From the NCBI RefSeq assembly GCF_050320075.1, contig NZ_CP190018.1: a stretch of 64,000 bases of DNA. One strand, written 5' to 3'. How positions within the stretch are numbered: the first letter of the stretch is position 1; each line of letters begins with the position of its first letter. The position numbers were made by a program, and so were the translations under genes. The notes below the pieces were generated by a model. That model was not told the origin of the DNA. It saw only the letters and a list, made by a program, of their open reading frames with translations, and searched no databases. Positions 1-64,000 of the stretch are shown in pieces. The stretch comes from Escherichia coli (GTDB taxonomy: Bacteria > Pseudomonadota > Gammaproteobacteria > Enterobacterales > Enterobacteriaceae).

Positions 1-240
1 CCAAATGGCTTCAAAACCAAGTACAGCATTTCGCAGCTTGCCGCGGCAGGTTTAACGCCACAGCAGCCGCTGGGCAACCATCAACAAGCCAGCCTGCTGC
101 GTCTGGATGTCGGTACCGGTTACCAGTACTGGTACGGTCTGCCGAACTTCTACACCATCACCCGTTACAACCACAGTACCCATTACGCAATGGCGGTCTG
201 GCAGTTAGGACAAGCCGTGGCGCTGGCGCGCGTGCAGTAA
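1..240 (+). CDS. mltB: 3' end of membrane-bound lytic murein transglycosylase B (partial, start outside window)
   Basis: Frame-1 ORF runs from the window edge to TAA at 238-240 (..YNHSTHYAMAVWQLGQAVALARVQ*); position upstream of pncC-recA matches K-12 synteny. Confidence 0.7.
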   Translation, partial: PNGFKTKYSISQLAAAGLTPQQPLGNHQQASLLRLDVGTGYQYWYGLPNFYTITRYNHSTHYAMAVWQLGQAVALARVQ

Positions 241-384
241 CTATTTGCAAGAGGGGAGCGTGAGCTTCCCTCTGGCTAATCAGCTTTTTTCTGAATCCTC
301 CTCGTAAAATTGCAACGCCAACACCATCTTCCTGACGAAAGTGCTATCTTGTCCGGCATAAATTTTTGACTGACAGAGGTTGTG

Positions 385-882
385 ATGACTGACAGTGAAC
401 TGATGCAGTTAAGCGAACAGGTTGGGCAGGCGCTGAAAGCCCGTGGCGCAACCGTAACAACTGCTGAGTCTTGTACCGGTGGTTGGGTAGCGAAAGTGAT
501 TACCGATATTGCCGGCAGTTCCGCCTGGTTTGAACGCGGATTTGTCACCTACAGTAACGAAGCGAAAGCGCAAATGATCGGTGTACGCGAAGAGACGCTG
601 GCGCAGCATGGCGCGGTGAGCGAACCTGTCGTGGTGGAAATGGCGATAGGCGCACTGAAAGCGGCTCGTGCTGATTATGCTGTGTCTATTAGTGGTATCG
701 CCGGGCCGGATGGCGGCAGTGAAGAGAAGCCTGTCGGCACCGTCTGGTTTGCTTTTGCCACCGCCCGCGGCGAAGGTATTACCCGGCGGGAATGCTTCAG
801 CGGTGACCGTGATGCGGTGCGTCGTCAGGCTACTGCGTATGCATTGCAGACCTTGTGGCAACAATTTCTACAAAACACTTGA
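385..882 (+). CDS. pncC: NMN amidohydrolase, CinA C-terminal-domain family
   Basis: ORF track 382..882 begins GTG-ATG; ATG at 385 gives MTDSELMQLSEQ.. typical of PncC/YgaD; lies immediately upstream of recA. Confidence 0.9.
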   Translation: MTDSELMQLSEQVGQALKARGATVTTAESCTGGWVAKVITDIAGSSAWFERGFVTYSNEAKAQMIGVREETLAQHGAVSEPVVVEMAIGALKAARADYAVSISGIAGPDGGSEEKPVGTVWFAFATARGEGITRRECFSGDRDAVRRQATAYALQTLWQQFLQNT

Positions 883-892
883 TACTGTATGA
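873..892. promoter_or_regulatory. LexA (SOS) box of the recA promoter
   Basis: Exact palindrome TACTGTATGAGCATACAGTA (CTGT-N8-ACAG), followed by TATAAT at 891-896, about 70 bp upstream of the recA start. Confidence 0.95.
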
Positions 893-2023
<1,131 letters not shown>

Positions 2024-2043
2024 TCGTCTTGTTTGATACACAA

Positions 2044-2073
2044 GGGTCGCATCTGCGGCCCTTTTGCTTTTTT
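2044..2073 (+). terminator. Intrinsic terminator between recA and recX
   Basis: GC hairpin GGGTCGCATCTGCGGCCC followed by TTTTGCTTTTTT. Confidence 0.7.
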
Positions 2074-2091
2074 AAGTTGTAAGGATATGCC

Positions 2092-2592
2092 ATGACAGAA
2101 TCAACGTCCCGTCGCCCGGCATATGCTCGCCTGTTGGATCGTGCGGTACGCATTCTGGCGGTGCGCGATCACAGTGAGCAAGAACTGCGACGTAAACTCG
2201 CGGCACCGATTATGGGCAAAAATGGCCCGGAAGAGATTGATGCCACGGCAGAAGATTACGAGCGCGTTATCGCCTGGTGCCATGAACATGGCTATCTCGA
2301 TGACAGCCGATTTGTTGCGCGCTTTATCGCCAGCCGTAGCCGCAAAGGTTATGGACCTGCGCGTATTCGTCAGGAACTGAATCAGAAAGGTATTTCCCGC
2401 GAAGCGACAGAAAAAGCGATGCGTGAATGTGACATCGACTGGTGCGCACTGGCGCGCGATCAGGCGACGCGAAAATATGGCGAACCTTTGCCAACTGTCT
2501 TTTCAGAAAAAGTTAAGATCCAGCGTTTTCTGCTCTATCGTGGCTATCTGATGGAAGATATCCAGGATATTTGGCGAAATTTTGCCGACTGA
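2092..2592 (+). CDS. recX: RecA regulator RecX
   Basis: 166-aa ORF directly downstream of rec[23 protein letters not shown].. Confidence 0.95.
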
Positions 2593-2719
2593 ACGCATAC
2601 GGTATTTTACTTCCCAGTCAAGAAAACTTATCTTATTCCCACTTTTCAGTTACCAGCCCGGCGGTTAAGACACGCTGGAGCTGGTGGCGATATTTCGTTA
2701 GCTTGATTTCAGGATAATT

Positions 2720-5350
2720 ATGAGCAAGAGCACCGCTGAGATCCGTCAGGCGTTTCTCGACTTTTTCCATAGTAAGGGACATCAGGTAGTTGCCAGCAGC
2801 TCCCTGGTACCCCATAACGACCCAACTTTGTTGTTTACCAACGCCGGGATGAACCAGTTCAAGGATGTGTTCCTTGGGCTCGACAAGCGTAATTATTCCC
2901 GCGCTACCACTTCCCAACGCTGCGTGCGTGCGGGTGGTAAACACAACGACCTGGAAAACGTCGGTTACACCGCGCGTCATCATACCTTCTTCGAAATGCT
3001 GGGCAACTTCAGCTTCGGCGACTATTTCAAACACGATGCCATTCAGTTTGCATGGGAACTGCTGACCAGTGAAAAATGGTTTGCCCTGCCGAAAGAGCGT
3101 CTGTGGGTTACCGTCTATGAAAGCGACGACGAAGCCTACGAAATCTGGGAAAAAGAAGTAGGGATCCCGCGCGAACGTATTATTCGCATCGGCGATAACA
3201 AAGGTGCGCCATACGCATCTGACAACTTCTGGCAGATGGGTGACACTGGTCCGTGCGGCCCGTGCACCGAAATCTTCTACGATCACGGCGACCACATTTG
3301 GGGTGGCCCTCCGGGAAGTCCGGAAGAAGACGGCGATCGCTACATTGAGATCTGGAACATCGTCTTCATGCAGTTCAACCGCCAGGCAGATGGCACGATG
3401 GAACCGCTGCCGAAGCCGTCTGTAGATACCGGTATGGGTCTGGAGCGTATTGCTGCGGTGCTGCAACACGTTAACTCTAACTATGACATCGACCTGTTCC
3501 GCACGCTGATCCAGGCGGTAGCGAAAGTCACTGGCGCGACCGATCTGAGCAATAAATCGCTGCGCGTAATCGCTGACCACATTCGTTCTTGTGCGTTCCT
3601 GATCGCGGATGGCGTAATGCCGTCCAATGAAAACCGTGGTTATGTACTGCGTCGTATCATTCGTCGCGCAGTGCGTCACGGCAATATGCTGGGCGCGAAA
3701 GAAACCTTCTTCTACAAACTGGTTGGTCCGCTGATCGACGTAATGGGCTCTGCGGGTGAAGACCTGAAACGCCAGCAGGCGCAGGTTGAGCAGGTGCTGA
3801 AGACTGAAGAAGAGCAGTTTGCCCGTACTCTGGAGCGCGGTCTGGCGCTGCTGGATGAAGAGCTGGCAAAACTTTCTGGTGATACGCTGGATGGCGAAAC
3901 GGCTTTCCGTCTGTACGACACCTATGGCTTCCCGGTTGACCTGACGGCTGATGTTTGTCGTGAGCGCAACATCAAAGTTGACGAAGCTGGTTTCGAAGCA
4001 GCAATGGAAGAGCAGCGTCGTCGCGCGCGCGAAGCCAGCGGCTTTGGTGCCGATTACAACGCAATGATCCGTGTTGACAGCGCATCTGAATTTAAAGGCT
4101 ATGACCATCTGGAACTGAACGGCAAAGTGACCGCGCTGTTTGTTGATGGTAAAGCGGTTGATGCCATCAATGCAGGCCAGGAAGCTGTGGTCGTGCTGGA
4201 TCAAACGCCATTCTATGCGGAATCCGGCGGTCAGGTTGGTGATAAAGGCGAACTGAAAGGCGCTAACTTCTCCTTTGCGGTGGAAGATACGCAGAAATAC
4301 GGCCAGGCGATTGGTCACATCGGTAAACTTGCTGCGGGTTCTCTGAAAGTGGGCGACGCGGTGCAGGCTGATGTTGATGAGGCTCGTCGCGCCCGTATTC
4401 GTCTGAATCACTCCGCAACGCACCTGATGCACGCTGCGCTGCGCCAGGTTCTGGGTACTCATGTATCGCAGAAAGGTTCACTGGTTAACGACAAAGTGCT
4501 GCGCTTCGACTTCTCACACAACGAAGCGATGAAACCAGAAGAGATTCGTGCGGTCGAAGACCTGGTGAACGCACAGATTCGCCGTAACTTGCCGATCGAA
4601 ACCAACATCATGGATCTCGAAGCGGCGAAAGCGAAAGGTGCGATGGCGCTGTTCGGCGAGAAGTATGATGAGCGCGTACGCGTGCTGAGCATGGGCGATT
4701 TCTCCACCGAGCTGTGTGGCGGTACTCACGCCAGCCGCACTGGTGATATTGGTCTGTTCCGCATCATCTCTGAATCGGGTACTGCTGCAGGCGTTCGTCG
4801 TATCGAAGCGGTAACCGGAGAAGGCGCTATCGCCACCGTTCATGCAGACAGCGATCGCTTAAACGAAGTCGCGCATCTGCTGAAAGGCGATAGCAATAAT
4901 CTGGCTGATAAAGTGCGCTCAGTACTGGAACGTACGCGTCAGCTGGAAAAAGAGTTACAACAGCTTAAAGAACAAGCTGCCGCACAGGAGAGCGCAAATC
5001 TTTCCAGTAAGGCAATTGATGTTAATGGTGTTAAGCTGTTGGTTAGCGAGCTTAGCGGTGTTGAGCCGAAAATGTTGCGTACCATGGTTGACGATTTAAA
5101 AAATCAGCTGGGGTCGACAATTATCGTGCTGGCAACGGTAGCCGAAGGTAAGGTTTCTCTGATTGCAGGCGTATCTAAGGACGTCACAGATCGTGTGAAA
5201 GCAGGGGAACTGATTGGTATGGTCGCTCAGCAGGTGGGCGGCAAGGGTGGTGGACGTCCTGACATGGCGCAAGCCGGTGGTACGGATGCTGCGGCCTTAC
5301 CTGCAGCGTTAGCCAGTGTGAAAGGCTGGGTCAGCGCGAAATTGCAATAA
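2720..5350 (+). CDS. alaS: Alanine--tRNA ligase
   Basis: 876-aa [27 protein letters not shown].., class II aaRS; synteny. Confidence 0.98.
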
Positions 5351-5584
5351 TATAAGCGTCAGGCAATGCCGTGGACTCGCTTCACGGCATTCGCATTAAC
5401 GCTATCGACAACGATAAAGTCAGGTTGAAGTTGTGTATATCGGCTAAACTTAGGTTTAACAGAATGTAATGCCATGACTGCTTACATGTAATGTGTTTGT
5501 CATTGCTTACTTTTTGGCGTTATATGATGGATAATGCCGGGATACAGAGAGACCCGACTCTTTTAATCTTTCAAGGAGCAAAGA

Positions 5585-5770
5585 ATGCTGATTCTGACTC
5601 GTCGAGTTGGTGAGACCCTCATGATTGGGGATGAGGTCACCGTGACAGTTTTAGGGGTAAAGGGCAACCAGGTACGTATTGGCGTAAATGCCCCGAAGGA
5701 AGTTTCTGTTCACCGTGAAGAGATCTACCAGCGTATCCAGGCTGAAAAATCCCAGCAGTCCAGTTACTAA
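5585..5770 (+). CDS. csrA: Carbon storage regulator CsrA
   Basis: 61-aa [51 protein letters not shown].. Confidence 0.98.
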
Positions 5771-5777
5771 TCTTTCC

Positions 5778-5803
5778 GCGTCTCATCTTTATCGGTGAGA
5801 CGC
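5778..5803 (+). terminator. Hairpin downstream of csrA (possible terminator)
   Basis: Inverted repeat GCGTCTCA..TGAGACGC just after the csrA stop; no clear U-run, so weak. Confidence 0.3.
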
Positions 5804-6086
5804 ACCCCTCAAAATATCTCCTTCACTCCATTGTCTTTTCGCTTTACTCCCGTTCATTCAACTTAAGTCTCCATTTTTTTGCATTACTGCTATCTGACAG
5901 ACCTCCGTTTTTCTGTTGATAAAACACTCTTTTTGACGTTTTTACAGACTAATTGAGCGTGAAGTGTGCAAACGATAAAAGTGTGGGAAAAATTGTTTGA
6001 CTTATAAGTCTCAGAAAGTAATATGTGCGCCACGCAGCGACGATGAGCGATAAACAAGTTCTTCGAAGCACTCGTAAGAGGCGTGT

Positions 6087-6179
6087 GGTGAGGTGGCCGA
6101 GAGGCTGAAGGCGCTCCCCTGCTAAGGGAGTATGCGGTCAAAAGCTGCATCCGGGGTTCGAATCCCCGCCTCACCGCCA
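6087..6179 (+). tRNA. serV: tRNA-Ser (anticodon GCU)
   Basis: 93-nt sequence GGTGAGGTGGCCGAG..CGCCTCACCGCCA with long variable arm, anticodon loop CUGCUAA, 3' CCA. Confidence 0.95.
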
Positions 6180-6182
6180 TTT

Positions 6183-6259
6183 GCATCCGTAGCTCAGCTG
6201 GATAGAGTACTCGGCTACGAACCGAGCGGTCGGAGGTTCGAATCCTCCCGGATGCACCA
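6183..6259 (+). tRNA. argV: tRNA-Arg (anticodon ACG), copy 1
   Basis: 77-nt GCATCCGTAGCTCAGCTGGATAGAGTACTCGGCTACGAACCGAG..GGATGCACCA. Confidence 0.95.
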
Positions 6260-6370
6260 TATTCTACGTACTTTCAGCGATGAAGGTATGGAAGAGGTGG
6301 CGGTAATAACCGCAGGCACCAGGGAGGATAACGTTGCTTTAGCAACGGCCCGAAGGGCGAGCCGCAAGGC

Positions 6371-6393
6371 GAGTAATCCTCCCGGATGCACCA
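6371..6393 (+). pseudogene. tRNA 3'-end fragment (T-arm/acceptor remnant) inside the tRNA-Arg array spacer
   Basis: GAGTAATCCTCCCGGATGCACCA mimics the last ~20 nt of the adjacent tRNA-Arg and is followed by a normal inter-tRNA spacer. Confidence 0.5.
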
Positions 6394-6457
6394 TCTCTTA
6401 CTTGATACGGCTTTAGTAGCGGTATCAAAAAATCTGCAGTAAAGTAAGTTTCCCGAT

Positions 6458-6534
6458 GCATCCGTAGCTCAGCTGGATAGAGTACTCGGCTACGAACCGA
6501 GCGGTCGGAGGTTCGAATCCTCCCGGATGCACCA
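6458..6534 (+). tRNA. argY: tRNA-Arg (ACG), copy 2
   Basis: Identical 77-nt tRNA-Arg sequence. Confidence 0.95.
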
Positions 6535-6596
6535 TCTCTTACTTGATATGGCTTTAGCAGCGGTATCAATATCAGCAGTAAAATAAATTTCCCGAT

Positions 6597-6673
6597 GCAT
6601 CCGTAGCTCAGCTGGATAGAGTACTCGGCTACGAACCGAGCGGTCGGAGGTTCGAATCCTCCCGGATGCACCA
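6597..6673 (+). tRNA. argZ: tRNA-Arg (ACG), copy 3
   Basis: Identical 77-nt tRNA-Arg sequence. Confidence 0.95.
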
Positions 6674-6775
6674 TATTCTCCGTAATCATCAGTGATGATG
6701 GTTAAGATGGATTTTCTTATTTGATATGGCTTTAGTAGCGGTATCAATATCAGCAGTAAAATAAGTTTTCCCGAT

Positions 6776-6852
6776 GCATCCGTAGCTCAGCTGGATAGAG
6801 TACTCGGCTACGAACCGAGCGGTCGGAGGTTCGAATCCTCCCGGATGCACCA
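6776..6852 (+). tRNA. argQ: tRNA-Arg (ACG), copy 4
   Basis: Identical 77-nt tRNA-Arg sequence. Confidence 0.95.
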
Positions 6853-6999
6853 TCTTCTCCAAAAAATTTCCTTCAAAAATATCTCATTTCTAAATAACTA
6901 CTTTATCCATTTCCTGAATTTTCTTCTCCTTCGCCATCAGCGACAAAATCAAGCAATTACGCTAAAGTAGCGTCATATTTTTCGACTTGCGAGAAGACC

Positions 7000-7566
7000 A
7001 TGTACGAGCGTTATGCAGGTTTAATTTTTGATATGGATGGCACCATCCTGGATACCGAGCCTACGCACCGTAAAGCGTGGCGCGAAGTATTAGGGCACTA
7101 CGGTCTTCAGTACGATGTTCAGGCGATGATTGCGCTTAATGGCTCGCCCACCTGGCGTATTGCTCAGGCGATTATTGAGCTGAATCAGGCCGATCTCGAC
7201 CCGCATGCGTTAGCGCGTGAAAAAACAGAAGCAGTAAGAAGTATGCTGCTGGATAGTGTCGAGCCGCTTCCTCTTGTTGAAGTGGTGAAAAGCTGGCATG
7301 GTCGTCGCCCAATGGCTGTAGGAACGGGGAGTGAAAGCGCCATCGCTGAGGCATTGCTGGCGCACCTGGGATTACGCCGTTATTTTGACGCCGTCGTCGC
7401 TGCTGATCACGTCAAACACCATAAACCCGCGCCAGACACATTTTTGTTGTGCGCGCAGCGTATGGGCGTGCAACCGACACAGTGTGTGGTCTTTGAAGAT
7501 GCCGATTTCGGTATTCAGGCGGCCCGTGCAGCAGGCATGGACGCTGTGGATGTTCGCTTGCTGTGA
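7000..7566 (+). CDS. yqaB: HAD-family sugar phosphatase (fructose-1-phosphate phosphatase)
   Basis: 188-aa ORF with HAD motif FDMDGTILDTE; synteny. Confidence 0.9.
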   Translation: MYERYAGLIFDMDGTILDTEPTHRKAWREVLGHYGLQYDVQAMIALNGSPTWRIAQAIIELNQADLDPHALAREKTEAVRSMLLDSVEPLPLVEVVKSWHGRRPMAVGTGSESAIAEALLAHLGLRRYFDAVVAADHVKHHKPAPDTFLLCAQRMGVQPTQCVVFEDADFGIQAARAAGMDAVDVRLL

Positions 7567-7991
7567 GTGAAGCGTTATCGCTTTTCTCGTTGTTTGCCAG
7601 TAGTTTTCTCAGCGCTACACTATTACCCGGCAACTCCGAAGTCGTGCTGGTGGCAATGTTGCTTTCCGGGATCAGTCATCCCTGGGTTTTAGTTTTAACA
7701 GCAACAATGGGTAATAGCCTTGGAGGGTTAACTAACGTTATCCTTGGGCGTTTCTTTCCATTGCGTAAAACATCGCGCTGGCAAGAGAAAGCTACCGGCT
7801 GGCTGAAACGCTATGGTGCAGTCACGCTATTATTAAGCTGGATGCCCGTGGTTGGCGATTTACTGTGTCTGTTAGCGGGATGGATGCGCATCTCCTGGGG
7901 GCCGGTAATCTTTTTTTTGTGCCTTGGTAAAGCGTTACGCTATGTTGCAGTTGCAGCAGCGACCGTTCAGGGCATGATGTGGTGGCACTAA
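7563..7991 (+). CDS. yqaA: DedA/SNARE-associated family inner membrane protein
   Basis: 142-aa hydrophobic ORF overlapping the yqaB stop by 4 nt. Confidence 0.85.
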   Translation: MSEALSLFSLFASSFLSATLLPGNSEVVLVAMLLSGISHPWVLVLTATMGNSLGGLTNVILGRFFPLRKTSRWQEKATGWLKRYGAVTLLLSWMPVVGDLLCLLAGWMRISWGPVIFFLCLGKALRYVAVAAATVQGMMWWH

Positions 7992-8036
7992 TTGTAGGCC
8001 TGCACATATGGTCACCATTACAGTTATGCTAATTAA

Positions 8037-9620
<1,584 letters not shown>

Positions 9621-9627
9621 CAGAAAA

Positions 9628-9700
9628 GAAAAAGGCCACTCGTGAGTGGCCAAAATTTCATCTCTGAATTCAGGGATGATGATAACAAATGCGCGTCTTT
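9628..9700 (-). ncRNA. micA: MicA (SraD) Hfq-dependent small RNA
   Basis: Minus strand reads GAAAGACGCGCATTTGTTATCATCATCCCTGAATTCAGAGATGAAATTTTGGCCACTCACGAGTGGCCTTTTT, ending in a terminator hairpin; sits between gshA and luxS. Confidence 0.85.
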
Positions 9701-9769
9701 CATATACTCAGACTCGCCTGGGAAGAAAGAGTTCAGAAAATTTTTAAAAAAATTACCGGAGGTGGCTAA

Positions 9770-10285
9770 ATGCCGTTGTTAGATAGCTTCACAGTCGATC
9801 ATACCCGGATGGAAGCGCCTGCAGTTCGGGTGGCGAAAACAATGAACACCCCGCATGGCGACGCAATCACCGTGTTCGATCTGCGCTTCTGCGTGCCGAA
9901 CAAAGAAGTGATGCCAGAAAGAGGGATCCATACCCTGGAGCACCTGTTTGCTGGTTTTATGCGTAACCATCTTAACGGTAATGGTGTAGAGATTATCGAT
10001 ATCTCGCCAATGGGCTGCCGCACCGGTTTTTATATGAGTCTGATTGGTACGCCAGATGAGCAGCGTGTTGCTGATGCCTGGAAAGCGGCAATGGAAGACG
10101 TGCTGAAAGTGCAGGATCAGAATCAGATCCCGGAACTGAACGTCTACCAGTGTGGCACTTACCAGATGCACTCGTTGCAGGAAGCGCAGGATATTGCGCG
10201 TAGCATTCTGGAACGTGACGTGCGCATCAACAGCAACGAAGAACTGGCGCTGCCGAAAGAGAAGTTGCAGGAACTGCACATCTAG
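9770..10285 (+). CDS. luxS: S-ribosylhomocysteine lyase (AI-2 synthase)
   Basis: 171-aa [26 protein letters not shown].. with HTLEH metal motif. Confidence 0.97.
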
Positions 10286-10310
10286 TCAGTAAACTATCTT
10301 CACAATTAAT

Positions 10311-10345
10311 TGAAAAAAGCCAGTTCAAATGAACTGGCTTAGTTG
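10311..10345. terminator. Bidirectional terminator between luxS and emrB
   Basis: Hairpin GCCAGTTCAAATGAACTGGC flanked by an A-run upstream and T-rich sequence downstream. Confidence 0.6.
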
Positions 10346-10348
10346 TAC

Positions 10349-11887
10349 TTAGTGCGCACCACCTCCGCCGCCACCTGCGCCAAATGGCGGTTTAGCAAAC
10401 CACACCAGCCCCAGCAAGACGAGGAATATCCCGGCTGACATCCAGAAGATCTCATTGGCGGAAATAATCAGCCCCTGATTGGTGATCTGCTGGGCAATCC
10501 AGCCTGATGCCTGCTGTTGCGTCATTCCCAGTCCTTCCAGTTGACTGTACATCGCCTGGGCGTTTGGGTTAAACGGGTTTACCGACTCGGTTAACTGCGC
10601 ATGGTGCATCGACTCGCGGTTGGTCCACATGGTTGTGGTTATCGACGTGCCGATAGACCCCGCCAGCGTACGCGTAAAGTTGGAGAGGCTCGATGCCGCC
10701 GCCAGTCGTTCCGGTGGCAAACCAGACAGCGTAATGGTGGTCAGCGGCATAAAGAAGCAGGCCACCGCAAACCCCTGGATAAACTGCGGCCAGGCCGACG
10801 CGCCAAAATCCATACCCGGTTCAAAGGTATAGGCACGCCAGTAGAAGCAGACGGCATACATAATAAAGCTGAAGGTTACCAGCCGCCGCATATCCAGTTT
10901 ATGCGCGAAGCGGCCGATAATCGGCGACAGGATCACCGGAATAATTCCTACCGGCGCAGAGGCCAGACCTGCCCACGTTGCCGTGTAACCGTAGACCTCC
11001 TGCAACAACTGCGGCAGCAGAACAATAGCGCCGAAGTAGAGCATATACGCGAGGCTGATACACAAACAGCCGATGGTGAAGTTGCGCGACTTAAACAACG
11101 ACAGATCGACTATCGGGTTATCGTCGGTCAGCTCCCAGACAATCAGGAAGCAGATAGCCACCACTGCCACCACGGTAAGGATGATAATTTCCTGTGATGA
11201 AAACCAGTCCAGCTCTTTACCGCGGTCGAGCATAATCTGCAGGCTACCGATACCAATAACCAGCAGTGCCAGCCCCACGGCATCAATCCGCCGCCGTTCG
11301 GTGCGGGTTTCACGTCCGCGCAGGGTTTGCAGTGTCATCAACACCACCGCCACGCCAATCGGTACGTTGATGAAGAATATCCAGCCCCAGTGGTAATTGT
11401 CACTGATATACCCGCCGAGGATCGGGCCGCAAATTGGCGCAACAATCACCGTCATCGACCACAACGCCAGCGCGATCGAGCGTTTGGCTGGCGGGTAGTT
11501 ATTCAGCAATAGACTTTGCGAAAGCGGAATTAACGGCCCGGCGACAATCCCCTGAATCACGCGGAAGAAAATCAGCATATTCAGGCTGCTGGAGACACCA
11601 CACGCCCACGACGCAATAGCAAAGGCGATGGTGGACCAGAGGAACAGTTTCACTTCCCCGACGCGCTTTGCCAGCCAGCCGGTAAGCGGGATCGAGATGG
11701 CATTCGCCACCCCGAAAGAAGTGATTACCCACGTTCCCTGGCTGAGCGATGAGCCCAGATTCCCGGCGATAGTGGGGATCGCCACGTTAGCAATGGTGGA
11801 GTCCAGCACCTGCATGAATGTCGCCAGTGACAGCGCAATCGTCATAATGACCAGTTGCGCGCCTTCCAGCGGTTTTTGCTGTTGCAT
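10349..11887 (-). CDS. emrB: Multidrug efflux MFS transporter EmrB
   Basis: Track ORF 10349..11896; internal ATG gives 512 aa MQQQKPLEGAQLVIMTIALSLATFMQVLD.. Confidence 0.95.
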   Translation of the reverse strand: MQQQKPLEGAQLVIMTIALSLATFMQVLDSTIANVAIPTIAGNLGSSLSQGTWVITSFGVANAISIPLTGWLAKRVGEVKLFLWSTIAFAIASWACGVSSSLNMLIFFRVIQGIVAGPLIPLSQSLLLNNYPPAKRSIALALWSMTVIVAPICGPILGGYISDNYHWGWIFFINVPIGVAVVLMTLQTLRGRETRTERRRIDAVGLALLVIGIGSLQIMLDRGKELDWFSSQEIIILTVVAVVAICFLIVWELTDDNPIVDLSLFKSRNFTIGCLCISLAYMLYFGAIVLLPQLLQEVYGYTATWAGLASAPVGIIPVILSPIIGRFAHKLDMRRLVTFSFIMYAVCFYWRAYTFEPGMDFGASAWPQFIQGFAVACFFMPLTTITLSGLPPERLAAASSLSNFTRTLAGSIGTSITTTMWTNRESMHHAQLTESVNPFNPNAQAMYSQLEGLGMTQQQASGWIAQQITNQGLIISANEIFWMSAGIFLVLLGLVWFAKPPFGAGGGGGGAH

Positions 11888-11903
11888 CACACGCACCTCT
11901 GGA

Positions 11904-13076
11904 TTAGCCAGCGTTAGCTTTTACGATATCGTCGATCAGTTTATTGACAGGTGCCAGGCTGATTTCACGCGCGGTGCTTACCGCTACCGGTGTGGAACGT
12001 ACTTTATTTGCCAGTACCTGACCGTCACGGTTAGTGGTATTGACGCTCACCAGCGTGGACAAACCGATACGCAGCGGGTATTGCTCGAGCTGTTTCTGGT
12101 CCAGTTCAATACGAACAGGCAGACGCTGAACGACTTTGATCCAGTTACCAGTCGCATTTTGCGCCGGAAGCAGTGAGAACGCGCTACCTGTCCCCATATC
12201 CAGACCAACCACTTTACCGGTGTATTTCACATCATCGCCGTAAATATCGGTGGTGATGGTGACCGGCTGACCGATGCGCATATTGGCAATCTGCGTCTCT
12301 TTAAAGTTGGCATCCACCCACATATTGGTGGCTGGAACGACCGCCATCAGCGGCGTCGTTGGGCTAATTTGTGCCCCAGGCTGTACCGCGCGGCGGGAGA
12401 CATAACCGGTCATCGGACTGACAATACGAGTACGCTCCAGCGCCAGCCAGGCGTTACGTACTTCGGTGGCAGCCTGTTGCACGGCAGGCTGATCTTCCAG
12501 TTTAGTCCCCAGAATCATCGCCTGATTGGCATTGTATTGTTGAATCGCGACGTCCAGTTGTGCCTGGGCACTGGTAACGGCGTCGCGGGCGTGTTGCAGC
12601 TCTTCGCGACCAATCAGGTTGGCATTGCCCAGCGGCACACGGCGGTTGTAGTCGCTTTGTGCTTTCGCGAGTGCGATTTTTTGCACCTCAATATTCGCCT
12701 GCAACTGTTTGCTGTTAATCATCAGCTGGTGGGTTTGGCGAACGCTGGAAGCCAGTGCAGTTTTGGCTTTTTCAAACGCCTGGCGAGCATCTGTCGGGTC
12801 GAGGGTGACCAGCACATCGCCTTCTTTTACAAAGTCGGTGTTATCGGCCCAGACTTTCGTCACGCTGCCAGACACCTGAGACATAATTTGAATCTGATTC
12901 CCTGCCACGTATGCGTCATCGGTTTCTTCGAAATGACGCAGTACCAAAAACCAATAAATCCCTATCGCTACGGCAATAATTATAAAGAGCAAGGTGAGAA
13001 GGAGGAGCAGACGCTTACGTTTGCCGCTCTTCTTTACCGGTTGCTGCGGGGTTTGAGTCTCCGCATTTGCGCTCAT
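11904..13076 (-). CDS. emrA: Multidrug efflux membrane fusion protein EmrA
   Basis: 390 aa from MSANAETQTPQQPVKKSGKRK..; HlyD-family. Confidence 0.95.
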   Translation of the reverse strand: MSANAETQTPQQPVKKSGKRKRLLLLLTLLFIIIAVAIGIYWFLVLRHFEETDDAYVAGNQIQIMSQVSGSVTKVWADNTDFVKEGDVLVTLDPTDARQAFEKAKTALASSVRQTHQLMINSKQLQANIEVQKIALAKAQSDYNRRVPLGNANLIGREELQHARDAVTSAQAQLDVAIQQYNANQAMILGTKLEDQPAVQQAATEVRNAWLALERTRIVSPMTGYVSRRAVQPGAQISPTTPLMAVVPATNMWVDANFKETQIANMRIGQPVTITTDIYGDDVKYTGKVVGLDMGTGSAFSLLPAQNATGNWIKVVQRLPVRIELDQKQLEQYPLRIGLSTLVSVNTTNRDGQVLANKVRSTPVAVSTAREISLAPVNKLIDDIVKANAG

Positions 13077-13202
13077 ATTGTTCTCCACGATCTTCTTAAC
13101 TCATCGGCTGAGCCGACCTGCTTGCCAAAAAGGCCAGCATGTTGCGATGCTGGCCAGTCATTTTTTCTTTTATAAATCTGGATTTTTGAGCGAGATGACG
13201 CG

Positions 13203-13733
13203 TTAGCTCATCGCTTCGAGAACCACACCGTCTTGTTCCATCTGGTCGAGACGGGAGAGCAATTTGCGGGTGATTTGCTCGAGCTGATCTTTTTCTGTTG
13301 TGCTGAGCGCGGACCAGAGTTGATGCAGGCAGTTATGCTGCGGTGGTAAAACCTCGCGCAAAAACTCGTGACCTTTTTCCGTTAATTGCAGATGCAGGCA
13401 GCGGCGATCGTTATCGCTTTCACGACGTTCAATCCAACCGCGTTTTTCCAGTTCATCGGCAATACGCGTCGCGTTGGTACGGGATGATCCAAGAGCACAA
13501 CTCAATTCAGAAGGCTGAATACTGTGGTTTTCCTGAGACTCCAGCGTAATCAACGCCATAAACAACGTCTCGTTAATCCCCTGAGCCTTCAGCATTTTAT
13601 TGCGGTTCTCCAGCAGCTTGCTTTGCATGTGCATGCAAAGACGGGTCAGAAGGATCTCCTGATAAGGAAAATCTTCGTGGCGGCTGGCGCGAAATTTTAG
13701 CATTTGTTCAATGGGCGTAAACGAACTATCCAT
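13203..13733 (-). CDS. mprA: MarR-family repressor of emrAB (MprA/EmrR)
   Basis: 176-aa ORF upstream of emrA on the same strand. Confidence 0.93.
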
Positions 13734-13823
13734 TTGGGTATGACCTCATTAATTTCAGCCGATATAGTAACGACAGTGACAAATAAAGTAAATGTATTGT
13801 TTTAGAAAAATGATTCTTGTGGG

Positions 13824-14159
13824 TTATATAATCGCCATCACTTTCCAGGCGAGCCCGTAGGCCAGCGCACTAAGCAGTGTTGGGATGATAATGCTGCGTG
13901 TTTTATAGAAACTGGCACCCAGTACCGCGAAGCCGACCAGCGTGGGCACGAAACGGCGTGTATCGTGCATCACTTCTGGTGCGGTAGAGACAACCAGCAG
14001 AGCGCATATCGAGGCGATGCCAATGGTGTCGAGCAATATGCCTATCGCGCCACGTTTGGTTGGGCGGGCATTACCCACACGCAGGCGCAGCGGCAAATAG
14101 CGGAAGCAATAATTCGCCGCGCCAACCAGTAACCCAAGCAGCAGAACCTCATAGCTCAT
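13824..14159 (-). CDS. ygaH: AzlD-like small subunit of branched-chain amino acid (L-valine) exporter
   Basis: 111-aa hydrophobic ORF overlapping the ygaZ stop; synteny. Confidence 0.85.
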
Positions 14160-14886
14160 CGGGCGCTCCTTGCCAGAATGCCTGGATTAACGCAGTGAGG
14201 CAGCCACAGACAATGCCTGCCAGAATGGCGACGGGAATAGAAAATAGCGTTACGCCTGCAAGGGCACCAACTAACGCTGCGGTAACGCAAAGAGATTGTT
14301 TGCGCTGGAAAGAGGCGAGCAGGAAACTCATAAAGAGTGCCGGAAGCATAAAATCTAATGCTGCTTCAACGGCGGGATATCCTTGCAGCAAGCCGCTGCC
14401 GGAGAATGCCCCTATTACCGTACCAAATACCCACGATGACCATGAACTGAAGGCAATGCCGATCATCCAGTTCTCGCTCCAGCGGCGATTATTGCGTACC
14501 AGTTTTGCGGTTGCGGCGGCAAAAACCTCATCCGTCAGGCCAAATGCCCACAGGGCGGTTTTCGATTTTTGCAGACGCTGAATAATACGGCTACGCAGTG
14601 ACGGGCCATACAAAACATGGCGAACATCCATTGCCATGACGGTCAGTGCAGCAACCCACAAACTACTCCCGGCTGCCAGCATCGCGGTAATGACGAACTG
14701 GCTCGCGCCTGCATAAATGATGCAGGAGAAAAAAACGCTTTCGAGAGGAGAGAATCCCAGACGGGTCGCATTCAGACCGAACGCAAAGGCCACCGGAATA
14801 TAACTAATAACAATCGGTAAACTGTCTTTGCATCCTTCCATGAAGGTCGCCGAACCAGGAGCAGGCTGTGGAGTAGGGCTTTCCAT
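14149..14886 (-). CDS. ygaZ: AzlC-like large subunit of branched-chain amino acid (L-valine) exporter
   Basis: 245-aa membrane ORF; synteny. Confidence 0.85.
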
Positions 14887-15009
14887 AGAGTGTACGCTTA
14901 ACGATTGTTAATATTATAAATAGACTGAATGAATATCTTAACCTTATCAGACTGATGGGCTTCTTAACACCCTTATAAGTGTAAAGCCACGAAAACGGTT
15001 GCTGATTGC

Positions 15010-16194
15010 TTAATTTGCAGCTTCCTGACGATGAAAACCTCGCCACCAGACCAGTAAGTTAACCAGGGCAATCGTCGCGCCAGCCAGACAAACGCCAGCC
15101 CAACCGCCATGTTGCCAGGCTGAGGCTGAAATTAGCGAACCGGCGGCACCGCCAATAAAGTAGCTGGTCATGTAACCTGCGGTCAGGCGATTACGCGCAT
15201 CAGGGTGTATTCGATAAATTACCGTCTGGTTAGTGATATGCACGCCCTGCACGGTGAGATCCAGCACCAGGATGCCGATAATCAAGGCCAGTACGGAAGT
15301 GTGGCCAAACCAGATCGCCAGCCATGAAAGTAATAGCAGCAGCAGACCGAAAGTAGTGGTGTGGTGCGATTTACCCTTATCGGCAAAACCGCCCACCGGA
15401 CGAGCACCCAACGCTCCGGCAGCTCCCGCAAGTCCAAACAGACCAATTACACCATCGCTGTAGTTAAAAGGTGGAGCGGCAAGCAAAAAGGCCATTGAGG
15501 TCCAGAGAATGCTGAAGTTGGCAAAGGTCAGGCAGCCCAGCAACGCGCGGGTGCGCAGAATTTTATCGCTGATAAACATGCTGAAAACGGAACCAAGCAA
15601 CTGTGGGTAGTTGAGGTGGGTTTCTGATTTCATTTGTGGCAGACCACGCCATAATGCCAGCGCCATCAGTGCCATTAACACCGAGGCAACCCAAAAGACG
15701 GTGCGCCAGCCGCCGAGGTTTGCCAGCAACCCGGCAACGGTTCGTGCCAGCAAGATCCCCAACAGCAGCCCGCTCATAATGGTGCCGACCACTTTGCCGC
15801 GTTTATCCGGTGAAGCCAGCGTCGCTGCCAGCGGAACCAGAATTTGTGCCACGACTGAGAATAAACCGGTTAATGCCGTACCGAGGATCATCATCGCCAG
15901 TGACTGACTGCTGGCAGTGATTAACATACCGCCCGCTGCCAGTAAGGTCATCGAGACAATCAGGCGGCGGCGTTCAAACATATCACCGAGGGGAACAAGA
16001 AACAGCAGACCTGCGGCATAGCCCAACTGCGCGGCGGTAACAATAAAGCCCGCCGAACTGGCGGAAAGGGAAAAGTTACGCGCAATGGTGTCGAGCAATG
16101 GCTGGGCGTAATAGTTGCTGGCGACCGCCAGACCGGTGGCGATAGACATCAGTACGATCAGTGCCGGGCTAAGCTCATGATTAGGTTTAGTCAT
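15010..16194 (-). CDS. ygaY: MFS transporter, apparently intact here
   Basis: 394-aa uninterrupted 12-TM-like ORF at the position of the split ygaX/ygaY locus of K-12. Confidence 0.8.
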   Translation of the reverse strand: MTKPNHELSPALIVLMSIATGLAVASNYYAQPLLDTIARNFSLSASSAGFIVTAAQLGYAAGLLFLVPLGDMFERRRLIVSMTLLAAGGMLITASSQSLAMMILGTALTGLFSVVAQILVPLAATLASPDKRGKVVGTIMSGLLLGILLARTVAGLLANLGGWRTVFWVASVLMALMALALWRGLPQMKSETHLNYPQLLGSVFSMFISDKILRTRALLGCLTFANFSILWTSMAFLLAAPPFNYSDGVIGLFGLAGAAGALGARPVGGFADKGKSHHTTTFGLLLLLLSWLAIWFGHTSVLALIIGILVLDLTVQGVHITNQTVIYRIHPDARNRLTAGYMTSYFIGGAAGSLISASAWQHGGWAGVCLAGATIALVNLLVWWRGFHRQEAAN

Positions 16195-16646
16195 TATTTT
16201 TGTTCATCAGGTGATGATTAAGCTGGAAATCAATAATAGCGGATGTTGATGAATATGGGGCGAAAGATAGATTGTTAAAATGTGCGGGTAATGGGGAGAG
16301 GGTATTTGAAGGTGAAATATGCCACTAAGGCAAATGTTACGTTCACTTCCAGATTATAGCTACTTTGTCACTATTTTGCTGGTGAACGTGCCAGGGTGGC
16401 TCAGTCGCCACCACCCTGGCGACCCAAACTTTTGGCACAAAATCGCCGCTACGCGGTACATTCGACTTATTTCTTACGGCTATCGGGTACGGGCGCGAGG
16501 TAACATCCCTGTAAGACGCGCCCTCGCCGCGCATCCCTGCGCGTCGCCCCGGCCTTCAGAAAACGTCTCATCGATTTTCAGCCGGATTAAAACCATCGCT
16601 GCAATTGTTTTACTCACATGAGCATTATCTGCGCGGTTATCAATAT

Positions 16647-17639
16647 TTACTTCTGCGCTGCCAGCGCCTCATTCACCCAGCCATCGAACTGCTGCTGGTG
16701 GGCTTTGATCCAGCCATCAACGTGGCCCTGAATATCGCCTTCTGAGGCTTTGCCGTCATGCATAATGGCGTTCTGGGCGTTAATATCTGCCACTGGTAAC
16801 TGCATAATGGCAAACAGTTTCGCTGCTGCCGGGTTTTTCTCGGCCCAGGCTTTGTTGGCAACGATATGCATGGTACTGACCGGGAAGCCGTAATTCGCGC
16901 CATTCGGCAGTTTGGTATCGGCATTTTTATCGCCCGGCAGTGCGGAGAACGGCACCTGCAACCAGACCACATCTTTCCCCGGTTTCAGTTCGTTACTCAC
17001 CCAGTACGGCGTCCAGGTGTAGTAAAACACCGGCTTACCCTCTTTGTAACGACTGATGGTGTCAGCCATCATCGCTGCGTAGTTCCCCTGATTATGCGTC
17101 ACGGTATTGGTCAGTCCATACGCGGCAAGCTGGTGGTTGATCGCACCTTCGCAGCCCCAGCCAGGGTTACAGCCAGTCAAATCCGCTTTACCGTCGCCGT
17201 TGGTATCGAACAGTTTGGCGATCTTCGGATCTTTCAGTTGCGCGATGTTGGTGATTTTGTACTGGTCGGCAGTTTTCTTATCGATCAGGTAACCCTGTGC
17301 CGCGCCGTTAACAAATACTCCTTCACGATAAAATTTCTTATCGCCACCGGCAGCTTCGTACATGTTGTCATGCAGCGGCGTCCAGTTCACGGCGGTGAAG
17401 GTTGCATCGCCGGAAGCAAGCGAGGTGTAGCCAACGTTGTAATCCACTTCGCTGGGTTTATTGACGGTATAACCTAATTTCTCCAGTGCACGACTGACCA
17501 GCAGCGTCTGGAAGGTTTCTTCAGTGATGGTGCTCTGAACTGGATTAACAGTAATGCCTTTGCCCGGCAGATCGGCAGCAAAAGTTTGTGTAGAGATAAG
17601 CGTGGCAAACGCTGTCGCAAAAAGTACGCTATGTCGCAT
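16647..17639 (-). CDS. proX: Glycine betaine/proline ABC transporter periplasmic binding protein
   Basis: Internal start [21 protein letters not shown] (signal peptide) gives 330 aa; track ORF extends 14 codons upstream. Confidence 0.93.
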
Positions 17640-17696
17640 TGTTATTCCTTTTTTTGGCAGGGTGATAATGCCCGGCGTCACCGGGCAAGTGCAGAG

Positions 17697-18761
17697 TTAC
17701 TTAATGAATGGGCGGGTCAGCAAACCAACAGGGCCAGTGGTGTACCAGCGACGGTTGCCGCGACTGCGTGAGTCGCGCCCAACGGCCTGCGTCAGGCGGT
17801 CGAGGATAATGGCGAGGATCACAATCCCGACGCCGCCAACGGTGGCAAGCCCCATATCCAGACGACCGATACCGCGAAGTACCATCTGACCCAGCCCGCC
17901 GACTGCAATCATCGAGGCGATGACCACCATAGAAAGGGCCAGCATCAGCGTCTGGTTAACGCCCGCCATAATGGTCGGCATCGCCAGCGGTAACTGAACT
18001 TTGAACAGCATCTGGCGCGGGCTGGCACCGAATGAGCGCGAGGCTTCAATCAGATCCGCCGGAACCTGGTTAATCCCCAGAATTGTCAGACGGATAATCG
18101 GCGGCAGAGCAAAGATGATCGTCACCACTACGCCCGGCACGTTACCGATACCAAACAGCATGACGATTGGTACCAGATAAACAAACGCTGGCGTGGTCTG
18201 CATGGCATCAAGCAGTGGACGAATAATTTTCGCCGCTCGTGGACTTCTCGCCAGCCAGATCCCCAACGGCAAACCGATGACGATACAGAACAGCAGGGCG
18301 GTTAGCACCAGCGCCAGAGTAACCATTGCCTGTGACCAGGCACCGATTGCGCCGATGGCAATCAGCGAAACCAGCGTCGCCACGCCCATTCCGACACCGG
18401 AAATTTGCCAGGCGATGAGAGCGAAAACGATAATCGCCACCGGAGCGGGCATACCCAGCAGCAATTGCTGGAAACCGTTGAGGATGTAATCAACCGGAAC
18501 GCGCACGCCCTGGAAGACGGGACGGAAATGGGTAACGACCCAGTCGATCCCTTCAGTGACCCAACTGTCGAGCGGGATCAGCGTTTTATGGAACGGATCG
18601 AGAATATTAAAATGCTCGACGTTTGGCGCTGGCGTACTGGTCAGCCAGTCAGCACCACCGCCGTCAGTCGGTGCAGTCGCCGGTGTACCCCAGGCGTCTG
18701 CGGACTGTGCGGCACTGTCCGCCGCTGGCGTGGTATCCCACGGATTATTTTGATCAGCCAT
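17697..18761 (-). CDS. proW: Glycine betaine/proline ABC transporter permease
   Basis: 354-aa membrane ORF; synteny in the proVWX operon. Confidence 0.95.
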
Positions 18762-19956
18762 TATTTACCCCCTCACGATCTAAAGCGCGCAGCAGCATTC
18801 CTTTCGAAATGATGCCGACATACTGTTGGTCCTCGTCGACCACGGGCACCGCACAGGGGGCCTGTCCGACATGAGAGAGCAACTCGCTAAGAGGCGTTTG
18901 TGCATCGACCGCTAACGGCGCATCAATCAGCGCCGCATCAAGACCTTGCTGCTGCGTTAACGCGGCTTTAAGCGAATCGATAGACACAGCGCCGACAAAC
19001 TTATTACCGCGTTCGATGACGTAGCCATATTCGCGATCTTCATCCTGCAATAATTTCAGTGCCGAACGCGGGCCGAAGCCGGGGGTTTTACGAATTAAGC
19101 CGTTCGGTGTACGACGGGCAATATCTTTCGCACTGAACACCTGGCTAATATCGACGCCACGGAAGAAGGTACGGACATAATCATTCGCCGGATTATTGAG
19201 AATTTCATCCGGTGTGCCGACCTGTACCACTTCACCATTTTGCATAATGGCAATTCGGTCGCCAATACGCATAGCTTCATCGAGATCGTGGGAAATAAAG
19301 ACAATGGTGCGCTGATGTTTCGCCTGTAATTTTACCAGCTCATCCTGCATCTCGGTGCGAATTAATGGATCGAGCGCCGAGAAGGCTTCGTCCATTAATA
19401 ATATATCCGGATTAATCGCTAACGCGCGGGCTAATCCCACACGTTGACGCATCCCGCCAGAGAGTTCATCCGGGTAGCTGTGGGCATAATTTTCCAGCCC
19501 GACCTGACGCAGTGCATCAAGGGCTTTTTCCCGGCGTTCTTCGGCATTAATTCCGGCCAATTCCATACCGAACGCAGTATTGTCCAGCACGGTCATATGC
19601 GGCATTAAGGCAAAGGACTGGAAGACCATCGCAATCTTTTTTCTGCGCACCTCACGGAGTTCGGCGTCGGATATTTTGGCAATATCCACACCATCAATCA
19701 GCACTTGCCCGCGGGTGGGTTCAATCAGGCGATTGAGAAGGCGTACCATTGTGGATTTACCCGAACCGGATAATCCCATGATGACAAATATCTCGCCTTC
19801 TTCAATGGCCAGACTGGCGTCTTTTACGCCAAGCGATAGCCCAGTTTTTTCCAGAATTTGTTCTTTTGAAAGTCCTTGTTCGATATATTTGAAAGCTCGC
19901 TGTGGATGCTCACCAAATATTTTATAAAGATTTTTAATTTCTAATTTAATTGCCAT
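18754..19956 (-). CDS. proV: Glycine betaine/proline ABC transporter ATPase with CBS domains
   Basis: 400-aa ORF, Walker [13 protein letters not shown] signature LSGGMRQRV. Confidence 0.96.
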
Positions 19957-20312
19957 GCAATAGAAAGATTCCTGTTATTTGTTTATGTCGATACATTACC
20001 CAATGGAAATAGTCACTTTTTTCTACCCTAACATACTGAGAATCTGAGGCAACCCCTGATGGCAAATGTGGCATGAATATTGATGTGAGCAAATCGCCGG
20101 AATTTCCCATGATATAAGGGCTGAGAGCAAATCGAGAAAAGTTGATATTTTTTGTCAAAGATAGCGAAAAAACGTCTGAATATTGTGGTTTCAGGCGAAT
20201 AATGCAACAGAGTGTCAGTGTAGATCACCACAAAATATTTGCGTGATAAAAAGCTATTTGGCGGAAATTATTTCCCTGCTGCGGGTAGTGATATTTTTGA
20301 AAAATAACACCC

Positions 20313-21281
<969 letters not shown>

Positions 21282-23426
21282 TTAAAGTGCACACGAGACG
21301 CAGCCTTCAATTTCAGTGCCTTCCAGCGCCATCTGACGCAGGCGGATGTAATAGAGCGTTTTGATACCTTTGCGCCAGGCGTAAATCTGCGCTTTGTTGA
21401 TATCGCGAGTGGTGGCGGTATCGGGGAAAAACAGCGTCAGCGACAGCCCCTGATCGACATGGCGAGTCGCTTCCGCGTAAGTGTCGATGATCTTTTCTGC
21501 GCCAATTTCGTAAGCGTCCTGATACAGCGCCAGATTCTCGTTAGTCATAAACGGGGCAGGGTAGTAAACGCGTCCTGTTTTGCCCTCTTTGCGTATCTCT
21601 ACTTTCGCCACAATCGGATGAATACTCGACGTAGCATGGTTGATATAAGAGATAGAACCGGTTGGCGGCACCGCCTGAAGATTCTGGTTGTAAATGCCGT
21701 AGCGCATCACGTCGTCGCGCAGCTGCGCCCACATCTCACGGGTAGGTAACGTAATACCGCTACGGGTAAACAGTTCGCCAACTTTCGCCGTTTTCGGCTG
21801 CCAGTTCCCTTGCAGATATTGGCTAAAATATTCACCACTGGCATAGCGTGACTGTTTGAACCCGGCGAAGGTTTCACCGCGTTCGCGCGCCAGCAACATC
21901 GAGGTACGCAGTGCGTGCCAGGTGATGGTATAGAAATAGAGATTGGTGAAATCCAGTGCTTCCGGCGACCCATAAGCGATGCCTTCTCGCGCCAGATAGC
22001 CGTGTAAATTCATCTGCCCCAGTCCGATGGCGTGTGAGGCGGCATTTCCGGCTTCGATGGACGGCACGCTGCGGATATGACTCATATCTGACACCGCCGT
22101 TAAACCGCGCACGGCAGTCTCTACCGTGCGGGCAAAGTCGGGGGAATCCATGGTGTGGGCAATATTCAACGAACCTAAATTGCAGGAAATATCATGGCCT
22201 GTGCGGGCATAGTCGAGATTCTCGTCATACTCTGAGGCGCTGTTAACCTGCAAAATTTCTGAGCAGAGATTGCTCATATTTATGCGCCCGGCGATAGGGT
22301 TAGCACGGTTAACCGTGTCTTCATACATGATGTAGGGATAGCCGGACTCAAACTGGATTTCTGCCAGTCGCTGGAAGAAATCACGGGCGTTGAGGTATTT
22401 TTTGCGAATGCGTTCATCGGCAACCAGTTCGTCATAGTGTTCGCTAATGGCGACATCGGCAAACGGCTTGCCATAAACTCGCTCTACGTCATAAGGCGAA
22501 AACAGCGCCATCTGCGCATTCTCTTTTGCCAGATGGAAAGTGATATCCGGGATCACCACGCCCAGCGACAGTGTTTTAATGCGGATTTTTTCGTCGGCAT
22601 TTTCCCGTTTTGTATCGAGAAAACGCAGAATATCGGGATGATGAGCATGTAAATAGACTGCACCTGCCCCCTGACGCGCGCCGAGCTGGTTGGCATAGGA
22701 AAATGCGTCTTCCAGCATTTTCATCACCGGAATCACGCCAGATGATTGATTTTCAATACGTTTAATTGGCGCGCCCGCTTCTCGCAGATTCGACAGCAAA
22801 AATGCTACGCCGCCGCCGCGTTTCGACAGTTGCAGTGCGGAATTTACCGCCCGGCCAATCGACTCCATATTGTCTTCAATACGCAGCAGAAAACAGGAAA
22901 CCAGTTCGCCGCGCTGCTGCTTACCGCAGTTGAGGAATGTCGGCGTGGCTGGCTGAAAGCGTCCTGACAGCATCTCATCGGTCAGTTGCGTCGCCAGTGT
23001 TTCATCGCCTTGTGCCAGCGTCAGCGCCACCATCGTGACTCGATCGGCAAAATCTTCCAGATAACGCTTACCGTCGAATGTCTTCAACGTATAGCTGGTG
23101 TAAAACTTCCATGCTCCGAGGTATGTCTGGAAACGAAAACCGCTGGCGTGCGCGTGGGCAAACAGCGTAATGACAAAATCGCGAGAGTAGCGATTAAGGA
23201 CGCTTTCATCATAGTAACCTTCGTTAACCAGCCAGTTCAGGCGCTGCTGCTGGCTACTGAAGGCCACACTGTTCGGACGCACATGCGTCGTTATAAAGGC
23301 GTCTACTGCCTGGCGATCTTTATCGAACTGAATGCGACCTGCGCTATCGTAAAGGTTAAGCATCGCATTCAGCGCGTGGTAATCCATCGTTTCCTGCGTC
23401 AGGCGTTCTGCGGGTGTCGTTGCCAA
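21282..23426 (-). CDS. nrdE: Class Ib ribonucleotide reductase alpha subunit
   Basis: 714-aa ORF; synteny. Confidence 0.96.
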
Positions 23427-23809
23427 AATTCGGTTACTCCTTTACGAACGTTTTCGATATCGCTTTGCGTACCCATGAGTTCAAAACGGTACAGCCACGG
23501 CACGCCGCATTTCTGAGCAATCACATCTCCGGCGCGGCCATACGCCTCACCAAAGTTGCGATTACCCGAAGCAATAACGCCGCGCAGCAACGCCCGGTTA
23601 TGCTCGTCGTTTAAAAAGCGAATGACCTGTCGTGGCACCGCGCCAGCCGTACCGCCGCCGCCGTAAGAGGGCACGATCAGGATGTAAGGCTCGTCTACCT
23701 GAATCCGTTCCCGCTCATTGAGCGGGATGCGCACCGCGGGCAGCCTTAAACGTTCGATAAAACGCTGCGTATTTTCGGAGCTGCTGGAAAAGTAGACGAG
23801 CTGGCTCAT
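23399..23809 (-). CDS. nrdI: Flavodoxin-like NrdI
   Basis: 136-aa ORF overlapping the nrdE start by 28 nt. Confidence 0.93.
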
Positions 23810-24051
23810 GCACTGGCAGCGTGTGGCGCTGGATGCAGACGATTGATCATGTCCGGGCGGAAACCAGACCAGCTAAGATCGCCTGCAATCACAACCGGCA
23901 ACTGACGAAAGCCCTGAGCACGCAGCGCTTCTGCCGCTTCAGGAACGCGATCGACATTAATCATTTCAAAGTCAAAGCCCCGGTTTTCCATCGCCCGTTT
24001 GGTGGCGTGGCACTGAACGCAATCGTTACGAGTGTAAATAGTAATGCGCAT
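23806..24051 (-). CDS. nrdH: Glutaredoxin-like NrdH
   Basis: 81-aa ORF with CVQC redox motif. Confidence 0.93.
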
Positions 24052-24259
24052 TATTCGTATTTCCGTTTAAAATGAAGATACGGCGCGATGATACGCGTCG
24101 GGTTGTCTCTCTGTTGATACAGAGATACTAGATGTAGTTGAAAAAAGATTCAACCATACAAGATATGGGAATTTTAGATTGATTACGCCACCGATGAATG
24201 GCTCAACGGGGTAGGGGATTTTGTGTTTTTTTGCCGGGCGAATACCCGGCATCAAGAAG

Positions 24260-24691
24260 TTACATCCGCATGGAAACGGCCAGACGGTTAAAACAATTCA
24301 TCAGCCCGATGGCAAACGTTAAGTCGCTGATCTCTGCTGCGCTGAAATGCTCAAGCAAAGGCTGATAAACCTCGTCTTCCGCATGGGTTCTGGCAATTTC
24401 GGTTACCGATTCCGCCCATGCCAGCGCCGCCCGCTCGCGTTCATCAAAATGATGGCTTACGCGCCAACCTGCCAGGGCGTCCAGTTTGTGCTGTGGCACG
24501 CCGGATTTGCGCAATGCTTTGCTGTGCATCTCCAGACAAAATGCGCAGCCGTTGATTTGCGAGACGCGCAAATAAACTAACTCCATCAACGTGGTATCCA
24601 GCGTGCTATTTTCCAGTGCCGTTTTGGCCTGCACTAGTGCGTTATACACTGCCGGGCTAAGTTCGTAGTAAGGCTGACGTAATGTAGTCAT
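24260..24691 (-). CDS. Carboxymuconolactone decarboxylase / AhpD-like family protein
   Basis: 143-aa ORF with GCAFCLEMH (CxxCxxxH AhpD-type motif). Confidence 0.7.
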   Translation of the reverse strand: MTTLRQPYYELSPAVYNALVQAKTALENSTLDTTLMELVYLRVSQINGCAFCLEMHSKALRKSGVPQHKLDALAGWRVSHHFDERERAALAWAESVTEIARTHAEDEVYQPLLEHFSAAEISDLTFAIGLMNCFNRLAVSMRM

Positions 24692-24778
24692 ACAGTTTCT
24701 CCTCTTATTAACGCCCGCAATGTAGCACTATAATGGACTGCTAAAGAGAGCCATAAATTACCTAAAAAAGCAGACCAT

Positions 24779-26113
24779 ATGCCGCGCTATCAGGATATCG
24801 CCCGTCAGTTAAAAACGGCTATTGAGCAAGGGGAACTGAAACCCGGCGCAAGGCTGCCTTCAAGTCGTACCTGGTCGCAGGAGCTGGGGGTGTCTCGATC
24901 CACTGTCGAAAATGCGTATGCTGAGCTGGTGGCGCAAGGATGGCTGATCAGGCGGGGACAGGCTGGCACATTTGTCAGTGAGCGGATATATCCGCAACAA
25001 TCTACTGTACAAGTTGTAGCTTTTGCCGGTGAAAGTCAGCAACCGTTGCCATTTCAAATGGGATTACCCGCACTCGATCTCTTTCCGCGAGAGCTGTGGG
25101 CGCGGGTGATGGGGCGTCGCCTTCGTACCCAGACGCGCTTTGATTTGGCGTTAGGCGATGTCTGCGGTGAGGTGGCGTTGCGCGAGGCAATAGTTGATTA
25201 CTTACGCGTTTCACGTGGGATTGATTGTCAGCCAGAGCAGGTCTTTATCACTCACGGTTATGCGGCCTCAATAGCTTTAATTCTGCACGCGCTGGCGAAA
25301 CCGGGAAACGGGATGTGGATAGAAGATCCCGGCTTTCCACTGATTCGCCCGATTGTCACTCGCCATGATGTGGAAATTTTGCCTGTGCCGGTTGATGACA
25401 ATGGACTGGATATCACAAGCGGAATACAAAATTATCCTGATGCGCGTTTTGCCCTGATAACACCAGCACACCAAAGTCCGCTGGGTGTGGCGCTCTCTTT
25501 AGCGCGCAGGCATCAGATACTGGAATGGGCAGATCGTAGTCAGGCATGGATTATTGAAGATGATTATGACAGTGAGTTTCGCTATCACGGTAAGCCGTTA
25601 CCGGCGTTAAAAAGTCTCGACGCACCGCAGCGGGTAATTTATGCCGGAACATTCAGCAAAGCGCTATTTCCTGCATTGCGCTGTGCGTGGCTGGTGTTGC
25701 CAGTGAAGCAAATTGCACAATTCCGCCACCAGGCGTCACTGGCTCCATGTGCGGTACCTGTTCTATGGCAGAACACACTGGCAGACTTTCTTCGCGAGGG
25801 GCATTTCTGGCGGCATCTGAAGAAAATGCGTCAGCATTATGCCCAACGTCGGCAATGGATTGAGCAAGCGTTGACGCAGCAAGGATTTCAGGTTGTGCCG
25901 CAGAAAGGTGGTATCCAGATGGTGATCAGAATGATAGGCGATGATATTGCCCATGCGCGTAAAGCCAATGCTGCAGGCCTTGCGGTGCAGGCACTTAGCG
26001 ACTGGCGTATCCGTTCAAGTGGGGAAGGTGGATTACTGCTCTCGTTTACTAATATCGTTAACGAAGGTATGGCGCGACAGGTAGCACAACAATTACGTAA
26101 AGCCTTAAGCTAA
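24779..26113 (+). CDS. MocR/GntR-family PLP-dependent transcriptional regulator
   Basis: 444-aa ORF: N-terminal GntR-type HTH (ARLPSSRTWSQELGVSRSTVENAY) plus aminotransferase-like domain with GTFSK lysine motif; divergent from the AhpD-like gene. Confidence 0.75.
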   Translation: MPRYQDIARQLKTAIEQGELKPGARLPSSRTWSQELGVSRSTVENAYAELVAQGWLIRRGQAGTFVSERIYPQQSTVQVVAFAGESQQPLPFQMGLPALDLFPRELWARVMGRRLRTQTRFDLALGDVCGEVALREAIVDYLRVSRGIDCQPEQVFITHGYAASIALILHALAKPGNGMWIEDPGFPLIRPIVTRHDVEILPVPVDDNGLDITSGIQNYPDARFALITPAHQSPLGVALSLARRHQILEWADRSQAWIIEDDYDSEFRYHGKPLPALKSLDAPQRVIYAGTFSKALFPALRCAWLVLPVKQIAQFRHQASLAPCAVPVLWQNTLADFLREGHFWRHLKKMRQHYAQRRQWIEQALTQQGFQVVPQKGGIQMVIRMIGDDIAHARKANAAGLAVQALSDWRIRSSGEGGLLLSFTNIVNEGMARQVAQQLRKALS

Positions 26114-26145
26114 AAAACCCCGAAGCCAGGCTTCGGGGTCAAAGA
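26112..26145. terminator. Bidirectional terminator between the MocR-like gene and ygaM
   Basis: Hairpin CCCCGAAGCCAGGCTTCGGGG preceded by AAAAAA, which reads as a T-run on the minus strand. Confidence 0.65.
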
Positions 26146-26169
26146 CGCGTATTTATTATCATTATTGCA

Positions 26170-26499
26170 CTACGATTTGCGCATGCTTAACAGTGCGCCG
26201 ATAAAAATACCTACCGCAGCTGCTGTACCCACGCTACACCAGGGTCTTTCACGAACAAAAGAATCCGCGCAGCCAACGGCATCACGCGCGGCTTGCTGGA
26301 CGCGAGTACGACCATGCATTCGCGCCCTGGTTTCTTTCAGTAGAGCCTGCGCTTTACTGCGTGCGGCTTCGGCTTCCCCTTTGGCGTCGCTGCCCCAGGA
26401 CTTCAATACAGATTCGAGGCTGTCAGCTAATTGATTGACATCATTCTGGATATCCTGCACGCCATCATCAACGTCGTTGCGGTTCGGTCGGTTAAACAT
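26170..26499 (-). CDS. ygaM: ElaB/YqjD-family (DUF883) membrane-anchored protein
   Basis: ATG at 26499 has a GGGGGA Shine-Dalgarno and gives 109 aa MFNRPNRNDVDD..; the track ORF starts 4 codons earlier at 26511. Confidence 0.85.
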   Translation of the reverse strand: MFNRPNRNDVDDGVQDIQNDVNQLADSLESVLKSWGSDAKGEAEAARSKAQALLKETRARMHGRTRVQQAARDAVGCADSFVRERPWCSVGTAAAVGIFIGALLSMRKS

Positions 26500-26650
26500 A
26501 TGATCCCCCATTAGAATTCGATGTAATTTTCAGTGTAGACCATAATTTTCTTAACTGAGGTTCATCGCGGCTTTATGGACTTTTCTGAAAGCGTTGTGAA
26601 TGCGCAATCAGGTAAGGTAGGCCCGCGGTTGATAATAACGAGGATCAAAT

Positions 26651-26995
26651 ATGTATTTACGACCAGACGAGGTGGCGCGCGTACTTGAAAAAGTCGGTTT
26701 TACTGTCGATGTGGTAACCCAGAAAGCTTATGGTTACCGCCGTGGGGAAAATTATGTCTATGTTAATCGCGAAGCGCGAATGGGACGTACCGCCCTGGTG
26801 ATTCATCCAACATTAAAAGAACGTAGTTCAACACTGGCTGAACCCGCTTCCGATATTAAAACTTGCGATCATTACCAGCAATTTCCGCTCTATTTAGCGG
26901 GTGAACGTCATGAGCATTACGGTATCCCGCATGGCTTTAGTTCGCGTGTTGCGCTTGAACGTTATTTGAATGGTTTATTTGGCGAAGCCAGTTAA
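26651..26995 (+). CDS. ygaC: Uncharacterized protein YgaC
   Basis: 114-aa ORF; synteny between ygaM and alaE. Confidence 0.8.
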
Positions 26996-27031
26996 AGACG
27001 CGACTGGCGATGCCAGTCGCGAAAAGAAGGG

Positions 27032-27481
27032 TCAGGCTTTTACCTGCTGGTAACGGCTGACTTTAAACAGTCGGCGGCAATAATCGAGGAAGTAGCCATA
27101 AACCGCCCCCATCAACATCGAAACAACGATGTTTGAACTGACCGCCGCCATAATCTGATGCCAGTCTGCGCCCACCACTAACAAGATCGCCACATACACC
27201 GGTGACTGGAACGTCACATAAGCCATGATATCCGCCAGATTTTTTATCCAGCCCGACGGGCTAACTTTGCGTGCTGCGCGCATAAACAGATCGCGGTACA
27301 TACCGTATGGCCATGCAATTAAGATGTTCACCGGAATCGCTACCAATCTGGAATAAAAAGATTGTTCGAAGCTCATTCCGGAGAGGAAAACTTCAATACA
27401 CATGTTCACGACAGAACAGTAAACAACCATCGCGAACGTATCTGCAACTGCATGACGCAAGCGTGACTGCGGTGAGAACAT
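27032..27481 (-). CDS. alaE: L-alanine exporter
   Basis: 149-aa hydrophobic [24 protein letters not shown].. Confidence 0.88.
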
Positions 27482-28148
27482 GCTAATGCTCCTTAATAAA
27501 AGCGTAATGGGATGTTAATGGAGATGAAAGCAGTGGATCTCATTGTCATCTGCATTTTCGCATAGCGTATATCGCTGGCTATGACTAATCAATTAGTGAA
27601 AAATTTTTATTTAATCTGTTTTTGTAGATAAAATATTCCGTAACAGCGCGTTTTTTGTACATTGTGGATTTTTACATGCCGATATGATTTATTTTTAATT
27701 AAATCAATTGGATATGTGTTTACCTTTATTATCACTCATGAAGGTTTAGGGGTGAGGTAACGCTATAAGCGTAGAGAATTCGGTGTATGTCGTGACCGGG
27801 TCATTTTCAGCATTTTTTATGCCAGAAAATGTACATTGACAGCAGAAAGCACCAGTGAGGGGTGTTTCCATTTATTCGGTTAAATTGCATTTTTATTCAT
27901 TTTTGTTTTGTCAGGCTTGCGGAATTAGCGAGCAGAGAGCGCCGCTCTGCTCACAAATAACCGAAATTACTCATCAAAATGGCTAATATATAATCTTGAA
28001 ATTATTCTGAGAGTTTCAGAAAATAACAGCTGAAATAATCTCGCGCAGGACTGTAAATAGATTAAATTTTGTGGAAATATAATAAGTGATCGCTTACACT
28101 ACGCGACGAAATACTTTTTTGTTTTGGCGTTAAAAGGTTTTCTTTATT

Positions 28149-28553
28149 ATGTCCGTAATGTTACAAAGTTTAAATAACATTCGCACCCTCCGTGCGATGG
28201 CTCGCGAATTCTCCATTGACGTTCTTGAAGAAATGCTCGAAAAATTCAGGGTTGTCACTAAAGAAAGACGTGAAGAAGAAGAACAGCAGCAGCGTGAACT
28301 GGCAGAGCGCCAGGAAAAAATTAGCACCTGGCTGGAGCTGATGAAAGCTGACGGAATTAACCCGGAAGAGTTATTGGGTAATAGCTCCGCGGCCGCCCCA
28401 CGCGCTGGTAAAAAACGCCAGCCGCGTCCGGCGAAATATAAATTCACCGATGTTAACGGTGAAACTAAAACCTGGACCGGTCAGGGCCGTACACCGAAGC
28501 CAATCGCTCAGGCGCTGGCAGAAGGTAAATCTCTCGACGATTTCCTGATCTAA
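28149..28553 (+). CDS. stpA: H-NS paralogue StpA
   Basis: 134-aa [35 protein letters not shown]..; long AT-rich upstream region (27482-28148). Confidence 0.96.
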
Positions 28554-28599
28554 TTACTGAGGCCGGATGCCGCCGCTATGGCGCGTCCGGCGTCGCTTC

Positions 28600-29124
28600 T
28601 CAAGCTCGTTGGTTCCACGGCATCTTATCTAACAACCTTGCCATCCCACAAAAACCGCTAATTCCTGCAAACAGTAACCCGGCACCAACAAAGCCGCTTA
28701 ATAAGAAGAAACCGCTATTTACGGTATAACCGAGTATAACGCCGATTAATATTAAACCACCCGCAGCGATCTGCACCTGGCGCATTAACGGCAAGGGTTG
28801 AGATTTATTTACCGCTACTGGTAATCCTGCTTTTTTCCAGCCATCAATCCCATCTTCGAGTAAAAAGATTTCTGCGGGGGCGGCAATCGCTGCTAATTTA
28901 TCGGCGTTATTACTGGTGCGTTTACCTGCCTGGCAGTGGAATATAATTTGCTCGTGACGTAATTTAGCCGGAAGACCTGACTGTTCCAGCACGGATAATG
29001 GAGCCAGATCTGCTTCAGGAATATGCTCACGAAGATATTCATCAGCGTCACGAATATCGATTAACTTTGCGCCGCGTGCGATTAATTCTTGTGCATCATG
29101 CGGCGAAATGGTTGTCAAAGCCAT
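28600..29124 (-). CDS. ygaP: Rhodanese-domain inner membrane sulfurtransferase
   Basis: 174-aa ORF with rhodanese cysteine (FHCQAGKR) and C-terminal TM segments. Confidence 0.88.
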
Positions 29125-29133
29125 AGTGACTCC

Positions 29134-29433
29134 TTACGGACAATAGACATTTTTCAGGGTGGCGATAATGGCATTTACCGCCTCATTTTTAATGGAATAT
29201 AGAATGCGTTGGGCATCCCGTTGGCTGTCGATAAGCCCTTCGTCCCGCATACGAGCGAGATGCTGTGATGTTGCAGAGGCACTTAGTCCGGTAATGCGCG
29301 TCAGCTCTCCCGCACTGGTGCCGGGAGAACCGCTAAGCATGCACAGAATCAGCAACCGTTTAGGGTGGCTCATTGCTTTCAATAAGGCCGCTGCCTGTTC
29401 GGCACTGGCCTGTAATTGCGCGAGTTCAGTCAT
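29134..29433 (-). CDS. ygaV: ArsR/SmtB-family transcriptional regulator
   Basis: 99-aa HTH ORF immediately upstream of ygaP. Confidence 0.88.
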   Translation of the reverse strand: MTELAQLQASAEQAAALLKAMSHPKRLLILCMLSGSPGTSAGELTRITGLSASATSQHLARMRDEGLIDSQRDAQRILYSIKNEAVNAIIATLKNVYCP

Positions 29434-29615
29434 AGTTATTTAAGCATTTTCTAAATTAAGTAAACTCTAAACTAAAAATATAACATATGCCAGCATCAGC
29501 AGCGTAAATGAGAGTAAAAGCGTAAGCTGAAACTGGCAGGCTCCGCTAAAATTACTACGCTTAAGAGATAAAATCTCTTTTTAAACAATGAGTAATTTTC
29601 TTATAGGGAGTACAT

Positions 29616-29774
29616 ATGGGTTTCTGGAGAATCGTCATCACCATCATTCTGCCGCCACTCGGCGTGCTGCTCGGTAAAGGGTTCGGTTGGGCGTTCATTA
29701 TTAATATTCTGCTGACACTGCTTGGGTATATCCCCGGTTTGATTCACGCTTTCTGGGTGCAAACCCGCGATTAA
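29616..29774 (+). CDS. yqaE: Small UPF0057/Pmp3-family membrane protein (52 aa)
   Basis: Hand-translated: ATG at 29616 gives MGFWRIVITIILPPLGVLLGKGFGWAFIINILLTLLGYIPGLIHAFWVQTRD*; below the 60-aa cutoff of the ORF track. Confidence 0.85.
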   Translation: MGFWRIVITIILPPLGVLLGKGFGWAFIINILLTLLGYIPGLIHAFWVQTRD

Positions 29775-29857
29775 ACCTGTGTTCACCCCCGCGGCGTTAA
29801 CGCGCCGCGTTCCTCTGCTACACTTTCTGAGTGTTTCCGTTAACGAATGAGGTAGCT

Positions 29858-30307
29858 ATGGGTCTGTTCAATTTTGTGAAAGATGCCGGAGAAAAACTCT
29901 GGGACGCGGTTACAGGTCAGCACGATAAAGACGATCAGGCGAAGAAGGTGCAGGAGCATCTGAACAAAACCGGTATACCTGATGCCGATAAAGTGAACAT
30001 TCAAATCGCCGACGGCAAAGCGACGGTCACGGGTGACGGCTTAAGTCAGGAGGCGAAGGAGAAAATCCTTGTTGCGGTGGGGAATATTTCCGGTATTGCC
30101 AGTGTCGATGATCAGGTGAAAACGGCGACACCAGCCGCTGCCAGCCAGTTTTATACCGTTAAGTCTGGCGACACTCTTAGCGCCATTTCTAAACAGGTCT
30201 ACGGTAACGCCAATCTGTACAATAAAATCTTCGAAGCGAATAAACCGATGCTGAAAAGCCCGGATAAAATTTACCCGGGGCAAGTGTTGCGTATTCCTGA
30301 AGAGTAG
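29858..30307 (+). CDS. kbp: K+-binding BON/LysM protein Kbp (YgaU)
   Basis: Start [15 protein letters not shown].. inside track ORF 29831..30307 gives 149 aa; C-terminal LysM ([14 protein letters not shown]). Confidence 0.9.
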
Positions 30308-30970
30308 TTAATTGCCAGCCATCGCCTGCTGGATAATGGGAATTGGCGTCAGTAAATGCTGGCGCATTAACTCACTGGCGCGCGCGGTATCTCGCGCCAG
30401 TACCGCCGCAGTCAGGGTCTGGTGCTGATCGTGTTTATCCTCCAGCATCTCCACCGAAAGCACTGTTCGCCGCAGCCAGATAAATCGATAGCGCGCCGCC
30501 AGATCAAACAACCGTTCACGCATTTGCAGCAAATAGTGAGAACCACAGCCCGCCACAATTGCCGTATGAAACGCCTGATGACGCAGATCCCACTCATCAA
30601 GCATTTTCTCACTGGCGTCACAGGCCTCCAGCTTACTGAGCAGATGCGCTTTTGCGAGAACGTCTGCCTCCCATTCATCGCCACCGCGGGCAATCGCCAG
30701 ACTGACCAGCATCGCTTCCATATTGGCGCGGGCGTCGAAAATATCGAGCAGCTCCTGCTCTGACATAGACGCCACCCGATACCCTTTTTGATTCACCACC
30801 GTGACCAGCCGTTCCGCCACCAGTTGCGAAAGAGCTTCCCGTAACGGCCCAACGCCAAGTGCATAACGCGATGTAAGCAAACTCATCCGTAATTTTTCAT
30901 CCGGTTGAAAATTACCGCGAATAATATCGTTCTTCAGCCAGCGATAGCCATCCAGAGACGTAATGGTCAT
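30308..30970 (-). CDS. csiR: GntR-family repressor CsiR
   Basis: Internal start MTITSLDGYRWLKNDIIRG.. gives 220 aa; downstream of gabP. Confidence 0.88.
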   Translation of the reverse strand: MTITSLDGYRWLKNDIIRGNFQPDEKLRMSLLTSRYALGVGPLREALSQLVAERLVTVVNQKGYRVASMSEQELLDIFDARANMEAMLVSLAIARGGDEWEADVLAKAHLLSKLEACDASEKMLDEWDLRHQAFHTAIVAGCGSHYLLQMRERLFDLAARYRFIWLRRTVLSVEMLEDKHDQHQTLTAAVLARDTARASELMRQHLLTPIPIIQQAMAGN

Positions 30971-30990
30971 GGTGTGACTCCTGATCATTA

Positions 30991-32391
30991 TCAGCGCGTA
31001 TTATGAACGGGTGTTTTTTGCCACAATACCAGCTTTTTCCAGCGAGCCATAATTGGCACGGTACAGATAATCCCTATCGCTAATAAGCCGGTGGAGATCA
31101 CTTCTAACTGTTGCGCCGGGCGGAATAGCATCACTACCAACACAAAGGTAATAAAGCCGATGACCAGCCAGGTGAGCCACGGATAAAGCCACATCCGCAG
31201 GCGAATTTCGCTTCCTTCTGCTCGCAGAATTTTGCGCATCCGCAATTGTGAAACGGCGATGACTAAATAAACCAGCAGGGCGATAGCGCCGGAGCTGTCG
31301 ATCAGAAATTTAAACACTTTCGCAGGCGCGTAATAATTCACCACCACCGTTAAAAATGCCGCACCGGTCGAGAGTAATACCGCCACATACGGGGTTTTAC
31401 TGCGGTTGATTTTACCCATTACCGCGGGAGCATCACCGCGACGGCTTAAGGAGTAGAGCATTCTGGAAGCGGTATACAGCGCCGAGTTCAGGCAACTGGT
31501 TACGGAAAGTAATATCACGCAGTCCATGATTAATTTCGCATGGGGAATATTGAGCAACTCCAGAACCGAGCGATAAGATCCAACGGCTTTCAGCCCCGGC
31601 ATATTCCACGGTATTAATGCCACGACGACAAAAATAGAGCACAAATAGAAGATAGAAATACGCCAGATAACCGAGTTGGTGGCGCGGACAATATGTTTTT
31701 CCGGCGTGTCAGATTCCGCGGCGGCAATGGTGACAATTTCTGCGCCCATAAACGAGAACATGGTGATCAACATCGCGCTTAATACCGCGCCGAAGCCGTT
31801 GGGCATAAAGCCGCCGCTATCCCACAATCTTGAGATCCCGCTCACTTCGGCATAAGGGTAAAAACCGCTAATTGCGACTGCACCAAGGAAAATAAAGGCC
31901 AGGATAGCGATGACTTTGCACAGCGCCAGCCAGAACTCAAATTCGCCGTAGTTTTTAACGCTTAATAAATTACTGCCAGTTAAGGCGAGGGTAATGACGA
32001 GGGAAAATAACCAGATGGGAATGCCTGGAACCCACGAGTGCAGGATCATGGCGGCGATGTTGGCTTCCAGCGGGATAACCAGTACCCAAAACCACCAGTA
32101 CAACCAGCCGATGGTATAGCCCGCCCAACGACCAATAGCTTTATCTGCATAGGTGGAAAACGAACCCGTGTCGGGCGTGGCAACCGCCATTTCCGCCAAC
32201 ATCCGCATAATCATAACCACCAGTAATCCGGCGAACAGATAGGCCAGTAATACCGCCGGGCCCGCTTCGGCGATAGCGACGCTGGAACCGACAAACAGAC
32301 TTGCGCCGATAACACCGGCAATAGACAACATGGTGACGTGGCGTGACTTCAGCCCGCCGCCTAACTCATGTGGTTGCGATGATTGCCCCAT
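30991..32391 (-). CDS. gabP: GABA permease (APC family)
   Basis: Internal start MGQSSQPHELGGGLKSRHVTMLSIAGVIG.. gives 466 aa. Confidence 0.93.
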   Translation of the reverse strand: MGQSSQPHELGGGLKSRHVTMLSIAGVIGASLFVGSSVAIAEAGPAVLLAYLFAGLLVVMIMRMLAEMAVATPDTGSFSTYADKAIGRWAGYTIGWLYWWFWVLVIPLEANIAAMILHSWVPGIPIWLFSLVITLALTGSNLLSVKNYGEFEFWLALCKVIAILAFIFLGAVAISGFYPYAEVSGISRLWDSGGFMPNGFGAVLSAMLITMFSFMGAEIVTIAAAESDTPEKHIVRATNSVIWRISIFYLCSIFVVVALIPWNMPGLKAVGSYRSVLELLNIPHAKLIMDCVILLSVTSCLNSALYTASRMLYSLSRRGDAPAVMGKINRSKTPYVAVLLSTGAAFLTVVVNYYAPAKVFKFLIDSSGAIALLVYLVIAVSQLRMRKILRAEGSEIRLRMWLYPWLTWLVIGFITFVLVVMLFRPAQQLEVISTGLLAIGIICTVPIMARWKKLVLWQKTPVHNTR

Positions 32392-32489
32392 CCTGAATCC
32401 TCTCGAAAGTGTGTCACTTGGGAGAGCGCCCCGACATTTCCCGCGTCGGGTCACGCGTGTAATTGTTATTGGTTCTTTTTACCGGAGAG

Positions 32490-32620
32490 CGGCTCCGCCT
32501 TATCCGGCCGACATAGATTTATTCCTGTTCACGTACAGATTGTCGGATGCAGCGTAAACGCTTTATCCGACCTGGATTCGCGTAGGCCGGACAAGACGCG
32601 CAGCGTCGCCTCCGGCATGG
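32490..32620. repeat. REP/BIME-type palindromic units in the gabT-gabP intergenic region
   Basis: GCCTTATCCGGCC.., CGGATGCAGCGTAAACGCTTTATCCGACCTGG.., GCGTAGGCCGGACAAGACGCGCAGCGTCGCCTCCGGCATG resemble E. coli REP consensus. Confidence 0.65.
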
Positions 32621-32628
32621 GTACGGAT

Positions 32629-33909
32629 CTACTGCTTCGCCTCAGCAAAACACTGGCTGATGATTTCCAGACCCTGACGGATCTGAGCGTCTTCAATGGT
32701 GAGCGGTACAAGGATGCGCAGCACGTTGTAATACGGGCCGCAGGAGAGAAGAATCAGGCCTTTATCGCGGGCACGCGCCACGATCTCGGCGGTGAGTTTG
32801 GCGTCCGGTTTGCTGTGATCGCCATCTTCAAACAGCTCGATGGCAATCATCGCTCCCAGCCCGCGTACGTCGCCGATCTCCGGGTGTTTTTCGGCTATCG
32901 CCAGCAATCCGTCTTTCAACTTCTGCCCCAGATCGTTGGCTTTTTGCAGCAGATTTTCCTGCTCAAACACCTTCAACACTTCCAGCGCAGCCACGCAGGC
33001 AATCGGGTTACCGGCATAGGTGCCGCCCAGACCGCCTGGAGCGACGGCATCCATCACTTCCGCGCGCCCGGTGACGCCCGCCAGCGGGAAGCCGCCCGCG
33101 ATCGATTTCGCAAAGGTGGTAAGATCCGGCGCAACGCCCATCTGCTCCATCGCAAACAGCGTGCCGGTACGCCCCGCGCCGCTCTGCACTTCATCGGCAA
33201 TCAGCATGATCCCGTGCTCGTCACACAGCGCGCGTAAACGCTGCATAAAGGCTGGCGTCGCGGCGTAGAAACCGCCTTCGCCCTGAACCGGCTCAATCAC
33301 GATGGCGGCGATATCTTCCGGTGCAGCGTCATTTTTAAAAATTCGGTGAATGCTGGCGATAGCGTCATCTTCACTGATGCCGTGCAGCGGGCAAGGATAA
33401 AGCGCGCGATAAACGTGCCCAGGCATCAGTCCCATGCCCGCAGAGTACGGATTCACCTTGCCGGTCAGCGCCAGCGTGTAATGCGTGCGCCCGTGATATG
33501 CACCGCTAAAGGCGATGGTCCCGCTGCGTTTGGTGGCGGCGCGGGCGATTTTCACCGCGTTCTCCACCGCTTCAGAACCGGTCGTTACCAGCAGCGTTTT
33601 TTTGGCGAAATCTCCCGGCACCTTCTGATTCATAATCTCGCACAGCTCCAGATACGGTTCGTAAGCCAGCACCTGGAAGCAGGTGTGCGACAGCTTTTTC
33701 AACTGCGCTTCCACCGCCGCAACCACTTTCGGATGCAGGTGCCCGGTATTGAGCACCGCAATCCCGCCCGCGAAATCAAGAAACTCACGGCCTTCAACGT
33801 CCCACACCCGGCAGTTTTCCGCGCGGTCAGCGAAAATCGGGTGAATTTGCCCAACGCCACGAGGAACTGCCTGACTACGGCGCTGCATTAACTCTTTATT
33901 GCTGCTCAT
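32629..33909 (-). CDS. gabT: 4-aminobutyrate aminotransferase
   Basis: 426-aa class III PLP aminotransferase. Confidence 0.96.
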   Translation of the reverse strand: MSSNKELMQRRSQAVPRGVGQIHPIFADRAENCRVWDVEGREFLDFAGGIAVLNTGHLHPKVVAAVEAQLKKLSHTCFQVLAYEPYLELCEIMNQKVPGDFAKKTLLVTTGSEAVENAVKIARAATKRSGTIAFSGAYHGRTHYTLALTGKVNPYSAGMGLMPGHVYRALYPCPLHGISEDDAIASIHRIFKNDAAPEDIAAIVIEPVQGEGGFYAATPAFMQRLRALCDEHGIMLIADEVQSGAGRTGTLFAMEQMGVAPDLTTFAKSIAGGFPLAGVTGRAEVMDAVAPGGLGGTYAGNPIACVAALEVLKVFEQENLLQKANDLGQKLKDGLLAIAEKHPEIGDVRGLGAMIAIELFEDGDHSKPDAKLTAEIVARARDKGLILLSCGPYYNVLRILVPLTIEDAQIRQGLEIISQCFAEAKQ

Positions 33910-33922
33910 TCGCGTTCTCCAG

Positions 33923-35371
33923 TTAAAGACCGATGCACATATATTTGATTTCTAAGTAATCTTCGATGCCATACTTCGAACCTTCACGACCCAGACCCGA
34001 GGCTTTAATGCCGCCGAACGGGGCCACTTCATTGGAAATAATCCCGGTATTGATGCCGACGATGCCGTATTCCAGCGCCTCGCCCACGCGGAAGACGCGG
34101 CTTAAATCACGGGCGTAGAAATAGGCGGCAAGACCAAACTCGGTGTCATTGGCTTGTGCAATCACATCGGCTTCATCTTTAAAACGGAACAGCGGGGCGA
34201 GGGGGCCGAACGTCTCTTCTTTCGACACTTTGGCGTTGGCCGGAACGTCTACCAGAATGGTCGGCTGGAAGAAGTTGCCGCCGCGTTCATGTGCTTTACC
34301 GCCGCAAACCACGCGCGCGCCTTTCTCCAGGGCATCGGCGATATGCTCTTCCACTTTTGCTACCGCTTTTTCATCAATCAGCGGCCCAATAGTGACGCCT
34401 TTCTCCAGCCCGTCGCCGATGTGCAGTTTGCTCACCGCCTGCTGCAATTTTTCGGCAAAGCGGTCATACACGCCGTCCTGCACGTATAAACGGTTGGCGC
34501 AGACGCAGGTTTGCCCGGCGTTGCGGAATTTCGAGGCCAGTGCGCCTTCCACGGCTTTGTCGAGGTCGGCATCGTCAAAGACGATAAACGGCGCGTTGCC
34601 GCCCAGCTCCAGCGACACTTTCTTGATGTCTTTCGCGCACTGTTCCATTAACTGGCGGCCAATTTCGGTCGAGCCGGTAAACGACAGCTTGCGCACCAGC
34701 GGATTGCTGGTCAGTTCGTTACCGACCGCGCCCGCCGAACCGGTGACCACGTTAAATACGCCAGCCGGAACGCCTGCGCGAATCGCCAGCTCCGCCAGCG
34801 CCAGCGCAGAGAACGGCGTCTGACTGGCGGGCTTCAGCACCATGGTGCAGCCTGCCGCCAGCGCCGGACCGGCTTTGCGGGTAATCATCGCCGCCGGGAA
34901 GTTCCACGGCGTGATAGCCGCGGTGACGCCAATCGGCTGCTTGATAACAATCAGGCGTTTATCGGCCTGATGACCAGGAATGGTGTCGCCATAAATGCGT
35001 TTGCCTTCTTCGGCAAACCACTCAATAAAGGAGGCGGCGTAGCTAATTTCGCCTTTCGCTTCAGCCAGCGGTTTGCCCTGTTCTAGGGTCATCAGGCGCG
35101 CTAAATCGTCCTGATGCTCCATCATCAAATTGAACCAGTTGCGCAGAATGGTGGCGCGTTCTTTGGCGGTGAGCGCACGCCAGGCGGGCAGAGCACGGTT
35201 GGCGGCGTCGATAGCGGCGCGGGTTTCATCAGCGCCCATTTTGGGTACGCTACCCAGCTTGTCGCCGTTCGCCGGATTGGTGACGTCGATGACCTCGCCA
35301 TTGTTGGCGTCCAGCCATTCCCCGTTAATCAACGCCTGCTGGCGGAATAAGTTACTGTCGTTAAGTTTCAT
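33923..35371 (-). CDS. gabD: Succinate-semialdehyde dehydrogenase (NADP+)
   Basis: 482-aa aldehyde dehydrogenase. Confidence 0.96.
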   Translation of the reverse strand: MKLNDSNLFRQQALINGEWLDANNGEVIDVTNPANGDKLGSVPKMGADETRAAIDAANRALPAWRALTAKERATILRNWFNLMMEHQDDLARLMTLEQGKPLAEAKGEISYAASFIEWFAEEGKRIYGDTIPGHQADKRLIVIKQPIGVTAAITPWNFPAAMITRKAGPALAAGCTMVLKPASQTPFSALALAELAIRAGVPAGVFNVVTGSAGAVGNELTSNPLVRKLSFTGSTEIGRQLMEQCAKDIKKVSLELGGNAPFIVFDDADLDKAVEGALASKFRNAGQTCVCANRLYVQDGVYDRFAEKLQQAVSKLHIGDGLEKGVTIGPLIDEKAVAKVEEHIADALEKGARVVCGGKAHERGGNFFQPTILVDVPANAKVSKEETFGPLAPLFRFKDEADVIAQANDTEFGLAAYFYARDLSRVFRVGEALEYGIVGINTGIISNEVAPFGGIKASGLGREGSKYGIEDYLEIKYMCIGL

Positions 35372-35393
35372 TGTTACGTCCTGTTTTCAAAGG

Positions 35394-36662
35394 TTATTGA
35401 TTAAATGCGGCGTGTAAGGCATCCACACTACGTGCCGCTCGCAGCGTGCGTCCGGGGTTACTCTGGCTTGCCAACAGCGTTTGTACCTTGCTGACAATAT
35501 GCGCACCAATAGGAATTGCTGATGTCGCTGCCGGGGAGGGCGCATTGCAGGTGTGGATCGTGCGCGGGGTGGTGACAAACAGAAAATCGTCAATCAGCTT
35601 GCCGTCCGGCGATACCGCCTGCGCCCGCACACCTGCTGGCCAGGGCTGGAGATCGCTTAACGAAAGCCGGGGACAATACTTTTGCACCAGCCGCAGATAG
35701 CCGCTTTTGCACAGCGAGTTTTTCATCTCGCCCAATCCTGAGCGTAGATGGTTTTGCAGCACCCGGCGAATCCCCGACGAGCCTAAAATCTCCAGCGTGT
35801 CACTAAACGAGAAATCGCGCTTGCGATAGCCTTCGCGTTTAAAAGCCAGCACCGCGTTTGGCCCGACGGTCACGCTGCCATCGATCATGCGGGTGAGATG
35901 CACGCCCAAAAATGGCATCGCGGGGTCGGGAATGGGGTAAATCAGGTGGTTAACAATCTGGTTATGCTCCGGCGCAAGGCGGAAATACTCGCCACGGAAC
36001 GGGCAGATAATAAAGCCCGGTTCGAGGCCGAGCATTTTCACCAGCCGGTCAGCCATCAGCCCGGAACAGCTAATCAGCGTCGATGCTTCATATTCACCGC
36101 CCTGACGGGTACGTATCACCACGCCGTTTTTATGCTCACTGAGGGCGCTGACTTCGGCGTTATAAATAATCTCGCCGCCTCTGGCCTGGAAGATTTTTGC
36201 CATCGCCGCCGTCACTTCGCGATAGCTGACAATGCCGCTGGACGGCACAAAAATGCCGCCGAGCCCGGTGATATTCGGTTCGCGCTCGCGCAGTTCCTCG
36301 GCGTTTAACCACTCGCGCTCGATACCGTTCGCCGCCGTGCGTTCCCACAACGCGCGCATCCGTTCCATTTCAAGTTCAGAGGTGGCGACCAGCATCTTGC
36401 CGCAGTTGTCATAGCGAATGCCGTTTTGATCGCAAAAGGCTTTGGTGGCGCGGTTTCCCGCCAGGCAAAACTGCGCCTTCAGGCTGCCGGGCGTGTAATA
36501 GACCCCGGCATGGATCACGCCGCTGTTGTGGCCTGTCTGATGACAGGCCGGACCGGACTCTTTTTCCAGCAACGCAATGCGGGCATCCGGATAAACATCA
36601 ATCAGTTGCATGGCGGTCGACATGCCGATGATGCCGCCGCCAATAATCACAAAATCATACAT
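35394..36662 (-). CDS. lhgO: L-2-hydroxyglutarate oxidase/dehydrogenase
   Basis: Start MYDFVIIGGGIIGMSTA (FAD fold) gives 422 aa; track ORF extends 22 codons upstream. Confidence 0.92.
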   Translation of the reverse strand: MYDFVIIGGGIIGMSTAMQLIDVYPDARIALLEKESGPACHQTGHNSGVIHAGVYYTPGSLKAQFCLAGNRATKAFCDQNGIRYDNCGKMLVATSELEMERMRALWERTAANGIEREWLNAEELREREPNITGLGGIFVPSSGIVSYREVTAAMAKIFQARGGEIIYNAEVSALSEHKNGVVIRTRQGGEYEASTLISCSGLMADRLVKMLGLEPGFIICPFRGEYFRLAPEHNQIVNHLIYPIPDPAMPFLGVHLTRMIDGSVTVGPNAVLAFKREGYRKRDFSFSDTLEILGSSGIRRVLQNHLRSGLGEMKNSLCKSGYLRLVQKYCPRLSLSDLQPWPAGVRAQAVSPDGKLIDDFLFVTTPRTIHTCNAPSPAATSAIPIGAHIVSKVQTLLASQSNPGRTLRAARSVDALHAAFNQ

Positions 36663-36681
36663 CCGCTCAATTCCTTTGCGC

Positions 36682-37773
<1,092 letters not shown>

Positions 37774-37995
37774 TTATTGTGATCAAAAGCAACAAATTGG
37801 TAACATTTAACGTAGGGTATTAAGGCAAAGTGAGACAGGAAATGAATAACTAAAGCAACAGGTTAGGGGAGGATTACCATCAGAGAACAGATTATCTGGT
37901 CGATAAAAAACGGTAAATGGCTTCACTGCAAAATGACCGTTAGTAAACTAAACATATTATCTGCCCCGTTTTAGCGGGGCAGATATAACATTAAA

Positions 37996-49090: not shown

Positions 49091-51424
49091 TCAGGCTGTT
49101 GCAGGGTCGTCACATTTTGGCAGCCAGTCGCCGTAGCTTTCCTCTTTCAGCGTCAGGTTGGTCTGTATCCCCTGTTTGGTATGGCGCTTCTCGTAATTCA
49201 GTCCGTATTCCTTCAGCATCACCGGCAGCCCCAGCCCGAACATTTTCAGACTGAGTACGTTCCGGTAGCCGTTTGCCTCCATGTAGGCCAGATAGGCGTG
49301 ATAGAGGTATTTACGGTAATTGCGCGGGATGATGCTGGCGTTCCCCATATACATGCCGCTGGTCTGCGGCAGGGTTTCCAGATAGCCGATAAAATCAAAC
49401 GTCGGGTCGGCATCCCGTTTGATGTTCAGCGCCTCGTCTGAGTTCTGCTGGGACTGAAGCAGTGACCGGGCGAGCATCGGGTCGCTGAACTTCTGCATCA
49501 GGTGACGCACGATGACCGCCAGCTCGCGGGTGATTTTGTCCTTAAGCTGCGGGTCGCGCTCCTGCGGGGCTATCTGTTCCGGGAAGTGAATAATCACCCG
49601 CCGGCGTGACACGCCGCCGCTGCGGTCGGTGAAGCGCATCGGGTTATTGTTCACGGCCAGAATTACCGCCGGGATATGCGTGGAGTATGCATCCCGGTAT
49701 TTCGGGTCAACGGACACCGCATCGCCGCCGGTGATGGCCTTGAGTCCGGCACCGTCGCCGCTCCATTTTTCCTGGTCCGGCAGGCGTATCAGTGAGAAGC
49801 CAGTTAACGCGGCACGTTCACGCGGGGATTCCAGCGTCTCGATGGTGGCCGACGTGGCGTTATCCTCACCGGCCAGCAGGGTGGCTATTTCGGCCATGAT
49901 ACTTTTGCCGCTGCCGCCGGGACCGGTCACCTCCAGAAAGAGCTGCCAGTCGTAGCGGTTTGCCAGCACCATAAACAGTGCGGCCAGAATCACGTCGCGT
50001 TTTTCCGCACGACCACCGGCGGCACGGTCAAGCCAGCGCCAGAACGCGGGGGCGTGGGTTTCCAGCGTTTCCCCTTCCACCGGCGGGGTGAAATCCACAT
50101 CGCACAGGGTGCGCATCCAGTGTGACGGACTGTGCGGGTGGAACGTGCCGCTCTGCGTGTCGAGCACGCCGTTACGAAAGCCAATCAGGCGGCGGGAGGG
50201 GGCTTCCTGCTGCGGAATAATCAGCTTCAGGGTGTCCACCACGGAGGCCACCTTCCCGGAGGAGAACGGCGCGCGCAGACGCTGAAACAGCCCGGCCACA
50301 TCCCGGGCAAAGTCCTGTGGTGGCAGCACCTTCCAGACACCATTTTCATAACGGGACAGAAGCTGGCCGTTGGCATCAACCGCGAGCGCCTCGCCGTAAT
50401 GCTCATAGATACGCATGGCCTTTTCGCTGGTACTCATGGCGGAAAACTCCGCTTCGCTCATGGTGTCGAACGGGCTTTCAGCCGGTGGCCGGATGGCATC
50501 ATAAATGGCCTTACGGGTGGCTTCCCCGCCGTACTGCGTGAAGGCATCATTCCAGTCACCGAAGACCGGCGGCAGGGCAACAACACCTTCACACGCATCT
50601 GCGGCTGCGGCGGCTTTTTTCTGGCCGTCACCGCTGAGGTCACGGTCAGCAGCAAGGACAATCTGACAGGCCGGATGCTTCTGCCGGGCAAGGCTGGCCA
50701 GAGAAAGGAGATTCACGGAAGAAAGCGCCACCATCACCGTTTCACCGGTCAGGTGATGCACGGTAAGTGCGGTCGCGTATCCCTCCGCTATCCACAGACG
50801 TTTTCCGGCCTGATTCTGTCCTTCAAGGGTGTGACAGGTGCCCCTGACCTGTCCGCCTTTCAGGGTGCGCTTACGGCCGTCAGCACTGATTAACTGAAGG
50901 TTAACCAGTTCGCCGCTGTCGTCATACAGTGGCACCACAAGGTCACCGGCGCGCCAGCTCACGCCACCGGCTCTGTGTGTGCCGGTCAGCATCCGGCATT
51001 CCCGGCCGGGAAAGCCCTTGCGGGTCAGGTAGGCGTTACCGGTTCCGGGACGGGTTTTCGCCATCAGGGTTTGTGCCAGTGCGGCGGCGTTCTTCCGGGC
51101 AGCGTCTGTTTCAGCACCGGCGGCGGTCGTCACTGCCGGGTCAGCCGGGGGCAGGCTGCCGGTCACGGCAGCCACCTTTGCGGCCGCGTCGGACGGGGAA
51201 ACACCAAACACCTTTTCAACCAGTTTCAGGCCGTCACCGGCACCACACTGATTGCAGTACCAGGTGCCGCGCCCCTCCCTGTCATCAAAACGGAAGCGGT
51301 CACTCCCGCCACAGACCGGACAGGGCTGATGACGGTTCTTCAGCACCTGAATCCCCAGCGCCGGGAGAATACGCGGCCAGTGGCCGAGCGCATGGCTGAC
51401 GGTGGCGGTTACGTTCATTTTCAT
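49091..51424 (-). CDS. P4 alpha-like primase/helicase (replication protein)
   Basis: 777-aa ORF; N-terminal zinc motif CPVCGG..YCNQCG, toprim-like region, central Walker A GPGGSGKS; strong SD AAGGAG upstream. Confidence 0.9.
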   Translation of the reverse strand: MKMNVTATVSHALGHWPRILPALGIQVLKNRHQPCPVCGGSDRFRFDDREGRGTWYCNQCGAGDGLKLVEKVFGVSPSDAAAKVAAVTGSLPPADPAVTTAAGAETDAARKNAAALAQTLMAKTRPGTGNAYLTRKGFPGRECRMLTGTHRAGGVSWRAGDLVVPLYDDSGELVNLQLISADGRKRTLKGGQVRGTCHTLEGQNQAGKRLWIAEGYATALTVHHLTGETVMVALSSVNLLSLASLARQKHPACQIVLAADRDLSGDGQKKAAAAADACEGVVALPPVFGDWNDAFTQYGGEATRKAIYDAIRPPAESPFDTMSEAEFSAMSTSEKAMRIYEHYGEALAVDANGQLLSRYENGVWKVLPPQDFARDVAGLFQRLRAPFSSGKVASVVDTLKLIIPQQEAPSRRLIGFRNGVLDTQSGTFHPHSPSHWMRTLCDVDFTPPVEGETLETHAPAFWRWLDRAAGGRAEKRDVILAALFMVLANRYDWQLFLEVTGPGGSGKSIMAEIATLLAGEDNATSATIETLESPRERAALTGFSLIRLPDQEKWSGDGAGLKAITGGDAVSVDPKYRDAYSTHIPAVILAVNNNPMRFTDRSGGVSRRRVIIHFPEQIAPQERDPQLKDKITRELAVIVRHLMQKFSDPMLARSLLQSQQNSDEALNIKRDADPTFDFIGYLETLPQTSGMYMGNASIIPRNYRKYLYHAYLAYMEANGYRNVLSLKMFGLGLPVMLKEYGLNYEKRHTKQGIQTNLTLKEESYGDWLPKCDDPATA

Positions 51425-51438
51425 GGTGTTGTTCTCCT

Positions 51439-51759
51439 TCAGTGCAGTACCGGCGCTTTTATGTGACGGGCACAGAGTTCATCCATCACAACCAGCCCGA
51501 GAAAGGACAGCGACGGCGCGGCCTTCAGGGGGCCGGATTCCATTAAATCTTCCAGCAGGGCACAGGCTATCTGACGCCCTTTTTCCTCACCGTGCTGGCG
51601 CAGATAAAAGCCTTCCAGCTCAGCGGCGATGGCCGCCTCCAGTGATTCAAGGGTGAGATGCGGGTAGCGGTGCTGACGTTCGCACACGGTCAGCCAGGCA
51701 CAGGCGACAGCGCGACGGTAAAGGGCAGCGCGTAAGACGGGCGGTAAGGGTGTTTTCAT
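51439..51759 (-). CDS. 106-aa protein upstream of alpha (P4 orf106/Cnr-like by position and size)
   Basis: ORF with GGAGG SD 7 nt upstream; ends 14 bp before the alpha start; functional name is from recalled P4 gene order only. Confidence 0.6.
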
Positions 51760-51894
51760 TTGCTTTCCTCCCTGTGACAGATGACTGCATTCCGTGCCGG
51801 TTGCATTAACTGATAAGGCATATCTGCGTCTCCTGAAGACGTGCGTATCCCTGCGCGAATACGCACATTTAATTTTTCGGGTGTCGTTTTTTAA

Positions 51895-52350
51895 TTACAG
51901 ATAATTGCGGTAACTGTTATCCGGGGTGATTTCCGGGTCAGACTCCGTGCGGGGAATTTCCCGCCATTCCCGCGCCACCGGTGCCGCCCGGCTGACCGGA
52001 ACAGGGGCCTGCGGGTAAATATCCAGATATTTCTCCCGCCATTTCTGTAATTCCGGGTCTCCGGCCATTTCTTTCAGTACCGCATGCCGGTTTACGGGGC
52101 TGCGTTTAAACAGGTCAGGACGGTCACAGGTAAATTCCCGCAGAAAACGCCCCAGCGGGATGTCTGTGGTGCGTCCGTCAGCGAGGATACGCACAAGGAT
52201 ACTGAATTTACGGCGGTACGGGTTCCAGACAATGTCCGGGCAGCGGTACGGCATTTCCCACGGAATACCGTCTTCCAGAATGCCGACCACGGCCACATCG
52301 GGAAAACCGGCAGAACGGTAAATCTCACCGGGCTGGGGAAAATCAAACAT
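51895..52350 (-). CDS. 151-aa hypothetical protein (P4 orf151-like)
   Basis: Start ATG overlaps the stop of the upstream gene (ATGTTTGA); same operon. Confidence 0.6.
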   Translation of the reverse strand: MFDFPQPGEIYRSAGFPDVAVVGILEDGIPWEMPYRCPDIVWNPYRRKFSILVRILADGRTTDIPLGRFLREFTCDRPDLFKRSPVNRHAVLKEMAGDPELQKWREKYLDIYPQAPVPVSRAAPVAREWREIPRTESDPEITPDNSYRNYL

Positions 52351-52630
52351 GCGTCCTGTCTCCCCGGTCTTTCTGCTGGGCGAGAAAATCGCGGCACAGG
52401 CCTTTGGCTTTCAGCTCATTCAGCACAAAATCAATATCTTCATTCAGGTAGCTGAAAATATGCGGAATGTAGAGCTGATGCAGGCCGGAGAGTTCACGGT
52501 GAATCAAATCACCCCCAACAAACTGGGATACGGCGCTGGCGCGGTTGAGCTTATGGTAAGCCTCAATGCTGAGGTGTTCACGGGCGTCATGACGCGCTGA
52601 GACGGTCTGAGGGGCTTTTTTATTACGCAC
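52343..52630 (-). CDS. 95-aa hypothetical protein, GTG start (possibly P4 epsilon-like)
   Basis: Track ORF 52343..52915 has an implausible N-terminus overlapping the upstream gene; GTG at 52630 is preceded by GGAGG at 6-nt spacing, giving [28 protein letters not shown].. Confidence 0.5.
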
Positions 52631-53222
52631 GGGACACCTCCACCACCGGCAGACGGGCAGCAAGGGAGAGCACATAGTCACGGACAAGGGAACGGCGGGC
52701 ACTGCGTTCATCACCGGCGACGGTGCGAAGCATACAGATACGGGGATGACGGTCTGCGCGACGGACAGCCGCAAACACAAAGACAAATTCAGGGTGTGAG
52801 GGGGTAAGGGTTGTAGCCATGATGGCAGCCTCCTGTGAATAGCAAATAACGCTATCGCCGGAGTTCTCACGCTCGATGGCGATAGCCCAGACGGGGGTGA
52901 GAATACCGGCTTCACAGGATACCGGCCAGCCCGGAGGCTGCCCCGCCTGAGCTACCATTGACTCTGCGGCATAATGAGCGGACGCGGGCAGGATGCACGG
53001 AATGCCATCTGCACGACTGACCACACACCACACCATAATCTGGCGCTCTGTGGCATTGATTGCGACACAAAAAAAGACGCGTGGCGCGTCATATGTCGCC
53101 TGTGAATTGCTCGGGTTCTCACGCCCGGCTGCCGATTTTGCGGCAGCGGAAAAACTATATCCGCAAATGCCGGAAAAAGGCAAGCCAGAAAAAGGGACTT
53201 TTTGCAGAGCGGGCATCATCAT
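52623..53222 (-). CDS. 199-aa hypothetical protein (P4 orf199-like)
   Basis: ATGATGATG at 53222-53214 overlaps the vis stop (ATGA coupling); track ORF 52623..53267 extends into vis in another frame. Confidence 0.5.
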
Positions 53223-53485
53223 GCGTCGTACCCCCGTTTGCGTCCGGCAATGCGCCCGGCCATCCATGCGGTGACTTCAGAGTGCAGCCAGGCCACATTT
53301 TTACCGCCAAGACTCACCTGCGGCGGAAATTCCCCTTTACGGATGAGTTCATAGATGGTCGAGCGTGACAGGCCGCACAGGTGCATCACTTCCGGCAGAC
53401 GTAAAAAACGCTCCTGCGTGATGTCCGGCAGCGGCATCAGTGGCGTCACAGGGGCGGGAGACGGGGAAGAAAAAACAGCTTGCAT
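53219..53485 (-). CDS. AlpA/Vis-family phage regulator (excisionase-like HTH), 88 aa
   Basis: ..[44 protein letters not shown].. AlpA-type HTH; first gene of the leftward operon. Confidence 0.8.
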
Positions 53486-53587
53486 CGGGCTACCTCGTTA
53501 ATGTCCATACAGCACCGGATAAGTCCGTCCGGCTTCGGGTAGCGCTTTATTTTGTGAATATTTTCAGCAGACGCAACAGGGGGGATT

Positions 53588-53605
53588 TGTTCCGGCAGTC
53601 TTACA
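53588..53605 (-). promoter_or_regulatory. TGT-N12-ACA dyad (Ogr/Delta activator-type box) upstream of the vis-alpha operon
   Basis: TGTTCCGGCAGTCTTACA about 100 bp upstream of the vis start; dyad geometry as in P2/P4 late promoters. Confidence 0.45.
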
Positions 53606-53764
53606 ATGGCTGTGTATTTTTTGTTCATCTCCACTTAAAGTCATTTAAAGCCACTTAAAGCAATTCGTAATTTTTATAGTGAAATACAAATCGTTTTTTC
53701 TTATTCATTCCCGGCGAATTAATAAAAACAAACAGTAATAAACAGCACAAAAAGCCCATCAACG

Positions 53765-53869
53765 GGTGAACAGTGGTGAACAGACGGTGAACAGTCATTA
53801 CTGCGATTGTTCACCCTTTAACTTACTGTATTACTTATCTTTTTTATTAAGGTGAACAGAGGTGAACAG
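53765..53869. repeat. Iteron cluster (GGTGAACAG x5 direct, 1 inverted), ori-like
   Basis: GGTGAACAG at 53765, 53775, 53786, 53851, 53861; inverted TGTTCACC at 53808-53815; same 8-mer as the cluster at 48948-49040. Confidence 0.8.
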
Positions 53870-53948
53870 TAAAATATAAAAAAAACAAACAGTAAGCCGG
53901 TTTTTCCTGCGACCTTTTCCTGGCTTGCCGGTCTGAGGATGAGTCTCC

Positions 53949-53966
53949 TGTGTCAGGGCTGGCACA
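53949..53966 (+). promoter_or_regulatory. TGT-N12-ACA dyad (Delta/Ogr box) of the sid promoter
   Basis: TGTGTCAGGGCTGGCACA centred ~80 bp upstream of the sid ATG. Confidence 0.45.
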
Positions 53967-54038
53967 TCTGCAATGCGTCGTGTTGTTGTCCGGTGTACGT
54001 CACAATTTTCTTAACCTGAAGTGACGAGGAGCCGGAAA

Positions 54039-54773
54039 ATGTCTGACAACACCATCCCTGAATATCTGCAACCCGCGCTGGCACAACTGGAAAAGGCCAG
54101 AGCCGCCCATCTTGAGAACGCCCGCCTGATGGATGAGACCGTCACGGCCATTGAACGGGCAGAACAGGAAAAAAATGCGCTGGCGCAGGCCGACGGAAAC
54201 GACGCTGACGACTGGCGCACGGCCTTTCGTGCAGCCGGTGGTGTCCTGAGCGACGAGCTGAAACAGCGCCACATTGAGCGCGTGGCACGCCGGGAGCTGG
54301 TACAGGAATATGACAATCTGGCCGTGGTGCTGAATTTTGAACGTGAACGCCTGAAAGGGGCGTGTGACAGCACGGCCACCGCCTACCGGAAGGCACATCA
54401 TCACCTGCTGAGTCTGTATGCAGAGCATGAGCTGGAACACGCCCTGAATGAAACCTGTGAGGCGCTTGTCCGGGCAATGCATCTGAGCATCCAGGTACAG
54501 GAAAATCCGCTCGCCAACACCACCGGCCATCAGGGCTACGTCGCGCCGGAAAAGGCTGTCATGCAGCAGGTGAAATCATCGCTGGAGCAGAAAATTAAAC
54601 AGATGCAAATCAGCCTCACCGGCGAGCCGGTTCTCCGGCTGACCGGACTGTCAGCGGCAACACTCCCGCACATGGATTATGAGGTGGCAGGCACACCGGC
54701 ACAGCGCAAGGTGTGGCAGGACAAAATAGACCAGCAGGGAGCAGAGCTTAAGGCCAGAGGACTGCTGTCATGA
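54039..54773 (+). CDS. sid: P4 Sid-like capsid size-determination (external scaffold) protein, 244 aa
   Basis: Start MSDNTIPEYLQPALAQLEK.. inside track ORF 54021..54773; coiled-coil-rich; stop overlaps the delta start (ATGA). Confidence 0.8.
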   Translation: MSDNTIPEYLQPALAQLEKARAAHLENARLMDETVTAIERAEQEKNALAQADGNDADDWRTAFRAAGGVLSDELKQRHIERVARRELVQEYDNLAVVLNFERERLKGACDSTATAYRKAHHHLLSLYAEHELEHALNETCEALVRAMHLSIQVQENPLANTTGHQGYVAPEKAVMQQVKSSLEQKIKQMQISLTGEPVLRLTGLSAATLPHMDYEVAGTPAQRKVWQDKIDQQGAELKARGLLS

Positions 54774-55270
54774 TTTACTGCCCGTCGTGTGGACATGTTG
54801 CTCACACCCGTCGCGCACATTTCATGGACGATGGCACCAAGATAATGATTGCACAGTGCCGGAATATTTATTGCTCTGCGACATTTGAAGCGAGTGAAAG
54901 CTTTTTCTCTGACAGTAAAGATTCAGGAATGGAATACATTTCAGGCAAACAGAGATACCGCGATTCACTGACGTCGGCCTCCGGCAGTATGAAACGCCCG
55001 AAAAGAATGCTTGTTACCGGATATTGTTGTCGGAGATGTAAAGGCCTTGCGCTGTCAAGAACATCGCGGCGTCTGTCTCAGGAAGTCACCGAGCGTTTTT
55101 ATGTGTGCACGGATCCGGGCTGTGGTCTGGTGTTTAAAACGCTTCAGACCATCACCCGCTTCATTGTCCGCCCGGTCACGCCGGACGAACTGGCAGAAAA
55201 CCTGCATGAAAAACAGGAACTGCCGCCAGTACGGTTAAAAACACAATCATATTCGCTGCGTCTGGAATGA
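54770..55270 (+). CDS. P4 Delta-like late-gene activator (tandem Ogr-type zinc fingers), 166 aa
   Basis: Two Cys4 motifs (CPSCGH..CRNIYC and CCRRCKG..CTDPGCG). Confidence 0.85.
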   Translation: MIYCPSCGHVAHTRRAHFMDDGTKIMIAQCRNIYCSATFEASESFFSDSKDSGMEYISGKQRYRDSLTSASGSMKRPKRMLVTGYCCRRCKGLALSRTSRRLSQEVTERFYVCTDPGCGLVFKTLQTITRFIVRPVTPDELAENLHEKQELPPVRLKTQSYSLRLE

Positions 55271-55343
55271 GGGCTGCCGGTTAACACCGGCCGTCGCCAC
55301 ACACCGTATTTTTATTCTTCAGCATGATGAGAAAGAGATAACG

Positions 55344-55916
55344 ATGGAAAGCACAGCCTTACAGCAGGCCTTTGACACCTGTCAGAATAACAAAGCAGCA
55401 TGGCTGCAACGCAAAAATGAGCTGACTGCGGCCGAACAGGAATATCTGCGGCTTCTGTCAGGAGAAGGCAGAAACGTCAGTCACCTGGACGAATTACGCA
55501 ATATTATCGAAGTCAGAAAATGGCAGGTGAATCAGGCCGCCGGTCGTTATATTCGTTCGCATGAAGCCGTTCAGCACATCAGCATCCGCGACCGGCTGAA
55601 TGATTTTATGCAGCAGCACGGCACAGTACTGGCGGCCGCACTGGCACCGGAGCTGATGGGCTACAGTGAGCTGACGGCCATTGCCCGAAACTGTGCCATA
55701 CAGCGTGCCACAGATGCCCTGCGTGAAGCCCTTCTGTCCTGGCTTGCGAAGGGTGAAAAAATTAATTATTCCGTACAGGATAGCGACATTTTAACGACCA
55801 TCGGATTCAGGCCTGACGCGGCTTCGGTGGATGACAGCCGTGAAAAATTCACCCCTGCGCAGAACATGATTTTTTCGCGCAAAAGTGCGCAACTGGCATC
55901 ACATCAGTCTGTGTAA
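55344..55916 (+). CDS. psu: P4 Psu-like polarity suppression / capsid decoration protein, 190 aa
   Basis: 190-aa ORF following sid and delta; lengths 244/166/190 match my recollection of P4. Confidence 0.8.
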   Translation: MESTALQQAFDTCQNNKAAWLQRKNELTAAEQEYLRLLSGEGRNVSHLDELRNIIEVRKWQVNQAAGRYIRSHEAVQHISIRDRLNDFMQQHGTVLAAALAPELMGYSELTAIARNCAIQRATDALREALLSWLAKGEKINYSVQDSDILTTIGFRPDAASVDDSREKFTPAQNMIFSRKSAQLASHQSV

Positions 55917-55950
55917 AACTCCCCGAAAATCCGCCCGTTTTTACTGAAAA

Positions 55951-55983
55951 AAGCCATGCATCGATAAGGTGCATGGCTTTGCA
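55951..55983 (+). terminator. Intrinsic terminator after psu
   Basis: Hairpin GCCATGCATCGATAAGGTGCATGGC followed by TTT. Confidence 0.6.
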
Positions 55984-56080
55984 TGCGTTTTCCTGCCTCA
56001 TTTTCTGCAAACCGTGCCATTCCCGGCGCGGTCTGAGCGTGTCAGTACAACTGCATTAAAACCGCCCCGCAAAGCGGGCG

Positions 56081-56099
56081 GGCGAGGCGGGGAAAGCAC
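56081..56099. other. cos site (P2/P4-type 19-nt cohesive end sequence)
   Basis: GGCGAGGCGGGGAAAGCAC inside a GC-rich palindromic context (AAACCGCCCCGCAAAGCGGGCGGGCGAGGCGGGG..); matches the P2/P4 cohesive end as I recall it. Confidence 0.7.
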
Positions 56100-56303
56100 C
56101 GCGCGCTAAACCTGATGAATAAGGAATATTTTAAAAACATTTGTGGATATGAATATTTGGGTTGTAAATGAGTGTTTTTATCTGTTTTTATGTGCTGTGA
56201 AGCAATGTTTGAGTCGATATTTTTATAAAGCTCAATAAAAATTACATTATCATTGATAAGAATGGTTGTCGGATTAACACGTTTTTAAGCTATTTATATA
56301 TAA

Positions 56304-56332
56304 TTAAACCTCGGCAAGGTTGCTGAGGTTTA
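56304..56332 (-). terminator. Putative terminator downstream of the cargo gene
   Basis: Inverted repeat TAAACCTCGGCA..TGCTGAGGTTTA just past the stop at 56350, followed by AT-rich sequence on the minus strand. Confidence 0.45.
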
Positions 56333-56349
56333 ATCGATTGGTTAATTAT

Positions 56350-59076
56350 TTAGTTGATTAGGTGTGACTCAGTTGCAGAGTGACCTTTTTTTGTCCTAAC
56401 AAACTTGATAGCAAGTGTTTTTCCTCTAATGTAATTAGACCAGTTATATTTTTCTTCACCAAGGCAACTGTCCCTATGAATTAATATTTCTTTTCCATCA
56501 GAATCTCTGGCAAAAACAAATCCTTTTCCTAATGTAAGATCTGAATATATTTCTGCTATAGAATATCCATTATTTTTCCATGTGATTTGTTCGAATTCGG
56601 CAATTGTTTTAGATGAGCTAAAAGCACTCCATTTGGGGGAGGTGAATGGGTTGTTTGGTATTTTTGTTGCTCTCATTGTTGAAATGATATTAACTACTTC
56701 TTTACTTGATATCTTAAAATCTTTAGAGAACTTTGTAATGTCGGCAAGATTGCTTTCAGCAAAATCAATTACTTTTATAATGAATTGTTGAGATAGTTTA
56801 TCAATGTTGTTTTTGATCGTGTCACAAAAAAGATTTAAAGATTTAATAGCTTCGTCAGAAAGTCGATCGCTGATGTTTTCTTTTTCAAATATAAATTCCA
56901 ATATGTCGATAACTTCAGATATGTTTTTTTCTACAGACTCAGGGTTAATGTCGAAGTTATTTTCACAAGAACGCTTTAATGCGGCGACTCTAAAGTAAGC
57001 TTGCTCTTGAGGTGAATGTGAATCTTTCCATTTTTCAGTGTATTCAAGAATGTCTGGGTATTCTTTACCATAAAGATGAACACCTAAATACTCTCGCATT
57101 ATTATAGAAGACAGTACTTCGCCTGAATGCTCAACTCTGTCGAATCCAGAATCAATCAATTCCTGAGATACTTTTTGAGCCTCTATAAAATCACCAATAT
57201 CTTTATAGATATACATCAGAGTTAAGTTGTTTAGTGGATTTTCAGACTCTATGCCTATTGCTGACTTTATACAAGAAATAGCACCTAAATTATCACCCTG
57301 CTTATGTAGTATTCTGGCATATGTTCGCATAAATAGAGGATTTTTTTGATATATTTGAGCGAGTGTTTTAAAATCCTCATAAATAACATTTAATTTATCT
57401 TTGTTAACGCTTTTGTAGCCTAAAATTTTATTTGCTCTGTTAACAGCTATTTGCAAGGAGTCAGGGCTATTATTAGGGATGAATCGATAATCAAACCGAT
57501 CTATTTCTTTATCTTGTTGGAATTTTTGTAAGTGCAATATTTCAGTTCGTTGTTTTCTTGCTTTTTCAGCAATAATGTTTCTGACGGTGTTATTTCTTGG
57601 TGATGTGATTAATAGTTCTTTGATTGATTCACTTAAAGAAAACTCTTCTTCTCCCGTATTAGATGTTTTCCGGGATACTAAAGATGTGTTCAATATTTCT
57701 TTAATCGCTTTTGCTATTGAGTCGGGATCTGAATCTAAGAAATGAGTTAAAAATGATCTTGATGATGCTCCGGTGACAAACAAGCATTCAAGAATAGATA
57801 TTGCATCGTTACTTAAAACATCTAATAGATTATTAAATGAAAATGCAGCGATATCTTTTTTGGATTTTTCTATTGAGTCAGGTAAAGCCATTCCATTATA
57901 AATGGAATCTATTGTAAGCCTTATTGCTAAGGGGTTAAAATGAGTCACTTCAGTAATTCTCGTGAGTTCTTCTGGGGTTAAGTTTATTATCCCTCGTTTA
58001 TCTGAATATGATTTGGCTAGATGGAAAGCCACACCAGATTGCAATTCCTTAAGTGAAATTGGGTAAGCTCCGTCAACCATTATTCGACTAGTGACTACCA
58101 CTTTAAAATTCGAAGGAAGAGTATACTGGAAACGAATGAACTCATCAGGACCATCTCTTAATAAAGTTTCGAGATTATCGATACATAGGAGAGTGCTTTC
58201 TATATCTTGGTCGTTTATAATTTCTGAATATAGATCATCATAGTTTTCTATCTCTTCATCAGGATTAAAAAACTCCACTATTTCTTTTTTTATTTCAGAA
58301 ATGGTGTCAATGTTTTTTAACTCAGAAATACCATCAGCAGTGAGATGATGTTTCTTTAATGTTAAATAGCAAATGTTTTTGAATTTCTCATTGGCTTTTG
58401 GTGAGATGCTCAATTCTTTTAAGAAATCTAAAATTAAAGCGGTTTTTCCTACGCCTCCAGGAGCTACAACCGCAATGAATGGAGTTCGATCGTTATTTAT
58501 TGCTGATAATAACTCTTTCTTTTCACCTTTACGGCCTATAAGGCTGGTAATGTCGTGATCAAATTTATCAGGCAGGTTGTTATTAATTTCCCAGCTAATA
58601 GTAGAAAACCATTCTTCTGGAGGTGCTTTTAATTGACCAGTAGATGCGGAATAATAAGCATCCTTCACACTTTTTAAACCAAGTACTTCTATATATGGAT
58701 GTGAGGCTATAGCTGCAGCGCAATGCCAGTAATGCTCATGGAATGGTCGGGTTGGATGACTAATTTGATTTCTTATAAAAAATAAATCAACAGCTGTACA
58801 GAACTCTTTCAGTTCTGACAGTTTATCATAGTCAGATGTACCCTTAGCTAATTGCAGGGCATAATTGAAAATTTCACCGATATAACTTGCTTGGATAAGA
58901 GTTTGCGTATTGAAAACGGGACCTCTCCCACGCTCCAGTTCTAGTTTAGAACGAGGTTCGAAATGTTCGCTTAACCTACTTTTACCTCCTGCATCCTCAC
59001 TAACAACATACGCCGCCAATGCTTTTTCTAAGGCATAAACTATCATACTAGTTTTCGTATCAAGATATTCAGACAT
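56350..59076 (-). CDS. STAND (NB-ARC-type) NTPase with N-terminal effector-like domain, helical repeat region and C-terminal beta domain; candidate antiphage defence protein
   Basis: 908-aa AT-rich ORF with SD AAGGA; LIGRKGEKKEL..IAVVAPGGVGKTALIL (Walker A), LLCIDNLE (Walker B), KVVVTSR (RNBS-B-like), HFNPLAIRL (GLPL-like); N-terminal IRNQISH (Rx4H); C-terminal GKGFVFARDSDGKEILIH. Confidence 0.8.
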   Translation of the reverse strand: MSEYLDTKTSMIVYALEKALAAYVVSEDAGGKSRLSEHFEPRSKLELERGRGPVFNTQTLIQASYIGEIFNYALQLAKGTSDYDKLSELKEFCTAVDLFFIRNQISHPTRPFHEHYWHCAAAIASHPYIEVLGLKSVKDAYYSASTGQLKAPPEEWFSTISWEINNNLPDKFDHDITSLIGRKGEKKELLSAINNDRTPFIAVVAPGGVGKTALILDFLKELSISPKANEKFKNICYLTLKKHHLTADGISELKNIDTISEIKKEIVEFFNPDEEIENYDDLYSEIINDQDIESTLLCIDNLETLLRDGPDEFIRFQYTLPSNFKVVVTSRIMVDGAYPISLKELQSGVAFHLAKSYSDKRGIINLTPEELTRITEVTHFNPLAIRLTIDSIYNGMALPDSIEKSKKDIAAFSFNNLLDVLSNDAISILECLFVTGASSRSFLTHFLDSDPDSIAKAIKEILNTSLVSRKTSNTGEEEFSLSESIKELLITSPRNNTVRNIIAEKARKQRTEILHLQKFQQDKEIDRFDYRFIPNNSPDSLQIAVNRANKILGYKSVNKDKLNVIYEDFKTLAQIYQKNPLFMRTYARILHKQGDNLGAISCIKSAIGIESENPLNNLTLMYIYKDIGDFIEAQKVSQELIDSGFDRVEHSGEVLSSIIMREYLGVHLYGKEYPDILEYTEKWKDSHSPQEQAYFRVAALKRSCENNFDINPESVEKNISEVIDILEFIFEKENISDRLSDEAIKSLNLFCDTIKNNIDKLSQQFIIKVIDFAESNLADITKFSKDFKISSKEVVNIISTMRATKIPNNPFTSPKWSAFSSSKTIAEFEQITWKNNGYSIAEIYSDLTLGKGFVFARDSDGKEILIHRDSCLGEEKYNWSNYIRGKTLAIKFVRTKKGHSATESHLIN

Positions 59077-59094
59077 ATATGATCCTTGTTCAAA

Positions 59095-60282
59095 TTAAAG
59101 AGTGGTTTGCAATCCCCACCAATTCATTAACTCTATACGTTGTTCTAAATAGGTACTTCTATTGTAAGCTTTTCGAACCTCATTCCTCTCGGAATGCGCC
59201 AATGCTGCTTCAATAACATCAGGATTAAATTCTGCTTCGTTCATTGCCGTACTGGCAATTGATCTTAGTCCATGGGCCACTAACTTACCGCCATAACCTA
59301 TTCTCTTCAAGGCAGCGTTTGCCGTCTGACTGTTCATCGGCTGTTTTGGATCGTTTCTGCTCGGGAAAATATGTTCACGGTGACCACTGATAGGCTTCAT
59401 TACTTCCAAAATACCTAAAGCCTGAGGTGACAAAGGGACAATGTGTTCACGTTTAGCCTTCATTCGTTCGGCGGGAATCGTCCAGAGTTTGGCCTCGAGA
59501 TCGATCTCGACCCACCGAGCACCAGAAGCCTCAGAAGGGCGCACTAGGGTCAGGAGCTGCCACTCGATAAGACAGCGAGTCGGAACAGACAGATTCGACA
59601 TTACCAGAGAACGCATCAGCTTAGGTAATTCTTCGGGTCGTAGCGTGGGCATATTCTGCTTTTTGGGTTTCTCAAATGCCATTCCAACACCTGATGCTGG
59701 ATTTGCATCAATTAGACCAGTGTTTACGGCATAAATCATTATCTCGTTAATGCGCTGTACCAGACGACGTACCGTCTCTAGCGCGCCACGTGCTTTGATT
59801 GGTTCGAGGGTTTCAACAAGTGTTCGGGCTTTGATTTGCTGAACAGGGAGCTCACCGATGGCAGGTAATACATCTTTTTCCAGGGAACGCCAAATGTCTT
59901 TCGCGTAATCAGGGGTAACGCTTTTGCTTTTTATCTGGAACCAGTTGGTCGCAACAGTCGAAAAAATACTGTCTAGAGCTATCTGTTGTTGTTCTTCGAT
60001 AAATTCAGCTTGAACTTGTGGGTCTATACCATTAGCCAACAAAGCAAGGTAATCCGCTCTTAACCGTCGAGCATCAGCAAGTGAAAGGGCGGGGAAAGCA
60101 CCAAGCCCCATCATTGTCCGCTGTTTTGTTGCTGGACGTTGATAACGGAAACGCCACAACTTCTTACCGTTCGTTTTAACGAGCAGAAAAAGGCCATCGC
60201 CATCATGTAACGTTAGATCCTTTTCTAACGCTTTAGCGCGCAGAACTTCGGTGTTGGTCAGGGGGCGTGTTGTTCTTGCCAC
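59095..60282 (-). CDS. P4-family tyrosine integrase
   Basis: 395-aa ORF, GTG start with AAGGAG SD; N-terminal arm-binding-like LTNTEVLRAKALEKDLTLHDGDGLFLLVKTNGKKLWRFRY; C-terminal HGLRS..R..Y catalytic region; adjacent to the ssrA 3' end. Confidence 0.9.
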   Translation of the reverse strand: MARTTRPLTNTEVLRAKALEKDLTLHDGDGLFLLVKTNGKKLWRFRYQRPATKQRTMMGLGAFPALSLADARRLRADYLALLANGIDPQVQAEFIEEQQQIALDSIFSTVATNWFQIKSKSVTPDYAKDIWRSLEKDVLPAIGELPVQQIKARTLVETLEPIKARGALETVRRLVQRINEIMIYAVNTGLIDANPASGVGMAFEKPKKQNMPTLRPEELPKLMRSLVMSNLSVPTRCLIEWQLLTLVRPSEASGARWVEIDLEAKLWTIPAERMKAKREHIVPLSPQALGILEVMKPISGHREHIFPSRNDPKQPMNSQTANAALKRIGYGGKLVAHGLRSIASTAMNEAEFNPDVIEAALAHSERNEVRKAYNRSTYLEQRIELMNWWGLQTTL

Positions 60283-60304
60283 TGTGGCCGCTCCTTCATG
60301 AATT

Positions 60305-60352
60305 GGTATACGTGTTTAGGTATACATCCTACCGTATACCTAAACGTATACC
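60305..60352. repeat. Four GGTATAC(G)/CGTATACC motifs in the int promoter region (putative integrase arm-type sites)
   Basis: GGTATACG 60305-60312, GGTATAC 60319-60325, CGTATACC 60333-60340 and 60345-60352; same motif as at 48840-48859. Confidence 0.5.
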
Positions 60353-60466
60353 AATAATCACTGGATTTAGCTGGATATCCTCGGACAATGGTAGACACAA
60401 AAAAGCCCGCAGAGCTTGTGCCATGCGGGCTTTCAGGATTTCTCCGGACGTATCCGGAAGAGCAAG

Positions 60467-60829
60467 TGGTGGAGCTGGCGGGAGTTGAACCCGCGTCCGA
60501 AATTCCTACGTCCTCGGTACTACATGCTTAGTCAGTCTTTACATTCGCTTGCCAGCTGCGGACGGACACGCCACTAACAAACTAGCCTGATTAAGTTTTA
60601 ACGCTTCAACCCCAGGCAGGGCTTCCACGCGATCTCTTTTGGGTTTGACCTCTCTTGATCCCCGTCCTAAGAGCGGAGGCTAGGGAGAGAGGGCTCTAAG
60701 CAGGTTATTAAGCTGCTAAAGCGTAGTTTTCGTCGTTTGCGACTATTTTTTGCGGCTTTTTACGAGGCCAACCGCCCCTCGGCATGCACCTTGGGTTTCG
60801 CAAATCCCGTCGAATCCAGAATCAGCCCC
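60467..60829 (-). ncRNA. ssrA: tmRNA (SsrA), 363 nt
   Basis: Minus strand reads GGGGCTGATTCTGGATTCGACGGGATTTGCGAAACCC..; tag ORF GCAAACGACGAAAACTACGCTTTAGCAGCTTAA (ANDENYALAA*); 3' end ..GCCAGCTCCACCA. Confidence 0.97.
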
Positions 60830-61043
60830 AATGTGTAACGGCAAGTATACCAGATTTATGAGCGCCATGACCAGCCTCAATGGCGTTATCGTTAAAGATT
60901 TAGCACCCATGTAGCCTGATTTTTATTCGATTAAGCAATGGGATGGCAACATTTGTGTCGGATGTGATAGCCAATAAGATGTTCATTCGCGCCGCCGGAG
61001 AGGGAGGCGCGGTGAGGAACTGGTCAATAATTGGAGTGCAGGT

Positions 61044-61526
61044 TTAACGGTGGGCGTTTTTCATGATACGCGCTTTATCCACCTGCCATTCGCGCTCTTT
61101 GATATCTGAACGTTTATCGTGCTGTTTCTTACCTTTGGCGACGCCGATTTTCACTTTGCACCAGGCATTTTTCCAGTACAGGGAGAGCGCCACTACGGTA
61201 TAGCCTTCTCGATTGACGCGACCGTACAATGAGTCCAGTTCGCGCTGGTTGAGAAGTAACTTGCGGGTACGGGTAGGATCGCACACCACATGCGTGGAGG
61301 CCACAGCCATTGGCGTGATGTTAGCGCCAAACAGAAATGCTTCTCCATCACGTAGAAGGACGTAGCTGTCGCTGATATTGGCTTTTCCTGCGCGCAGGGA
61401 TTTAACCTCCCAGCCTTGCAGGGCAAGTCCCGCTTCGAACTCTTCTTCGATAAAGTATTCGTGCCGGGCGCGCTTGTTAAGCGCGATGGTCGCTGAACCA
61501 GGTTTATGTGCTTTTTTCTTCGTCAT
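61044..61526 (-). CDS. smpB: SsrA-binding protein SmpB
   Basis: 160-aa [48 protein letters not shown].. Confidence 0.97.
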
Positions 61527-61657
61527 AAGCGTCGTGAATCATCGGTAATCTGAAATCGAAAACACCCCATATCAATCCTGCGGGGGACAAGGCTCTATCT
61601 TAGCATGAACCCGATGTTACCCAGCGCCGGGATAGCGTTTTTTTTACAGCAGGATAA

Positions 61658-62134
61658 ATGATATTATTTGTTGGATTTTTGTTGATGGAAATTGTTATGC
61701 CTCAGATTAGCCGGACCGCACTGGTACCCTACAGCGCGGAGCAAATGTATCAGTTAGTGAATGACGTTCAGTCTTATCCTCAGTTTTTGCCGGGTTGTAC
61801 CGGAAGTCGGATTCTGGAGTCCACTCCTGGGCAGATGACTGCGGCGGTAGATGTCTCTAAGGCCGGGATCAGCAAAACGTTTACTACCCGCAACCAGTTG
61901 ACCAATAACCAAAGTATTCTTATGAATCTGGTGGATGGGCCGTTCAAGAAATTGATCGGTGGCTGGAAGTTTACGCCGCTGAGCCAGGAGGCGTGTCGTA
62001 TCGAGTTTCATCTCGACTTTGAGTTTACCAATAAGTTGATTGAACTCGCCTTTGGTCGCGTGTTTAAAGAGCTGGCGGCTAATATGGTCCAGGCTTTTAC
62101 GGTTCGGGCGAAAGAGGTTTACAGTGCCAGGTAA
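61658..62134 (+). CDS. ratA: Ribosome association toxin RatA (SRPBCC family)
   Basis: 158-aa track ORF; alternative internal start at 61697 ([19 protein letters not shown]..). Confidence 0.85.
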
Positions 62135-62414
62135 AATTGCCGTTGAGGTGGCTTATGCGCTACCTGAGAAGCAGTACCTGCAGCGCGTGACGCTGCAGGA
62201 GGGCGCGACGGTTGAAGAAGCTATTCGCGCCAGTGGCTTGCTGGAATTGCGTACCGATATCGATTTAACTAAAAACAAAGTCGGCATTTACAGCCGTCCG
62301 GCAAAACTCAGCGATACCGTGCATGATGGCGATCGGGTGGAGATTTATCGTCCTCTCATTGCCGATCCGAAAGAGCTGCGCAGGCAACGAGCAGAAAAAT
62401 CAGCGAATAAATAA
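62124..62414 (+). CDS. ratB: RatB/YfjF (UPF0125) small protein
   Basis: GTG at 62124 overlapping the ratA end gives 96 aa ([27 protein letters not shown]..); track ORF 62040..62414 includes an implausible upstream extension. Confidence 0.75.
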
Positions 62415-62475
62415 CAGACAGAAAAAAGGTGCTCATTGAGCACCTTTTTTAACGTCTTTGAGGGCAACTTTATGA

Positions 62476-62817
62476 TTAGTTACCACTCAGCGCGGGTTTG
62501 TTATCAATGTTGGTCAACACTCCGCTACTGTTAAAGGTCAGCGTCAGCGTTTGCTGCGTTACACCTTCATGACCTGGTTGCTGGCGGAAGACATAGAACC
62601 AGGTATTCGTACCAAATGGATCGGACATCAGCGGTGTACCCAATGCGTACGCAACTTGTTGTTGCGTCATGCCAACACGTATTTTGGATACGTCGTTAGC
62701 GGTCAGATAGTTCCCCTGGTTGATGTCAGGACGGTAAACCACTCGCTCCAGAGTGGAACAGCCTGCGGTCAACATCAATAGTACTGCTGCTGCAGCAGTC
62801 AGCGTTTTACAGCGCAT
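62476..62817 (-). CDS. bamE: Outer membrane protein assembly factor BamE (SmpA lipoprotein)
   Basis: 113-aa ORF with lipobox LTAGC. Confidence 0.93.
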
Positions 62818-62965
62818 AGTGATTTGATTCCTTTTCGGGCCCGAGCAGTACGTGGCTCATCTGTAATATGCCGATGATAATAGACCTTTCATCACTTTAA
62901 AACCTTTTGCTTTCCGGTCTTACGGCGTTTTGCTGTTTACTCTGACCGTGAAGCAGGAAAAAAGT

Positions 62966-64000
62966 TTACGCCGCAAGCAGTTCTTTCGCATTCGCCAGTG
63001 TGTTACGTGTGACTTCACTGCCACCAAGCAGGCGCGCCAGCTCTTGTAACCGCGCTTTTTTATCCAGGGATTGCATATGCGTTTCTGTCATCGCACCATC
63101 GGTTTCTTTGCTGACAAAATAGTGTTGATGACCACATCCCGCGACTTGTGGCAGGTGGGTAACACACATCACCTGAGTTGATTCGCCGAGTTGACGCAGC
63201 AGTTTGCCAACAACTGCCGCTGTTGGGCCGCTAATCCCTACATCCACTTCATCAAAAATCAGTGCCGGGGTTTCCATTTTACGCGCCGTGATGACCTGAA
63301 TTGCCAATGCGATGCGGGACAATTCACCACCGGATGCAACTTTGGCAATAGGCTGCATTGGCTGACCTGGGTTGGTGGTTACCCGAAACTCAATACGATC
63401 GGCACCGTCAGCGCCCAGGTGATGCTCGTCAAATTTAACATCAATCGTAAACTGCCCATGTGGCATAGAGAGTGCATGCATACTGTCGGTGATCAGCTGT
63501 GCAAGTTCTTCTGCATAGTGCTGGCGTTGCTGGTGTAACGCGCGCGCCGTTTCCAGTGCCTGCTGATGATGTTTCGTTACCGCCAGCGCGAGCGTTTCTT
63601 GTGAGTCGGCCTGATCGTCCAGTTGCTGCTGTTCTTCCAGTAGCGACTGGTAATACTGTGGCAATGCCTCAGGGCTGACGTGATGTTTACGTGCCAGCGA
63701 AATCTGTTTTGAGATGCGCTGTTCAAGTTCAAACAGTCGGTTAGGATCGAGGTCCAGACGATCGCAGTAGTGGCGCAGTTCATCGCTGGCTTCAGCAATC
63801 TGGATGGTAGCTTCTTCCAGCATATCAAGTACGCCGGACAGTTTGCTGTCCATGCCAATCAATTCGCTCACCAGTTGTTTAGCCGTGTAAAGCTGACTTT
63901 GCAGGTTTGCGTCTTCACCGTCGGCCATTACTGCCAATGCATTCTGGCTGGTAGTCAGCAATTGACCGCTGTTCGCCAGACGTTTGTACTCTTCGTCGAT
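62966..64000 (-). CDS. recN: DNA repair protein RecN (C-terminal part; 5' end beyond window)
   Basis: Minus-strand ORF open to the window edge; SMC-like C-terminus with signature LSGGE and Walker B ALIFDEVD. Confidence 0.9.

Follow-up and report, generated by a model that had tools for sequence, protein, structure and literature searches.

An orphan tRNA-Arg 3' end in an Escherichia coli tRNA array very probably terminates a short RtT-like element

An orphan tRNA 3' end in the tRNA-Arg array

The stretch of Escherichia coli DNA analysed here (contig NZ_CP190018.1, 64,000 nt, called the window below) carries a tRNA-Ser gene and four identical tRNA-Arg(ACG) genes (Table 1). The positions that ARAGORN and Rfam assign to the four tRNA-Arg genes leave spacers of 198, 62 and 102 bp, which bears out the initial annotation that the first spacer is longer than the other two. 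Inside this first spacer, at 6371-6393, lies GAGTAATCCTCCCGGATGCACCA, of which only the last 19 nt (AATCCTCCCGGATGCACCA, 6375-6393) match the tRNA, and these are identical at all 19 positions. The GAGT that precedes the 19-mer differs from the TTCG of tRNA-Arg and belongs instead to the junction CGAGUA that is characteristic of RtT RNAs. The result is a perfect direct repeat running from the T-loop to CCA, with one copy at 6241-6259, within argV, and the other at 6375-6393. When up to three mismatches are allowed, the tRNA-Arg 19-mer has five sites in the 64 kb, four in tRNAs and the one orphan, against a chance expectation of 0.03.

Beyond the orphan CCA, the next 64 nt (6394-6457) repeat the module of which all of spacer 2 and the 3' portion of spacer 3 consist. 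The initial annotation was right that an orphan end derived from a tRNA precedes canonical spacer sequence here. The description of this fragment as degenerate does not hold, because its 19 nt equal the tRNA-Arg 3' end exactly. A terminator-like site at 6959-6973 and the promoter-like site listed in Table 1, whose position fits the reported serV leader of 52-56 nt (PMC7049720), bracket the whole region in one transcription unit, serV-argVYZQ, and no such site was seen between them.

Table 1. Features of the serV-arg operon and of the RtT-like unit in its first tRNA-Arg spacer
Feature	Position	Strand	Basis
Promoter-like site, serV-arg operon	5997-6024	+	Sequence; fits reported serV leader length
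tRNA-Ser	6087-6179		ARAGORN and Rfam
Four identical tRNA-Arg(ACG) genes, 77 nt each	6183-6259, 6458-6534, 6597-6673, 6776-6852		ARAGORN and Rfam
argV, host tRNA-Arg(ACG) with duplicated 3' end	6183-6259	+	ARAGORN and Rfam
Complete RtT-like unit (134 nt), first base after argV CCA to orphan CCA	6260-6393	+	Sequence; 133-135 nt unit present or absent in E. coli strains; fold; Rfam RtT 29.2-34.7 bits
5' hairpin 1, GCGA (GNRA) tetraloop at 6277-6280	6263-6295	+	MFE fold; compensatory variants in other copies
5' hairpin 2, GCGG-TAATAA-CCGC	6300-6313	+	MFE fold; Enterobacter GCGA-GTTAA-TCGC at equivalent place
P1 5' strand, GCACCAGGGAGGAT, complement of tRNA-identical 3' end	6316-6329	+	Fold: 13 pairs, one A/A interruption
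Hairpin b, CGTTGC-TTTA-GCAACG	6332-6347	+	Covariation
Hairpin GCCC-GAA-GGGC	6348-6358	+	Invariant alignment columns (invariance among collected loci partly imposed by search pattern)
Hairpin c, GCC-GCAA-GGC	6361-6370	+	Covariation
Junction GAGTA, end of RtT core; includes first four bases of GAGTAATCCTCCCGGATGCACCA	6371-6375	+	GAGT invariant across Arg, Lys, Pro and Tyr types
Exact 19-nt copy of tRNA-Arg 3' end; P1 3' strand (6376-6389) and ACCA tail (6390-6393)	6375-6393	+	Sequence identity
Canonical inter-tRNA spacer (module B), leader of argY; directly 3' of tRNA-Arg in element-free spacers	6394-6457	+	Repeat-family comparison; 62-64 nt 'empty' spacers in other strains
Partial unit copy in spacer 3: first 37 nt only (5' hairpin), fused to module B	6674-6710	+	Sequence; full 135-nt unit at equivalent K-12 slot

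Predicted fold and covariation

The 134 nt between the argV CCA and the orphan CCA are predicted to be highly structured (MFE -60.3 kcal/mol, z -5.41), and none of 200 shuffled sequences is equally stable. In the predicted fold, the tRNA-identical end and its upstream complement form a 13-bp helix, P1, which surrounds three hairpins, of which two show covariation, and leads into the ACCA tail. P1 together with ACCA is predicted to have the geometry of a tRNA acceptor/T-arm minihelix. The same MFE fold also pairs the ACC of the tail with GGU at 6296-6298, an interaction that would mask the CCA. The 5' hairpin 1 occurs with different but complementary arms elsewhere: CTTCA-GCAA-TGAAG in K-12, CATCA-GTGA-TGATG at 6684-6697 in the partial copy, and AACAGC-GAT-GCTGTT in Enterobacter. 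The GCCC-GAA-GGGC hairpin occurs once in the 64-kb window.

Hairpins b and c are supported by covariation. For hairpin b there are 54 distinct perfect stems, and at least 5 bp form in 76% of 156 elements compared to 3% of shuffles; in a curated alignment, it is 92% paired and changes on both sides are found at 5 of 7 pairs. Hairpin c forms at least 3 bp in 73% of elements versus 5% of shuffles, with changes on both sides at all five pairs of the curated alignment; columns 55/68 hold GC 29 times and CG 23 times, and columns 56/67 hold CG 26 times and GC 19 times. Across alignment A3, 87.4% of cells pair compared to 76.6% in shuffles, a value that 0 of 500 shuffles reach, and only 23-41% pair when the partners are slid. 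Single interruptions of the stems are G-U in 14 cases and A-C in one, a bias that points to an RNA on the tRNA strand. RNAalifold applied to a plain MAFFT alignment recovers hairpin c and the GCCC hairpin and misses hairpin b because of register shifts; anchored counting and the curated alignment recover it. All four genera have one and the same tRNA-Arg sequence, which leaves no room for covariation in the P1 of the Arg type.

Relationship to RtT RNAs

The RtT repeat behind gammaproteobacterial tRNA genes is already known, although poorly understood, and its Rfam family comes with published covariation and a tandem-GA motif (10.1101/2020.02.04.933952). This family is the top non-tRNA match over spacer 1, with 29.2 bits (E 0.003) when 1.4 kb is searched and 34.7 bits (E 1.8e-5) for the spacer, both short of the gathering score of 45 bits; Lys and Pro copies of the full type score 80-94 bits. 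At permissive E-values, other Rfam families return only noise (plastid UTRs, miRNAs, YrlA and tmRNA), and AaHKsRNA22 gives weak matches on copies of the core that are not linked to tRNAs. We also used a covariance model (R1) made from 26 cores of the Tyr, Lys, Pro, Ser and Arg-CCG types, with no Arg-ACG sequence included. R1 matches 6323-6379 with 66.9 bits (E 1.9e-16), which is its sole match in the 64-kb window, and in K-12 it recovers 11 copies: three at tyrT, five in the lysT operon and three at arg. Convergence of 6323-6379 with RtT cores is implausible at an E-value of about 1e-16. Both models thereby identify the 57 nt before the 19-nt tail as the conserved RtT core, and by the Rfam alignment, alignment A2 and R1, hairpin b, GCCC-GAA-GGGC and GAG-hairpin c-CGAGUAAUCC are all present.

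We are therefore confident that the arg unit is a further member of the RtT family, whose archetype is the set of rtT repeats at tyrT, and that the orphan tail closes off, at its 3' end, a short variant of 134 bp that is complete in itself. Like RtT RNA (RF00391; rttR or the rtT repeats of the tyrT-tyrV operon), the unit lies directly behind a tRNA on the same strand and within a tRNA operon, starting where argV ends. The two have in common the core (CGUUGC-loop-GCAACG, GCCC-GAA-GGGC and GAG-hairpin-CGAGUAAUCC), a terminus that repeats the final 18-19 nt of the host tRNA together with its CCA, a closing helix that uses this end, and repetition or absence in whole-unit steps. Unlike RtT RNA, the arg unit has two unrelated 5' hairpins in place of the 5' half of the family structure, which consists of the GGAUGAGAACC...GGUUCGA helix and the tandem-GA hairpin. 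Here GGAU runs straight into the AACG of hairpin b (GGAU|AACG...), and the short Arg type thus lacks the T-loop motif (UUCGA) that caps the helix in the full types, which keep GGUUCGA. Other differences from the archetype are the host, tRNA-Arg(ACG), and the score of 29-35 bits relative to the threshold.

The short form is found also 3' of four tRNA-Lys genes in the K-12 lysT operon. Arg-type units carry no annotation in RefSeq E. coli genomes, and we found no paper on the arg-operon spacer element in the searchable literature, where RtT-like search terms overlap with papers on Rett syndrome. Rudd (1999, Res Microbiol) reportedly catalogued the intergenic repeats of E. coli, and this catalogue may list the arg copies.

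A host-specific 3' end

Among 120 collected loci, the core is found behind tRNAs for Lys, Tyr, Arg (four anticodons), Gln, Ser, Glu and Pro, and in most tRNA-linked copies the terminal 18-19 nt are the exact 3' end of the tRNA that lies just upstream. More than 80 elements, behind tRNAs of seven amino-acid specificities, have the boundary of the tRNA copy at one place, (A)ATCC within the T-loop. The P1 5' strand is complementary to the 3' end of its own host, with 14 pairs for Gln, 13 for Arg-CCG, 12 for Ser and 10-11 for Tyr, and in 21 of 31 end classes the fit to its own host exceeds that to other hosts. This host-specific complementarity outside the Arg(ACG) type supports P1.

Gain and loss among strains and genera

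Orthologous arrays of Enterobacter cloacae, Brenneria and Salmonella carry the same unit, 132-135 nt long, at differing slots. In E. coli, the four slots behind the tRNA-Arg genes are each filled (E) or empty (0) with exact boundaries, giving arrangements such as E-0-partial-0, E-0-E-E, 0-0-0-E and E-E-E-E. The nine arrays parsed hold one to four copies, and empty alleles, such as that of slot 1 in FDAARGOS_1258, differ from filled ones by exactly 134 bp. At least one copy is present in 5,294 of 5,426 E. coli genomes (97.6%), and every slot can be empty, from which we infer that any single copy is dispensable. One trailer copy in Salmonella houtenae is decaying, and tandem arrays of at least 12 units exist (locus L008). 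Decaying copies and slots that can be emptied fit a neutral or selfish repeat as well as they fit a functional RNA.

These comparisons bear on the proposal that recombination between repeats had removed most of a further tRNA. Recombination does shape the array, since strains gain or lose the whole unit of 133-135 bp precisely at each of the four slots; the part of the proposal that invoked a truncated fifth tRNA-Arg did not stand. Comparison across genera, which the initial annotation had named as a possible refutation, gave a divided answer. The segments of Enterobacter, Brenneria and Salmonella have no detectable tRNA ancestry beyond the 19-mer. In Photorhabdus, family members occur as near-complete tRNA-Lys copies (1-6 mismatches in 58 nt) with the core in the T-loop, although these units could equally be secondary chimeras.

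Proposed processing

The unit is likely processed as a mimic of a tRNA, judging by analogy with rtT RNA and with the E. coli model of tRNA processing; the initial annotation's idea of a part in precursor processing is plausible. As folding and family comparison predict, the tRNA-identical end would pair with 6316-6329, and the resulting 13-bp helix would close the core with ACCA left beyond it. The duplication covers the helix, the CCA and the A/U-rich trailer alike, so that RNase E and 3' exonucleases might treat the end of the unit like a tRNA 3' end. Such processing would cut a stable RNA of about 134 nt out of the polycistronic transcript, or one of about 78 nt should RNase P also cleave ahead of the helix, before G6316, and would leave the downstream tRNA with its normal leader. 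Copies probably spread and are lost inside arrays when the tRNA and 19-mer repeats recombine homologously. Our searches of the literature returned no RNA-end or expression data for this spacer.

As a whole, an RtT-like element that is processed like a tRNA and spread by recombination is probably the best explanation for this locus. On the analogy with known tRNA processing, we lean modestly towards release of the unit as a discrete RNA. A function that benefits the host, such as the stringent-response effect proposed for rtT, seems doubtful to us.

There are precedents for RNAs of this general kind. The 3'ETS-leuZ RNA is a functional RNA derived from the spacer or trailer of a tRNA operon, and tmRNA and YrlA carry tRNA-like domains. 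The arg unit would resemble such RNAs in co-transcription with tRNAs, in an expected release by the tRNA-processing nucleases, and in a predicted acceptor-like helix with NCCA. The arg unit differs from all three in having no sequence relationship to them.

Alternative explanations

A mobile origin would assign the structure a different role. The core of about 55-75 nt might be an autonomous, structure-dependent module that inserts at GA|ATCC junctions in tRNA T-loops and at similar sites. The arg unit would then be a passenger that contributes neither to tRNA processing nor to host physiology, and its structure would be kept for its own propagation. To our knowledge, no enzyme or mechanism has been described that would mobilise an element this small. 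Nonetheless, a MITE-like palindromic repeat in one gammaproteobacterial MAG exists in an empty form, GTCATTCCCGCG..GCGGGA|ATCCAG, and in a form with the core between GGGA and ATCC, and the same arrangement is found also in Thiohalobacter, Thiogranum, Thioalkalivibrio and Rhodanobacteraceae. The 64-nt insert after GGTTCGA in a Photorhabdus tRNA-Lys, the occurrence of one core behind many host tRNAs, and the individual dispensability of the E. coli slots are likewise in keeping with mobility. However, the Photorhabdus chimeras can come from unequal crossover at a common GCAGGTTCGA, no recent transposition is apparent between close genomes, and homologous recombination suffices within arrays. ATCC was preset in the search pattern, which makes 3' target specificity partly a matter of ascertainment, and we have dropped a strong claim of target-site specificity for the core. 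On balance, we consider this origin unlikely.

We judge it similarly unlikely that the arg unit is a trans-acting tRNA mimic, in which the freed RNA, with its acceptor-like helix, free ACCA and a conserved core that binds protein or RNA, would act on the machinery that reads tRNA ends. Candidate targets would be the CCA-adding enzyme, 3' exonucleases, toxins directed at tRNA ends, or, as has been proposed for rtT, RelA with the stringent response. In favour of such a role, the sequence and structure of the core are conserved across Gammaproteobacteria while the closing helix is host-specific, and nearly all E. coli genomes retain a copy. A possible stringent-response role of rtT has been cited (PMC2965389; 10.1101/2024.07.17.603846), and RtT RNAs are reported to be differentially expressed in Klebsiella and Thioalkalivibrio. 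Against it, copies are individually dispensable and some are decaying, and the short Arg type has neither the T-loop motif nor half of the family structure.

The initial annotation took the segment to be the leftover of a fifth tRNA-Arg whose 5' part was lost by recombination between repeats, with no organization of its own. This reading is largely refuted, and we regard it as highly improbable. It does explain the exact tRNA-Arg 3' end with a normal spacer after it in a recombinogenic array, and the Photorhabdus RtT units with tRNA-Lys 5' parts make a pseudo-tRNA ancestry of the family conceivable. Like a tRNA pseudogene, the unit has a tRNA 3' end and sits in a tandem array where another copy could be. 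Yet the 62 nt upstream of the T-stem-like GGAGG are no closer to the 5' part of tRNA-Arg than shuffled sequence is (semi-global alignment of six copies, drawn from three genera, with z of 0.4, -0.5, 1.7, -0.9, -0.3 and 0.8), a comparison with other tRNAs gave no signal either, and neither ARAGORN nor the Rfam tRNA model makes a call over the unit. What precedes the tail is instead a conserved, covarying core of 57 nt common to elements behind other tRNAs. Unlike tRNA pseudogenes, the unit has no similarity to the acceptor 5' strand, the D arm or the anticodon arm, and a perfect 3' end of 19 nt joined to unrelated sequence is the opposite of uniform decay. The 134-nt unit has an identical boundary in four genera, and random truncation would not repeat one T-loop breakpoint in more than 80 elements. 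In the same comparison across the family, only the Photorhabdus Lys arrays keep tRNA 5' parts; a tRNA-like signal in the short Lys types proved to be an artefact of an upstream segment that overlapped a real tRNA.

Least probable of all, to the point that we give it almost no weight, is that an integrative element targeting tRNA genes left the two 19-bp repeats as its attL and attR and was later deleted almost in full. Elements that integrate into tRNA genes classically leave a direct repeat from T-loop to CCA, and as at such att-site duplications the presence or absence of the unit among strains is precise. Partial tRNA genes from integration are common (PMC9897764). However, unlike those duplications, the repeats here enclose only 115 bp with no integrase or other credible ORF (the unit holds only mechanical ORFs that run through the tRNA genes), and between them lies a conserved structured RNA whose covariation is biased towards G-U and which is common to elements behind different tRNAs. 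Tandem arrays of at least 12 units also speak against integration, and many integrase specificities would be needed, since one core stands behind tRNAs of seven amino-acid classes. A blastn search of a phage collection for a phage origin found Salmonella sequences only, namely misfiled chromosomal contigs and one unannotated 7-kb 'Salmonella phage' record.

Implications for the RtT family

For the arg locus itself, the value of identifying an RtT-like unit is mainly one of annotation: the orphan tail marks the end of such a unit rather than a tRNA pseudogene or the att site of a genomic island. The filled and empty alleles, which differ by exactly 134 bp, are natural, and consequently effects of the unit on tRNA-Arg processing, abundance and fitness could be measured without engineering scars. 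The arg case is ordinary for E. coli, and it is the family-wide pattern that we find intriguing.

More speculatively, and with considerable reserve on our part, RtT-like units might be tRNA-end mimics distributed throughout Gammaproteobacteria and built around one small autonomous structured module, located at A58|59/60 and at MITE-like GA|AUCC sites. Placement of the module between A58 and position 59/60 of the T-loop would mean that each copy carries the exact 3' end of its host tRNA and often a complementary 5' strand. If true, freed RtT-like RNAs would present an acceptor-like helix with ACCA, together with the core, to the machinery that reads tRNA ends, and K-12 would express at least 11 of them from its Lys, Tyr and Arg operons, all but rttR unannotated. 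The covarying core behind seven amino-acid classes of tRNA, the almost constant use of each host's own 3' end, and the occurrence of the core as an insert in unrelated repeats offer two testable hypotheses for RtT RNAs, that they might act as mimics of tRNA ends and that their core might be a mobile module directed to T-loops.

The serV-argV/Y/Z/Q array and its first spacer

Interval 6000-7000, which is 100% identical to E. coli strain CFSAN061763 and has csrA and yqaB on either side, holds the serV-argV/Y/Z/Q operon, comprising one tRNA-Ser and four tRNA-Arg genes at 6087-6852. The promoter-like site agrees with the 52-56 nt leader of serV (PMC7049720), and no further promoter- or terminator-like site was seen between it and the terminator-like hairpin. 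Thus, the array spacers belong to a single precursor. An antisense tRNA-Arg(tcg) called by ARAGORN is probably an artefact of internal tRNA symmetry.

Spacers 1, 2 and 3 between the tRNA-Arg genes measure 198, 62 and 102 bp. As the initial annotation had observed, the longest of these carries an orphan tRNA-Arg 3′ end followed by canonical spacer, here 64 nt repeating the module that constitutes spacer 2 and closes spacer 3. The fragment had been called degenerate; its tRNA-derived part, the final 19 nt, in fact matches exactly (19/19), and its first four bases (GAGT) do not come from a tRNA. A search of the 64-kb window allowing up to 3 mismatches gives five copies of this 19-mer (0.03 expected), those of the four tRNAs and the orphan. 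A 37-nt partial unit in spacer 3, joined to canonical spacer, retains the 5′ hairpin only; the stem of this hairpin shows compensatory changes and its tetraloop is GTGA.

Features of the array and of the 134-nt unit in spacer 1 (window coordinates)
Feature	Position	Basis or remark
Promoter-like site	5997-6024	upstream of serV
tRNA-Ser(GCU)	6087-6179	ARAGORN and Rfam
tRNA-Arg(ACG), four identical genes of 77 nt	6183-6259, 6458-6534, 6597-6673, 6776-6852	ARAGORN and Rfam
Antisense tRNA-Arg(tcg) call	6203-6274 (-)	overlaps argV
RtT-like unit	6260-6393	directly after argV
5′ hairpin, GCGA tetraloop	6263-6295	predicted fold
Second 5′ hairpin	6300-6313	predicted fold
P1 helix, 13 bp	6316-6329 (GCACCAGGGAGGAU) with tRNA-identical 6376-6389	predicted fold
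Match to covariance model R1	6323-6379	
Hairpin b	6332-6347	inside P1
GCCC-GAA-GGGC hairpin	6348-6358	inside P1
Hairpin c	6361-6370	inside P1
GAGTAATCCTCCCGGATGCACCA	6371-6393	
Exact tRNA-Arg 3′ end copy (19 nt)	6375-6393	T-loop AATCC through CCA
Partial unit	6674-6710	spacer 3
Terminator-like hairpin	6959-6973	after array

A short variant of the RtT family

The best non-tRNA Rfam match over spacer 1 is RtT (RF00391), scoring 29.2 bits (E 0.003) when 1.4 kb was searched and 34.7 bits (E 1.8e-5) with spacer 1 alone, neither reaching the gathering score of 45 bits. This match spans CGUUGC-UUUA-GCAACG, GCCC-GAA-GGGC, GAG-GCC-GCAA-GGC-GAGUA and the tail. An independent homology test was provided by R1, a model of the RtT core trained on 26 cores that follow Tyr, Lys, Pro, Ser or Arg(CCG) tRNAs and containing zero Arg(ACG) sequences. 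R1 gave 66.9 bits (E 1.9e-16), its sole match within the 64-kb window. An alignment of RtT cores (A2) shows a core common to the copies, then tails that differ by host. From these results we conclude that the unit is an RtT relative.

The K-12 tyrT-tyrV operon holds the archetype, an rtT repeat annotated as rttR, which shares the core of the arg unit and terminates in AAUCCUUCCCCCACCACCA, the tRNA-Tyr 3′ end. The 5′ half of the family, GGAUGAGAACC...GGUUCGA helix plus tandem-GA hairpin, is missing from the arg unit and replaced by two other hairpins, and we therefore class the unit as a short variant. In K-12, lysT, lysW, lysY and lysZ are each followed by this short form, its GGAUAACG junction included.

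R1 finds at least 11 RtT-like cores in K-12, five in the lysT operon (L124 1161-2295), three in tyrT (L002 925-1341) and three in the arg operon (L001 1824-2568), rttR being the sole annotated one. The lysT operon has four short copies and one full copy, the latter behind a terminator after lysQ. The gene for the ‘protamine-like protein’ Tpr (b1229; L002 1288-1377, minus strand) has its start ATG within the conserved GGAUGAGAA of full-type units and its frame passes through the conserved core of the RNA; the ORF thus seems incidental. Sub-threshold Rfam matches to AaHKsRNA22 (Aggregatibacter sRNA 22; 17-31 bits, gathering score 39.8) coincide with RtT cores (L071 1654-1727, L042 1458-1538, window 6310-6404), and AaHKsRNA22 may be a Pasteurellaceae relative of this module.

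Conserved structure and host-specific tails

The unit folds with an MFE of -60.3 kcal/mol (z -5.41; 0/200 shuffles equally stable), with ACCA directly 3′ of P1, the helix closed by the tRNA-identical tail. Among the matches listed from the family scan, hairpin b occurs as 54 distinct perfect stems, and 76% of the 156 distinct elements pair over 5 bp or more there (3% of shuffles). For hairpin c there are 39 distinct stems, with 3 bp or more in 73% of elements (5% of shuffles) and with GC/CG swaps seen by RNAalifold. In a curated core alignment (A3), 87.4% of cells pair versus 76.6% in shuffles (0/500 as high) and 23-41% with partners slid, and ten pairs show changes on both sides. Of the single stem interruptions, 14 are G-U and one is A-C, which points to a structure of the RNA, on the same strand as the tRNA. 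Covariation and the tandem-GA motif in Rfam RtT were reported independently in the CaCoFold study (10.1101/2020.02.04.933952).

That scan, for CCCGAAGGGCGA-N(4-24)-GAGTNATCC in one genome per species, yielded at least 156 matches at at least 120 loci. Those listed come from Enterobacterales, Thioalkalivibrio, Marinobacterium, Amphritea, Salinisphaera, Rheinheimera, Halieaceae and others, and about 87 have a same-strand tRNA 55-310 nt upstream. Hosts among them are Lys(UUU) (39), Tyr (14), Arg (CCG, ACG, UCG, UCU), Gln, Ser (four anticodons), Glu, Pro and Lys(CUU). Most tRNA-linked matches listed carry, after GAGUN, 18-19 nt that exactly copy the upstream tRNA 3′ end. The strand pairing with this tail is likewise host-specific, forming 14 pairs where the host is Gln, 13 where it is Arg(CCG), 12 with Ser and 10-11 with Tyr. 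Among the matches listed, this strand complements its own host better than other hosts in 21 of the 31 tail classes. No tail-pairing helix was found in about one-third of tail classes within the range searched.

Gain and loss of units

Comparison of homologous arrays recovers the same unit, at 132-135 nt and always beginning directly after CCA, in Enterobacter cloacae (one unit between tRNA-Arg genes three and four, another behind the last), Brenneria (behind each of three tRNA-Arg genes) and Salmonella houtenae (behind the second and, decayed, behind the last). The tRNA-Arg tail ends every unit except the decayed trailer copy, the other Salmonella copy having 1 mismatch, and the 5′ hairpins differ in sequence with the fold kept. 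In the trailer copy (L132 1474-1600), hairpin b is broken, GGCCCGTAAGGC replaces the invariant hairpin and the tail ends GCGTCA. This decay indicates that RtT-like copies are not always maintained.

Within E. coli, 5294/5426 complete genomes carry a copy that spans 80% or more of the unit, with no annotation on the copies among 25 sampled matches. Nine arrays were parsed, in which each slot after a tRNA-Arg gene is filled or empty with exact boundaries; one strain has just three tRNA-Arg genes. Slot 3 holds a full 135-nt unit in K-12 and shares its partial allele between the window and O157 AR-0429.

Occupancy of the four slots in E. coli arrays
Strain	Slot 1	Slot 2	Slot 3	Slot 4 (trailer)
Window / CFSAN061763	filled	empty	partial	empty
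K-12	filled	empty	filled	filled
FDAARGOS_1258	empty	empty	empty	filled
O157 AR-0429	empty	empty	partial	filled
23CRST042	filled	filled	filled	filled

Single copies are mosaics of one another. From this and the slot patterns, we infer that recombination among tRNA and 19-mer repeats moves, duplicates and deletes whole units. Recombination, which the initial annotation had invoked, therefore accounts for spacers of differing length, though not for the source of the fragment.

Origin of the unit

RtT cores also occur away from tRNAs, within MITE-like palindromic repeats whose termini read GTCAT(T/A)CC-hairpin (non-tRNA cores: L085-L092, L067-L071, L072, L080, L083, L096, L100, L101, L024, L106). 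One gammaproteobacterial MAG has such a repeat both empty (GTCATTCCCGCG-loop-CGCGGGA joined to ATCCAG...) and filled, where 54-75 nt of core separate GGGA from ATCC; comparable filled repeats exist in Thiohalobacter, Thiogranum, Thioalkalivibrio and Rhodanobacteraceae. Together with the order GGUUCGA, core, AUCC in T-loops, these sequences suggest that the core is an independent module landing between GA and ATCC, its apparent 3′ specificity being partly ascertainment because ATCC was fixed in the search pattern. We know of no mechanism that mobilises it. Two cores stand back to back in L009 (Enterobacter sp.) and L015 (Yersinia artesiana), where hairpin c of the first holds GGATGAGA and continues into the GGTTCGA helix of the next, giving nested or tandem composites.

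Each unit in Photorhabdus is a tRNA-Lys, with 1-6 mismatches in 58 nt, whose GGUUCGA is followed by 64 nt of core; such units match both tRNA and RtT models. The family could have begun as such a T-loop insertion into a tRNA copy; these units could equally be secondary chimeras from unequal crossover at the shared GCAGGUUCGA. In Photorhabdus asymbiotica L104 (4470-5325, reverse strand), and in L008 (5460-7866), near-complete tRNA-Lys copies with T-loop core inserts stand in tandem, between 5 and at least 12 units to an array, one variant with a changed anticodon loop.

Although the spacer-1 feature is real and was accurately described, its proposed origin as the remnant of a fifth tRNA-Arg is not supported. 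The 62 nt before the T-stem-like GGAGG resemble tRNA-Arg no more than shuffled sequence does in six copies from three genera, the core belongs to the RtT family, and tRNA 5′ parts are retained, family-wide, only in Photorhabdus arrays. Reading the 19-bp repeats as the scar of an integrative element is likewise disfavoured, since only 115 bp separate them, no credible ORF was found in that interval, no true phage matches were found in the phage collection, and the interval is a covarying RNA common to different hosts. Nearly all ‘phage’ matches came from AGRM01000002.1, AGRM01000003.1 and AFYI01000003.1, which are Salmonella chromosomal contigs misfiled in that collection.

Possible function and significance

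The unit shares one predicted transcription unit with the tRNAs, has a conserved RNA structure and a host-like end, recombines, and is individually dispensable. P1 with ACCA is predicted to mimic an acceptor/T-arm helix. In E. coli tRNA precursors, RNase E is described as first cutting 1-3 nt after each encoded CCA, with trimming next (PMC2190699). Because spacer 1 appears to duplicate the helix, CCA and A/U-rich trailer of tRNA ends, the unit is probably released from the precursor as a tRNA would be, by analogy with rtT, whose release from the tyrT transcript is described in PMC3318445 and PMC2965389. Such release would agree with the earlier suggestion that the fragment acts as a processing signal. 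A stringent-response role for rtT is a proposal cited by others (10.1101/2024.07.17.603846; PMC2965389) and is unproven. A neutral or selfish repeat would fit the decaying copies and empty slots equally well.

The unit in spacer 1 belongs to the known RtT family as a divergent member that lacks annotation, and is ordinary for E. coli. It is the family-wide regularities of RtT elements that deserve follow-up.

Follow-up and report, generated by a model that had tools for sequence, protein, structure and literature searches.

The micA small RNA gene between gshA and luxS of an Escherichia coli chromosome and its one-way terminator hairpin

The spacer between gshA and luxS in the stretch of Escherichia coli DNA analysed here (64,000 nucleotides, referred to as the window) is, judged by its sequence, the canonical micA locus of E. 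coli, unchanged from that of K-12; it is the known micA gene and no variant of it, and as such it is already known. A canonical micA locus with a one-way terminator, together with antisense action of MicA on long luxS RNAs, very probably accounts for the region as a whole. We conclude that the GC-rich hairpin between the two convergent genes is a canonical terminator for MicA only, and that for RNA of the gshA sense it is a leaky stop or a processing site at most; the claim of an earlier note on this DNA, that the MicA terminator also stops gshA, is overstated. The features of the locus are as follows.

8064..9620, plus strand: gshA coding sequence (glutamate-cysteine ligase), TTG start, TGA stop at 9618-9620; from the list of open reading frames, collinear with K-12 gshA (b2688)
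9400..9438, plus strand: predicted luxS P1 promoter and start site, sigma-S type, inside gshA; transferred from K-12 (Udekwu 2010, PMC2956633)
9624..9633, minus strand: MicA U tail UUUUUCUUUU, terminator tract and Hfq-binding 3' end; from the sequence and the tail across species
9626..9701, minus strand: MicA sRNA; from Rfam, K-12 identity and annotation, and Term-seq
9634..9651, either strand: palindromic GC-rich hairpin with a 7-bp stem and a 4-nt loop, the MicA terminator stem; from the terminator scan and folding
9658..9679, minus strand: MicA internal stem-loop, nt 23-44; from RNAfold and the Rfam consensus
9677..9695, minus strand: MicA 5' single-stranded seed, nt 7-25; from RNAduplex with K-12 ompA, and unpaired in the conserved fold
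9687..9769, plus strand: proximal luxS 5' UTR, with the Shine-Dalgarno sequence GGAGG at 9758-9762; from Udekwu 2010 and the sequence
9708..9735, minus strand: micA promoter, sigma-E type; from sequence and conservation
9770..10285, plus strand: luxS coding sequence (S-ribosylhomocysteine lyase); from the list of open reading frames, corresponding to K-12 luxS (b2687)

The open reading frames and the K-12 annotation agree that MicA is convergent with gshA and divergent from luxS, as the earlier note had stated, and its remark that the arrangement is a known one holds as well (K-12 annotation, synteny in the Enterobacterales). The span that it considered, 9621-9770, is the entire gshA-luxS intergenic region plus the first base of luxS. 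Two of its distances need correction. The terminator had been placed 8 bp past the gshA stop, but its stem starts 13 bp after the stop (9621..9633 lying between); 8 bp is the gap from the stop to the annotated 3' end of micA (9629), and the gap to the 3' end mapped by Term-seq (9626) is 5 bp. The start of MicA had been put 70 bp from the luxS start codon, but 68 bp lie between the +1 position (9701) and the ATG, and the distance from +1 to the A of the ATG is 69 nt. The annotation of K-12 MG1655 has micA 8 bp from gshA and 68 bp from luxS. Open reading frames of 46-78 aa across the spacer overlap known genes or the sRNA on either strand, and were treated as mechanical.

The location of MicA on the minus strand is borne out by two comparisons. 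Rfam family RF00078 (MicA) matches the window from 9701 to 9630 (minus strand) along the whole model (positions 1-75 of 75); the match scores 83.9 bits (E = 1.4e-11), where the gathering score is 41. Alignment with the annotated micA locus of K-12 MG1655, the check that had been proposed for this region, gives 100% identity over window positions 9561-9800, which are 240 bp comprising the 3' end of gshA, micA and the 5' end of luxS. The K-12 gene (b4442, formerly sraD or psrA10) has the same promoter, RNA, terminator, flanking gene ends, neighbours, strand and spacings as that of the window, and the locus itself shows no difference, although other parts of the window do set the host strain apart from K-12. 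The +1 nucleotide is the G at 9701, and the 3' end falls at 9630 by the Rfam model, at 9629 by the K-12 annotation and at 9626 by Term-seq. Nothing contradicts the identification as MicA. All features of the MicA family that are open to testing are present, namely the match to the model, the location between gshA and luxS, the promoter, the terminator with its U tail, and the ompA seed; the evidence obtained here thus consists of identity, position, structure, promoter and terminator motifs with their conservation, and complementarity between the seed and ompA.

MicA folds with -20.5 kcal/mol (RNAfold, z = -3.0) into an unpaired 5' region, an internal stem-loop and the terminator. The pairs of the two helices are kept in 76-83 of 83 distinct sequences, almost wholly through invariant bases; a compensatory change is found only in the innermost pair of the terminator stem, which is A-U in 71 of these sequences, U-A in five and G-C in three. 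Because the helices are nearly invariant in sequence, covariation adds little beyond the Rfam score. The role of the U-tail 3' end in binding Hfq is established; the review consulted on MicA cites Otaka et al. 2011 for it. The seed was tested against the 5' UTR of K-12 ompA, the window strain's own ompA lying outside the window: the duplex of MicA nt 7-25 with ompA positions -22 to -5 has an energy of -23.1 kcal/mol, which none of 1000 shuffles reached, covers the ribosome-binding site of ompA, and is the published interaction. This seed-only calculation was used because the prediction for full-length MicA with ompA is dominated by giant internal loops, and the full-length duplex was rejected.

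The promoter of micA comprises a -35 element TGAACTC (9735..9729), a 16-nt spacer and a -10 element TCTGA (9712..9708), followed by 6 nt to +1. Spacing of this kind (a GAACTT-like -35, about 16 nt, and a TCTGA- or TCAAA-like -10) fits a start at the G of GAAAGACGCGC, and the columns GAAC and GTCT are ungapped and at least 90% conserved in 110 distinct upstream sequences. Dependence of micA on sigma-E has been published by three groups, according to a review, in which K-12 MicA is an sRNA that is induced by sigma-E and represses ompA, phoPQ and further envelope mRNAs in an Hfq-dependent manner. As the RNA is identical to that of K-12, we infer that MicA of the window strain is probably a sigma-E-induced, Hfq-dependent repressor as well. 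RNA polymerase with sigma-E would start at G 9701 on the minus strand in envelope stress and stationary phase; transcription would end at the hairpin and U tract (9651..9624), giving an Hfq-binding MicA of approximately 72-76 nt, the unpaired 5' end of which would repress ompA and further envelope mRNAs by pairing at their ribosome-binding regions. For the dependence on sigma-E and on Hfq, for processing by RNase III and for the ends of the transcripts, we rely on published K-12 experiments with the identical sequence. The sigma-E-dependent Hfq sRNAs RybB and MicL follow the same regulon logic as a repressing arm of the envelope stress response and, like MicA, act on outer-membrane protein mRNAs (review), but their sequences and loci are unrelated to those of MicA, and of the three only MicA has been described as acting also in cis on a neighbouring mRNA.

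The hairpin GGCCACTCACGAGTGGCC reads from 9651 to 9634 on the minus strand and is followed there by TTTTTCTTTT. It folds equally well on both strands, and its stem is kept in all 83 distinct sequences; the terminator scan calls it on the minus strand only. On the MicA strand, the first four nucleotides after the stem are four T in 103 of 109 species, and seven of the first eight are T in 104 of the 109. On the gshA strand, the first four nucleotides hold no more than one T (0-1) in 108 of the 109, and the tail in the window is AAAAUUUCAU, which contains no U tract. The hairpin would thus act as a strong one-way intrinsic terminator for MicA.

Bidirectional intrinsic terminators are reportedly found between convergent genes. 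In these, as at micA and gshA, two convergent transcription units have one palindromic GC-rich hairpin between them, but the hairpin at micA and gshA is unlike them in having a U tract on one side only and documented read-through on the other: among the features of such terminators, the GC-rich hairpin is present, whereas a U tract on both strands and a block to read-through in both directions are lacking. It is rather unlikely that the hairpin is a true bidirectional terminator, efficiently ending both MicA and the gshA mRNA and leaving gshA and luxS as separate transcription units. This reading draws on the folding of the hairpin on both strands, on its being the sole terminator-like structure from the gshA stop to the end of luxS (the scan found no other such site on the plus strand over that interval), and on the tight spacing from stop to hairpin, which is conserved in nearly all species (8-27 bp with a single exception, 13 bp being both the commonest value and that of the window). 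It is weakened by the missing plus-strand U tract, in the window and in 108 of the 109 species, and by the silence of the scan on that strand. Term-seq of K-12 places a gshA-sense 3' end at 2814861 (window 9642) and classes it as the primary end of gshA, which argues for termination; however, this end lies inside the loop of the hairpin rather than past its stem, and was found only in LB at OD 0.4 (one of three conditions), with 34.6k reads versus 143k for MicA, the 3' end of which is at 2814877(+), in the U tract, in all three conditions. The register of the sequence column of the Term-seq table was confirmed on SgrS and MicA.

SMRT-Cappable-seq lists full-length yqaB-yqaA-gshA-luxS reads (16 reads, from a start site at 2817528 to a termination site at 2814158) and gshA-luxS operon variants from three further start sites, and the major luxS transcript, P1, which starts inside gshA at -332, runs across the hairpin (PMC2956633), all of which conflicts with efficient termination of gshA; the same SMRT-Cappable-seq data also include a gshA-only operon variant, as a bidirectional terminator would give. 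The gshA-only variant and the gshA-sense Term-seq end indicate that some stopping or processing at the hairpin does occur. What survives of the proposal that gshA shares the hairpin is therefore that this is the only plus-strand candidate up to the end of luxS and that one gshA-sense Term-seq end falls there; against it stand the absence of a plus-strand U tract, the position of that end in the loop in one condition of three, and the published read-through into luxS.

A comparable hairpin lies at the other end of luxS, which has one common hairpin with the convergent gene emrB (10317-10340), with a U tract on the emrB side only; it is the second one-sided hairpin in this neighbourhood. Term-seq of K-12 finds a strong luxS-sense 3' end 4 nt past its stem (window 10344, approximately 209k-270k reads), and the formation of a strong luxS end without a U tract on that side is a further point for a bidirectional terminator at gshA. 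Two other K-12 observations concern the surroundings of the MicA terminator. A table of Rho termination places a bicyclomycin-sensitive region at 2815245(+), corresponding to approximately 9258 on the minus strand of the window, antisense to gshA; this Rho-dependent region lies some 370 nt past the terminator of MicA, on the strand that encodes the sRNA, and suggests that part of the transcription in the MicA sense continues beyond that terminator into gshA, antisense to it. Term-seq also gives a very strong gshA-sense 3' end at window 9589 (305,886 reads, seen only in LB at OD 2.0), which is 31 nt short of where the gshA reading frame ends and 37 nt beyond the 3' end of MicA. The RNA upstream of the 9589 end, folded in search of a terminator or protective hairpin, was no better than shuffles (z of about 0).

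The relation of micA to luxS is one of overlap. The entire micA promoter falls within the luxS 5' UTR, on the opposite strand, and MicA overlaps the luxS mRNA, the published 5' ends of which (9438 and 9687/8) lie upstream of micA or within it. The P1 start is a G at -332 from the ATG (window 9438), and primer KU41A ends at that G (PMC2956633); the P1 block is about 98% identical to K-12, and its position was placed by similarity. The proximal 5' end, at about -83/-82 (window 9687/8), overlaps MicA nt 1-14/15, as taken from the published overlap of 14-15 nt and a luxS fusion from -84 to +6 (Udekwu 2010, PMC2956633). Synonymous-site conservation over the last 240 codons of gshA in 106 species, examined for the mark of an embedded luxS P1 promoter or of an RNA internal to the reading frame, shows no dip at 9400-9438 or near the 3' end. 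A sigma-70-like site at 9679..9708 on the plus strand was rejected, being a single hit no better than shuffles that misfits the published luxS 5' end.

Because micA is antisense between two co-directional genes, any luxS mRNA with a 5' end upstream of it contains the full complement of MicA; such mRNAs would be read-through transcripts from the gshA and yqaB promoters and sigma-S P1 transcripts from inside gshA, and MicA with RNase III would trim these long RNAs to a short luxS mRNA. When MicA is overexpressed in K-12, the long luxS RNAs fall and a short form builds up, which is absent from an RNase III mutant, and the level of LuxS protein is unchanged (PMC2956633). The short RNA, R3, is both TAP-enhanced and RNase III-dependent, which its author was unable to reconcile (PMC2956633). 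The strength of the cis-antisense role of MicA is uncertain.

GadY, acting on gadX-gadW, is one example of a cis-antisense sRNA through which RNase III processes an overlapping mRNA. MicA resembles antisense sRNAs of the GadY type in its perfect complementarity to the overlapping transcript and in the RNase III-dependent cleavage that parts a longer mRNA into pieces, and is unlike them in that processing in cis is a secondary activity, under which LuxS protein was unchanged.

Coupling of the sRNA with luxS through promoter overlap, as the earlier note proposed, is correct as to geometry, the micA promoter lying within the luxS 5' UTR and the transcription units overlapping; interference between the promoters is a suggestion of the literature, and the documented link is antisense pairing with RNase III processing, with no change in LuxS protein reported. 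Since the experiments show a post-transcriptional link and a promoter effect is only suggested, such coupling is a reasonable hypothesis rather than an established mechanism. It is unlikely that the main connection between MicA and luxS is transcriptional interference, in which polymerase at the sigma-E promoter of micA would block or collide with luxS transcription and vice versa. The geometry would allow it, as transcription from any luxS start site has to cross the -35 and -10 elements of micA (9708..9735) to reach the ATG, and the proximal luxS mRNA begins 14-15 nt inside micA; a review raises steric hindrance or collision at the promoter level as a possibility, and describes deletions in the luxS 5' region of Salmonella that alter biofilm phenotypes via MicA. 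However, MicA supplied in trans from a plasmid suffices to alter the luxS transcript pattern (PMC2956633), which points to RNA pairing, and the unchanged LuxS protein is a second argument against interference. If interference did operate, envelope stress would lower luxS transcription directly.

A more speculative and, in our judgement, improbable extension is that the micA gene and its one-sided terminator form a sigma-E-controlled gate on the gshA-luxS co-transcript. In unstressed cells, polymerases coming from the promoters of gshA and yqaB and from P1 would pass the hairpin into luxS; when MicA is made, its pairing with RNase III cleavage, possibly aided by polymerase collision, would sever luxS from gshA, and the gshA-sense 3' ends at 9642 and 9589 would be processing products. 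Envelope stress would then rewire the connection that the operon makes between synthesis of glutathione and the activated-methyl cycle.

The reading of the region as a canonical micA locus is in keeping with its distribution. Of 5426 complete E. coli genomes, 5423 contain the 149-bp spacer, in each case on the chromosome, and in 4699 of them it has no more than one mismatch; the other three have no match to the spacer at all. When one genome per species was scanned for exact matches to the 5' core of MicA, at least 120 loci in the Enterobacterales were found; among those listed, 113 have the end of gshA immediately ahead of the MicA terminator and 117 have the start of luxS closely upstream of micA, and in all ten exceptions among the matches listed the available sequence stops before the neighbouring gene, so that the order gshA (forward), micA (reverse), luxS (forward) holds in all 120 listed loci wherever the sequence reaches the neighbours. 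Across species, MicA +1 and luxS are 67-179 bp apart, most often 70-72 bp. MicA of Salmonella and other Enterobacterales shares with the window this synteny, the invariant 5' seed, a GGCCAC terminator stem and the conserved sigma-E promoter; the loop, the linker lengths and the distance from micA to luxS vary, and the innermost pair of the terminator stem is A-U in most species but U-A in E. coli and Citrobacter.

Two natural E. coli strains have a disrupted micA: in R13 (L124:3491-3616), a 39-bp deletion corresponding to window 9680-9718 has removed MicA nt 1-22 and the -10 box, and in p10B (L003:4220-6144), ISEcp1 is inserted at the equivalent of window 9713, between the -35 and -10 elements. 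The spacer (9621-9769) is without an annotated feature in the 25 RefSeq E. coli records sampled, from which it appears that standard annotation leaves micA unmarked outside curated records of the K-12 style. It is almost certainly wrong to regard the match as a relic or as a resemblance by chance, with no functional sRNA in the window strain: such disrupted strains and the featureless spacer would suit it, but the promoter, RNA and terminator are base for base those of the experimentally characterised K-12 gene, the Rfam E-value is far from chance, and the region is near-invariant in 5421 E. coli genomes.

As a discovery the locus has little weight: the micA gene and its sigma-E promoter, the targets of the sRNA and the antisense relation with luxS were all described between 2001 and 2010. 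The comparison does correct a common shorthand, in that termination at the hairpin is not symmetrical and transcripts of the gshA sense go on into luxS. It also has a practical side: luxS deletions or insertions that touch the 5' region also hit the micA promoter, damage to which is the known cause of misattributed "quorum-sensing" phenotypes in Salmonella.

Beyond the locus, the window aligns collinearly and in reverse orientation with K-12 positions 2824730-2752422, at 94-99% identity. At 48787-60396 it has a P4-like satellite of approximately 11.6 kb where K-12 carries the 22-kb CP4-57 prophage beside ssrA. The features of this region are as follows.

49091-51424, minus strand: P4-like satellite alpha-type primase-helicase
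52623-53267, minus strand: P4-like satellite Ash
54770-55270, plus strand: P4-like satellite Ogr/Delta
55344-55916, plus strand: P4-like satellite Psu
56350-59076, minus strand: 908-aa open reading frame between the P4-like integrase and psu
59095-60282, minus strand: P4-like satellite integrase
60467-60829, minus strand: ssrA tmRNA

Rfam matches to C4, isrK and c4-a1b1 at 52875-53160 mark the immunity-RNA region of the satellite. The 908-aa open reading frame gives only weak Pfam matches to P-loop and STAND NTPases (E of about 1e-4), and no convincing PADLOC family. The position between integrase and psu in P4-like satellites is, we take it, a known hotspot for anti-phage systems, and the 908-aa reading frame may be an uncatalogued defence candidate.

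Between ygaM and nrdH, approximately 1.95 kb (24166-26112) that is missing from K-12 contains two divergent genes.

24260-24691, minus strand: open reading frame of the carboxymuconolactone-decarboxylase family
24779-26113, plus strand: GntR/aminotransferase-fold (MocR-type) regulator, divergent from the decarboxylase-family gene

In the serV-argVYZQ tRNA cluster (6087-6849), the last spacer (6702-6835) is approximately 96 bp shorter than that of K-12, measuring 179 nt from tRNA start to tRNA start here versus 275 nt in K-12.

Follow-up and report, generated by a model that had tools for sequence, protein, structure and literature searches.

The MFS transporter YgaY has a described relative in YnfM (b1596; TCDB 2.A.1.36.1, the 'acriflavin-sensitivity' family), an exporter of glutarate/dicarboxylate and multidrug type. 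In Escherichia coli BL21(DE3), YnfM is reported to export glutarate in a CCCP-sensitive manner, and in Corynebacterium, too, it acts as an exporter (PMC12622518; also PMC12014714); its deletion in BL21(DE3) abolished detectable glutarate export (PMC12622518). TCDB places YgaY (P76628) in the YnfM family as 2.A.1.36.3, without an assigned function (PMC5417439), and our literature search found no experiment on the intact protein. In E. coli K-12, a ygaY deletion has been used as a neutral control (10.1101/072470), metabolic engineers have integrated constructs into the chromosome at this gene (PMC11731478), and a study of proVWX chromatin described the 'crypticity of ygaY', with nine in-frame stops, and reported that H-NS bridges ygaY and the downstream regulatory element of proU (PMC10656529). 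That ygaY is a pseudogene in K-12 is already known and stands in the reference annotation, and an intact copy is ordinary.

Two described repeat or RNA families are relevant to the spacer that separates ygaY from proU. TRIP1 repeats have been surveyed by Li et al. 2024, who reported five loci after filtering for >80% length coverage of the reference TRIP1, with TRIP1a at NC_000913.3 915016-915281 (PMC10888264), and the TwoAYGGAY RNA family has its own published description, which we used for comparison (PMC2864571).

Here we evaluate ygaY and its surroundings in a window of 64,000 nucleotides of E. coli DNA (RefSeq assembly GCF_050320075.1, contig NZ_CP190018.1). We consider it very probable that the ygaY of this window is the ancestral, intact allele of an Escherichia/Citrobacter core gene encoding a predicted 12-helix transporter of the YnfM family, which a 7-bp deletion truncated in the K-12 lineage.

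Results and discussion

The intact gene and the lesion in K-12

The ygaY coding sequence occupies positions 15010..16194 of the window on the minus strand and consists of a single uninterrupted ORF of 394 codons plus stop, with an ATG start, a stop codon within these coordinates, and a translation free of frameshifts and internal stops. A chance ORF is ruled out by the match to Pfam MFS_1 (PF07690; E 2.4e-41, 142.3 bits against a gathering score of 33.4), which makes YgaY a member of that family. E. coli strain YZLc1-3 (from chicken, China) matches the window at 100% identity between positions 14900 and 16320, and its RefSeq annotation has this 1185-bp CDS as that of an intact MFS transporter under WP_106475234.1. 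The ORF listing, the Pfam match and this annotation together confirm the intact 394-aa membrane ORF of the original prediction, which had also correctly placed the gene beside ygaZH and proU. According to the ORF list and RefSeq annotation, proV, proW and proX lie upstream, with proX, the last gene of proU, at 16647..17681 as the immediate neighbour, and ygaZ (L-valine exporter subunit; 14149..14886), ygaH, mprA(emrR) and emrA lie downstream, all of them on the minus strand.

In K-12 MG1655 the orthologous locus (b2681; UniProt P76628; TCDB 2.A.1.36.3), identified by its proX - ygaY - ygaZ position, its shared flanking genes and 96.5% nucleotide identity to the window gene, is annotated as a pseudogene of 1178 bp at NC_000913.3 2808316..2809493, and a PGAP-annotated K-12 derivative notes its ygaY as 'frameshifted'. 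The original prediction gave this locus as a disrupted ygaX/ygaY gene. Of this, the ygaY pseudogene stands, whereas the name ygaX for an upstream fragment is borne out indirectly, through the tag b2680, which is missing from NC_000913.3 between proX (b2679) and b2681 in a way that fits the merging of two former ORFs.

When the window gene was aligned globally with NC_000913.3 2808316-2809493, the comparison proposed along with the original prediction, one lesion appeared: 7 bp missing in K-12 at gene nt 255-264, equivalent to window 15931..15940 on the minus strand. This deletion is the sole indel and the only frame-breaking difference between the two alleles, which are otherwise set apart by 39 substitutions (37 synonymous and 2 nonsynonymous). 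Seven of the ten bases are gone (GGCAGCG to AGCGGGC), the exact placement being ambiguous by three bases owing to a GGC direct repeat on both flanks, and because GGC flanks the deletion on both sides, it probably arose by replication slippage between the two triplets. In the window, where the bases are present, they encode residues 85-88 (LAAG), which fall inside TM helix 3 (residues 75-94) as predicted by the AlphaFold2 model. In K-12, by contrast, the frame shifts after codon 85 and runs into a stop at codon 89, such that the deletion truncates YgaY at 88 residues, with the remainder of the gene readable in another frame.

Other lesions of the K-12 laboratory lineage include the ilvG frameshift and rph-1, which, like the ygaY lesion, are small frameshifting indels found only in K-12, in genes that are intact in most natural isolates. 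The ilvG and rph-1 lesions, however, have known phenotypes, and no ygaY counterpart to these is known. K-12 is in effect a natural ygaY null, and the substrate of YgaY would be findable only in non-K-12 backgrounds or after restoring the 7 bp.

Family membership and predicted structure

As judged from sequence, YgaY belongs to the YnfM family (TCDB 2.A.1.36). The two proteins align over their full length by BLASTP (K-12 YnfM; 77 bits, E 7e-20, 25% identity over 409 columns) and by hhalign (probability 99.7%, E 3e-27, 362 columns), both are 12-TM MFS proteins, and they have in common a TM1 signature Y-x-Q-P-L/I-L and a motif-A-like G-D/P-L-x-D...R-R/K loop. At only 25% identity they nonetheless represent separate subfamilies, and their genomic contexts differ, with ynfL-ynfM for YnfM versus proU-ygaY-ygaZH for YgaY.

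The YgaY family itself comprises 1,147 representative clusters at E<=1e-30, and a 92-sequence alignment of it shows conservation of Y28 and Q31-P32-L33 (TM1), P68-G70-D71 (motif A loop), R151 (TM5), D272, and D312 (TM10), of which R151 and D312 may form an intramembrane charge pair. Motif A (G-x-L-x-D-R-x-G-R-R/K, TM2-TM3 loop) is recognizable at residues 66-77, VPLGDMFERRRL, with the central G replaced by E; all 92 sequences have P68, and conservation of G70 and D71 is 90% or more. Reading of the sequence finds DHA1 motif C (G-x8-G-x3-G-P-x2-G-G) absent from TM5, GTIMSGLLLGILLARTVAG, which is glycine-rich (G137-TIMS-G142-LLL-G146-ILLA-R151-TVA-G155) and without the G-P...G-G element, and in which G137, G142, G146, R151 and G155 are conserved in the same alignment.

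Neither YgaY nor any of 91 homologues reaches the cut-off of a curated NCBIfam model. YgaY scores 50.5 bits against a cut-off of 200.9 for TIGR00710 (Bcr/CflA), 50 against 303 for PRK11102, 36.9 against 479 for EmrD, and 50.6 against 400 for Cmx/CmrA, while the best of the 92 family members attains E 1e-22 at best with the curated DHA1 models, and the best full-length NCBIfam model of a family other than YnfM gives 64 bits. The full-length NCBIfam similarities of YgaY are all to efflux families (SotB-type PRK03545, Cmx/CmrA, Bcr/CflA and EmrD).

Structure prediction with AlphaFold2 from the 92-sequence alignment gave a confident model (pLDDT 95.4, pTM 0.93) with a pattern of 12 TM helices. Searching the PDB by sequence returned weak matches only; searching it with the model (Foldseek) matched 462 MFS chains at E<=0.001, at the top of which were the DHA1 antiporters SotB (6kkk/6kkl), MdfA (4zp0/6euq) and NorA (8tte), at TM 0.80-0.84 and 15-18% identity. 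These superpose on the model with an rmsd of 2.5-3.3 A over about 385 residues and display the same 12-helix two-bundle architecture. Because the curated models and motif C do not apply to YgaY, we do not claim strict DHA1 membership (TCDB 2.A.1.2) and treat the predicted likeness as a resemblance.

Transport direction and substrate

The YgaY fold alone cannot separate exporters from symporters, but considered together with the family it leads us, with modest confidence, to favour export. The intact protein would then use proton coupling to export a small metabolite or xenobiotic and would switch between inward-open and outward-open states as do its DHA1-type structural neighbours and YnfM. 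That YgaY serves as a redundant exporter of glutarate is improbable in view of the ynfM knockout in BL21(DE3), at least under those conditions, and since YnfM exports glutarate there without detectable backup, the substrates of YnfM and YgaY probably differ.

The direction might instead be inward, with intact YgaY acting as a solute:H+ symporter. Such an importer would be in keeping with the best partial NCBIfam match, in which the N-terminal half alone fits TIGR00895, the subfamily of aromatic acid/H+ symporters, at 77.6 bits, with the D-galactonate:H+ symporter and G6PT among the structural neighbours (TM about 0.80), and with the lack of the strict antiporter motif C in the sequence as read. 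We regard it as possible but doubtful, as the full-length similarities are without exception to efflux families, the top structural matches are DHA1 antiporters, and export has been shown for members of the YnfM family, the nearest one in sequence.

Distribution of the two alleles

Evaluating the lesion across the species, we surveyed complete E. coli genomes with an 80-nt query spanning the K-12 junction, which found matches in 5,405 of them. The K-12 junction (80-nt span, 7 nt deleted) was present at >=99% identity in 354 genomes, and the junction carriers listed were K-12 laboratory derivatives in 60/60 cases (MG1655, C600, J53, DH5alpha, DH1, NCM3722, HMS174, RR1 and others). All other matches, in about 5,050 genomes, had an 87-nt span with the 7 nt kept, including a subset of 1,098 genomes in which the flanks are identical to K-12 (92.0% identity = 80/87). 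About 93% of complete E. coli genomes have the intact state at the lesion site, a survey of integrity that covers the K-12 site only, and gene length was followed in 36 sampled genomes, where a spread sample from the full-locus search showed no net length change in 36/36 non-K-12 full-length matches. Intact ygaY is the species norm, with K-12 exceptional and the window strain typical.

Outside E. coli, a protein search recovered 394-aa orthologues in E. fergusonii (97-98% identity), E. marmotae (98%), E. albertii (95-96%) and Citrobacter (93%), the last of which retains the gene order nrdEF-proVWX-ygaY-ygaZH-mprA-emrAB. Because the listed carriers of the deletion are K-12 derivatives, the outgroups encode 394 aa and the Citrobacter gene order is kept, these comparisons identify intact ygaY as ancestral and the 7-bp deletion as specific to the K-12 lineage.

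Several observations concern individual strains and haplotypes. The window belongs to a minority ygaY haplotype, with only 295/5,418 genomes at least 99% identical to it over 14900-16320. A candidate second frameshift in strain 99COLEC, whose match is 11 bp longer, was rejected; ygaY itself is intact in that strain, whose additional bases belong to a spacer with two BIMEs. Strain PCP06021 (seawater, Galapagos; locus L007, 2696-3158) has undergone an independent natural deletion of the whole of ygaZ together with most of ygaY and the 5' part of ygaH; what is left of ygaY, 159 bp, is fused next to a shortened ygaH.

Selection and expression

Nei-Gojobori estimates gave a dN/dS of 0.018 between window and K-12 ygaY (37 synonymous and 2 nonsynonymous differences, dS 0.13) and of 0.043 between window and Citrobacter ygaY (179 synonymous and 39 nonsynonymous differences, dS 1.08). 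These values indicate that ygaY is under strong purifying selection and that the intact form is maintained. The K-12 pseudogene shows no further decay, and its lesion therefore appears to be recent. The claim of the original prediction that this strain keeps a functional transporter gains indirect support, from the intact ORF, the dN/dS of 0.02-0.04, the syntenic 394-aa orthologues and the confident 12-helix model. The synonymous divergence from K-12 (dS 0.13) is, as a separate observation, high for a within-species comparison.

The 92 bp directly upstream of the ygaY ATG (16195..16286, minus strand), presumably the 5' UTR/promoter, are conserved between the window and K-12, and most E. coli matches to the 14900-16320 query end at window 16286/16287. 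A simple scan found no sigma-70 promoter or terminator between proX and ygaY, and its overall counts were not above those of shuffled sequences. Since no sigma-70-like site was found and H-NS has been reported at K-12 ygaY, ygaY may be expressed weakly or only under certain conditions. A promoter-like TTAAGA-17-TATAAT (10/12 matches) occurs at 14941-14913 on the minus strand, within the 123 bp that separate ygaY from ygaZ, and transcription of ygaZH may be independent of ygaY.

Such observations raise a reading in which intact ygaY is effectively silent or dispensable, a cryptic and decaying gene that it would be an overstatement to call functional and whose loss from K-12 would be inconsequential. 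Consistent with it are the missing promoter consensus upstream of ygaY, the H-NS signal together with low, insulated transcription at K-12 ygaY (PMC10656529), the normal growth of K-12 and the neutral-control use of its ygaY deletion (10.1101/072470), as well as the independent deletion of ygaY, ygaZ and 5' ygaH sequence in PCP06021. We nevertheless consider it very improbable, as a dN/dS of 0.04 at a dS of about 1.1, along with 93% protein identity to Citrobacter, requires long-term purifying selection, the length of 394 aa is conserved across genera, and losses are rare, with 5,413/5,426 genomes keeping at least 80% of the locus and 13 falling short. That the allelic difference is an artefact (K-12 being truly intact behind an old sequencing error, or the 7 bases of the window being an assembly error or secondary reversion) has next to no probability. 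It was considered because single-indel differences are a classic error type; no support for an error was found here, and the reading is already refuted by the identical junction in 354 independently assembled K-12-lineage genomes, the 87-nt form in about 5,050 others, the long form in the outgroups, and the independent flagging of K-12 derivatives as 'frameshifted' by RefSeq PGAP. The reading we retain remains that of a maintained, intact gene lost by frameshift in the K-12 lineage.

A TRIP1-like element in the proX-ygaY spacer

The window and K-12 also differ in the spacer upstream of ygaY, which carries a BIME in K-12 and a TRIP1-like element in the window. The variable part of this spacer (16287..16646) measures 360 bp in the window, versus 99 bp with one BIME/REP pair in K-12, and it holds two BIME units in 99COLEC, which match Rfam naRNA4/CssrE. 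Within it, positions 16373..16603 (sense on the minus strand) hold a divergent repeat of the TRIP1 family, assigned from homology to TRIP1a, covariation and a sub-threshold Rfam TwoAYGGAY match.

The full insert is found at proX-ygaY in about 547/5,426 genomes. Its 142-nt core, on the other hand, is present in 5,425/5,426 E. coli genomes, where it occupies a median of 3 places and at most 9, almost all of them unannotated, and it also occurs in Klebsiella and Citrobacter. The core had no match in the phage collection searched, and a plasmid origin was rejected, as the plasmid matches were mostly chromosomes mis-filed as plasmids; one of these, the Klebsiella pneumoniae chromosome CP125156.1, matches the element in 11 places.

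The copy that almost every genome shares sits between aqpZ and lysO, where it coincides with K-12 TRIP1a. Read from 16603 to 16373, the window copy is 74% identical to TRIP1a nt 2-238, rising to 83.8% over the 142-nt core. Blastn aligns only this core, which is 53% of the 266 nt and below the length coverage used in the published survey, and proX-ygaY and yegH-asmA are absent from the five TRIP1 loci published there (PMC10888264). Because of this short blastn coverage and the unpublished locus, the window element represents a divergent, unlisted type of TRIP1. An identity as the 'RSA' repeat found no support in literature searches and gave way to the documented TRIP1 identity. Nor can the element always be a 3'-UTR appendage, given that at aqpZ-lysO its sense strand opposes both flanking genes.

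The yegH-asmA spacer is a second unlisted site (strain D10, locus L008, 2501-2710; isolate 602, locus L009, 2501-2707; also loci L010 and L011), where the copy is about 82% identical to that of the window, occurs in roughly 1,400 genomes and is flanked by REP units; in strain MINF_9A it is truncated beside an IS110 transposase. In Citrobacter freundii, the torD-yeiP spacer holds two TRIP1-like copies head-to-head and about 100 bp apart (locus L016, 1258-1404, minus, and 1501-1704, plus). A by-product of this work is the addition of two unlisted chromosomal sites for divergent TRIP1 repeats.

To evaluate structural conservation, we aligned eight copies, drawn from E. coli, Klebsiella and Citrobacter. 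The consensus has 70 pairs, of which 30 show compensatory double changes, and 94.9% of cells paired; 0/500 shuffles attain these values, and only 2-6 compensatory pairs arise in slid controls. Conserved G·U accounts for about 34 cells as against 5 A·C cells, which points to the minus strand of the window as the structured one, and because G·U pairs are conserved on that strand, selection on RNA is favoured over a DNA cruciform.

In the predicted architecture, a long closing stem, itself covarying, is combined with a pair of hairpins whose loops have the form A-N-G-G-A-Y and with one more hairpin on the 3' side; the loops of the pair read AGGGAU twice in the window and AUGGAU, ACGGAC and AAGGAC in paralogues. 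An Rfam scan at gathering thresholds was empty across the spacer element, and TwoAYGGAY (RF01731) scores 28.2 bits in the window and 29-31.5 in paralogues, below its threshold of 43; these sub-threshold matches would be explained by the predicted architecture. As a second by-product, the covariation and G·U evidence suggests that selection acts on TRIP1 as a single-stranded RNA whose structure resembles the TwoAYGGAY motif.

One could go further and combine these elements into a picture in which YgaY is an active proton-coupled metabolite exporter, with K-12 as its natural knock-out, that K-12 efflux work has missed, and in which the TRIP1/TwoAYGGAY-like element could alter the extent to which osmotically induced proU transcripts read through into ygaY. 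We consider this combination quite unlikely; if it were true, decades of K-12-based work on efflux and metabolite export would have overlooked YgaY.

Other features of the window

Elsewhere in the window, Rfam matches at gathering level include C4 antisense RNA, isrK and c4-a1b1 at 52875-53160 and 60467-60829 on the minus strand. The tmRNA gene ssrA is about 7 kb away from these immunity RNAs of P1/P7- or P4-type phages, which suggests a prophage or island integrated near it. Also at gathering level, the MicA sRNA lies at 9630-9701 (minus) and a lone tRNA at 40808-40880 (plus), and a cluster of five tRNAs spans 6087-6849 on the plus strand, four of which, at 6183-6849, have identical scores.

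Follow-up and report, generated by a model that had tools for sequence, protein, structure and literature searches.

A predicted ancestral MocR-regulated AhpD-like gene module between nrdH and ygaM that K-12 Escherichia coli lacks

The stretch of DNA analysed here (the window) is a 64,000-nucleotide segment of Escherichia coli contig NZ_CP190018.1 (assembly GCF_050320075.1), in which two divergent genes lie between nrdH (23806-24051, minus strand) and ygaM (26170-26499, minus strand). On the open reading frame list, the left gene (24260-24691, minus strand) encodes a 143-amino-acid protein of the CMD family with an AhpD-like CxxC motif, and the right gene (24779-26113, plus strand) a 444-amino-acid MocR-subfamily regulator. 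The original prediction had described two well-formed divergent genes with a shared promoter region of about 90 bp. Both proved to be real, annotated genes rather than chance open reading frames, and the divergent promoter/operator region is indeed shared, with a corrected length of 87 bp (24692-24778). A Shine-Dalgarno GGAG stands 7 nt upstream of the CMD start codon (24699-24702, minus strand), and in our locus alignment the corresponding plus-strand CTCC stretch is kept across Enterobacteriaceae. Directly past the CMD stop codon lies a GC-rich hairpin (GCCGGG-N6-CCCGGC, 24233-24250), which is followed on the CMD strand by an A-run rather than a T-run and was not called in our terminator scan. 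When the intergenic regions were scanned by consensus for sigma-70 promoters and for terminators, the only call was the ygaM intrinsic terminator (26116-26140, minus strand), an 11-bp stem with a T-run. It lies 3 bp past the stop codon of the MocR gene and forms the right edge of an indel; in K-12, the empty site is flanked by this sequence as well.

The small protein matches the Pfam CMD family (PF02627, E 3.5e-21) and the AhpD core-domain model TIGR00778 (54.9 bits, cutoff 27.8), and among NCBIfam models its best matches are without exception to AhpD or peroxidase-related families. Its motif reads C49-A-F-C52-x3-H56, which, with the two domain matches, bears out the earlier reading of an AhpD-like protein with a CxxC..H signature; we accordingly place it, by motif and domain content, among the AhpD-like CxxC members of the CMD family. 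The predicted relay residues are E37, C49, F51, C52 and H56, so that four residues of the five-residue pattern Glu, Cys, His/Tyr, Cys, His are present and the middle one is Phe51. Among 65 MocR-linked CMD homologues, C49, C52 and H56 are invariant (65 of 65), position 37 is Glu in 44 and position 51 is Phe in 52. Full-length matches were found to the PA0269 structures (2ijc/2o4d/7xw1, 1e-31), the closest solved relative, and to Atu0492 (2gmy, 7e-30). The dN/dS of the gene is 0.03-0.07. The pair does not form a canonical AhpC/AhpD system: the score against the full-length AhpD model TIGR00777 (30.9 bits) is far below the cutoff of 191.95, and the flanks in the window hold no ahpC or lipoamide-system partner gene adjoining the CMD gene. 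Peroxide may not be the real substrate, because Phe51 replaces the His/Tyr relay residue and the peroxidase activity of PA0269 is already weak. A possible older O157 tag for the CMD gene is Z3974, whose product was pulled down on salicylidene-acylhydrazide resin and was negative in Far-Western assays (PMC3191033); a cluster look-up gave no locus tags, and a search for neighbouring tags found no match.

The regulator carries, in order, an N-terminal GntR winged helix-turn-helix (PF00392, residues 4-66, E 1.4e-17), a linker and a C-terminal fold-type-I aminotransferase-like PLP domain (Aminotran_1_2, PF00155, residues 126-386, E 1.4e-25). In alignments, K294 (within FSK; codon at 25658-25660, plus strand) coincides with the FSK lysine of Bacillus clausii PdxR and B. 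subtilis GabR; it is predicted to form the Schiff base with PLP. Conservation with these two proteins extends to the DDYD motif and R301. A PDB search returned PdxR (7pq9, 1e-62) and GabR (4n0b, 6e-55). The GntR-HTH plus PLP-domain composition first proposed is thus retained together with a conserved PLP lysine, and by its architecture the protein is assigned to the MocR subfamily of GntR factors. The dN/dS of its gene is ~0.1. Our literature search found no experimental work on this regulator group, its only related match being the use of Salmonella STM2804 as a neutral insertion site.

Sequence reading of the 87-bp region identified two overlapping back-to-back -10-like hexamers (24727-24734), TATAAT toward the MocR gene (24729-24734, plus strand) and TATAGT toward the CMD gene (24732-24727, minus strand). 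CACTATAATGG and CACTATGATGG at these elements are conserved in Enterobacteriaceae. Neither hexamer has a good -35 element, and the consensus scan found no canonical sigma-70 promoter between the two genes, a result that would fit activator dependence. By phylogenetic footprinting we predict a three-box operator of 46 bp (24733-24778, plus strand), comprising an inverted box ATGGAC (24733-24738), a second box AGCCAT (24749-24754) and, after an A-tract, a third box GACCAT (24773-24778). This operator overlaps the two -10-like elements, and its third box abuts the ATG of the regulator. Its consensus, ATGGNC-N10-GNCCAT-N18-GNCCAT, matches once in the window against 0.02 matches expected. Of 79 related loci, 28 share the exact 46-bp span with identical spacing, and these reach from Escherichia to Bradyrhizobium and Sphingomonas. 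Top-base frequency averages 0.94 in the boxes, 0.71 in the spacers and 0.65 upstream. The intergenic regions of the window and O157 alleles do not differ at all (100% identity), whereas the adjoining MocR genes are 89.3% identical (10.7% different). MocR operators have been described as two to four direct or inverted boxes near the regulator's own gene, with spacing fixed within an orthologous group and two direct boxes plus one inverted as the commonest type (PMC5320631); the window operator, three boxes in 46 bp with the same spacing in 28 loci, answers to this description. The layout also fits the PdxR/GabR pattern, in which such a regulator would control both itself and the divergent gene. 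The conserved operator in the shared region thereby lends support to the original prediction that the pair is controlled by its regulator. We also considered long-range leader-coding pairing, as the regulator reading frame contains perfect complements of 24740-24751 (12 nt) and 24752-24762 (11 nt); these complements show no covariation in O157, E. albertii and Citrobacter alleles and were dismissed as chance.

Alignment to K-12 MG1655 agreed with the original statement that nrdH and ygaM lie much closer together in K-12 and that the pair is absent there: the gap is 247 bp in MG1655 and 2,118 bp in the window. BLAST and MAFFT junction alignments place the segment missing from K-12 at 24229-26115, with ~1.89 kb in the window corresponding to ~15 bp (ATTCACCAGGCAAAA) in K-12. 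Sequence that follows closely on the CMD stop codon is kept in this scar, where half of the GC-rich hairpin also seems to survive as CCAGGC. The locus had been proposed to be strain-variable, and it is: the pair occurs in 1,387 of 5,426 complete E. coli genomes (25.6%), always on the chromosome, and the site is empty in 4,034 (~74%). Occupied examples are CFT073, O157:H7 EDL933 and O55:H7; the empty examples K-12, TO217 and EC1515 share an identical scar. A separate 581-bp deletion removes the 5' half of the regulator in ~111 genomes, FDAARGOS_1372 among them, and in CFT073 the loss of 1 bp changes the CMD C-terminus. Beside the main deletion, a ~40-bp patch differs between empty and occupied haplotypes, which points to a history less simple than one recent deletion from today's occupied allele.

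Outside E. coli, genes stand in the order nrdI-nrdH-CMD<>MocR-ygaM-ygaC in E. albertii, Citrobacter, Cedecea, Pluralibacter, Shimwellia and Rahnella as well. The pair is still flanked by nrdH and ygaM/ygaC in 18 loci (E. albertii, Citrobacter, Pseudocitrobacter, Cedecea, Pseudescherichia, Shimwellia, Pluralibacter, Enterobacter spp. and Rahnella). This gene order with these neighbours is seen in at least 10 other enterobacterial genera plus Rahnella; putative orthology to other genera is based on 62-77% protein identity and synteny. Locus-tag numbering would place Salmonella STM2803/STM2804 at the same chromosomal site beside nrdH. Because this synteny recurs across genera and the hallmarks of mobile elements are absent, the comparison indicates that the pair is an ancestral, vertically inherited enterobacterial module that K-12 and most E. 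coli lost through one deletion. This amends the earlier picture of the locus, as the module would not be an addition to the window strain.

Two other histories were considered. The pair could be an islet acquired horizontally at the nrdH-ygaM site in the window lineage, with K-12 in the ancestral state, and the 25.6% occupancy, the unusual divergence of the MocR alleles (window versus O157 dS of 0.41, against 0.087 for CMD) and the 40-bp haplotype patch at the junction would all agree with that. We nevertheless consider it highly improbable: the same order and neighbours in the other genera, the placement of Salmonella STM2803 in the same orthologue group and the retention in the K-12 scar of post-CMD-stop sequence with an apparent half hairpin all argue for loss. 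A mobile-element origin was rejected in any case, as the repeat search found no terminal direct or inverted repeats at the segment boundaries, the window gene list holds no integrase, IS/transposase or tRNA target at the locus, and GC content (0.50-0.56) is indistinguishable from that of the flanks. It is similarly very doubtful that the pair is a decaying, functionless remnant heading for loss in E. coli. The 74% of genomes without it, the independent regulator truncations and the altered CFT073 C-terminus speak for decay, but at least 1,276 genomes carry full-length copies, dN/dS within E. coli is 0.07-0.11, and alleles that diverged deeply still have the operator in perfectly conserved form. 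Purifying selection acts on both genes (omega 0.03-0.11), which are intact. The locus is dispensable all the same, since 74% of E. coli lack the pair, the regulator is truncated in ~111 genomes and STM2804 served as a neutral marker-insertion site in Salmonella mouse competitions (PMC3723669).

Gene context bears on the identity of both proteins. Of 78 related loci, 57 have a CMD gene in tight linkage with the regulator: it is divergent and adjacent in 33, part of a divergent operon that also contains GNAT and/or AzoR-like genes in 15, and immediately downstream in 9. Partner genes across these loci are CMD, GNAT, AzoR-like, NmrA-like, DJ-1 and cupin genes, and the AzoR-like, GNAT, NmrA-like and DJ-1 linkage in distant relatives suggests a redox or electrophile response. 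Under the RefSeq name "PdxR", the regulator would instead control B6 (PLP) synthesis or salvage in response to PLP, leaving the CMD neighbour incidental. Its score against the NCBIfam PdxR equivalog NF052282 (408.1 bits, cutoff 320), the standing of B. clausii PdxR as its best solved relative and an operator of the same type as that of PdxR, with two boxes in direct and one in inverted orientation, are what recommend this identity, which we still judge improbable. The PdxR model discriminates rather poorly here, given that the rhizopine MocR model reaches 353 bits as well; no pdx gene adjoins the regulator or appears among the neighbour genes identified in related loci, and in every case the conserved operator stands between the regulator and genes of the CMD, GNAT or AzoR-like kinds. 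To our knowledge E. coli also lacks pdxST, its PLP synthesis running through PdxA/PdxJ. Furthermore, the enterobacterial orthologues have been filed apart from the PdxR groups, in the separate group Spro_3719 with COG2128 as its regulon (PMC5320631). Functional equivalence to PdxR, as the NCBIfam label implies, is therefore not supported by gene context, and the "PdxR" name is probably an over-annotation. The RefSeq family name of the small protein similarly suggests a true gamma-carboxymuconolactone decarboxylase (PcaC) of aromatic catabolism, a notion that has in its favour the match to PF02627, the family named after that enzyme, and that we regard as almost certainly wrong. The protein carries the CxxC-x3-H AhpD motif, which Clarke et al. 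found missing from true gamma-CMD enzymes (PMC3141380), its NCBIfam matches point to AhpD and peroxidases, and no pca or catechol-pathway genes occur near it in the window.

We therefore favour an inherited two-gene module in which a MocR-type regulator is divergent from a PA0269-type AhpD-like CxxC thiol oxidoreductase. By analogy with PdxR and GabR, a regulator dimer would bind the three-box operator and repress its own promoter, and the state of the PLP site would switch binding between pairs of boxes, turning the CMD promoter with its weak -35 on or off. Homology and regulon context suggest that C49 and C52 of the CMD protein would serve to reduce a substrate that is oxidised or electrophilic, for instance a peroxide, a disulfide, a thiosulfinate or a quinone-type compound; an AhpD-family gene alone is enough to confer allicin resistance (PMC7119367). 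The inducer may be a small molecule acting on the PLP site by reaction or binding; GABA is an unlikely candidate, and a vitamin B6 supply signal is probably not one either. Taken together, the identity, ancestry and operator-based regulation of the module are, in our assessment, probable. The physiological role in redox chemistry or detoxification, taken alone and drawn from homology and gene/regulon context, is a tentative proposal to which we give somewhat less than an even chance.

A broader and more speculative extension, which we consider rather unlikely, is that MocR proteins of the Spro_3719/PA0268 type are not B6 regulators but sensors of reactive small molecules through PLP-site chemistry, with targets forming a Proteobacteria-wide stress-defence regulon that was kept in CFT073 and O157:H7 and lost in K-12. 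The PLP-reactive signals might then be an electrophile, an arylamine or quinone-imine, a thiosulfinate or another such compound, and the regulon may comprise AhpD-like, AzoR-like, GNAT, NmrA-like and DJ-1 genes. Cyanide sensing by MpaR has been proposed to run through PLP-site chemistry. If this extension were true, the regulon would be present in UPEC CFT073, EHEC O157:H7 and Salmonella and missing from K-12, the source of most E. coli physiology, and a regulator sensing a reactive compound in this way would offer a simple, genetically tractable entry to a widespread, unstudied MocR stress regulon. The precise 46-bp operator and the natural regulator-null alleles make the module easy to test. 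The finding is correct but ordinary, and the practical value of our analysis is modest: it corrects a likely "PdxR" over-annotation in many RefSeq E. coli genomes and recasts the K-12 nrdH-ygaM arrangement as a derived deletion, not an ancestral state.

Among characterized systems, B. subtilis GabR (4N0B) has the same MocR architecture and shares with the window regulator the PLP lysine, the DDYD motif and the equivalent of Arg319. GabR Arg207 and Arg430 bind the GABA carboxylate; in the window regulator they are replaced by Leu and Asp, which makes GABA an unlikely effector. GabR is an autorepressor and an activator of its divergent gene, and it uses two direct repeats only, whereas the window operator has three boxes. 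The gene for B. clausii PdxR (7PQ9), the best structural relative, is likewise divergent from its target, and in the PdxR operator, which contains A/T tracts, two direct repeats and an inverted one fit within ~48 bp; which of them are bound depends on the PLP state (PMC10450172). The likeness to the window operator is one of repeat layout, and the targets differ: pdxST PLP synthase, missing from E. coli, for PdxR and a CxxC redox protein in the window. On the enzyme side, Mycobacterium tuberculosis AhpD has the CxxC active-site hairpin with a Glu/His proton relay in common with the CMD protein and belongs to the same CMD fold family. It differs in the C-terminal position of its motif, its trimeric state, its encoding beside ahpC and its work with the lipoamide system; its relay has His132 where the CMD protein has Phe51, and the sequence match is weak.

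Closer still is PA0269 of Pseudomonas aeruginosa (2IJC, 2O4D, 7XW1; E 3e-31 at full length), which shares the E-C-x-x-C-x3-H relay residues and has Tyr50 in place of Phe51. PA0269 is a hexamer with weak, Cys-dependent H2O2 reduction that is blocked by NEM (PMC3141380), and it too is listed as a COG2128 target of a MocR regulator (PMC5320631). PA0268-PA0269 represents a sister MocR group whose regulon often adds a cupin (COG1917). The nearest counterpart of the window pair is the Spro_3719 group of Suvorova and Rodionov (2016), with Enterobacteriales members STM2803, CKO_04020, KPN_03002, ECA2654 and Spro_3719; its function was left unassigned and its regulon was predicted in silico as COG2128 (PMC5320631). 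The Pseudomonas member PFL_2191 was assigned a COG2128 + AcpD + GNAT regulon (PMC5320631), an arrangement that we also found in Pseudomonas loci. That survey sampled only K-12 for E. coli, and the E. coli copy, its polymorphism and the scar are absent from it. The regulatory link itself had been predicted in that 2016 study (PMC5320631): the group's regulator is of the type found in the window, and the only target predicted for it is likewise an AhpD-like protein, COG2128.

Between nrdH (23806-24051, minus strand) and ygaM (26170-26499, minus strand), the window carries a divergent gene pair: a minus-strand gene for a 143-aa AhpD-like CxxC protein, hereafter CMD (24260-24691; Pfam CMD family, E 3.5e-21; AhpD core domain TIGR00778), and a plus-strand gene for a 444-aa regulator with GntR winged-helix and aminotransferase class I/II domains, hereafter MocR (24779-26113). 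Both open reading frames lie exactly where the original prediction placed them, and the divergent promoter region it described is present, although 87 bp rather than 90 bp separate the start codons. Its statement that nrdH and ygaM sit closer together in K-12 also holds, the gap being 247 bp in MG1655 versus 2,118 bp in the window. In junction alignments, window 24229-26115 (~1.89 kb) is replaced by ~15 bp in K-12; the right edge of this K-12-absent segment is the ygaM terminator hairpin (26116-26140), and the left edge lies slightly past a hairpin 3' of the CMD stop codon. Across complete E. coli genomes, 1,387 of 5,426 carry the pair, always as a single chromosomal copy, and the site is uninterrupted (empty) in 4,034, which together account for all 5,421 genomes with a flank match. 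From the K-12 alignment and these counts, the pair is therefore not a feature of K-12 and all E. coli, and its original interpretation as a strain-variable module is supported.

The hairpin after the CMD stop codon (24233-24250) is followed on the CMD strand by an A-run and has no T-run, and a terminator scan did not call it; CMD transcripts might therefore run on into the co-oriented nrdHIEF operon, ~200 bp downstream. In Citrobacter, the CMD-nrdH spacer holds longer REP-like palindromes.

The simplest reading of the K-12 difference is a single loss of a module ancestral in Enterobacteriaceae, with the deletion allele now the predominant one in E. coli. Scanning for relatives of the regulator with one genome per species gave 79 loci, which we searched with the window CMD, NrdH, NrdI, YgaM and YgaC proteins. 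In 18 of them the pair has nrdH on one side and ygaM and/or ygaC on the other, spanning E. albertii, three Citrobacter species, Pseudocitrobacter, Cedecea, Pseudescherichia, Shimwellia, Pluralibacter, several Enterobacter-named isolates and Rahnella. Salmonella LT2 has an orthologue too, STM2803, which has been assigned to the same group of orthologues, Spro_3719 (PMC5320631). No terminal repeats were found at the segment ends and no mobility genes within the segment, whose GC content equals that of its flanks. The scar is identical in the three empty-site genomes examined (K-12, TO217 and EC1515), even though their flanks differ by up to 4%.

Occupied sites fall into two allele classes: 1,007 genomes share at least 99% identity with the window over the pair, and 365, O157:H7 and O55:H7 among them, share 90-95%. 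CFT073 is also a carrier, its shared flanking DNA being ~98-99% identical to the window. Between the window and O157:H7 EDL933 (L003, positions 3520-4854 for MocR), the MocR gene shows 89.3% DNA identity (dS 0.41, omega 0.11), the CMD gene 97.7% (dS 0.087), the flanks 95-97% and the 87-bp intergenic region 100%. Divergence is uneven along MocR, and this patchiness suggests old, recombining alleles. EDL933 also has an extra ~94-bp insertion between the shared terminator hairpin and ygaM (L003 ~4880-4975, equivalent to window ~26141) that resembles a REP/BIME-type element (…GATGCGCTATG…GGCCTGTAGGCGGACAAGGCG…).

Beside the deletion junction, a ~40-bp patch (24167-24206, within window 24158-24206) differs sharply between empty (K-12, TO217, EC1515) and occupied haplotypes, and the K-12 version (…ATGAGCGTGACGGGG) is closer to Citrobacter werkmanii than to the occupied E. 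coli allele. The difference begins inside a conserved element upstream of nrdH (window ACAAGATATGG versus K-12 ACAATATATAG), which we interpret as the second NrdR box in the nrdHIEF promoter; on that interpretation, empty and occupied haplotypes could differ in nrdHIEF regulation. Together, the patch and the diverged MocR alleles are signs of old haplotypes that recombine, not of a recent event, and neither suggests foreign acquisition.

With a GntR winged helix at residues 4-66 and a class I/II aminotransferase domain at 126-386, the regulator has the MocR architecture, and it is under purifying selection (dN/dS ~0.1). B. clausii PdxR and B. subtilis GabR have counterparts at the aligned positions of its PLP lysine (K294), DDYD motif and R301. 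The GabR residues R207 and R430, which bind GABA, are Leu and Asp in the window regulator, making GABA an unlikely effector. In many genomes RefSeq labels the protein 'pdxR: MocR-like pyridoxine biosynthesis transcription factor PdxR'; elsewhere it is a 'PLP-dependent aminotransferase family protein', 'DNA-binding transcriptional regulator' or 'aminotransferase-like domain-containing protein'. Identity with PdxR would fit the score of the NCBIfam PdxR equivalog model (408 bits against a cutoff of 320), but the rhizopine MocR model scores the same protein at 353 bits, and no pdx genes adjoin the pair or occur among the neighbours identified in related loci. E. coli is not known to have pdxST, which likewise counts against the label. 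Moreover, the orthologues have been placed in a group of unassigned function, apart from the PdxR groups (PMC5320631). The name looks like an over-annotation produced by an equivalog model whose cutoff is permissive, and on these grounds we treat PdxR as a functional analogue for mechanism, not as the regulator's identity.

Aligning intergenic regions from 22 enterobacterial loci revealed three short conserved boxes separated by drifting spacers: ATGG(A/T)CTGC, GAGAGCCAT and GCAGACCAT. In the window these are the inverted box 1 (ATGGAC, 24733-24738) and the direct boxes 2 (AGCCAT, 24749-24754) and 3 (GACCAT, 24773-24778), with an A-tract between boxes 2 and 3 and box 3 abutting the MocR ATG. 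In 28 of 79 loci the pattern ATGGNC-N10-NNCCAT-N18-GN(C/T)CAT, at its exact 46-bp span, precedes the regulator gene, including Bradyrhizobium, Sphingomonas and a Rhodospirillaceae MAG, and relaxed versions (GCCAA, GGACAT) were seen in Pseudomonas and Burkholderiales. Allowing one mismatch, ATGGNC-N10-GNCCAT-N18-GNCCAT matches once in the 64-kb window against 0.02 expected; over 29 distinct sites, the commonest base has a mean frequency of 0.94 within the boxes, against 0.71 for spacers and 0.65 for upstream sequence. Box 1 overlaps two -10-like hexamers placed back to back (TATAAT facing the regulator gene, TATAGT facing CMD) and box 2 occupies the position expected for the CMD promoter -35; sequence inspection and a consensus scan found no good -35 at either divergent promoter. 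Two direct boxes plus one inverted box form the commonest MocR operator type, seen in 32% of reconstructed regulons (PMC5320631), and the predicted layout is the one studied structurally for PdxR, where the holo-protein binds an inverted pair across ~48 bp of bent, A/T-rich DNA, and PLP alters the choice of motifs bound and abolishes activator function (PMC10450172). By analogy with PdxR, the regulator would repress its own promoter, and the state of its PLP site would determine how it switches the CMD promoter.

Decay of the pair does occur in some E. coli lineages. A 581-bp deletion in ~111 complete genomes (window ~24781-25362; 2010-2022 in the NZ_CP070063.1 locus, L083) arose between short CCAT(G/A)ATG homologies, independently of the K-12 deletion; it removes the regulator's first ~195 codons, converts box 3 to GACCAG and leaves CMD intact, and these strains are natural regulator-null alleles. 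The CMD gene of CFT073 (L086 5623-6108; NC_004431.1 3080623-3081108) has lost 1 bp close to its 3' end, so that a 21-residue tail takes the place of the final three residues (MRM) and the protein is 161 aa long.

The CMD protein carries the motif C49-A-F-C52-L-E-M-H56 and is under purifying selection (dN/dS 0.03-0.07). All 65 CMD homologues linked to related regulators retain C49, C52 and H56; 44 of them have Glu at position 37, and position 51 holds Phe in 52 homologues, Tyr in 12 and His in one. The closest relative of the window CMD protein with a solved structure is PA0269 of P. aeruginosa (E 3e-31 over the full length). This AhpD-like protein forms a hexamer and reduces H2O2 weakly, an activity that thiol alkylation blocks; its relay residues are E36, C48, Y50, C51 and H55 (PMC3141380), and the window CMD protein has E37, C49, F51, C52 and H56. 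PA0269 is itself listed as a target, within the AhpD-like family COG2128, of the neighbouring MocR regulator PA0268 (PMC5320631).

Of 78 loci, 57 have a CMD gene in tight linkage with the regulator, and in more distant members of the group the divergent unit is longer or different: GNAT acetyltransferase, flavodoxin-fold (AzoR/AcpD-like) reductase and CMD in Pseudomonas, GNAT and CMD in Pectobacterium and Pigmentiphaga, and cupin and CMD in an alphaproteobacterial MAG. Loci without CMD in their flanks have an AzoR-like, GNAT, NmrA-like NAD(P)H-binding or DJ-1/PfpI gene. Similar operator-like sequences occur at the CMD-less loci L057, L069, L040, L066 and L081, where the divergent partner is an AzoR-like flavodoxin-fold reductase, an NmrA-like NAD(P)H-binding protein or a DJ-1/PfpI protein; the regulon thus appears modular, built of electrophile/quinone detoxification genes. 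These partners suggest a function in redox or electrophile defence. Two precedents, neither implying orthology, are an AhpD-family gene that by itself gave resistance to the thiosulfinate allicin (PMC7119367) and the P. aeruginosa MocR regulator MpaR, which responds to cyanide, probably via a PLP-cyanide adduct (PMC10790758). It is a tentative and rather doubtful possibility that regulators of the group use PLP chemistry to sense a reactive compound, and that they control a detoxification regulon lost by K-12. A possible lead is the O157 protein Z3974, whose tag number is close to the expected place of the CMD locus, making it a candidate for the O157 CMD gene; a salicylidene-acylhydrazide affinity resin retained it as one of 16 proteins, the redox proteins Tpx and WrbA included, but Far-Western probing gave no signal for it (PMC3191033).

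The locus is an ordinary accessory one, already catalogued: its genes are annotated in well over 1,000 E. coli genomes, and each of four exact protein sequences looked up (window and O157 alleles) occurs in at least 1,000 contigs. In the literature searched we found no experimental study of the Spro_3719 regulator group; Salmonella STM2804 served as a neutral marker-insertion site in mouse competitions (PMC3723669). An in silico study of 2016 had predicted the MocR-COG2128 regulon for Enterobacteriales, with STM2803, CKO_04020, KPN_03002, ECA2654 and Spro_3719 as members of the Spro_3719 group, as was the Pseudomonas variant with AcpD and GNAT (PMC5320631). To that prediction our analysis adds the presence/absence picture in E. 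coli, the direction of the event, most simply read as loss in K-12, the exact operator coordinates with their very wide conservation, and the natural regulator-null alleles.

Follow-up and report, generated by a model that had tools for sequence, protein, structure and literature searches.

The left operon of the satellite phage P4 (X51522 / NC_001609, nt 4636–9030) comprises alpha, orf106/cnr, orf151, epsilon, a region listed as 'cI ORF137' or eta-kil, and orf88/vis. For P4, release of the CI-type RNA by processing (RNase P) and premature termination are both known (PMC4825925, PMC10111431). In the published model, summarised in PMC10111431, translation of eta prevents termination; the same source groups eta with the Bro-network genes. 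Acting on alpha, Cnr negatively regulates plasmid copy number, and seven core components define the P4-like satellites (de Sousa & Rocha, PMC8628076). Outside P4, the IsrK RNA of Salmonella Gifsy-1 is a structural homologue of P4 seqA RNA and has a CI-like processed RNA downstream (PMC4825925).

The window analysed here, 64,000 nt of Escherichia coli DNA, contains an operon of this type on its minus strand. Nucleotide alignment of the window identifies 48922–56112 as phage P4 sequence (98.5% identity over 7.16 kb); identity is 99.0% across the operon (51300–54100) and 100% within 52631–53146. The gene set consists of vis (orf88), eta (orf199) with kil nested in frame, epsilon (orf95), orf151 and cnr (orf106), with alpha downstream. 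The ORF coordinates coincide with the P4 GenBank CDSs, and the RefSeq/PGAP CDS calls in E. coli YZLc1-3 fall on the same ORFs, including a 600-nt (199-aa) CDS. Protein identities to P4 range from 147/151 residues for orf151 to 106/106 for cnr. We therefore regard it as highly probable that a P4-type satellite prophage has its left operon here, with genes for early/late regulation and for replication, and that this operon works as established for P4. It is a textbook locus whose CDSs are already in RefSeq, and as a discovery it matters little. The initial annotation had tentatively matched the ORFs to the P4 genes eta, epsilon and cnr, and comparison with P4 bears this out (197/199 residues identical to the same P4 frame for eta, 94/95 for epsilon and 106/106 for cnr). 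It had also called the middle ORFs unannotatable by motif; profile tools in fact give Pfam families for four of the five ORFs.

The operon belongs to an 11.7-kb P4-like satellite at ssrA, located between ypjA and ssrA and flanked by the two copies (48764 and 60467; the ssrA 3′ end) of a 15-bp att direct repeat. The element carries the marks of its class: alpha domains (PF03288 and related), alpA/vis (PF05930), PF10554, sid, delta and psu in P4 order, and an integrase with att. PF10554, the 'epsilon' profile of the satellite scheme, matches the eta ORF and not epsilon, which belongs to PF25738. The cos and sid–delta–psu regions align to P4, and the three products are collinear with P4 and identical at 242/244, 162/166 and 184/190 residues. 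The 395-aa tyrosine integrase has arm-binding, central and catalytic domains, and neither it nor its site is that of P4. Because ypjA–ssrA is also the locus of the cryptic prophage CP4-57 in K-12, and because the element has one crr repeat only and differs from P4 in integrase and cargo, it could be read as a decayed, non-functional P4 remnant with a fossil operon. We judge this very unlikely, since each of the ten P4 core ORFs is complete and free of internal stops, and the att-bounded unit is of normal P4 size. The completeness of the three-domain integrase, the alignment of cos and sid–delta–psu, and the presence of near-identical whole elements in several unrelated E. coli strains likewise speak against decay.

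Successive start/stop overlaps had been reported for the operon, and all three are present in the minus-strand sequence. At vis/eta, the motif ATGA (53222–53219) overlaps the vis TGA with the eta ATG. At eta/epsilon, GTGCGTAA (52630–52623) places the epsilon GTG 5 nt ahead of the eta TAA, and at epsilon/orf151, ATGTTTGA (52350–52343) overlaps the orf151 ATG with the epsilon TGA. The vis/eta junction ATGATGATG is retained in most of 63 unique relatives, and these gene overlaps are conserved rather than chance features. The description 'tightly coupled' suits vis/eta, eta/epsilon and epsilon/orf151 but not orf151/cnr, where the genes lie 135 nt apart; the cnr–alpha gap is 14 nt. Good Shine-Dalgarno sites precede vis (GAGGT), kil (AGGAGG, 8 nt ahead of the ATG), epsilon (GGAGGT), cnr (GGAGG) and alpha (AGGAG), whereas those of eta (GGGGGT) and orf151 are weak.

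Two longer frames run across these junctions. ORF 52623–53267 (214 aa) is the eta frame extended back to an ATG within vis at 53267, and ORF 52343–52915 (190 aa) is the epsilon frame extended back to a GTG at 52915. Although the mechanical ORF list contains none longer, it is scarcely credible that they are the true products. Neither start is preceded by a Shine-Dalgarno site; among 41 relatives, epsilon begins with GTG in 38 and with ATG, at exactly the same position, in the other 3, and some relatives have an in-frame stop just 4 codons upstream of it. The first two of these points, absent ribosome-binding sites and the pattern of epsilon starts, led us to reject both frames. In addition, the 95-position Pfam model of epsilon is matched by residues 1–95, and the conserved eta start ATGATGATG is coupled to the vis stop. 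The initial annotation was right to treat the two frames as artefacts, and they are over-extensions of epsilon and eta.

The first gene, vis (P4 orf88; 53219–53485, minus strand), encodes an 88-aa protein with 87 residues identical to P4. It matches Pfam Phage_AlpA (PF05930, E=7e-21) and carries the PHROG label 'excisionase and transcriptional regulator', consistent with a predicted role as an AlpA-family excisionase and late-promoter regulator. A pattern scan finds a TGT-N12-ACA dyad upstream of vis at 53588–53605, which, judging from what is known of P2/P4 late promoters, would be the site at which Delta/Ogr activates the late-left promoter PLL.

The protein genes downstream also follow P4 closely. 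The in-frame C-terminus of eta constitutes kil (52623–52820, minus strand), whose 65 residues are all identical to those of P4; it matches NCBIfam NF033153 (E=1.6e-21) and would be an Icd-like cell-division inhibitor. Next is epsilon (P4 orf95; 52343–52630, minus strand), the predicted anti-repressor that derepresses helper prophage P2, with a full-length match to Pfam Derepression (PF25738, E=7.7e-51, residues 1–95 against model positions 1–95). The product of orf151 (51895–52350, minus strand) has no match in Pfam or NCBIfam, and its PHROG (10748) is of unknown function. It has 104 homologues, of which the named ones are all from Enterobacterales and are labelled 'hypothetical' or 'Prophage protein', and its AF2 model is a small β-barrel with helices. 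We regard orf151 as a genuine gene encoding a conserved protein. The cnr product (P4 orf106; 51439–51759, minus strand) matches Pfam DUF5375 over its entire length (PF17345, E=2.9e-63, residues 1–106 against model positions 1–106). PDB sequence searches with epsilon, orf151 and cnr gave nothing meaningful. The last gene of the operon is alpha (49091–51424, minus strand; 771/777 residues identical to P4), a predicted primase-helicase and origin-binding replication protein with the Pfam domains Zn_Ribbon_Prim, Toprim_3, D5_N and Pox_D5.

The spacer between orf151 and cnr (51760–51894, minus strand) is 135 nt of untranslated sequence containing a 12-bp hairpin at about 51836–51870 (fold z=-1.9). 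A dyad is annotated at the matching place in X02534, and the spacer has no Rfam family match.

Several further signals lie within eta. A promoter scan predicts a constitutive sigma-70 promoter, PLE (TTGCCT-18-TATAGT; 53183–53154, minus strand), which is the only sigma-70-like site in 51300–54100. It lies just upstream of position 53147, the first base of an isrK model match, and X02534 has a -10 annotated here. The PLE leader RNA (53070–53147, minus strand) matches the isrK model (RF01394) end to end at 69.7 bits and the c4-a1b1 model at 49.5 bits. At its end, the terminator scan detects an intrinsic terminator made up of a GC hairpin stem and a T-run (53090–53076, minus strand), which we take to be t1; the name reportedly comes from Briani et al. 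in 2000. The initial annotation had suspected a P4-type cI immunity RNA, and one is present as a match to the Rfam C4 family (RF01695) at 52875–52962 on the minus strand, with a score of 74.9 bits (gathering score, 45). The gene is 100% identical to P4, as is the stretch around it, and its RNA folds at -34.6 kcal/mol (z=-2.7). From P4 coordinates 8501–8433 and an offset of 44455, the mature 69-nt CI RNA would presumably occupy 52956–52888.

Both expected targets of this RNA can be recognised. One loop of CI, CCUGUGAA, has an exactly complementary site, UUCACAGG, on both the upstream and the downstream side. The upstream (seqA-side) copy lies at 53106–53099 on the minus strand and is left unpaired by the leader fold. 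The downstream (seqC-side) target, UUCACAGGAGGCUGCC (52824–52839, minus strand), lies over the kil Shine-Dalgarno sequence and contains exact 9- and 10-nt complements to CI positions 38–46 and 15–24. Because RNAduplex runs of full-length CI against the transcript were dominated by self-complementarity, we relied instead on exact complements and covariation. Across 63 related elements, the CI loop and its upstream and downstream sites covary three-way in at least ten alleles, an example of another loop/target allele being CCGAUAAC/GUUAUCGG; these alleles probably define heteroimmunity groups among P4-family elements. In Rfam searches, the C4 and isrK pair is found within the eta homologue in all 20 sampled relatives. 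The RF01695 match above gathering score and the two loop-complementary targets, of which the second covers the ribosome-binding site of the Icd-like kil, place the locus in the C4/CI antisense-RNA immunity class (Rfam clan CL00128). The operon is therefore not one simple unit, as PLE, the isrK-type leader with t1, the CI/C4 RNA and the nested kil are all within eta. The initial description as a single operon misses the internal promoter, terminator and RNA gene, the kil gene nested in 'orf199' and the 135-nt spacer before cnr.

These signals bear on the status of eta (P4 orf199; 52623–53222, minus strand), which is coupled to vis and begins with three consecutive ATGs, giving a product of 197–199 aa. 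None of the 63 unique relatives has lost this open frame, although they differ by in-frame indels of 9–57 nt. The other two frames across eta contain 4–6 stops, and when the same substitutions are placed at random, the eta frame survives open in only 3.5–28% of trials. Upstream of kil, eta has a pN/pS of 0.66–1.10 with flat codon positions, whereas the control genes at the same loci give 0.29 (kil), 0.33 (vis), 0.41 (epsilon), 0.33 (orf151) and 0.31 (cnr), with a third-position excess, all values being computed pairwise over relatives' sequences and ignoring phylogenetic non-independence. In the leader and CI segments, values near 1 are suggestive only, because overlapping RNA/DNA constraints depress synonymous change. 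The argument rests mainly on two fast-evolving eta spacers, where pS is 0.42 and pN 0.32–0.34. Thus eta is kept open, yet its amino-acid sequence upstream of kil seems unconstrained, a pattern that fits the published model in which eta is translated to prevent termination.

A different reading is that the locus is a simple polycistronic unit with five conventional protein genes, that full-length Eta acts as a regulatory protein in its own right (Ash/'Bro-network' type), and that the embedded RNA signals are secondary. Its basis is the 199-aa PGAP CDS, the conserved open frame, the match of eta residues 22–146 to Pfam Phage_ASH (PF10554, E=6e-24), the PHROG 6928 label 'transcriptional repressor' and the Bro-network filing (PMC10111431). 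We consider it unlikely, given the promoter, terminator and RNA gene inside eta and the lack of amino-acid constraint or codon periodicity upstream of kil. Furthermore, over residues 80–146 the Pfam and PHROG matches fall on the DNA encoding CI and seqC, and RNA-level conservation can explain them. Labelling eta as 'Phage_ASH' or 'repressor', and treating PF10554 as a marker for 'epsilon', rests on an ORF conserved largely at the RNA/DNA level. Automatic annotation, for its part, omits the CI/C4 RNA, the isrK-type leader, PLE and the nested kil.

Our own results consist of the P4 identity, the RNA family matches, the motifs of promoter and terminator, the complementary sites with their covariation, and the selection pattern; for the termination mechanism, RNA processing and protein functions we infer from the P4 literature how the locus would operate. 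Two nested transcription units, driven by PLE and PLL, would occupy the same DNA. In the lysogen, PLE would fire constitutively and processing of its transcript would yield the stable CI RNA, whose hairpin-2 loop may pair with the leader site on the seqA side and with the kil ribosome-binding site on the seqC side. Such pairing is expected to increase termination at t1, block kil translation and expose the RNA to downstream termination, so that kil, epsilon, orf151, cnr and alpha would be off, which constitutes immunity. Upon infection or induction, the activator-dependent PLL, upstream of vis, would give a longer transcript from which vis is translated, with ribosomes entering eta through the ATGA coupling. 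Translation of eta over the CI/seqC/kil region would prevent termination and thereby allow read-through into epsilon (anti-repressor of helper P2), orf151, cnr (copy-number control) and alpha (primase-helicase).

Among known systems, the closest is the P4 left operon itself, with which the locus shares gene content, order and overlaps at 99% nucleotide identity. About 20 substitutions distinguish the two operons, including, near PLE, a CG/GC swap at 53147–53148 and a single change at 53198. The CI RNA, seqC and kil are 100% identical, and P4 immunity specificity is therefore expected for the present element. Elsewhere, the 395-aa integrase with its ssrA site and cargo encoding a 908-aa NTPase replace P4 int, cII, beta and gop; with this NTPase gene in its psu–int hotspot, the satellite may carry a defence gene that is as yet uncharacterised. 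The element has one 120-bp crr repeat where P4 has two, so replication competence is not guaranteed. The immI region of phages P1/P7 (C4 antisense RNA, icd and ant; RF01695/RF03163) is similar in that the operon is repressed by a same-family RNA processed from it, the targets of this RNA lie upstream and over the ribosome-binding site of an Icd-like gene, and loop sequences set specificity. P1 differs in that its downstream payload is the antirepressor Ant, and it lacks the vis-eta read-through arrangement and satellite replication genes. The Salmonella Gifsy-1 IsrK / STnc1160 / orf45-anrP system (RF01394) is related through the isrK model, which fits the PLE leader here. In Gifsy-1, however, the short RNA acts in trans, activating translation of an anti-terminator-related gene, whereas the leader described here would serve as a cis target of CI.

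The feature is the already-known left operon of phage P4, with its CI-RNA immunity circuit. To this our analysis makes modest additions: comparative support for a GTG start, a series of covarying loop/target pairs and a reading of eta upstream of kil as translated spacer. Six successive ORFs occupy 49091..53485 on the minus strand: vis (53219..53485, 88 aa), eta (52623..53222, 199 aa from the first of three consecutive ATGs), epsilon (52343..52630, 95 aa from a GTG), orf151 (51895..52350, 151 aa), cnr (51439..51759, 106 aa) and alpha (49091..51424, 777 aa). In a BLAST comparison with phage records, 51300..54100 matches Enterobacteria phage P4 (X51522, NC_001609) at 99.0% identity and 100% query coverage; within the operon, a P4 coordinate plus 44455 gives the window coordinate. 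CDS boundaries in the P4 records are identical for alpha, ORF106 (cnr), ORF151, epsilon and ORF88 (vis), and the older ‘cI gene product (AA 1-137)’ and ‘put. ash gene’ entries share the frame of orf199 (eta). RefSeq/PGAP calls the same five CDSs in E. coli YZLc1-3, where the 199-aa product is named ‘host cell division inhibitor Icd-like protein’.

The initial annotation had assigned the middle ORFs to P4 regulatory genes (eta, epsilon and cnr-like) by length and position, and protein alignment supports that interpretation, with 197/199, 94/95 and 106/106 residues identical, respectively. The remaining products are similarly close (vis 87/88, orf151 147/151, alpha 771/777), as is Kil (65/65), a 65-residue in-frame C-terminus of Eta with its ATG at 52820 and AGGAGG 8 nt upstream. 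Profile searches place vis in Phage_AlpA, the whole of epsilon in PF25738 ‘Derepression’, cnr in DUF5375 and the last 65 residues of eta in NF033153 (Icd-like); for orf151 they return no family except one PHROG of unknown function.

All three junction motifs described earlier were read in the sequence: ATGA at 53222..53219, GTGCGTAA at 52630..52623 and ATGTTTGA at 52350..52343. The two large ORFs dismissed as artefacts are the eta and epsilon frames extended to start codons further upstream, and the original gene model is therefore right. Tight coupling holds for these overlaps but not throughout, as 135 untranslated nt separate orf151 from cnr and 14 nt separate cnr from alpha; likewise, the good Shine–Dalgarno sequences proposed for every start do not extend to eta and orf151, where the ribosome-binding sites are weak. 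The orf151–cnr spacer (51760..51894, minus strand) has a 12-bp hairpin at about 51836..51870, together with another, weaker stem (fold z=-1.9), and an Rfam scan of the spacer gave no match.

The epsilon GTG lies 5 nt downstream of GGAGGT, and the 95-aa sequence contains no internal methionine. Of 41 relatives, 38 have GTG at the aligned start and 3 have ATG, and in some (L008, L055) the frame is closed four codons upstream. The conserved start and closed upstream frame support the 95-aa product, and the extended 190-aa frame was rejected. An epsilon-like ORF next to eta is missing from 21/62 relatives; orf151 is missing along with it and is found in 41, so epsilon–orf151 behaves as a replaceable module in the family. 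There are 104 homologues of orf151; their sources, where named, are Enterobacterales (Escherichia, Salmonella, Klebsiella, Citrobacter, Edwardsiella, Serratia, Yersinia and others), and the names given are ‘hypothetical protein’ or ‘Prophage protein’. Purifying selection on orf151 (pN/pS 0.33) indicates a real gene.

Three Rfam RNA families match within the eta ORF, all on the minus strand: C4 antisense RNA (RF01695, 52875..52962, 74.9 bits, gathering score 45), isrK (RF01394, 53070..53147, 69.7 bits) and c4-a1b1 (RF03163, 53108..53160, 49.5 bits). The suspected P4-type cI immunity RNA is thus present: its C4 match lies within 52631..53146, a stretch 100% identical to P4 that includes most of kil as well as the CI RNA and its downstream target. 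A single sigma-70-like promoter occurs in 51300..54100, TTGCCT-18-TATAGT at 53183..53154 (minus strand), directly upstream of where the isrK match begins. This promoter is P4 PLE, and the isrK match is the PLE leader (seqA region). On the minus strand, a GC hairpin with a T-run at 53090..53076, which forms the 3′ end of the isrK match, is the P4 terminator t1. We take the mature P4 CI RNA to be nt 8501-8433, or 52956..52888 in the window; this 69-mer adopts the C4 fold (-34.6 kcal/mol, z=-2.7). Upstream of kil, eta differs from the P4 record only by a CG/GC swap at 53147..53148, the predicted PLE +1 (residue 26, P to A), and by C/G at 53198 (residue 9, L to V). One possible source of the swap is an old sequencing compression in X51522.

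In CI, the loop of hairpin 2 (UCCUGUGAA) is the exact complement of UUCACAGG at 53106..53099, a site that the predicted fold of the leader leaves unpaired. The same loop is complementary to UUCACAGGA (52839..52831), and the adjacent GGAGGCUGCC (52833..52824), which holds the kil Shine–Dalgarno sequence, is complementary to CI positions 15-24. We collected 79 related loci from IMG/VR with the eta protein (63 unique sequences); C4 and isrK matches lay inside the eta homologue in 20/20 sampled loci. The loop occurs as at least 10 alleles among the 63 sequences, and nearly all elements carry the exact complement of their own loop at the upstream site and at the downstream one (e.g. loop/target CCGUUAGA/UCUAACGG, CCGAUAAC/GUUAUCGG, CCUUGAAG/CUUCAAGG and CCAUUGAG/CUCAAUGG). 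Such three-way covariation argues strongly, on comparative grounds, for CI pairing with both targets, and suggests alleles that probably define heteroimmunity groups in the P4 family. The allele in the window is that of P4.

The same 63 ORFs separate constraint on the eta frame from constraint on its peptide. Pairwise Nei–Gojobori estimates, which ignore shared ancestry, give pN/pS of 0.76 for residues 1-13, 0.66 for 14-25 (PLE), 1.10 for 26-51 (leader), 0.81 for 52-87 (spacer), 0.93 for 88-116 (CI) and 0.75 for 117-134, with overlapping RNA constraints lowering pS for the leader and for CI, compared with 0.29 for kil (135-199). Controls from the same loci are 0.33 (vis), 0.41 (epsilon), 0.33 (orf151) and 0.31 (cnr). 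Differences are equal at all three codon positions upstream of kil and show the usual third-position excess within it. Frame 0 is nevertheless open in 63/63 sequences, against averages of 4.0 and 6.1 stops in the other two frames, and from the conserved ATGATGATG start to kil, length differences of 9, 45, 48 and 57 nt all preserve the frame. Random re-placement of the observed substitutions leaves the frame open in just 3.5-28% of trials per lineage. The simplest reading of these sequence comparisons is that eta upstream of kil is selected for being translated through, not for its peptide.

This pattern matches the published model as summarised in PMC10111431. There, interactions involving CI and seqA terminate the transcript from the eta-internal promoter early, and processing of this transcript yields CI; read-through allows translation of Kil; only the upstream late promoter gives full-length Eta, whose translation is coupled to that of the alpA homologue; and ‘Eta translation prevents termination’. 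PMC4825925 describes CI, seqA and seqC in like manner. A translated spacer also explains the Pfam ‘Phage_ASH’ and PHROG ‘repressor’ labels attached to RNA-encoding DNA. Pfam ‘Phage_ASH’ (PF10554), which served as an ‘epsilon’ marker in PMC8628076, covers residues 22-146 of eta and not epsilon; PHROGs 995/821/3960 (‘transcriptional regulator’) cover only residues 80-146, or 52785..52985, the DNA encoding CI RNA and seqC. These protein families may largely mirror RNA-level conservation.

The operon lies in an 11.7-kb P4-like satellite between ypjA and ssrA, a site held by CP4-57 in K-12. The boundaries of the element are formed by a 15-bp direct repeat, TGGTGGAGCTGGCGG, at 48764..48778 and 60467..60481, the second copy being the 3′ end of ssrA (tmRNA, 60467..60829). 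Arm-like repeats CGTATACC(T/A)A occur near both ends (48840, 48852, 60333, 60345). The divergent Psid late operon (54039..55916, plus strand) encodes sid, delta and psu (242/244, 162/166 and 184/190 residues identical to P4), with a pattern-based TGT-N12-ACA activator site at 53949..53966; P4 sid begins at 54039 and has 244 aa, whereas the ORF lister takes it back to GTG 54021 (250 aa). In the psu–integrase hotspot, a 908-aa ORF (56350..59076, minus strand) has weak STAND/AAA_16-like character, all its matches (AAA_16, nSTAND1 and PADLOC PDC-S27) falling below threshold, and is named ‘P-loop NTPase family protein’ or ‘ATP-binding protein’ by PGAP. It is a candidate STAND-type anti-phage gene, not yet characterised. 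P4-like DNA is present in 2861/5426 complete E. coli genomes, with at least 80% of this whole element in just 7.

Across the element, 48922..56112 aligns with P4 4469..11624 and then across cos with P4 1..31, at 98.5% identity. P4 crr has two 120-bp direct repeats, whereas the element has one copy (48922..49045), to which alone the first P4 repeat aligns (86.7%). Beyond psu and cos, P4 carries gop-beta-cII-int, whereas this element carries the 908-aa NTPase ORF and a 395-aa tyrosine integrase (59095..60282, minus strand) that is not P4 Int.

Follow-up and report, generated by a model that had tools for sequence, protein, structure and literature searches.

In a 64-kb stretch of Escherichia coli DNA (64,000 nucleotides, hereafter the window), the spacer between the divergent genes vis and sid holds two 18-bp palindromes of the form TGT-N12-ACA, one on either side of a set of replication-origin iterons. 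A preliminary description of this DNA had read them as belonging to "PLL-like and Psid-like" promoters, through which the Ogr protein of a helper phage or the Delta protein of the satellite would switch on both flanking operons. The question that this locus raises is whether the dyads are indeed activator sites of two divergent promoters, or whether they are operators for the local regulator Vis, parts of the replication origin or chance occurrences of a short motif. We addressed it by comparing the region to the satellite P4, to the late promoters of phage P2 and to related satellites. The coordinates of the features discussed are collected in Table 1.

Table 1. Genes, RNAs and predicted regulatory sites in and around the vis-sid control region, in window coordinates
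Feature	Position	Strand	Basis or remark
C4 antisense RNA (P4 CI immunity RNA)	52875-52962	-	Rfam, above gathering score
isrK	53070-53147	-	Rfam, above gathering score
c4-a1b1 target elements	53108-53160	-	Rfam, above gathering score
vis (P4 orf88), AlpA-type excisionase/regulator, 88 aa, first gene downstream of PLL	53219-53485	-	ORF
Predicted PLL -10 hexamer CAAAAT	53549-53554	-	Read from sequence; inferred start ~53542
PLL activator dyad TGTTCCGGCAGTCTTACA (putative site)	53588-53605		P4 9133-9150
Three direct repeats TTAAAGTCA, TTAAAGCCA, TTAAAGCAA, P2 Cox-box-like	53635-53663	+	10-bp spacing
P4 ori type-1 iterons, five GGTGAACA and one inverted TGTTCACC	53765-53868		Exact search
Psid activator dyad TGTGTCAGGGCTGGCACA (putative site)	53949-53966		P4 9493-9510
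Second Psid dyad TGTCCGGTGTACGTCACA	53987-54004		P4 9531-9548; overlaps predicted Psid -10
Predicted Psid -10 hexamer CACAAT	54001-54006	+	Read from sequence; inferred start ~54013
sid, capsid size-determination scaffold, 244 aa	54039-54773	+	Top database cluster 98% identical; P4 sid in DNA match
delta, late-gene activator, two Ogr-like zinc-finger domains	54770-55270	+	PF04606 x2
psu, polarity suppression and capsid decoration	55344-55916	+	PHROG 6366, E 6e-99; P4 psu in DNA match

Orthology to the P4 control region

When the locus was compared to the P4 record X51522, window positions 53200-54100 aligned to P4 8745-9644 at 98.3% identity over 901 bp. The control region proper (53480-54045, 566 bp) is 98.8% identical to P4; the differences amount to six substitutions and an additional A within a poly-A stretch. 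Between 53880 and the sid ATG, a segment that includes the Psid dyad, the two sequences agree base for base. Two of the six substitutions fall within the PLL dyad (TGTTCAGGCTGTCTTACA in P4), both of them in the 12-bp spacer, which carries CCGGCAG in the window and CAGGCTG in P4, and the TGT and ACA arms are unchanged. The CCGGCAG form is the commoner one, being found in 8/10 of the other E. coli relatives sampled. On a larger scale, positions 48925-56080 match P4 4291-11624, from crr through cos, with 98.4% identity, and the window and P4 share the order vis, PLL, Cox boxes, ori iterons, Psid and sid-delta-psu.

On the left side lie vis, the immunity RNAs, orf151, orf106 and alpha, and on the right side sid, delta and psu. 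The vis product is 98.9% identical to P4 ORF88 and matches the PHROG family "excisionase and transcriptional regulator" (E 2e-17), and the immunity region downstream of vis appears intact in its sequence. The six iterons, which start at 53765, 53775, 53786, 53808, 53851 and 53861, match the "ori type 1 repeat" of X51522 at 9310-9413. Identity, flanking genes and iterons all agree with orthology to P4 8745-9644, and the terms "PLL-like and Psid-like" are borne out by this comparison, the region being the PLL-ori-Psid control region of P4. Neither of the two P4 GenBank records annotates PLL or Psid, and the exact bases of the two dyads are, from their geometry, the probable counterparts of the mapped P4 PLL and Psid sites. 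An early P4 record marks a "consensus -10" inside the right dyad.

The satellite as a whole is located at the 3' end of ssrA (tmRNA 60467-60829). P4 itself integrates at leuX, and the element in the window differs from P4 in its ssrA site as well as in its integrase and its cargo gene; the integrase (59095-60282) and the cargo region have no match to P4. The other end of the satellite is probably marked, at 48613-48786, by a short match to a "tmRNA pseudogene / attP" feature, and the ypjA autotransporter gene is found immediately beyond the satellite end. The same order (ypjA, satellite genes, ssrA, smpB) was observed at the E. coli YZLc1-3 locus, whose control region is 100% identical over the 566 bp. 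The crr region (48925-49090) carries one 120-bp repeat, whereas P4 carries two (4291-4410 and 4471-4590), and is ~180 bp shorter. Between cos/psu and int, a position described as the P4 defence hotspot (PMC9122126), the minus strand encodes a 908-aa ORF (56350-59076). It shows weak P-loop/STAND signals (Pfam AAA_16, E 4e-4; nSTAND1, E 1.2e-3), its sole PADLOC match is marginal (PDC-S27, E 2.6e-4) and PGAP names it "ATP-binding protein"; it is a candidate for an uncharacterised single-gene defence system.

Occurrence of the dyads in the window

Both 18-mers, TGTTCCGGCAGTCTTACA and TGTGTCAGGGCTGGCACA, were read exactly where the preliminary description had placed them and were also recovered by pattern search, and the six exact type-1 iterons do lie between them. 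The PLL dyad precedes the vis ATG, on the minus strand, by 111.5 nt, and the Psid dyad precedes the sid ATG, on the plus strand, by 81.5 nt. The earlier statement that each dyad "faces" its operon is thus correct as to the upstream position but not as to orientation, since a palindrome has no facing direction.

The motif TGT-N12-ACA fixes six bases only, and it is not enriched across the 64-kb window, where 14 matches were found against 14.0 +/- 3.4 in dinucleotide shuffles. Because of this window-wide null result, we place the case for the dyads on their local clustering, their geometry and their conservation. Indeed, a third perfect dyad, TGTCCGGTGTACGTCACA, which was absent from the preliminary description, was found at 53987-54004, and the 553-bp vis-sid spacer (between the start codons) holds three perfect dyads, for which the Poisson probability P(>=3) is 2.7e-4 to 3.7e-4. 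When the 553-bp spacer was subjected to mononucleotide shuffling, at least three dyads were obtained in 71/100000 cases. One further exact dyad, TGTCGTTTTTTAATTACA, was observed at 51882-51899, at the orf151 stop and upstream of orf106 and alpha; P4 does not carry it, and it is probably a chance occurrence.

Promoter geometry and comparison with P2 late promoters

Past the left dyad, the minus strand reads ...CTGTTGCGTCTGCTGAAAATATTCACAAAATAAAGCGCT..., in which the best -10-like hexamer is CAAAAT, read from 53554 to 53549. The start predicted 7 nt past this hexamer would be 54.5 nt from the dyad centre, and the vis ATG would follow after a 57-nt leader. Past the right dyad, the plus strand reads ...GTCACAATTTTCTTAACC..., containing CACAAT, and the predicted start would be 55.5 nt from the dyad centre, with a 26-nt leader to the sid ATG. 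Both window starts were derived from the -10-like hexamers. A sigma-70 scan found no -35/-10 pair on either strand of 53400-54100, which is consistent with activator-dependent promoters; the -35 of PLL is at best TTGCGT, 16 nt upstream of the -10, and Psid has none.

The second Psid dyad is centred at about -17.5, 38 bp downstream of the Psid dyad. Its ACA lies within the -10 hexamer and its TGT within the conserved GTTGTTGT block, and divergent satellites (see below) carry CAGAAT in the Psid -10 column and TGT-N12-AGA at the position of the second dyad; conservation of two other elements could thus account in part for the perfect match. Julien and Calendar are said to have footprinted, in 1995, a second Delta site there in Psid. 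A second dyad was also sought at PLL by analogy with Psid, and the best match, TGT-N12-AAA centred at about -28, was unconvincing and was rejected.

TGT-N12-ACA, with partial dyad symmetry, is the consensus of Ogr-dependent P2 late promoters (PMC3931495). The preliminary description had called this dyad established, which holds for the consensus but not for a strict rule, as the annotated P2 sites deviate from it. We took P2 (NC_001895, sites at 3057-3087, 10239-10266 and 17555-17583) as a positive control. Its RefSeq activator sites TGTGTCAGTGATAAGCCA (PO/PP) and TGTGCTGTCGATTAGCCA (PF) read TGT-N12-CCA and that of PV reads TGT-N11-ACA; no exact TGT-N12-ACA is present at the P2 late promoters, and all five matches in the genome lie elsewhere. 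It is clear that TGT-N12-ACA is a consensus rather than a signature, and that the P4 sites are its best matches.

For the PO/PP site of P2, which has its centre at 3071.5, the distance to the annotated start is 55.5 nt on either side (PO, 3127; PP, 3016), and the PF site lies 56.5-58.5 nt from its annotated start. As predicted for the promoters of the window, the P2 late promoters (PP, PO, PV and PF) have an activator site ~55 nt from the start; both sets have a poor or absent -35, and the left arm TGTG(T/C) is common to the P2 sites and the window dyads. The layout differs, in that a single P2 site is shared by two divergent promoters at a distance of 111 bp, whereas in the window PLL and Psid would each have a site of their own, with ~471 bp and the origin between the predicted starts.

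As to the activators, Dale in 1986, Deho in 1988 and Julien and Calendar in 1995 reportedly demonstrated activation by Ogr and Delta in vivo, together with an activator footprint, in P4 itself. The delta ORF of the window is intact and encodes two PF04606 (Ogr_Delta) domains, each with E 1.2e-10 (residues 4-45 and 87-132). Each half of Delta can be aligned with P2 Ogr (48% and 35% identity, respectively), which has no other match in the window, and no helper ogr or cox gene was found in the 64 kb. Delta is thus the sole local activator, and any helper that the strain may have is encoded outside the window. P4 is trans-activated by Ogr, and Delta, which is homologous to Ogr, acts on the late genes of both P2 and P4 (PMC7552001, PMC8628076).

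Conservation of the sites in related satellites

The P4-type region is present in 1068/5426 complete E. coli genomes (~20%). In an alignment of 11 P4-lineage sequences, the window and 10 others sampled from these 1068 genomes, the PLL arms are invariant and 3/12 spacer columns vary; variation in the Psid dyad is limited to one base at its centre, and the second Psid dyad is invariant in 11/11. A distant search of the phage collection for other satellite control regions, such as that of phiR73, returned P4 records only.

We then turned to 13 divergent loci (L004-L016) from Cedecea, Citrobacter, Enterobacter, Raoultella and Superficieibacter, with Sid proteins 57-66% identical. As in the window, vis and sid are divergent and their spacer measures ~540-560 bp (539 to 559 bp). 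A perfect TGT-N12-ACA lies 81.5-82.5 nt upstream of the sid ATG in 13/13. It takes the form TGTGCCA-N4-TGCCACA, more symmetric than the Psid dyad of the window, with invariant arms and a centre that reads TTTT, GAAC, GCAC, TGTT, TTCT or TGCC; invariant arms around a variable centre are the signature of a protein-binding palindrome.

At PLL, the left half-site TGTGTG is conserved across satellite loci. Of the 11 divergent loci in which vis is included, 9 have the ACA half at N11 or N13 and 2 have a degenerate one, and the exact N12 PLL dyad is, among the loci compared, confined to the P4 lineage. With the N11/N13 spacing, and with two loci that have no PLL dyad, the N12 rule is loose for PLL. 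The PLL -10 block TTCACAAAATA is invariant, save one base in L009, across 14 loci that include 11 divergent satellites. The repeat array upstream of PLL differs between the divergent satellites and the window.

In L004-L016, both halves of P4 Delta align to one stretch of ~140-210 bp right after sid. This suggests, from sequence comparison, that the divergent satellites encode a single Ogr-like domain, as opposed to the fused double domain of P4 and the window. These satellites are without the exact N12 PLL dyad and without the perfect match at the second Psid dyad. The geometry of the sites may have evolved together with the architecture of the activator, the N12 PLL dyad and the second Psid dyad being found only with the double-Ogr Delta.

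The predicted vis leader (53486-53542, minus strand; GCTACCCGAAGCCGGACGGAC...CTGTATGGAC...GAGGTAGCCCGATG) is nearly invariant, even in L004-L016. As a 5' leader RNA it folds no better than shuffled sequences (z = -0.04), and one possibility is that the constraint reflects a protein operator, for instance for Vis.

Putative Cox boxes upstream of PLL

On the side of the PLL dyad away from vis, and 30 bp beyond it, lie three repeats, not mentioned in the preliminary description, that X51522 labels "ori type 2 repeats". They start at 53635, 53645 and 53655, show 0, 0 and 1 mismatch, respectively, to the Cox-box consensus TTAAA(G/C)NC(A/C) and are identical to P4; a search upstream of PLL found these three boxes and no further copies at <=1 mismatch. 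Cox boxes are described as occurring upstream of the promoter in at least six copies with 10-11 bp spacing, and for P2 Cox both binding upstream of PLL in P4 and activation of this promoter have been reported (PMC3936717). The boxes and the reported activation together suggest that PLL has a helper input independent of Ogr and Delta.

The Cox-box block (53625-53675, ~45 bp) is replaced by unrelated sequence in 6/10 of the other aligned P4-lineage sequences (L021-L026). The replacement blocks carry 10-bp direct repeats of their own, CTGGAAGG-like, and the replacement leaves the flanks, the arms of the PLL dyad and the Vis protein as they are. Among complete E. coli genomes, the P4-type block was counted in 440 and the L022-type block in 373. 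Vis is one and the same accession, WP_001149160.1, across both block types, which argues that the block answers to a helper factor and not to Vis. A bolder proposal is that the upstream part of PLL is a modular "helper-sensing" cassette, with Delta and the dyads co-evolving in parallel; we consider this rather unlikely. If it were true, satellites might swap the element that decides which helper's Cox/Apl-type protein wakes them.

Alternative explanations for the dyads

That the dyads serve as operators for Vis, instead of Delta or Ogr, strikes us as highly improbable. Vis is encoded immediately downstream of PLL and regulates both promoters in P4: Polo et al., in 1996, are said to have found that it represses PLL and enhances Psid. 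On that account, the earlier statement that the activators would "switch on both operons" is a simplification. However, the P2 late promoters, which are independent of Vis, carry the same element at -55.5, and regulators of the AlpA/excisionase types typically bind direct repeats one helical turn apart, not an 18-bp palindrome. Such direct-repeat binding with a spacing of one helical turn is described for Cox (PMC3936717) and for Apl (PMC7498355). Vis sites may overlap the dyads.

The dyads might instead belong to the replication origin and serve, for instance, as auxiliary sites for the alpha primase-helicase. Indeed, X51522 annotates 9086-9809, a segment that covers all three dyads, as "origin of DNA replication", and the PLL dyad starts with TGTTC, like the iteron TGTTCACC. 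The exact iteron search, however, returned six copies at 53765-53868 and none at the dyads, and the Psid dyad tracks the sid ATG, not the iterons, while the spacer ranges from 539 to 559 bp. In the divergent satellites the PLL dyad is not iteron-like, although iterons (GTGAACAG) remain, and sites of this kind are also present at P2 late promoters, where there is no origin close by. An origin function thus has, in our estimate, a very slight probability.

Chance occurrence of a six-base motif without function would fit the number of matches in the window, which equals expectation, and the location of the other matches inside unrelated genes, but is scarcely credible in view of three dyads within 553 bp (P about 3-7e-4), arms that do not change where the spacers do, within the P4 lineage as well as among the satellites of 57-66% Sid identity, and fixed distances to the -10 and the ATG, equal to the distance at the annotated P2 activator site.

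Discussion

We conclude that the dyads are very probably the upstream activator sites of PLL and Psid, in the divergent late-control region of a P4 satellite prophage integrated at ssrA. This interpretation is supported by orthology to a characterised system, by geometry and by phylogenetic footprinting. The sequences of the sites, their identity to P4, their geometry and their conservation were observed directly. The region combines the dyad consensus and a poor -35 with late or hijacking genes and a C4 zinc-finger activator.

In the mechanism that we propose, PLL would read leftward through vis and the immunity region and on to alpha, and Psid would read rightward into sid-delta-psu. A zinc-finger activator, either the Ogr of a P2-type helper or the Delta of the satellite, would bind each palindrome ~55 bp upstream of the start and, once bound, would recruit RNA polymerase to a promoter with a usable -10 and a weak (PLL) or absent (Psid) -35. 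Such activation by Ogr or Delta is to be expected from homology to P4 and P2, in which it has been shown experimentally. The Cox protein of a helper, binding three or more Cox boxes upstream of the dyad, would provide PLL with a second, independent input, and Psid would carry a second dyad over its -10, with the ori iterons placed between both promoters.

The finding of PLL and Psid is already known and belongs to textbook P4 biology. What is mildly new is comparative only, namely the deep conservation of the Psid dyad, the looser PLL dyad and the polymorphic Cox-box block. PGAP annotates none of these regulatory sites in the E. coli genomes that carry the region, and the coordinates given here for the window can be transferred to those genomes; beyond annotation, the significance is small. 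For this chromosome, the late-control region is intact, with PLL and its putative Cox boxes, ori, Psid, delta and the CI immunity RNA all in place, and the element should thus still respond to a P2-type helper.

Follow-up and report, generated by a model that had tools for sequence, protein, structure and literature searches.

A probable P4-type bipartite replication origin, with a single crr unit, in a satellite prophage at ssrA of Escherichia coli

Dissection of the replication system of satellite phage P4, comprising ori1, crr and the alpha protein, goes back to the 1980s, and a large proportion of E. coli genomes carry P4-like satellites. Alpha is reported to be both helicase and primase and to drive bidirectional theta replication, and P4 replication is said to be independent of DnaA, DnaB, DnaC and DnaG. 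Through its C-terminal domain, alpha reportedly attaches to the type I iterons of both ori and crr, looping the intervening DNA, and Cnr is said to raise the affinity of alpha for the iterons and to limit copy number. Minimal ori1 reportedly spans ~123 bp, with its six iterons and 35-bp AT-rich region all needed, while one crr unit is said to be sufficient. A further site, ori2, is an internal 36-bp stretch within alpha. In two recent papers, crr is presented as the region that replication requires in cis, one of them terming it essential, and the GenBank annotation of P4 also states the cis requirement. Surveys of P4-like satellites (PMC8628076, PMC9122126) are protein-based and, in the sections available, do not score ori or crr.

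The distribution of the octamer TGTTCACC was examined across the window (the whole stretch of E. coli DNA that was analysed, 64 kb in length) by counting exact matches on both strands, which returned 14 copies. Dinucleotide-preserving shuffles averaged 2.21 copies and yielded 7 at most, with 14 being reached in 0 of 100. A sequence-only reading of the same DNA had reported six copies at 53765-53869 and four to six at 48948-49040, including an inverted pair, the two clusters lying ~4.8 kb apart and bracketing a primase operon. The six copies are all exact (53765, 53775 and 53786 on the minus strand, 53808 on the plus strand, 53851 and 53861 on the minus strand; 53765-53868 in all). The count for the second cluster was a fair one, there being three exact copies at 48958 (plus), 49019 (minus) and 49033 (plus), two with one mismatch at 48949 (TGTTCACA) and 49001 (TATTCACC), and a further stretch at 49010-49017 (GGTGAAGG) that is readable as a two-mismatch copy. 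The inverted pair is formed by the copies at 49019 (minus) and 49033 (plus), GGTGAACAgtggatTGTTCACC, and the distances and operon position likewise agree with that reading: the clusters are separated by 4725 bp edge-to-edge, or ~4.8 kb centre-to-centre, and flank an operon whose last gene encodes a 777-aa primase-helicase (49091-51424, minus strand).

Enrichment of the octamer proved to be confined to these two sites, as had been anticipated. Indeed, when the 64-kb window was scanned in sliding windows of 150 bp, exact copies numbered six and three at the two clusters and at most one elsewhere. Taking the remaining five copies as the Poisson background (about 8e-5 per base), the probability of six copies in 104 bp is ~4e-16, and that of three copies in 83 bp is ~5e-8. 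Chance enrichment was rejected on the basis of the shuffles and the 150-bp local density, the observed enrichment lying far beyond chance. The broader reading, in which the octamers are either chance clusters or sites bound by something other than an initiator (an operator, for example, or the arm sites of an integrase), is accorded practically no credence, given also that the octamers coincide with annotated replication repeats of P4; the integrase arm variant is considered below with the ends of the element. The sole other local excess of near matches to the iteron in the window is at 59331-59451, inside the integrase gene, where four one-mismatch iterons fall within 120 bp (TGTTCATC, TGTTCACG, TGGTCACC, TGTTCACG); this excess is probably due to chance or codon-driven.

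Comparison with P4 (X51522) revealed 98.56% identity between window positions 48925-56080 and P4 4471-11624, with just two one-base indels, both non-coding. The labels ori-like and crr-like that had been attached to the clusters turned out to be apt, since 53765-53868 corresponds to P4 ori1, and 48949-49040 to P4 crr, base for base with the annotation. The features at the ori1 side are as follows.

53631..53660, no strand: 'ori type 2 repeats', three in tandem and each of 10 bp, identical to those annotated at P4 9176-9205
53765..53868, no strand: ori1, six type I iterons TGTTCACC/GGTGAACA, identical to P4 9310-9413
53816..53850, no strand: AT-rich stretch of 35 bp between iterons 4 and 5, 29/35 (83%) A+T, identical to P4

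The six octamers at P4 9310-9413 are each labelled 'ori type 1 repeat' in GenBank, inside a feature described as "origin of DNA replication", and the count, order, strand and spacing of the iterons in the window all match those of P4. The spacings are 10, 11, 22, 43 and 10 bp, which are near multiples of the helical repeat. The whole of P4 9284-9422, i.e. the six iterons plus the AT-rich spacer, is unchanged in the window, with one A being added relative to P4 in a run of A residues located 9 bp beyond the final iteron. We take the AT-rich stretch at 53816-53850 to be the unwinding region of ori1. The array is positioned between ORF88/vis and sid, ~2.3 kb upstream of the start of alpha, a distance that is common to close relatives.

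Conservation at ori was examined as column identity over 72 distinct ori sequences of relatives. Iteron columns were conserved at 97.9%, columns of the 35-bp AT-rich spacer at 90.8%, other columns of the array at 80.4%, and columns of the left flank at 65.6%. The iterons are thus under purifying selection across the P4-like family, because 97.9% conservation in their columns compares with 66-80% in neighbouring ones. The ori of strain Rb-23, which is ~81% identical, has kept all six GTGAACAG cores while its flanks have diverged. In E. coli 23CRST013 (NZ_AP045773.1, locus L008, ~6000-6135), exactly one of the first three ori iterons has been lost through a 10-bp deletion, and its P4-like element, which is located at tRNA-Sec (selC), accordingly has five ori iterons, together with a two-unit crr. 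Five exact ori octamers were also observed in several IMG/VR loci.

The operon between the two clusters, which reads leftward and ends in alpha, comprises the following features.

49059..49083, minus strand: Rho-independent terminator of alpha, annotated at P4 4604-4628, zero differences
49091..51424, minus strand: alpha, a primase, SF3 helicase and origin-binding protein of 777 aa, 771/777 identical to P4 alpha
51439..51759, minus strand: ORF106, i.e. cnr, annotated at P4 6984-7304, one nucleotide difference
51895-52350, minus strand: ORF151, by comparison with P4
52343-52630, minus strand: epsilon, derepression protein, by comparison with P4
52875-52962, minus strand: CI RNA (Rfam C4 antisense RNA), above the Rfam gathering score
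53070-53147, minus strand: isrK, above the Rfam gathering score
53108-53160, minus strand: c4 a1/b1 target, above the Rfam gathering score
53219..53485, minus strand: ORF88, a helix-turn-helix regulator of the Vis/AlpA type, with which the leftward operon ending in alpha begins

By sequence, the cognate alpha protein retains the primase, the SF3 helicase and the C-terminal winged-helix domain. Residues 671-770 match PDB 1KA8, a region whose winged-helix DNA-binding nature has been described (PMC2777425), and none of the six substitutions relative to P4 alpha falls there. The cnr gene encodes the copy-number regulator of the plasmid state (PMC8628076). The RNA-based immunity circuit in the leader of the leftward operon is predicted to be intact, because the Rfam search finds C4, isrK and the c4 a1/b1 target at 52875-53160.

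Given the DNA identity with P4, the annotated repeats, the 771/777 identity of alpha and the conservation of the iterons in the family, it is highly likely that the two clusters constitute the bipartite replication origin, P4-type ori1 plus crr, of a satellite. In the mechanism known from work on P4, as applied to this element, the C-terminal winged-helix domain of alpha would bind type I iterons (TGTTCACC) in ori1 as well as in crr, joining the two sites and looping ~4.7 kb of DNA, and would then open the AT-rich stretch of ori1, serving as its own helicase and primase, with bidirectional theta replication being carried out by host Pol III. Cnr (ORF106) would restrain replication in the plasmid state, and in the prophage state the replicon would be silent under CI-RNA immunity. 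The 120-bp crr units would have been reduced from two to one by inter-unit recombination. Alpha binding and origin firing in the window element are points that we infer by analogy.

The clusters are assigned, from the surrounding sequence, to a P4-like satellite prophage of 11.7 kb integrated at ssrA, the remaining features of which are listed below.

48764..48778, no strand: att core, second 15-bp copy, at the far end, 147 bp beyond crr
54039-54773, plus strand: sid, helper-exploitation gene
54770-55270, plus strand: delta, helper-exploitation gene
55344-55916, plus strand: psu, helper-exploitation gene
56081..56099, no strand: cos, 19-nt cohesive end ggcgaggcggggaaagcac, by homology with P4
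56350..59076, minus strand: P-loop (STAND-like) NTPase of 908 aa, hotspot cargo between cos and int
59095..60282, minus strand: tyrosine integrase of CP4-57 IntA type, NCBIfam PRK09692, 581 bits (cut-off 434)
60467..60481, no strand: att core TGGTGGAGCTGGCGG, 15 bp, at the 3' end of ssrA, by repeat match
60467-60829, minus strand: ssrA (tmRNA)

The genes int, alpha, epsilon, alpA/ORF88, sid, delta and psu occur in P4 order, together with cos, where the homology crosses the end and start of the P4 record before ending 31 bp further on. Excision would give a circle of 11,717 bp, a size compatible with the small capsid (~11.6 kb), P4 itself being 11,624 bp. Nucleotide homology between P4 int and the integrase of the window was looked for and none was found. 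Five copies of the repeat CGTATACC are present in the window, where 1.2 would be expected, and they are found only beside the two att cores, at 48840-48859 and 60305-60352, in part as inverted pairs; the IntA-type integrase probably uses them as arm-type sites. This bears on the suggestion that the octamers might themselves be integrase arm sites, for which the location of the crr cluster, ~150 bp from an att core, could be cited. However, the suggestion was rejected, as the repeat specific to the ends of the element has another motif, CGTATACC, and the octamers are kept where the integrase and att site are unrelated, as in the selC-integrated element of 23CRST013.

The 908-aa NTPase gave weak Pfam matches to AAA_16 and nSTAND1 (E about 1e-3) and one marginal match but no family in PADLOC, and the NCBIfam search likewise gave no family; the gene may be an uncharacterised one of STAND type with an anti-phage role. 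The hotspot holds other cargo in relatives, 23CRST013 having a SIR2 family protein there and Rb-23 an ATP-binding protein; the concept of a variable cargo hotspot in P4 is that of PMC9122126. The chromosomal setting is that of ordinary E. coli, with recA, alaS, csrA, the gab operon, ileY and ypjA to one side and smpB to the other. The ypjA/ehaD autotransporter gene (43900-48603, plus strand) lies just beyond the att core at 48764 and, according to the Ec-U3 annotation, ypjCB, as a pseudogene, and a fragment of a recombinase are found further out; all three may be remnants of earlier ssrA islands. Additionally, ARAGORN called a tRNA-Arg(tcg) at 6203-6274 (minus strand) that overlaps a plus-strand tRNA-Arg(acg) and is probably spurious, a tRNA called as Met (CAT) at 40808-40883 (plus strand) is a tRNA-Ile in a RefSeq relative and was taken as ileY-type, and the MicA sRNA was detected at 9630-9701 (minus strand; Rfam, 83.9 bits), an ordinary chromosomal feature with luxS and gshA nearby in a relative.

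The principal departure from P4 concerns crr, for which the features are as follows.

48925..49045, no strand: crr, a single hybrid 120-bp unit with five type I repeats, by comparison with P4
48949 and 48958 (plus strand), 49001 and 49019 (minus strand), 49033 (plus strand): crr type I repeats, corresponding to P4 4494-4585

As in P4, the crr unit carries five type I repeats in both orientations and is located directly downstream of the alpha terminator, ~4.5-4.8 kb from ori. Of the two 120-bp direct repeats and 60-bp spacer, only one unit, a hybrid, is present in the window, a deficit of 180 bp (one unit plus the 60-bp spacer) relative both to P4 and to E. coli Ec-U3. In this hybrid, unit 1 of P4 contributes the left edge (…CGAAAGAAC) and unit 2 the body, and the junction falls within TGTTCACACTGTTCACCTTTC, a stretch common to both units, which reads as the signature of recombination or slippage between units. 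The earlier statement that both cis elements are intact thus holds for ori1, where P4 9284-9422 is identical, and only by half for crr, where 180 bp have been lost. Since the window is separated from Ec-U3 by about 22 substitutions in 24 kb, plus exactly the 180-bp crr segment, the deletion is judged to be recent.

It could be argued that the deletion is an artefact of assembly, with the 120-bp units having been collapsed in a genome that truly has two, and the missing segment is indeed exactly one repeat period with its junction in a stretch common to the units. However, the two units are ~87% identical to each other, i.e. too divergent for routine collapse, and complete genomes of independent origin, as well as IMG/VR contigs, show a like single-unit structure, so that an artefact seems very improbable.

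The number of crr units among relatives was examined in two ways. Using a 146-bp ori1 segment as query against 5426 complete E. coli genomes, matches were found in 1050 of them, at 1,250 places, all chromosomal. A probe for the inter-unit spacer (coverage of at least 80%) matched in 984 genomes, as against 1076 for a probe comprising the alpha-proximal unit and terminator, indicating that ~91% have a two-unit copy. Among the best 40 matches to the att-crr-alpha junction, single-unit structures were present in two only, APEC E12053 and E5, for both of which a full 2334-nt primase-helicase CDS is annotated. Their deletions and that of the window look independent, because the unit-2 background of E12053 and E5 differs from that of the window. 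A single crr unit is also present, alongside a full-length alpha, in the diverged ssrA element of strain Rb-23.

Additionally, IMG/VR loci were fetched by alpha and counted where at least 450 bp were available downstream of alpha; loci in which iteron cores were found solely at 50-140 bp past alpha were classed as 'cores only'.

Alpha ~99% identity, 28 loci: two units 27; one unit 1 (by BLAST); cores only 0; none 0
Alpha ~85% identity, 41 loci: two units 27; one unit 8 (by BLAST); cores only 4; none 2

Single-unit crr is put at 1/28 among the close loci (~99% alpha) and at ~12/41 among the distant ones (~85% alpha). Two IMG/VR loci, L062 and L079, have full-length alpha (~85%) and zero iteron cores in the 500 bp downstream of it; crr in these loci may be absent, moved or replaced. 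From these distributions, the two-unit crr is old and mostly retained, with single-unit variants that have full-length alpha recurring. The two-unit majority (27/41 at 85% alpha and ~91% of E. coli carriers) suggests selection for two units, and a single unit may work less well.

Whether the element can still replicate hinges on one crr unit being sufficient. It is predicted, with somewhat better than even confidence, that the single-unit replicon still works; one unit is likely to suffice because single-unit crr recurs in natural relatives that have full-length alpha. Conversely, the sites could be P4 ori1 and crr in a replicon that has been crippled, one unit being insufficient, such that the element is a decaying prophage without amplification or plasmid persistence. 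The loss of 180 bp of crr relative to P4 and to the 99.9%-identical Ec-U3 is in keeping with this, as is the predominance of the two-unit form in close and distant relatives alike; the deletion, being recent, may be unselected, and natural origin lesions are known in relatives, as with the five ori iterons of 23CRST013. Nevertheless, crippling is considered unlikely, given that several independent single-unit lineages keep full-length alpha and ori1, and that the rest of the element is intact. For P4, one unit is also reported to be sufficient. A further possibility, which we regard as quite doubtful, is that crr unit number is a natural, recurrent polymorphism that tunes replication or plasmid establishment, with selection keeping the two-unit form. 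Single-unit deletions would then arise repeatedly via inter-unit recombination and might possibly be favoured by cargo pressing against the small-capsid limit, the element being 11,717 bp with one crr unit and 11,897 bp with two.

On the reading that we favour, in which one unit suffices, plasmid replication after excision is plausible from the sequence, and the parts known to be needed were all found, namely alpha, cnr, ori1, one crr unit, int, ORF88 and both att cores. Efficient excision of the window element is an assumption, because ORF88/Vis is of P4 type while the integrase and att sites are not. None of the 1,250 copies of ori1 in the 5,426 complete E. coli genomes, plasmid records included, is on a plasmid, and in PLSDB the replicon was found in no genuine plasmid, the two large matches (4.8 and 5.4 Mb) being mislabelled chromosomes. 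P4-like sets were likewise all chromosomal in a published survey, which cites ~1% plasmid establishment for P4 (PMC8628076). Since the crr deletion is recent and resides in a silent prophage, selection may not yet have acted on it.

The ori1/crr/alpha system of P4 is already known, and the sole addition here is that crr has been halved, which is a minor variant occurring in nature. For annotation, the locus is of value as an apparently complete P4-type satellite at ssrA that is predicted to be probably mobilisable, and whose defence hotspot carries an uncharacterised STAND-like NTPase. Unit number in crr evidently varies in nature, and the window, with one unit, and Ec-U3, with two, provide a near-identical natural pair for probing the role of the second unit.

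Among described systems, phage P4 (X51522 / X05623) is alike in the octamer, in the type 2 repeats and in having crr just after the alpha terminator, with 99% identity in alpha and 98.6% identity in core DNA. It differs in that its crr has two 120-bp units and a 60-bp spacer, as against one unit in the window element, in that its own att core is annotated at 4078-4097, whereas the window element uses ssrA and the att sites are unrelated, and in that its hotspot holds gop/beta/cII, to which the cargo of the window element is unrelated, the integrase of the latter being likewise unrelated to P4 int. The nearest complete genome, that of E. coli Ec-U3, is 99.9% identical and has a two-unit crr. 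The cryptic prophage CP4-57 of E. coli K-12 occupies the same ssrA site as the window element and its integrase belongs to the same family, PRK09692; CP4-57 is a larger, degraded element. A more general likeness is to R6K-type origins, in which the element's own initiator binds short direct or inverted repeats, a second distant cluster is required or cis-acting, and initiator-iteron complexes control copy number; in R6K, distant iteron clusters are joined by looping mediated by the pi initiator. The window element differs in that its initiator is itself primase and helicase, and there is no sequence relationship. Finally, the P4-like satellites that have been surveyed (PMC8628076; PMC9122126) share the same core genes, chromosomal integration and a cargo hotspot by the integrase, with no essential difference, and the window element is one more member of this group.
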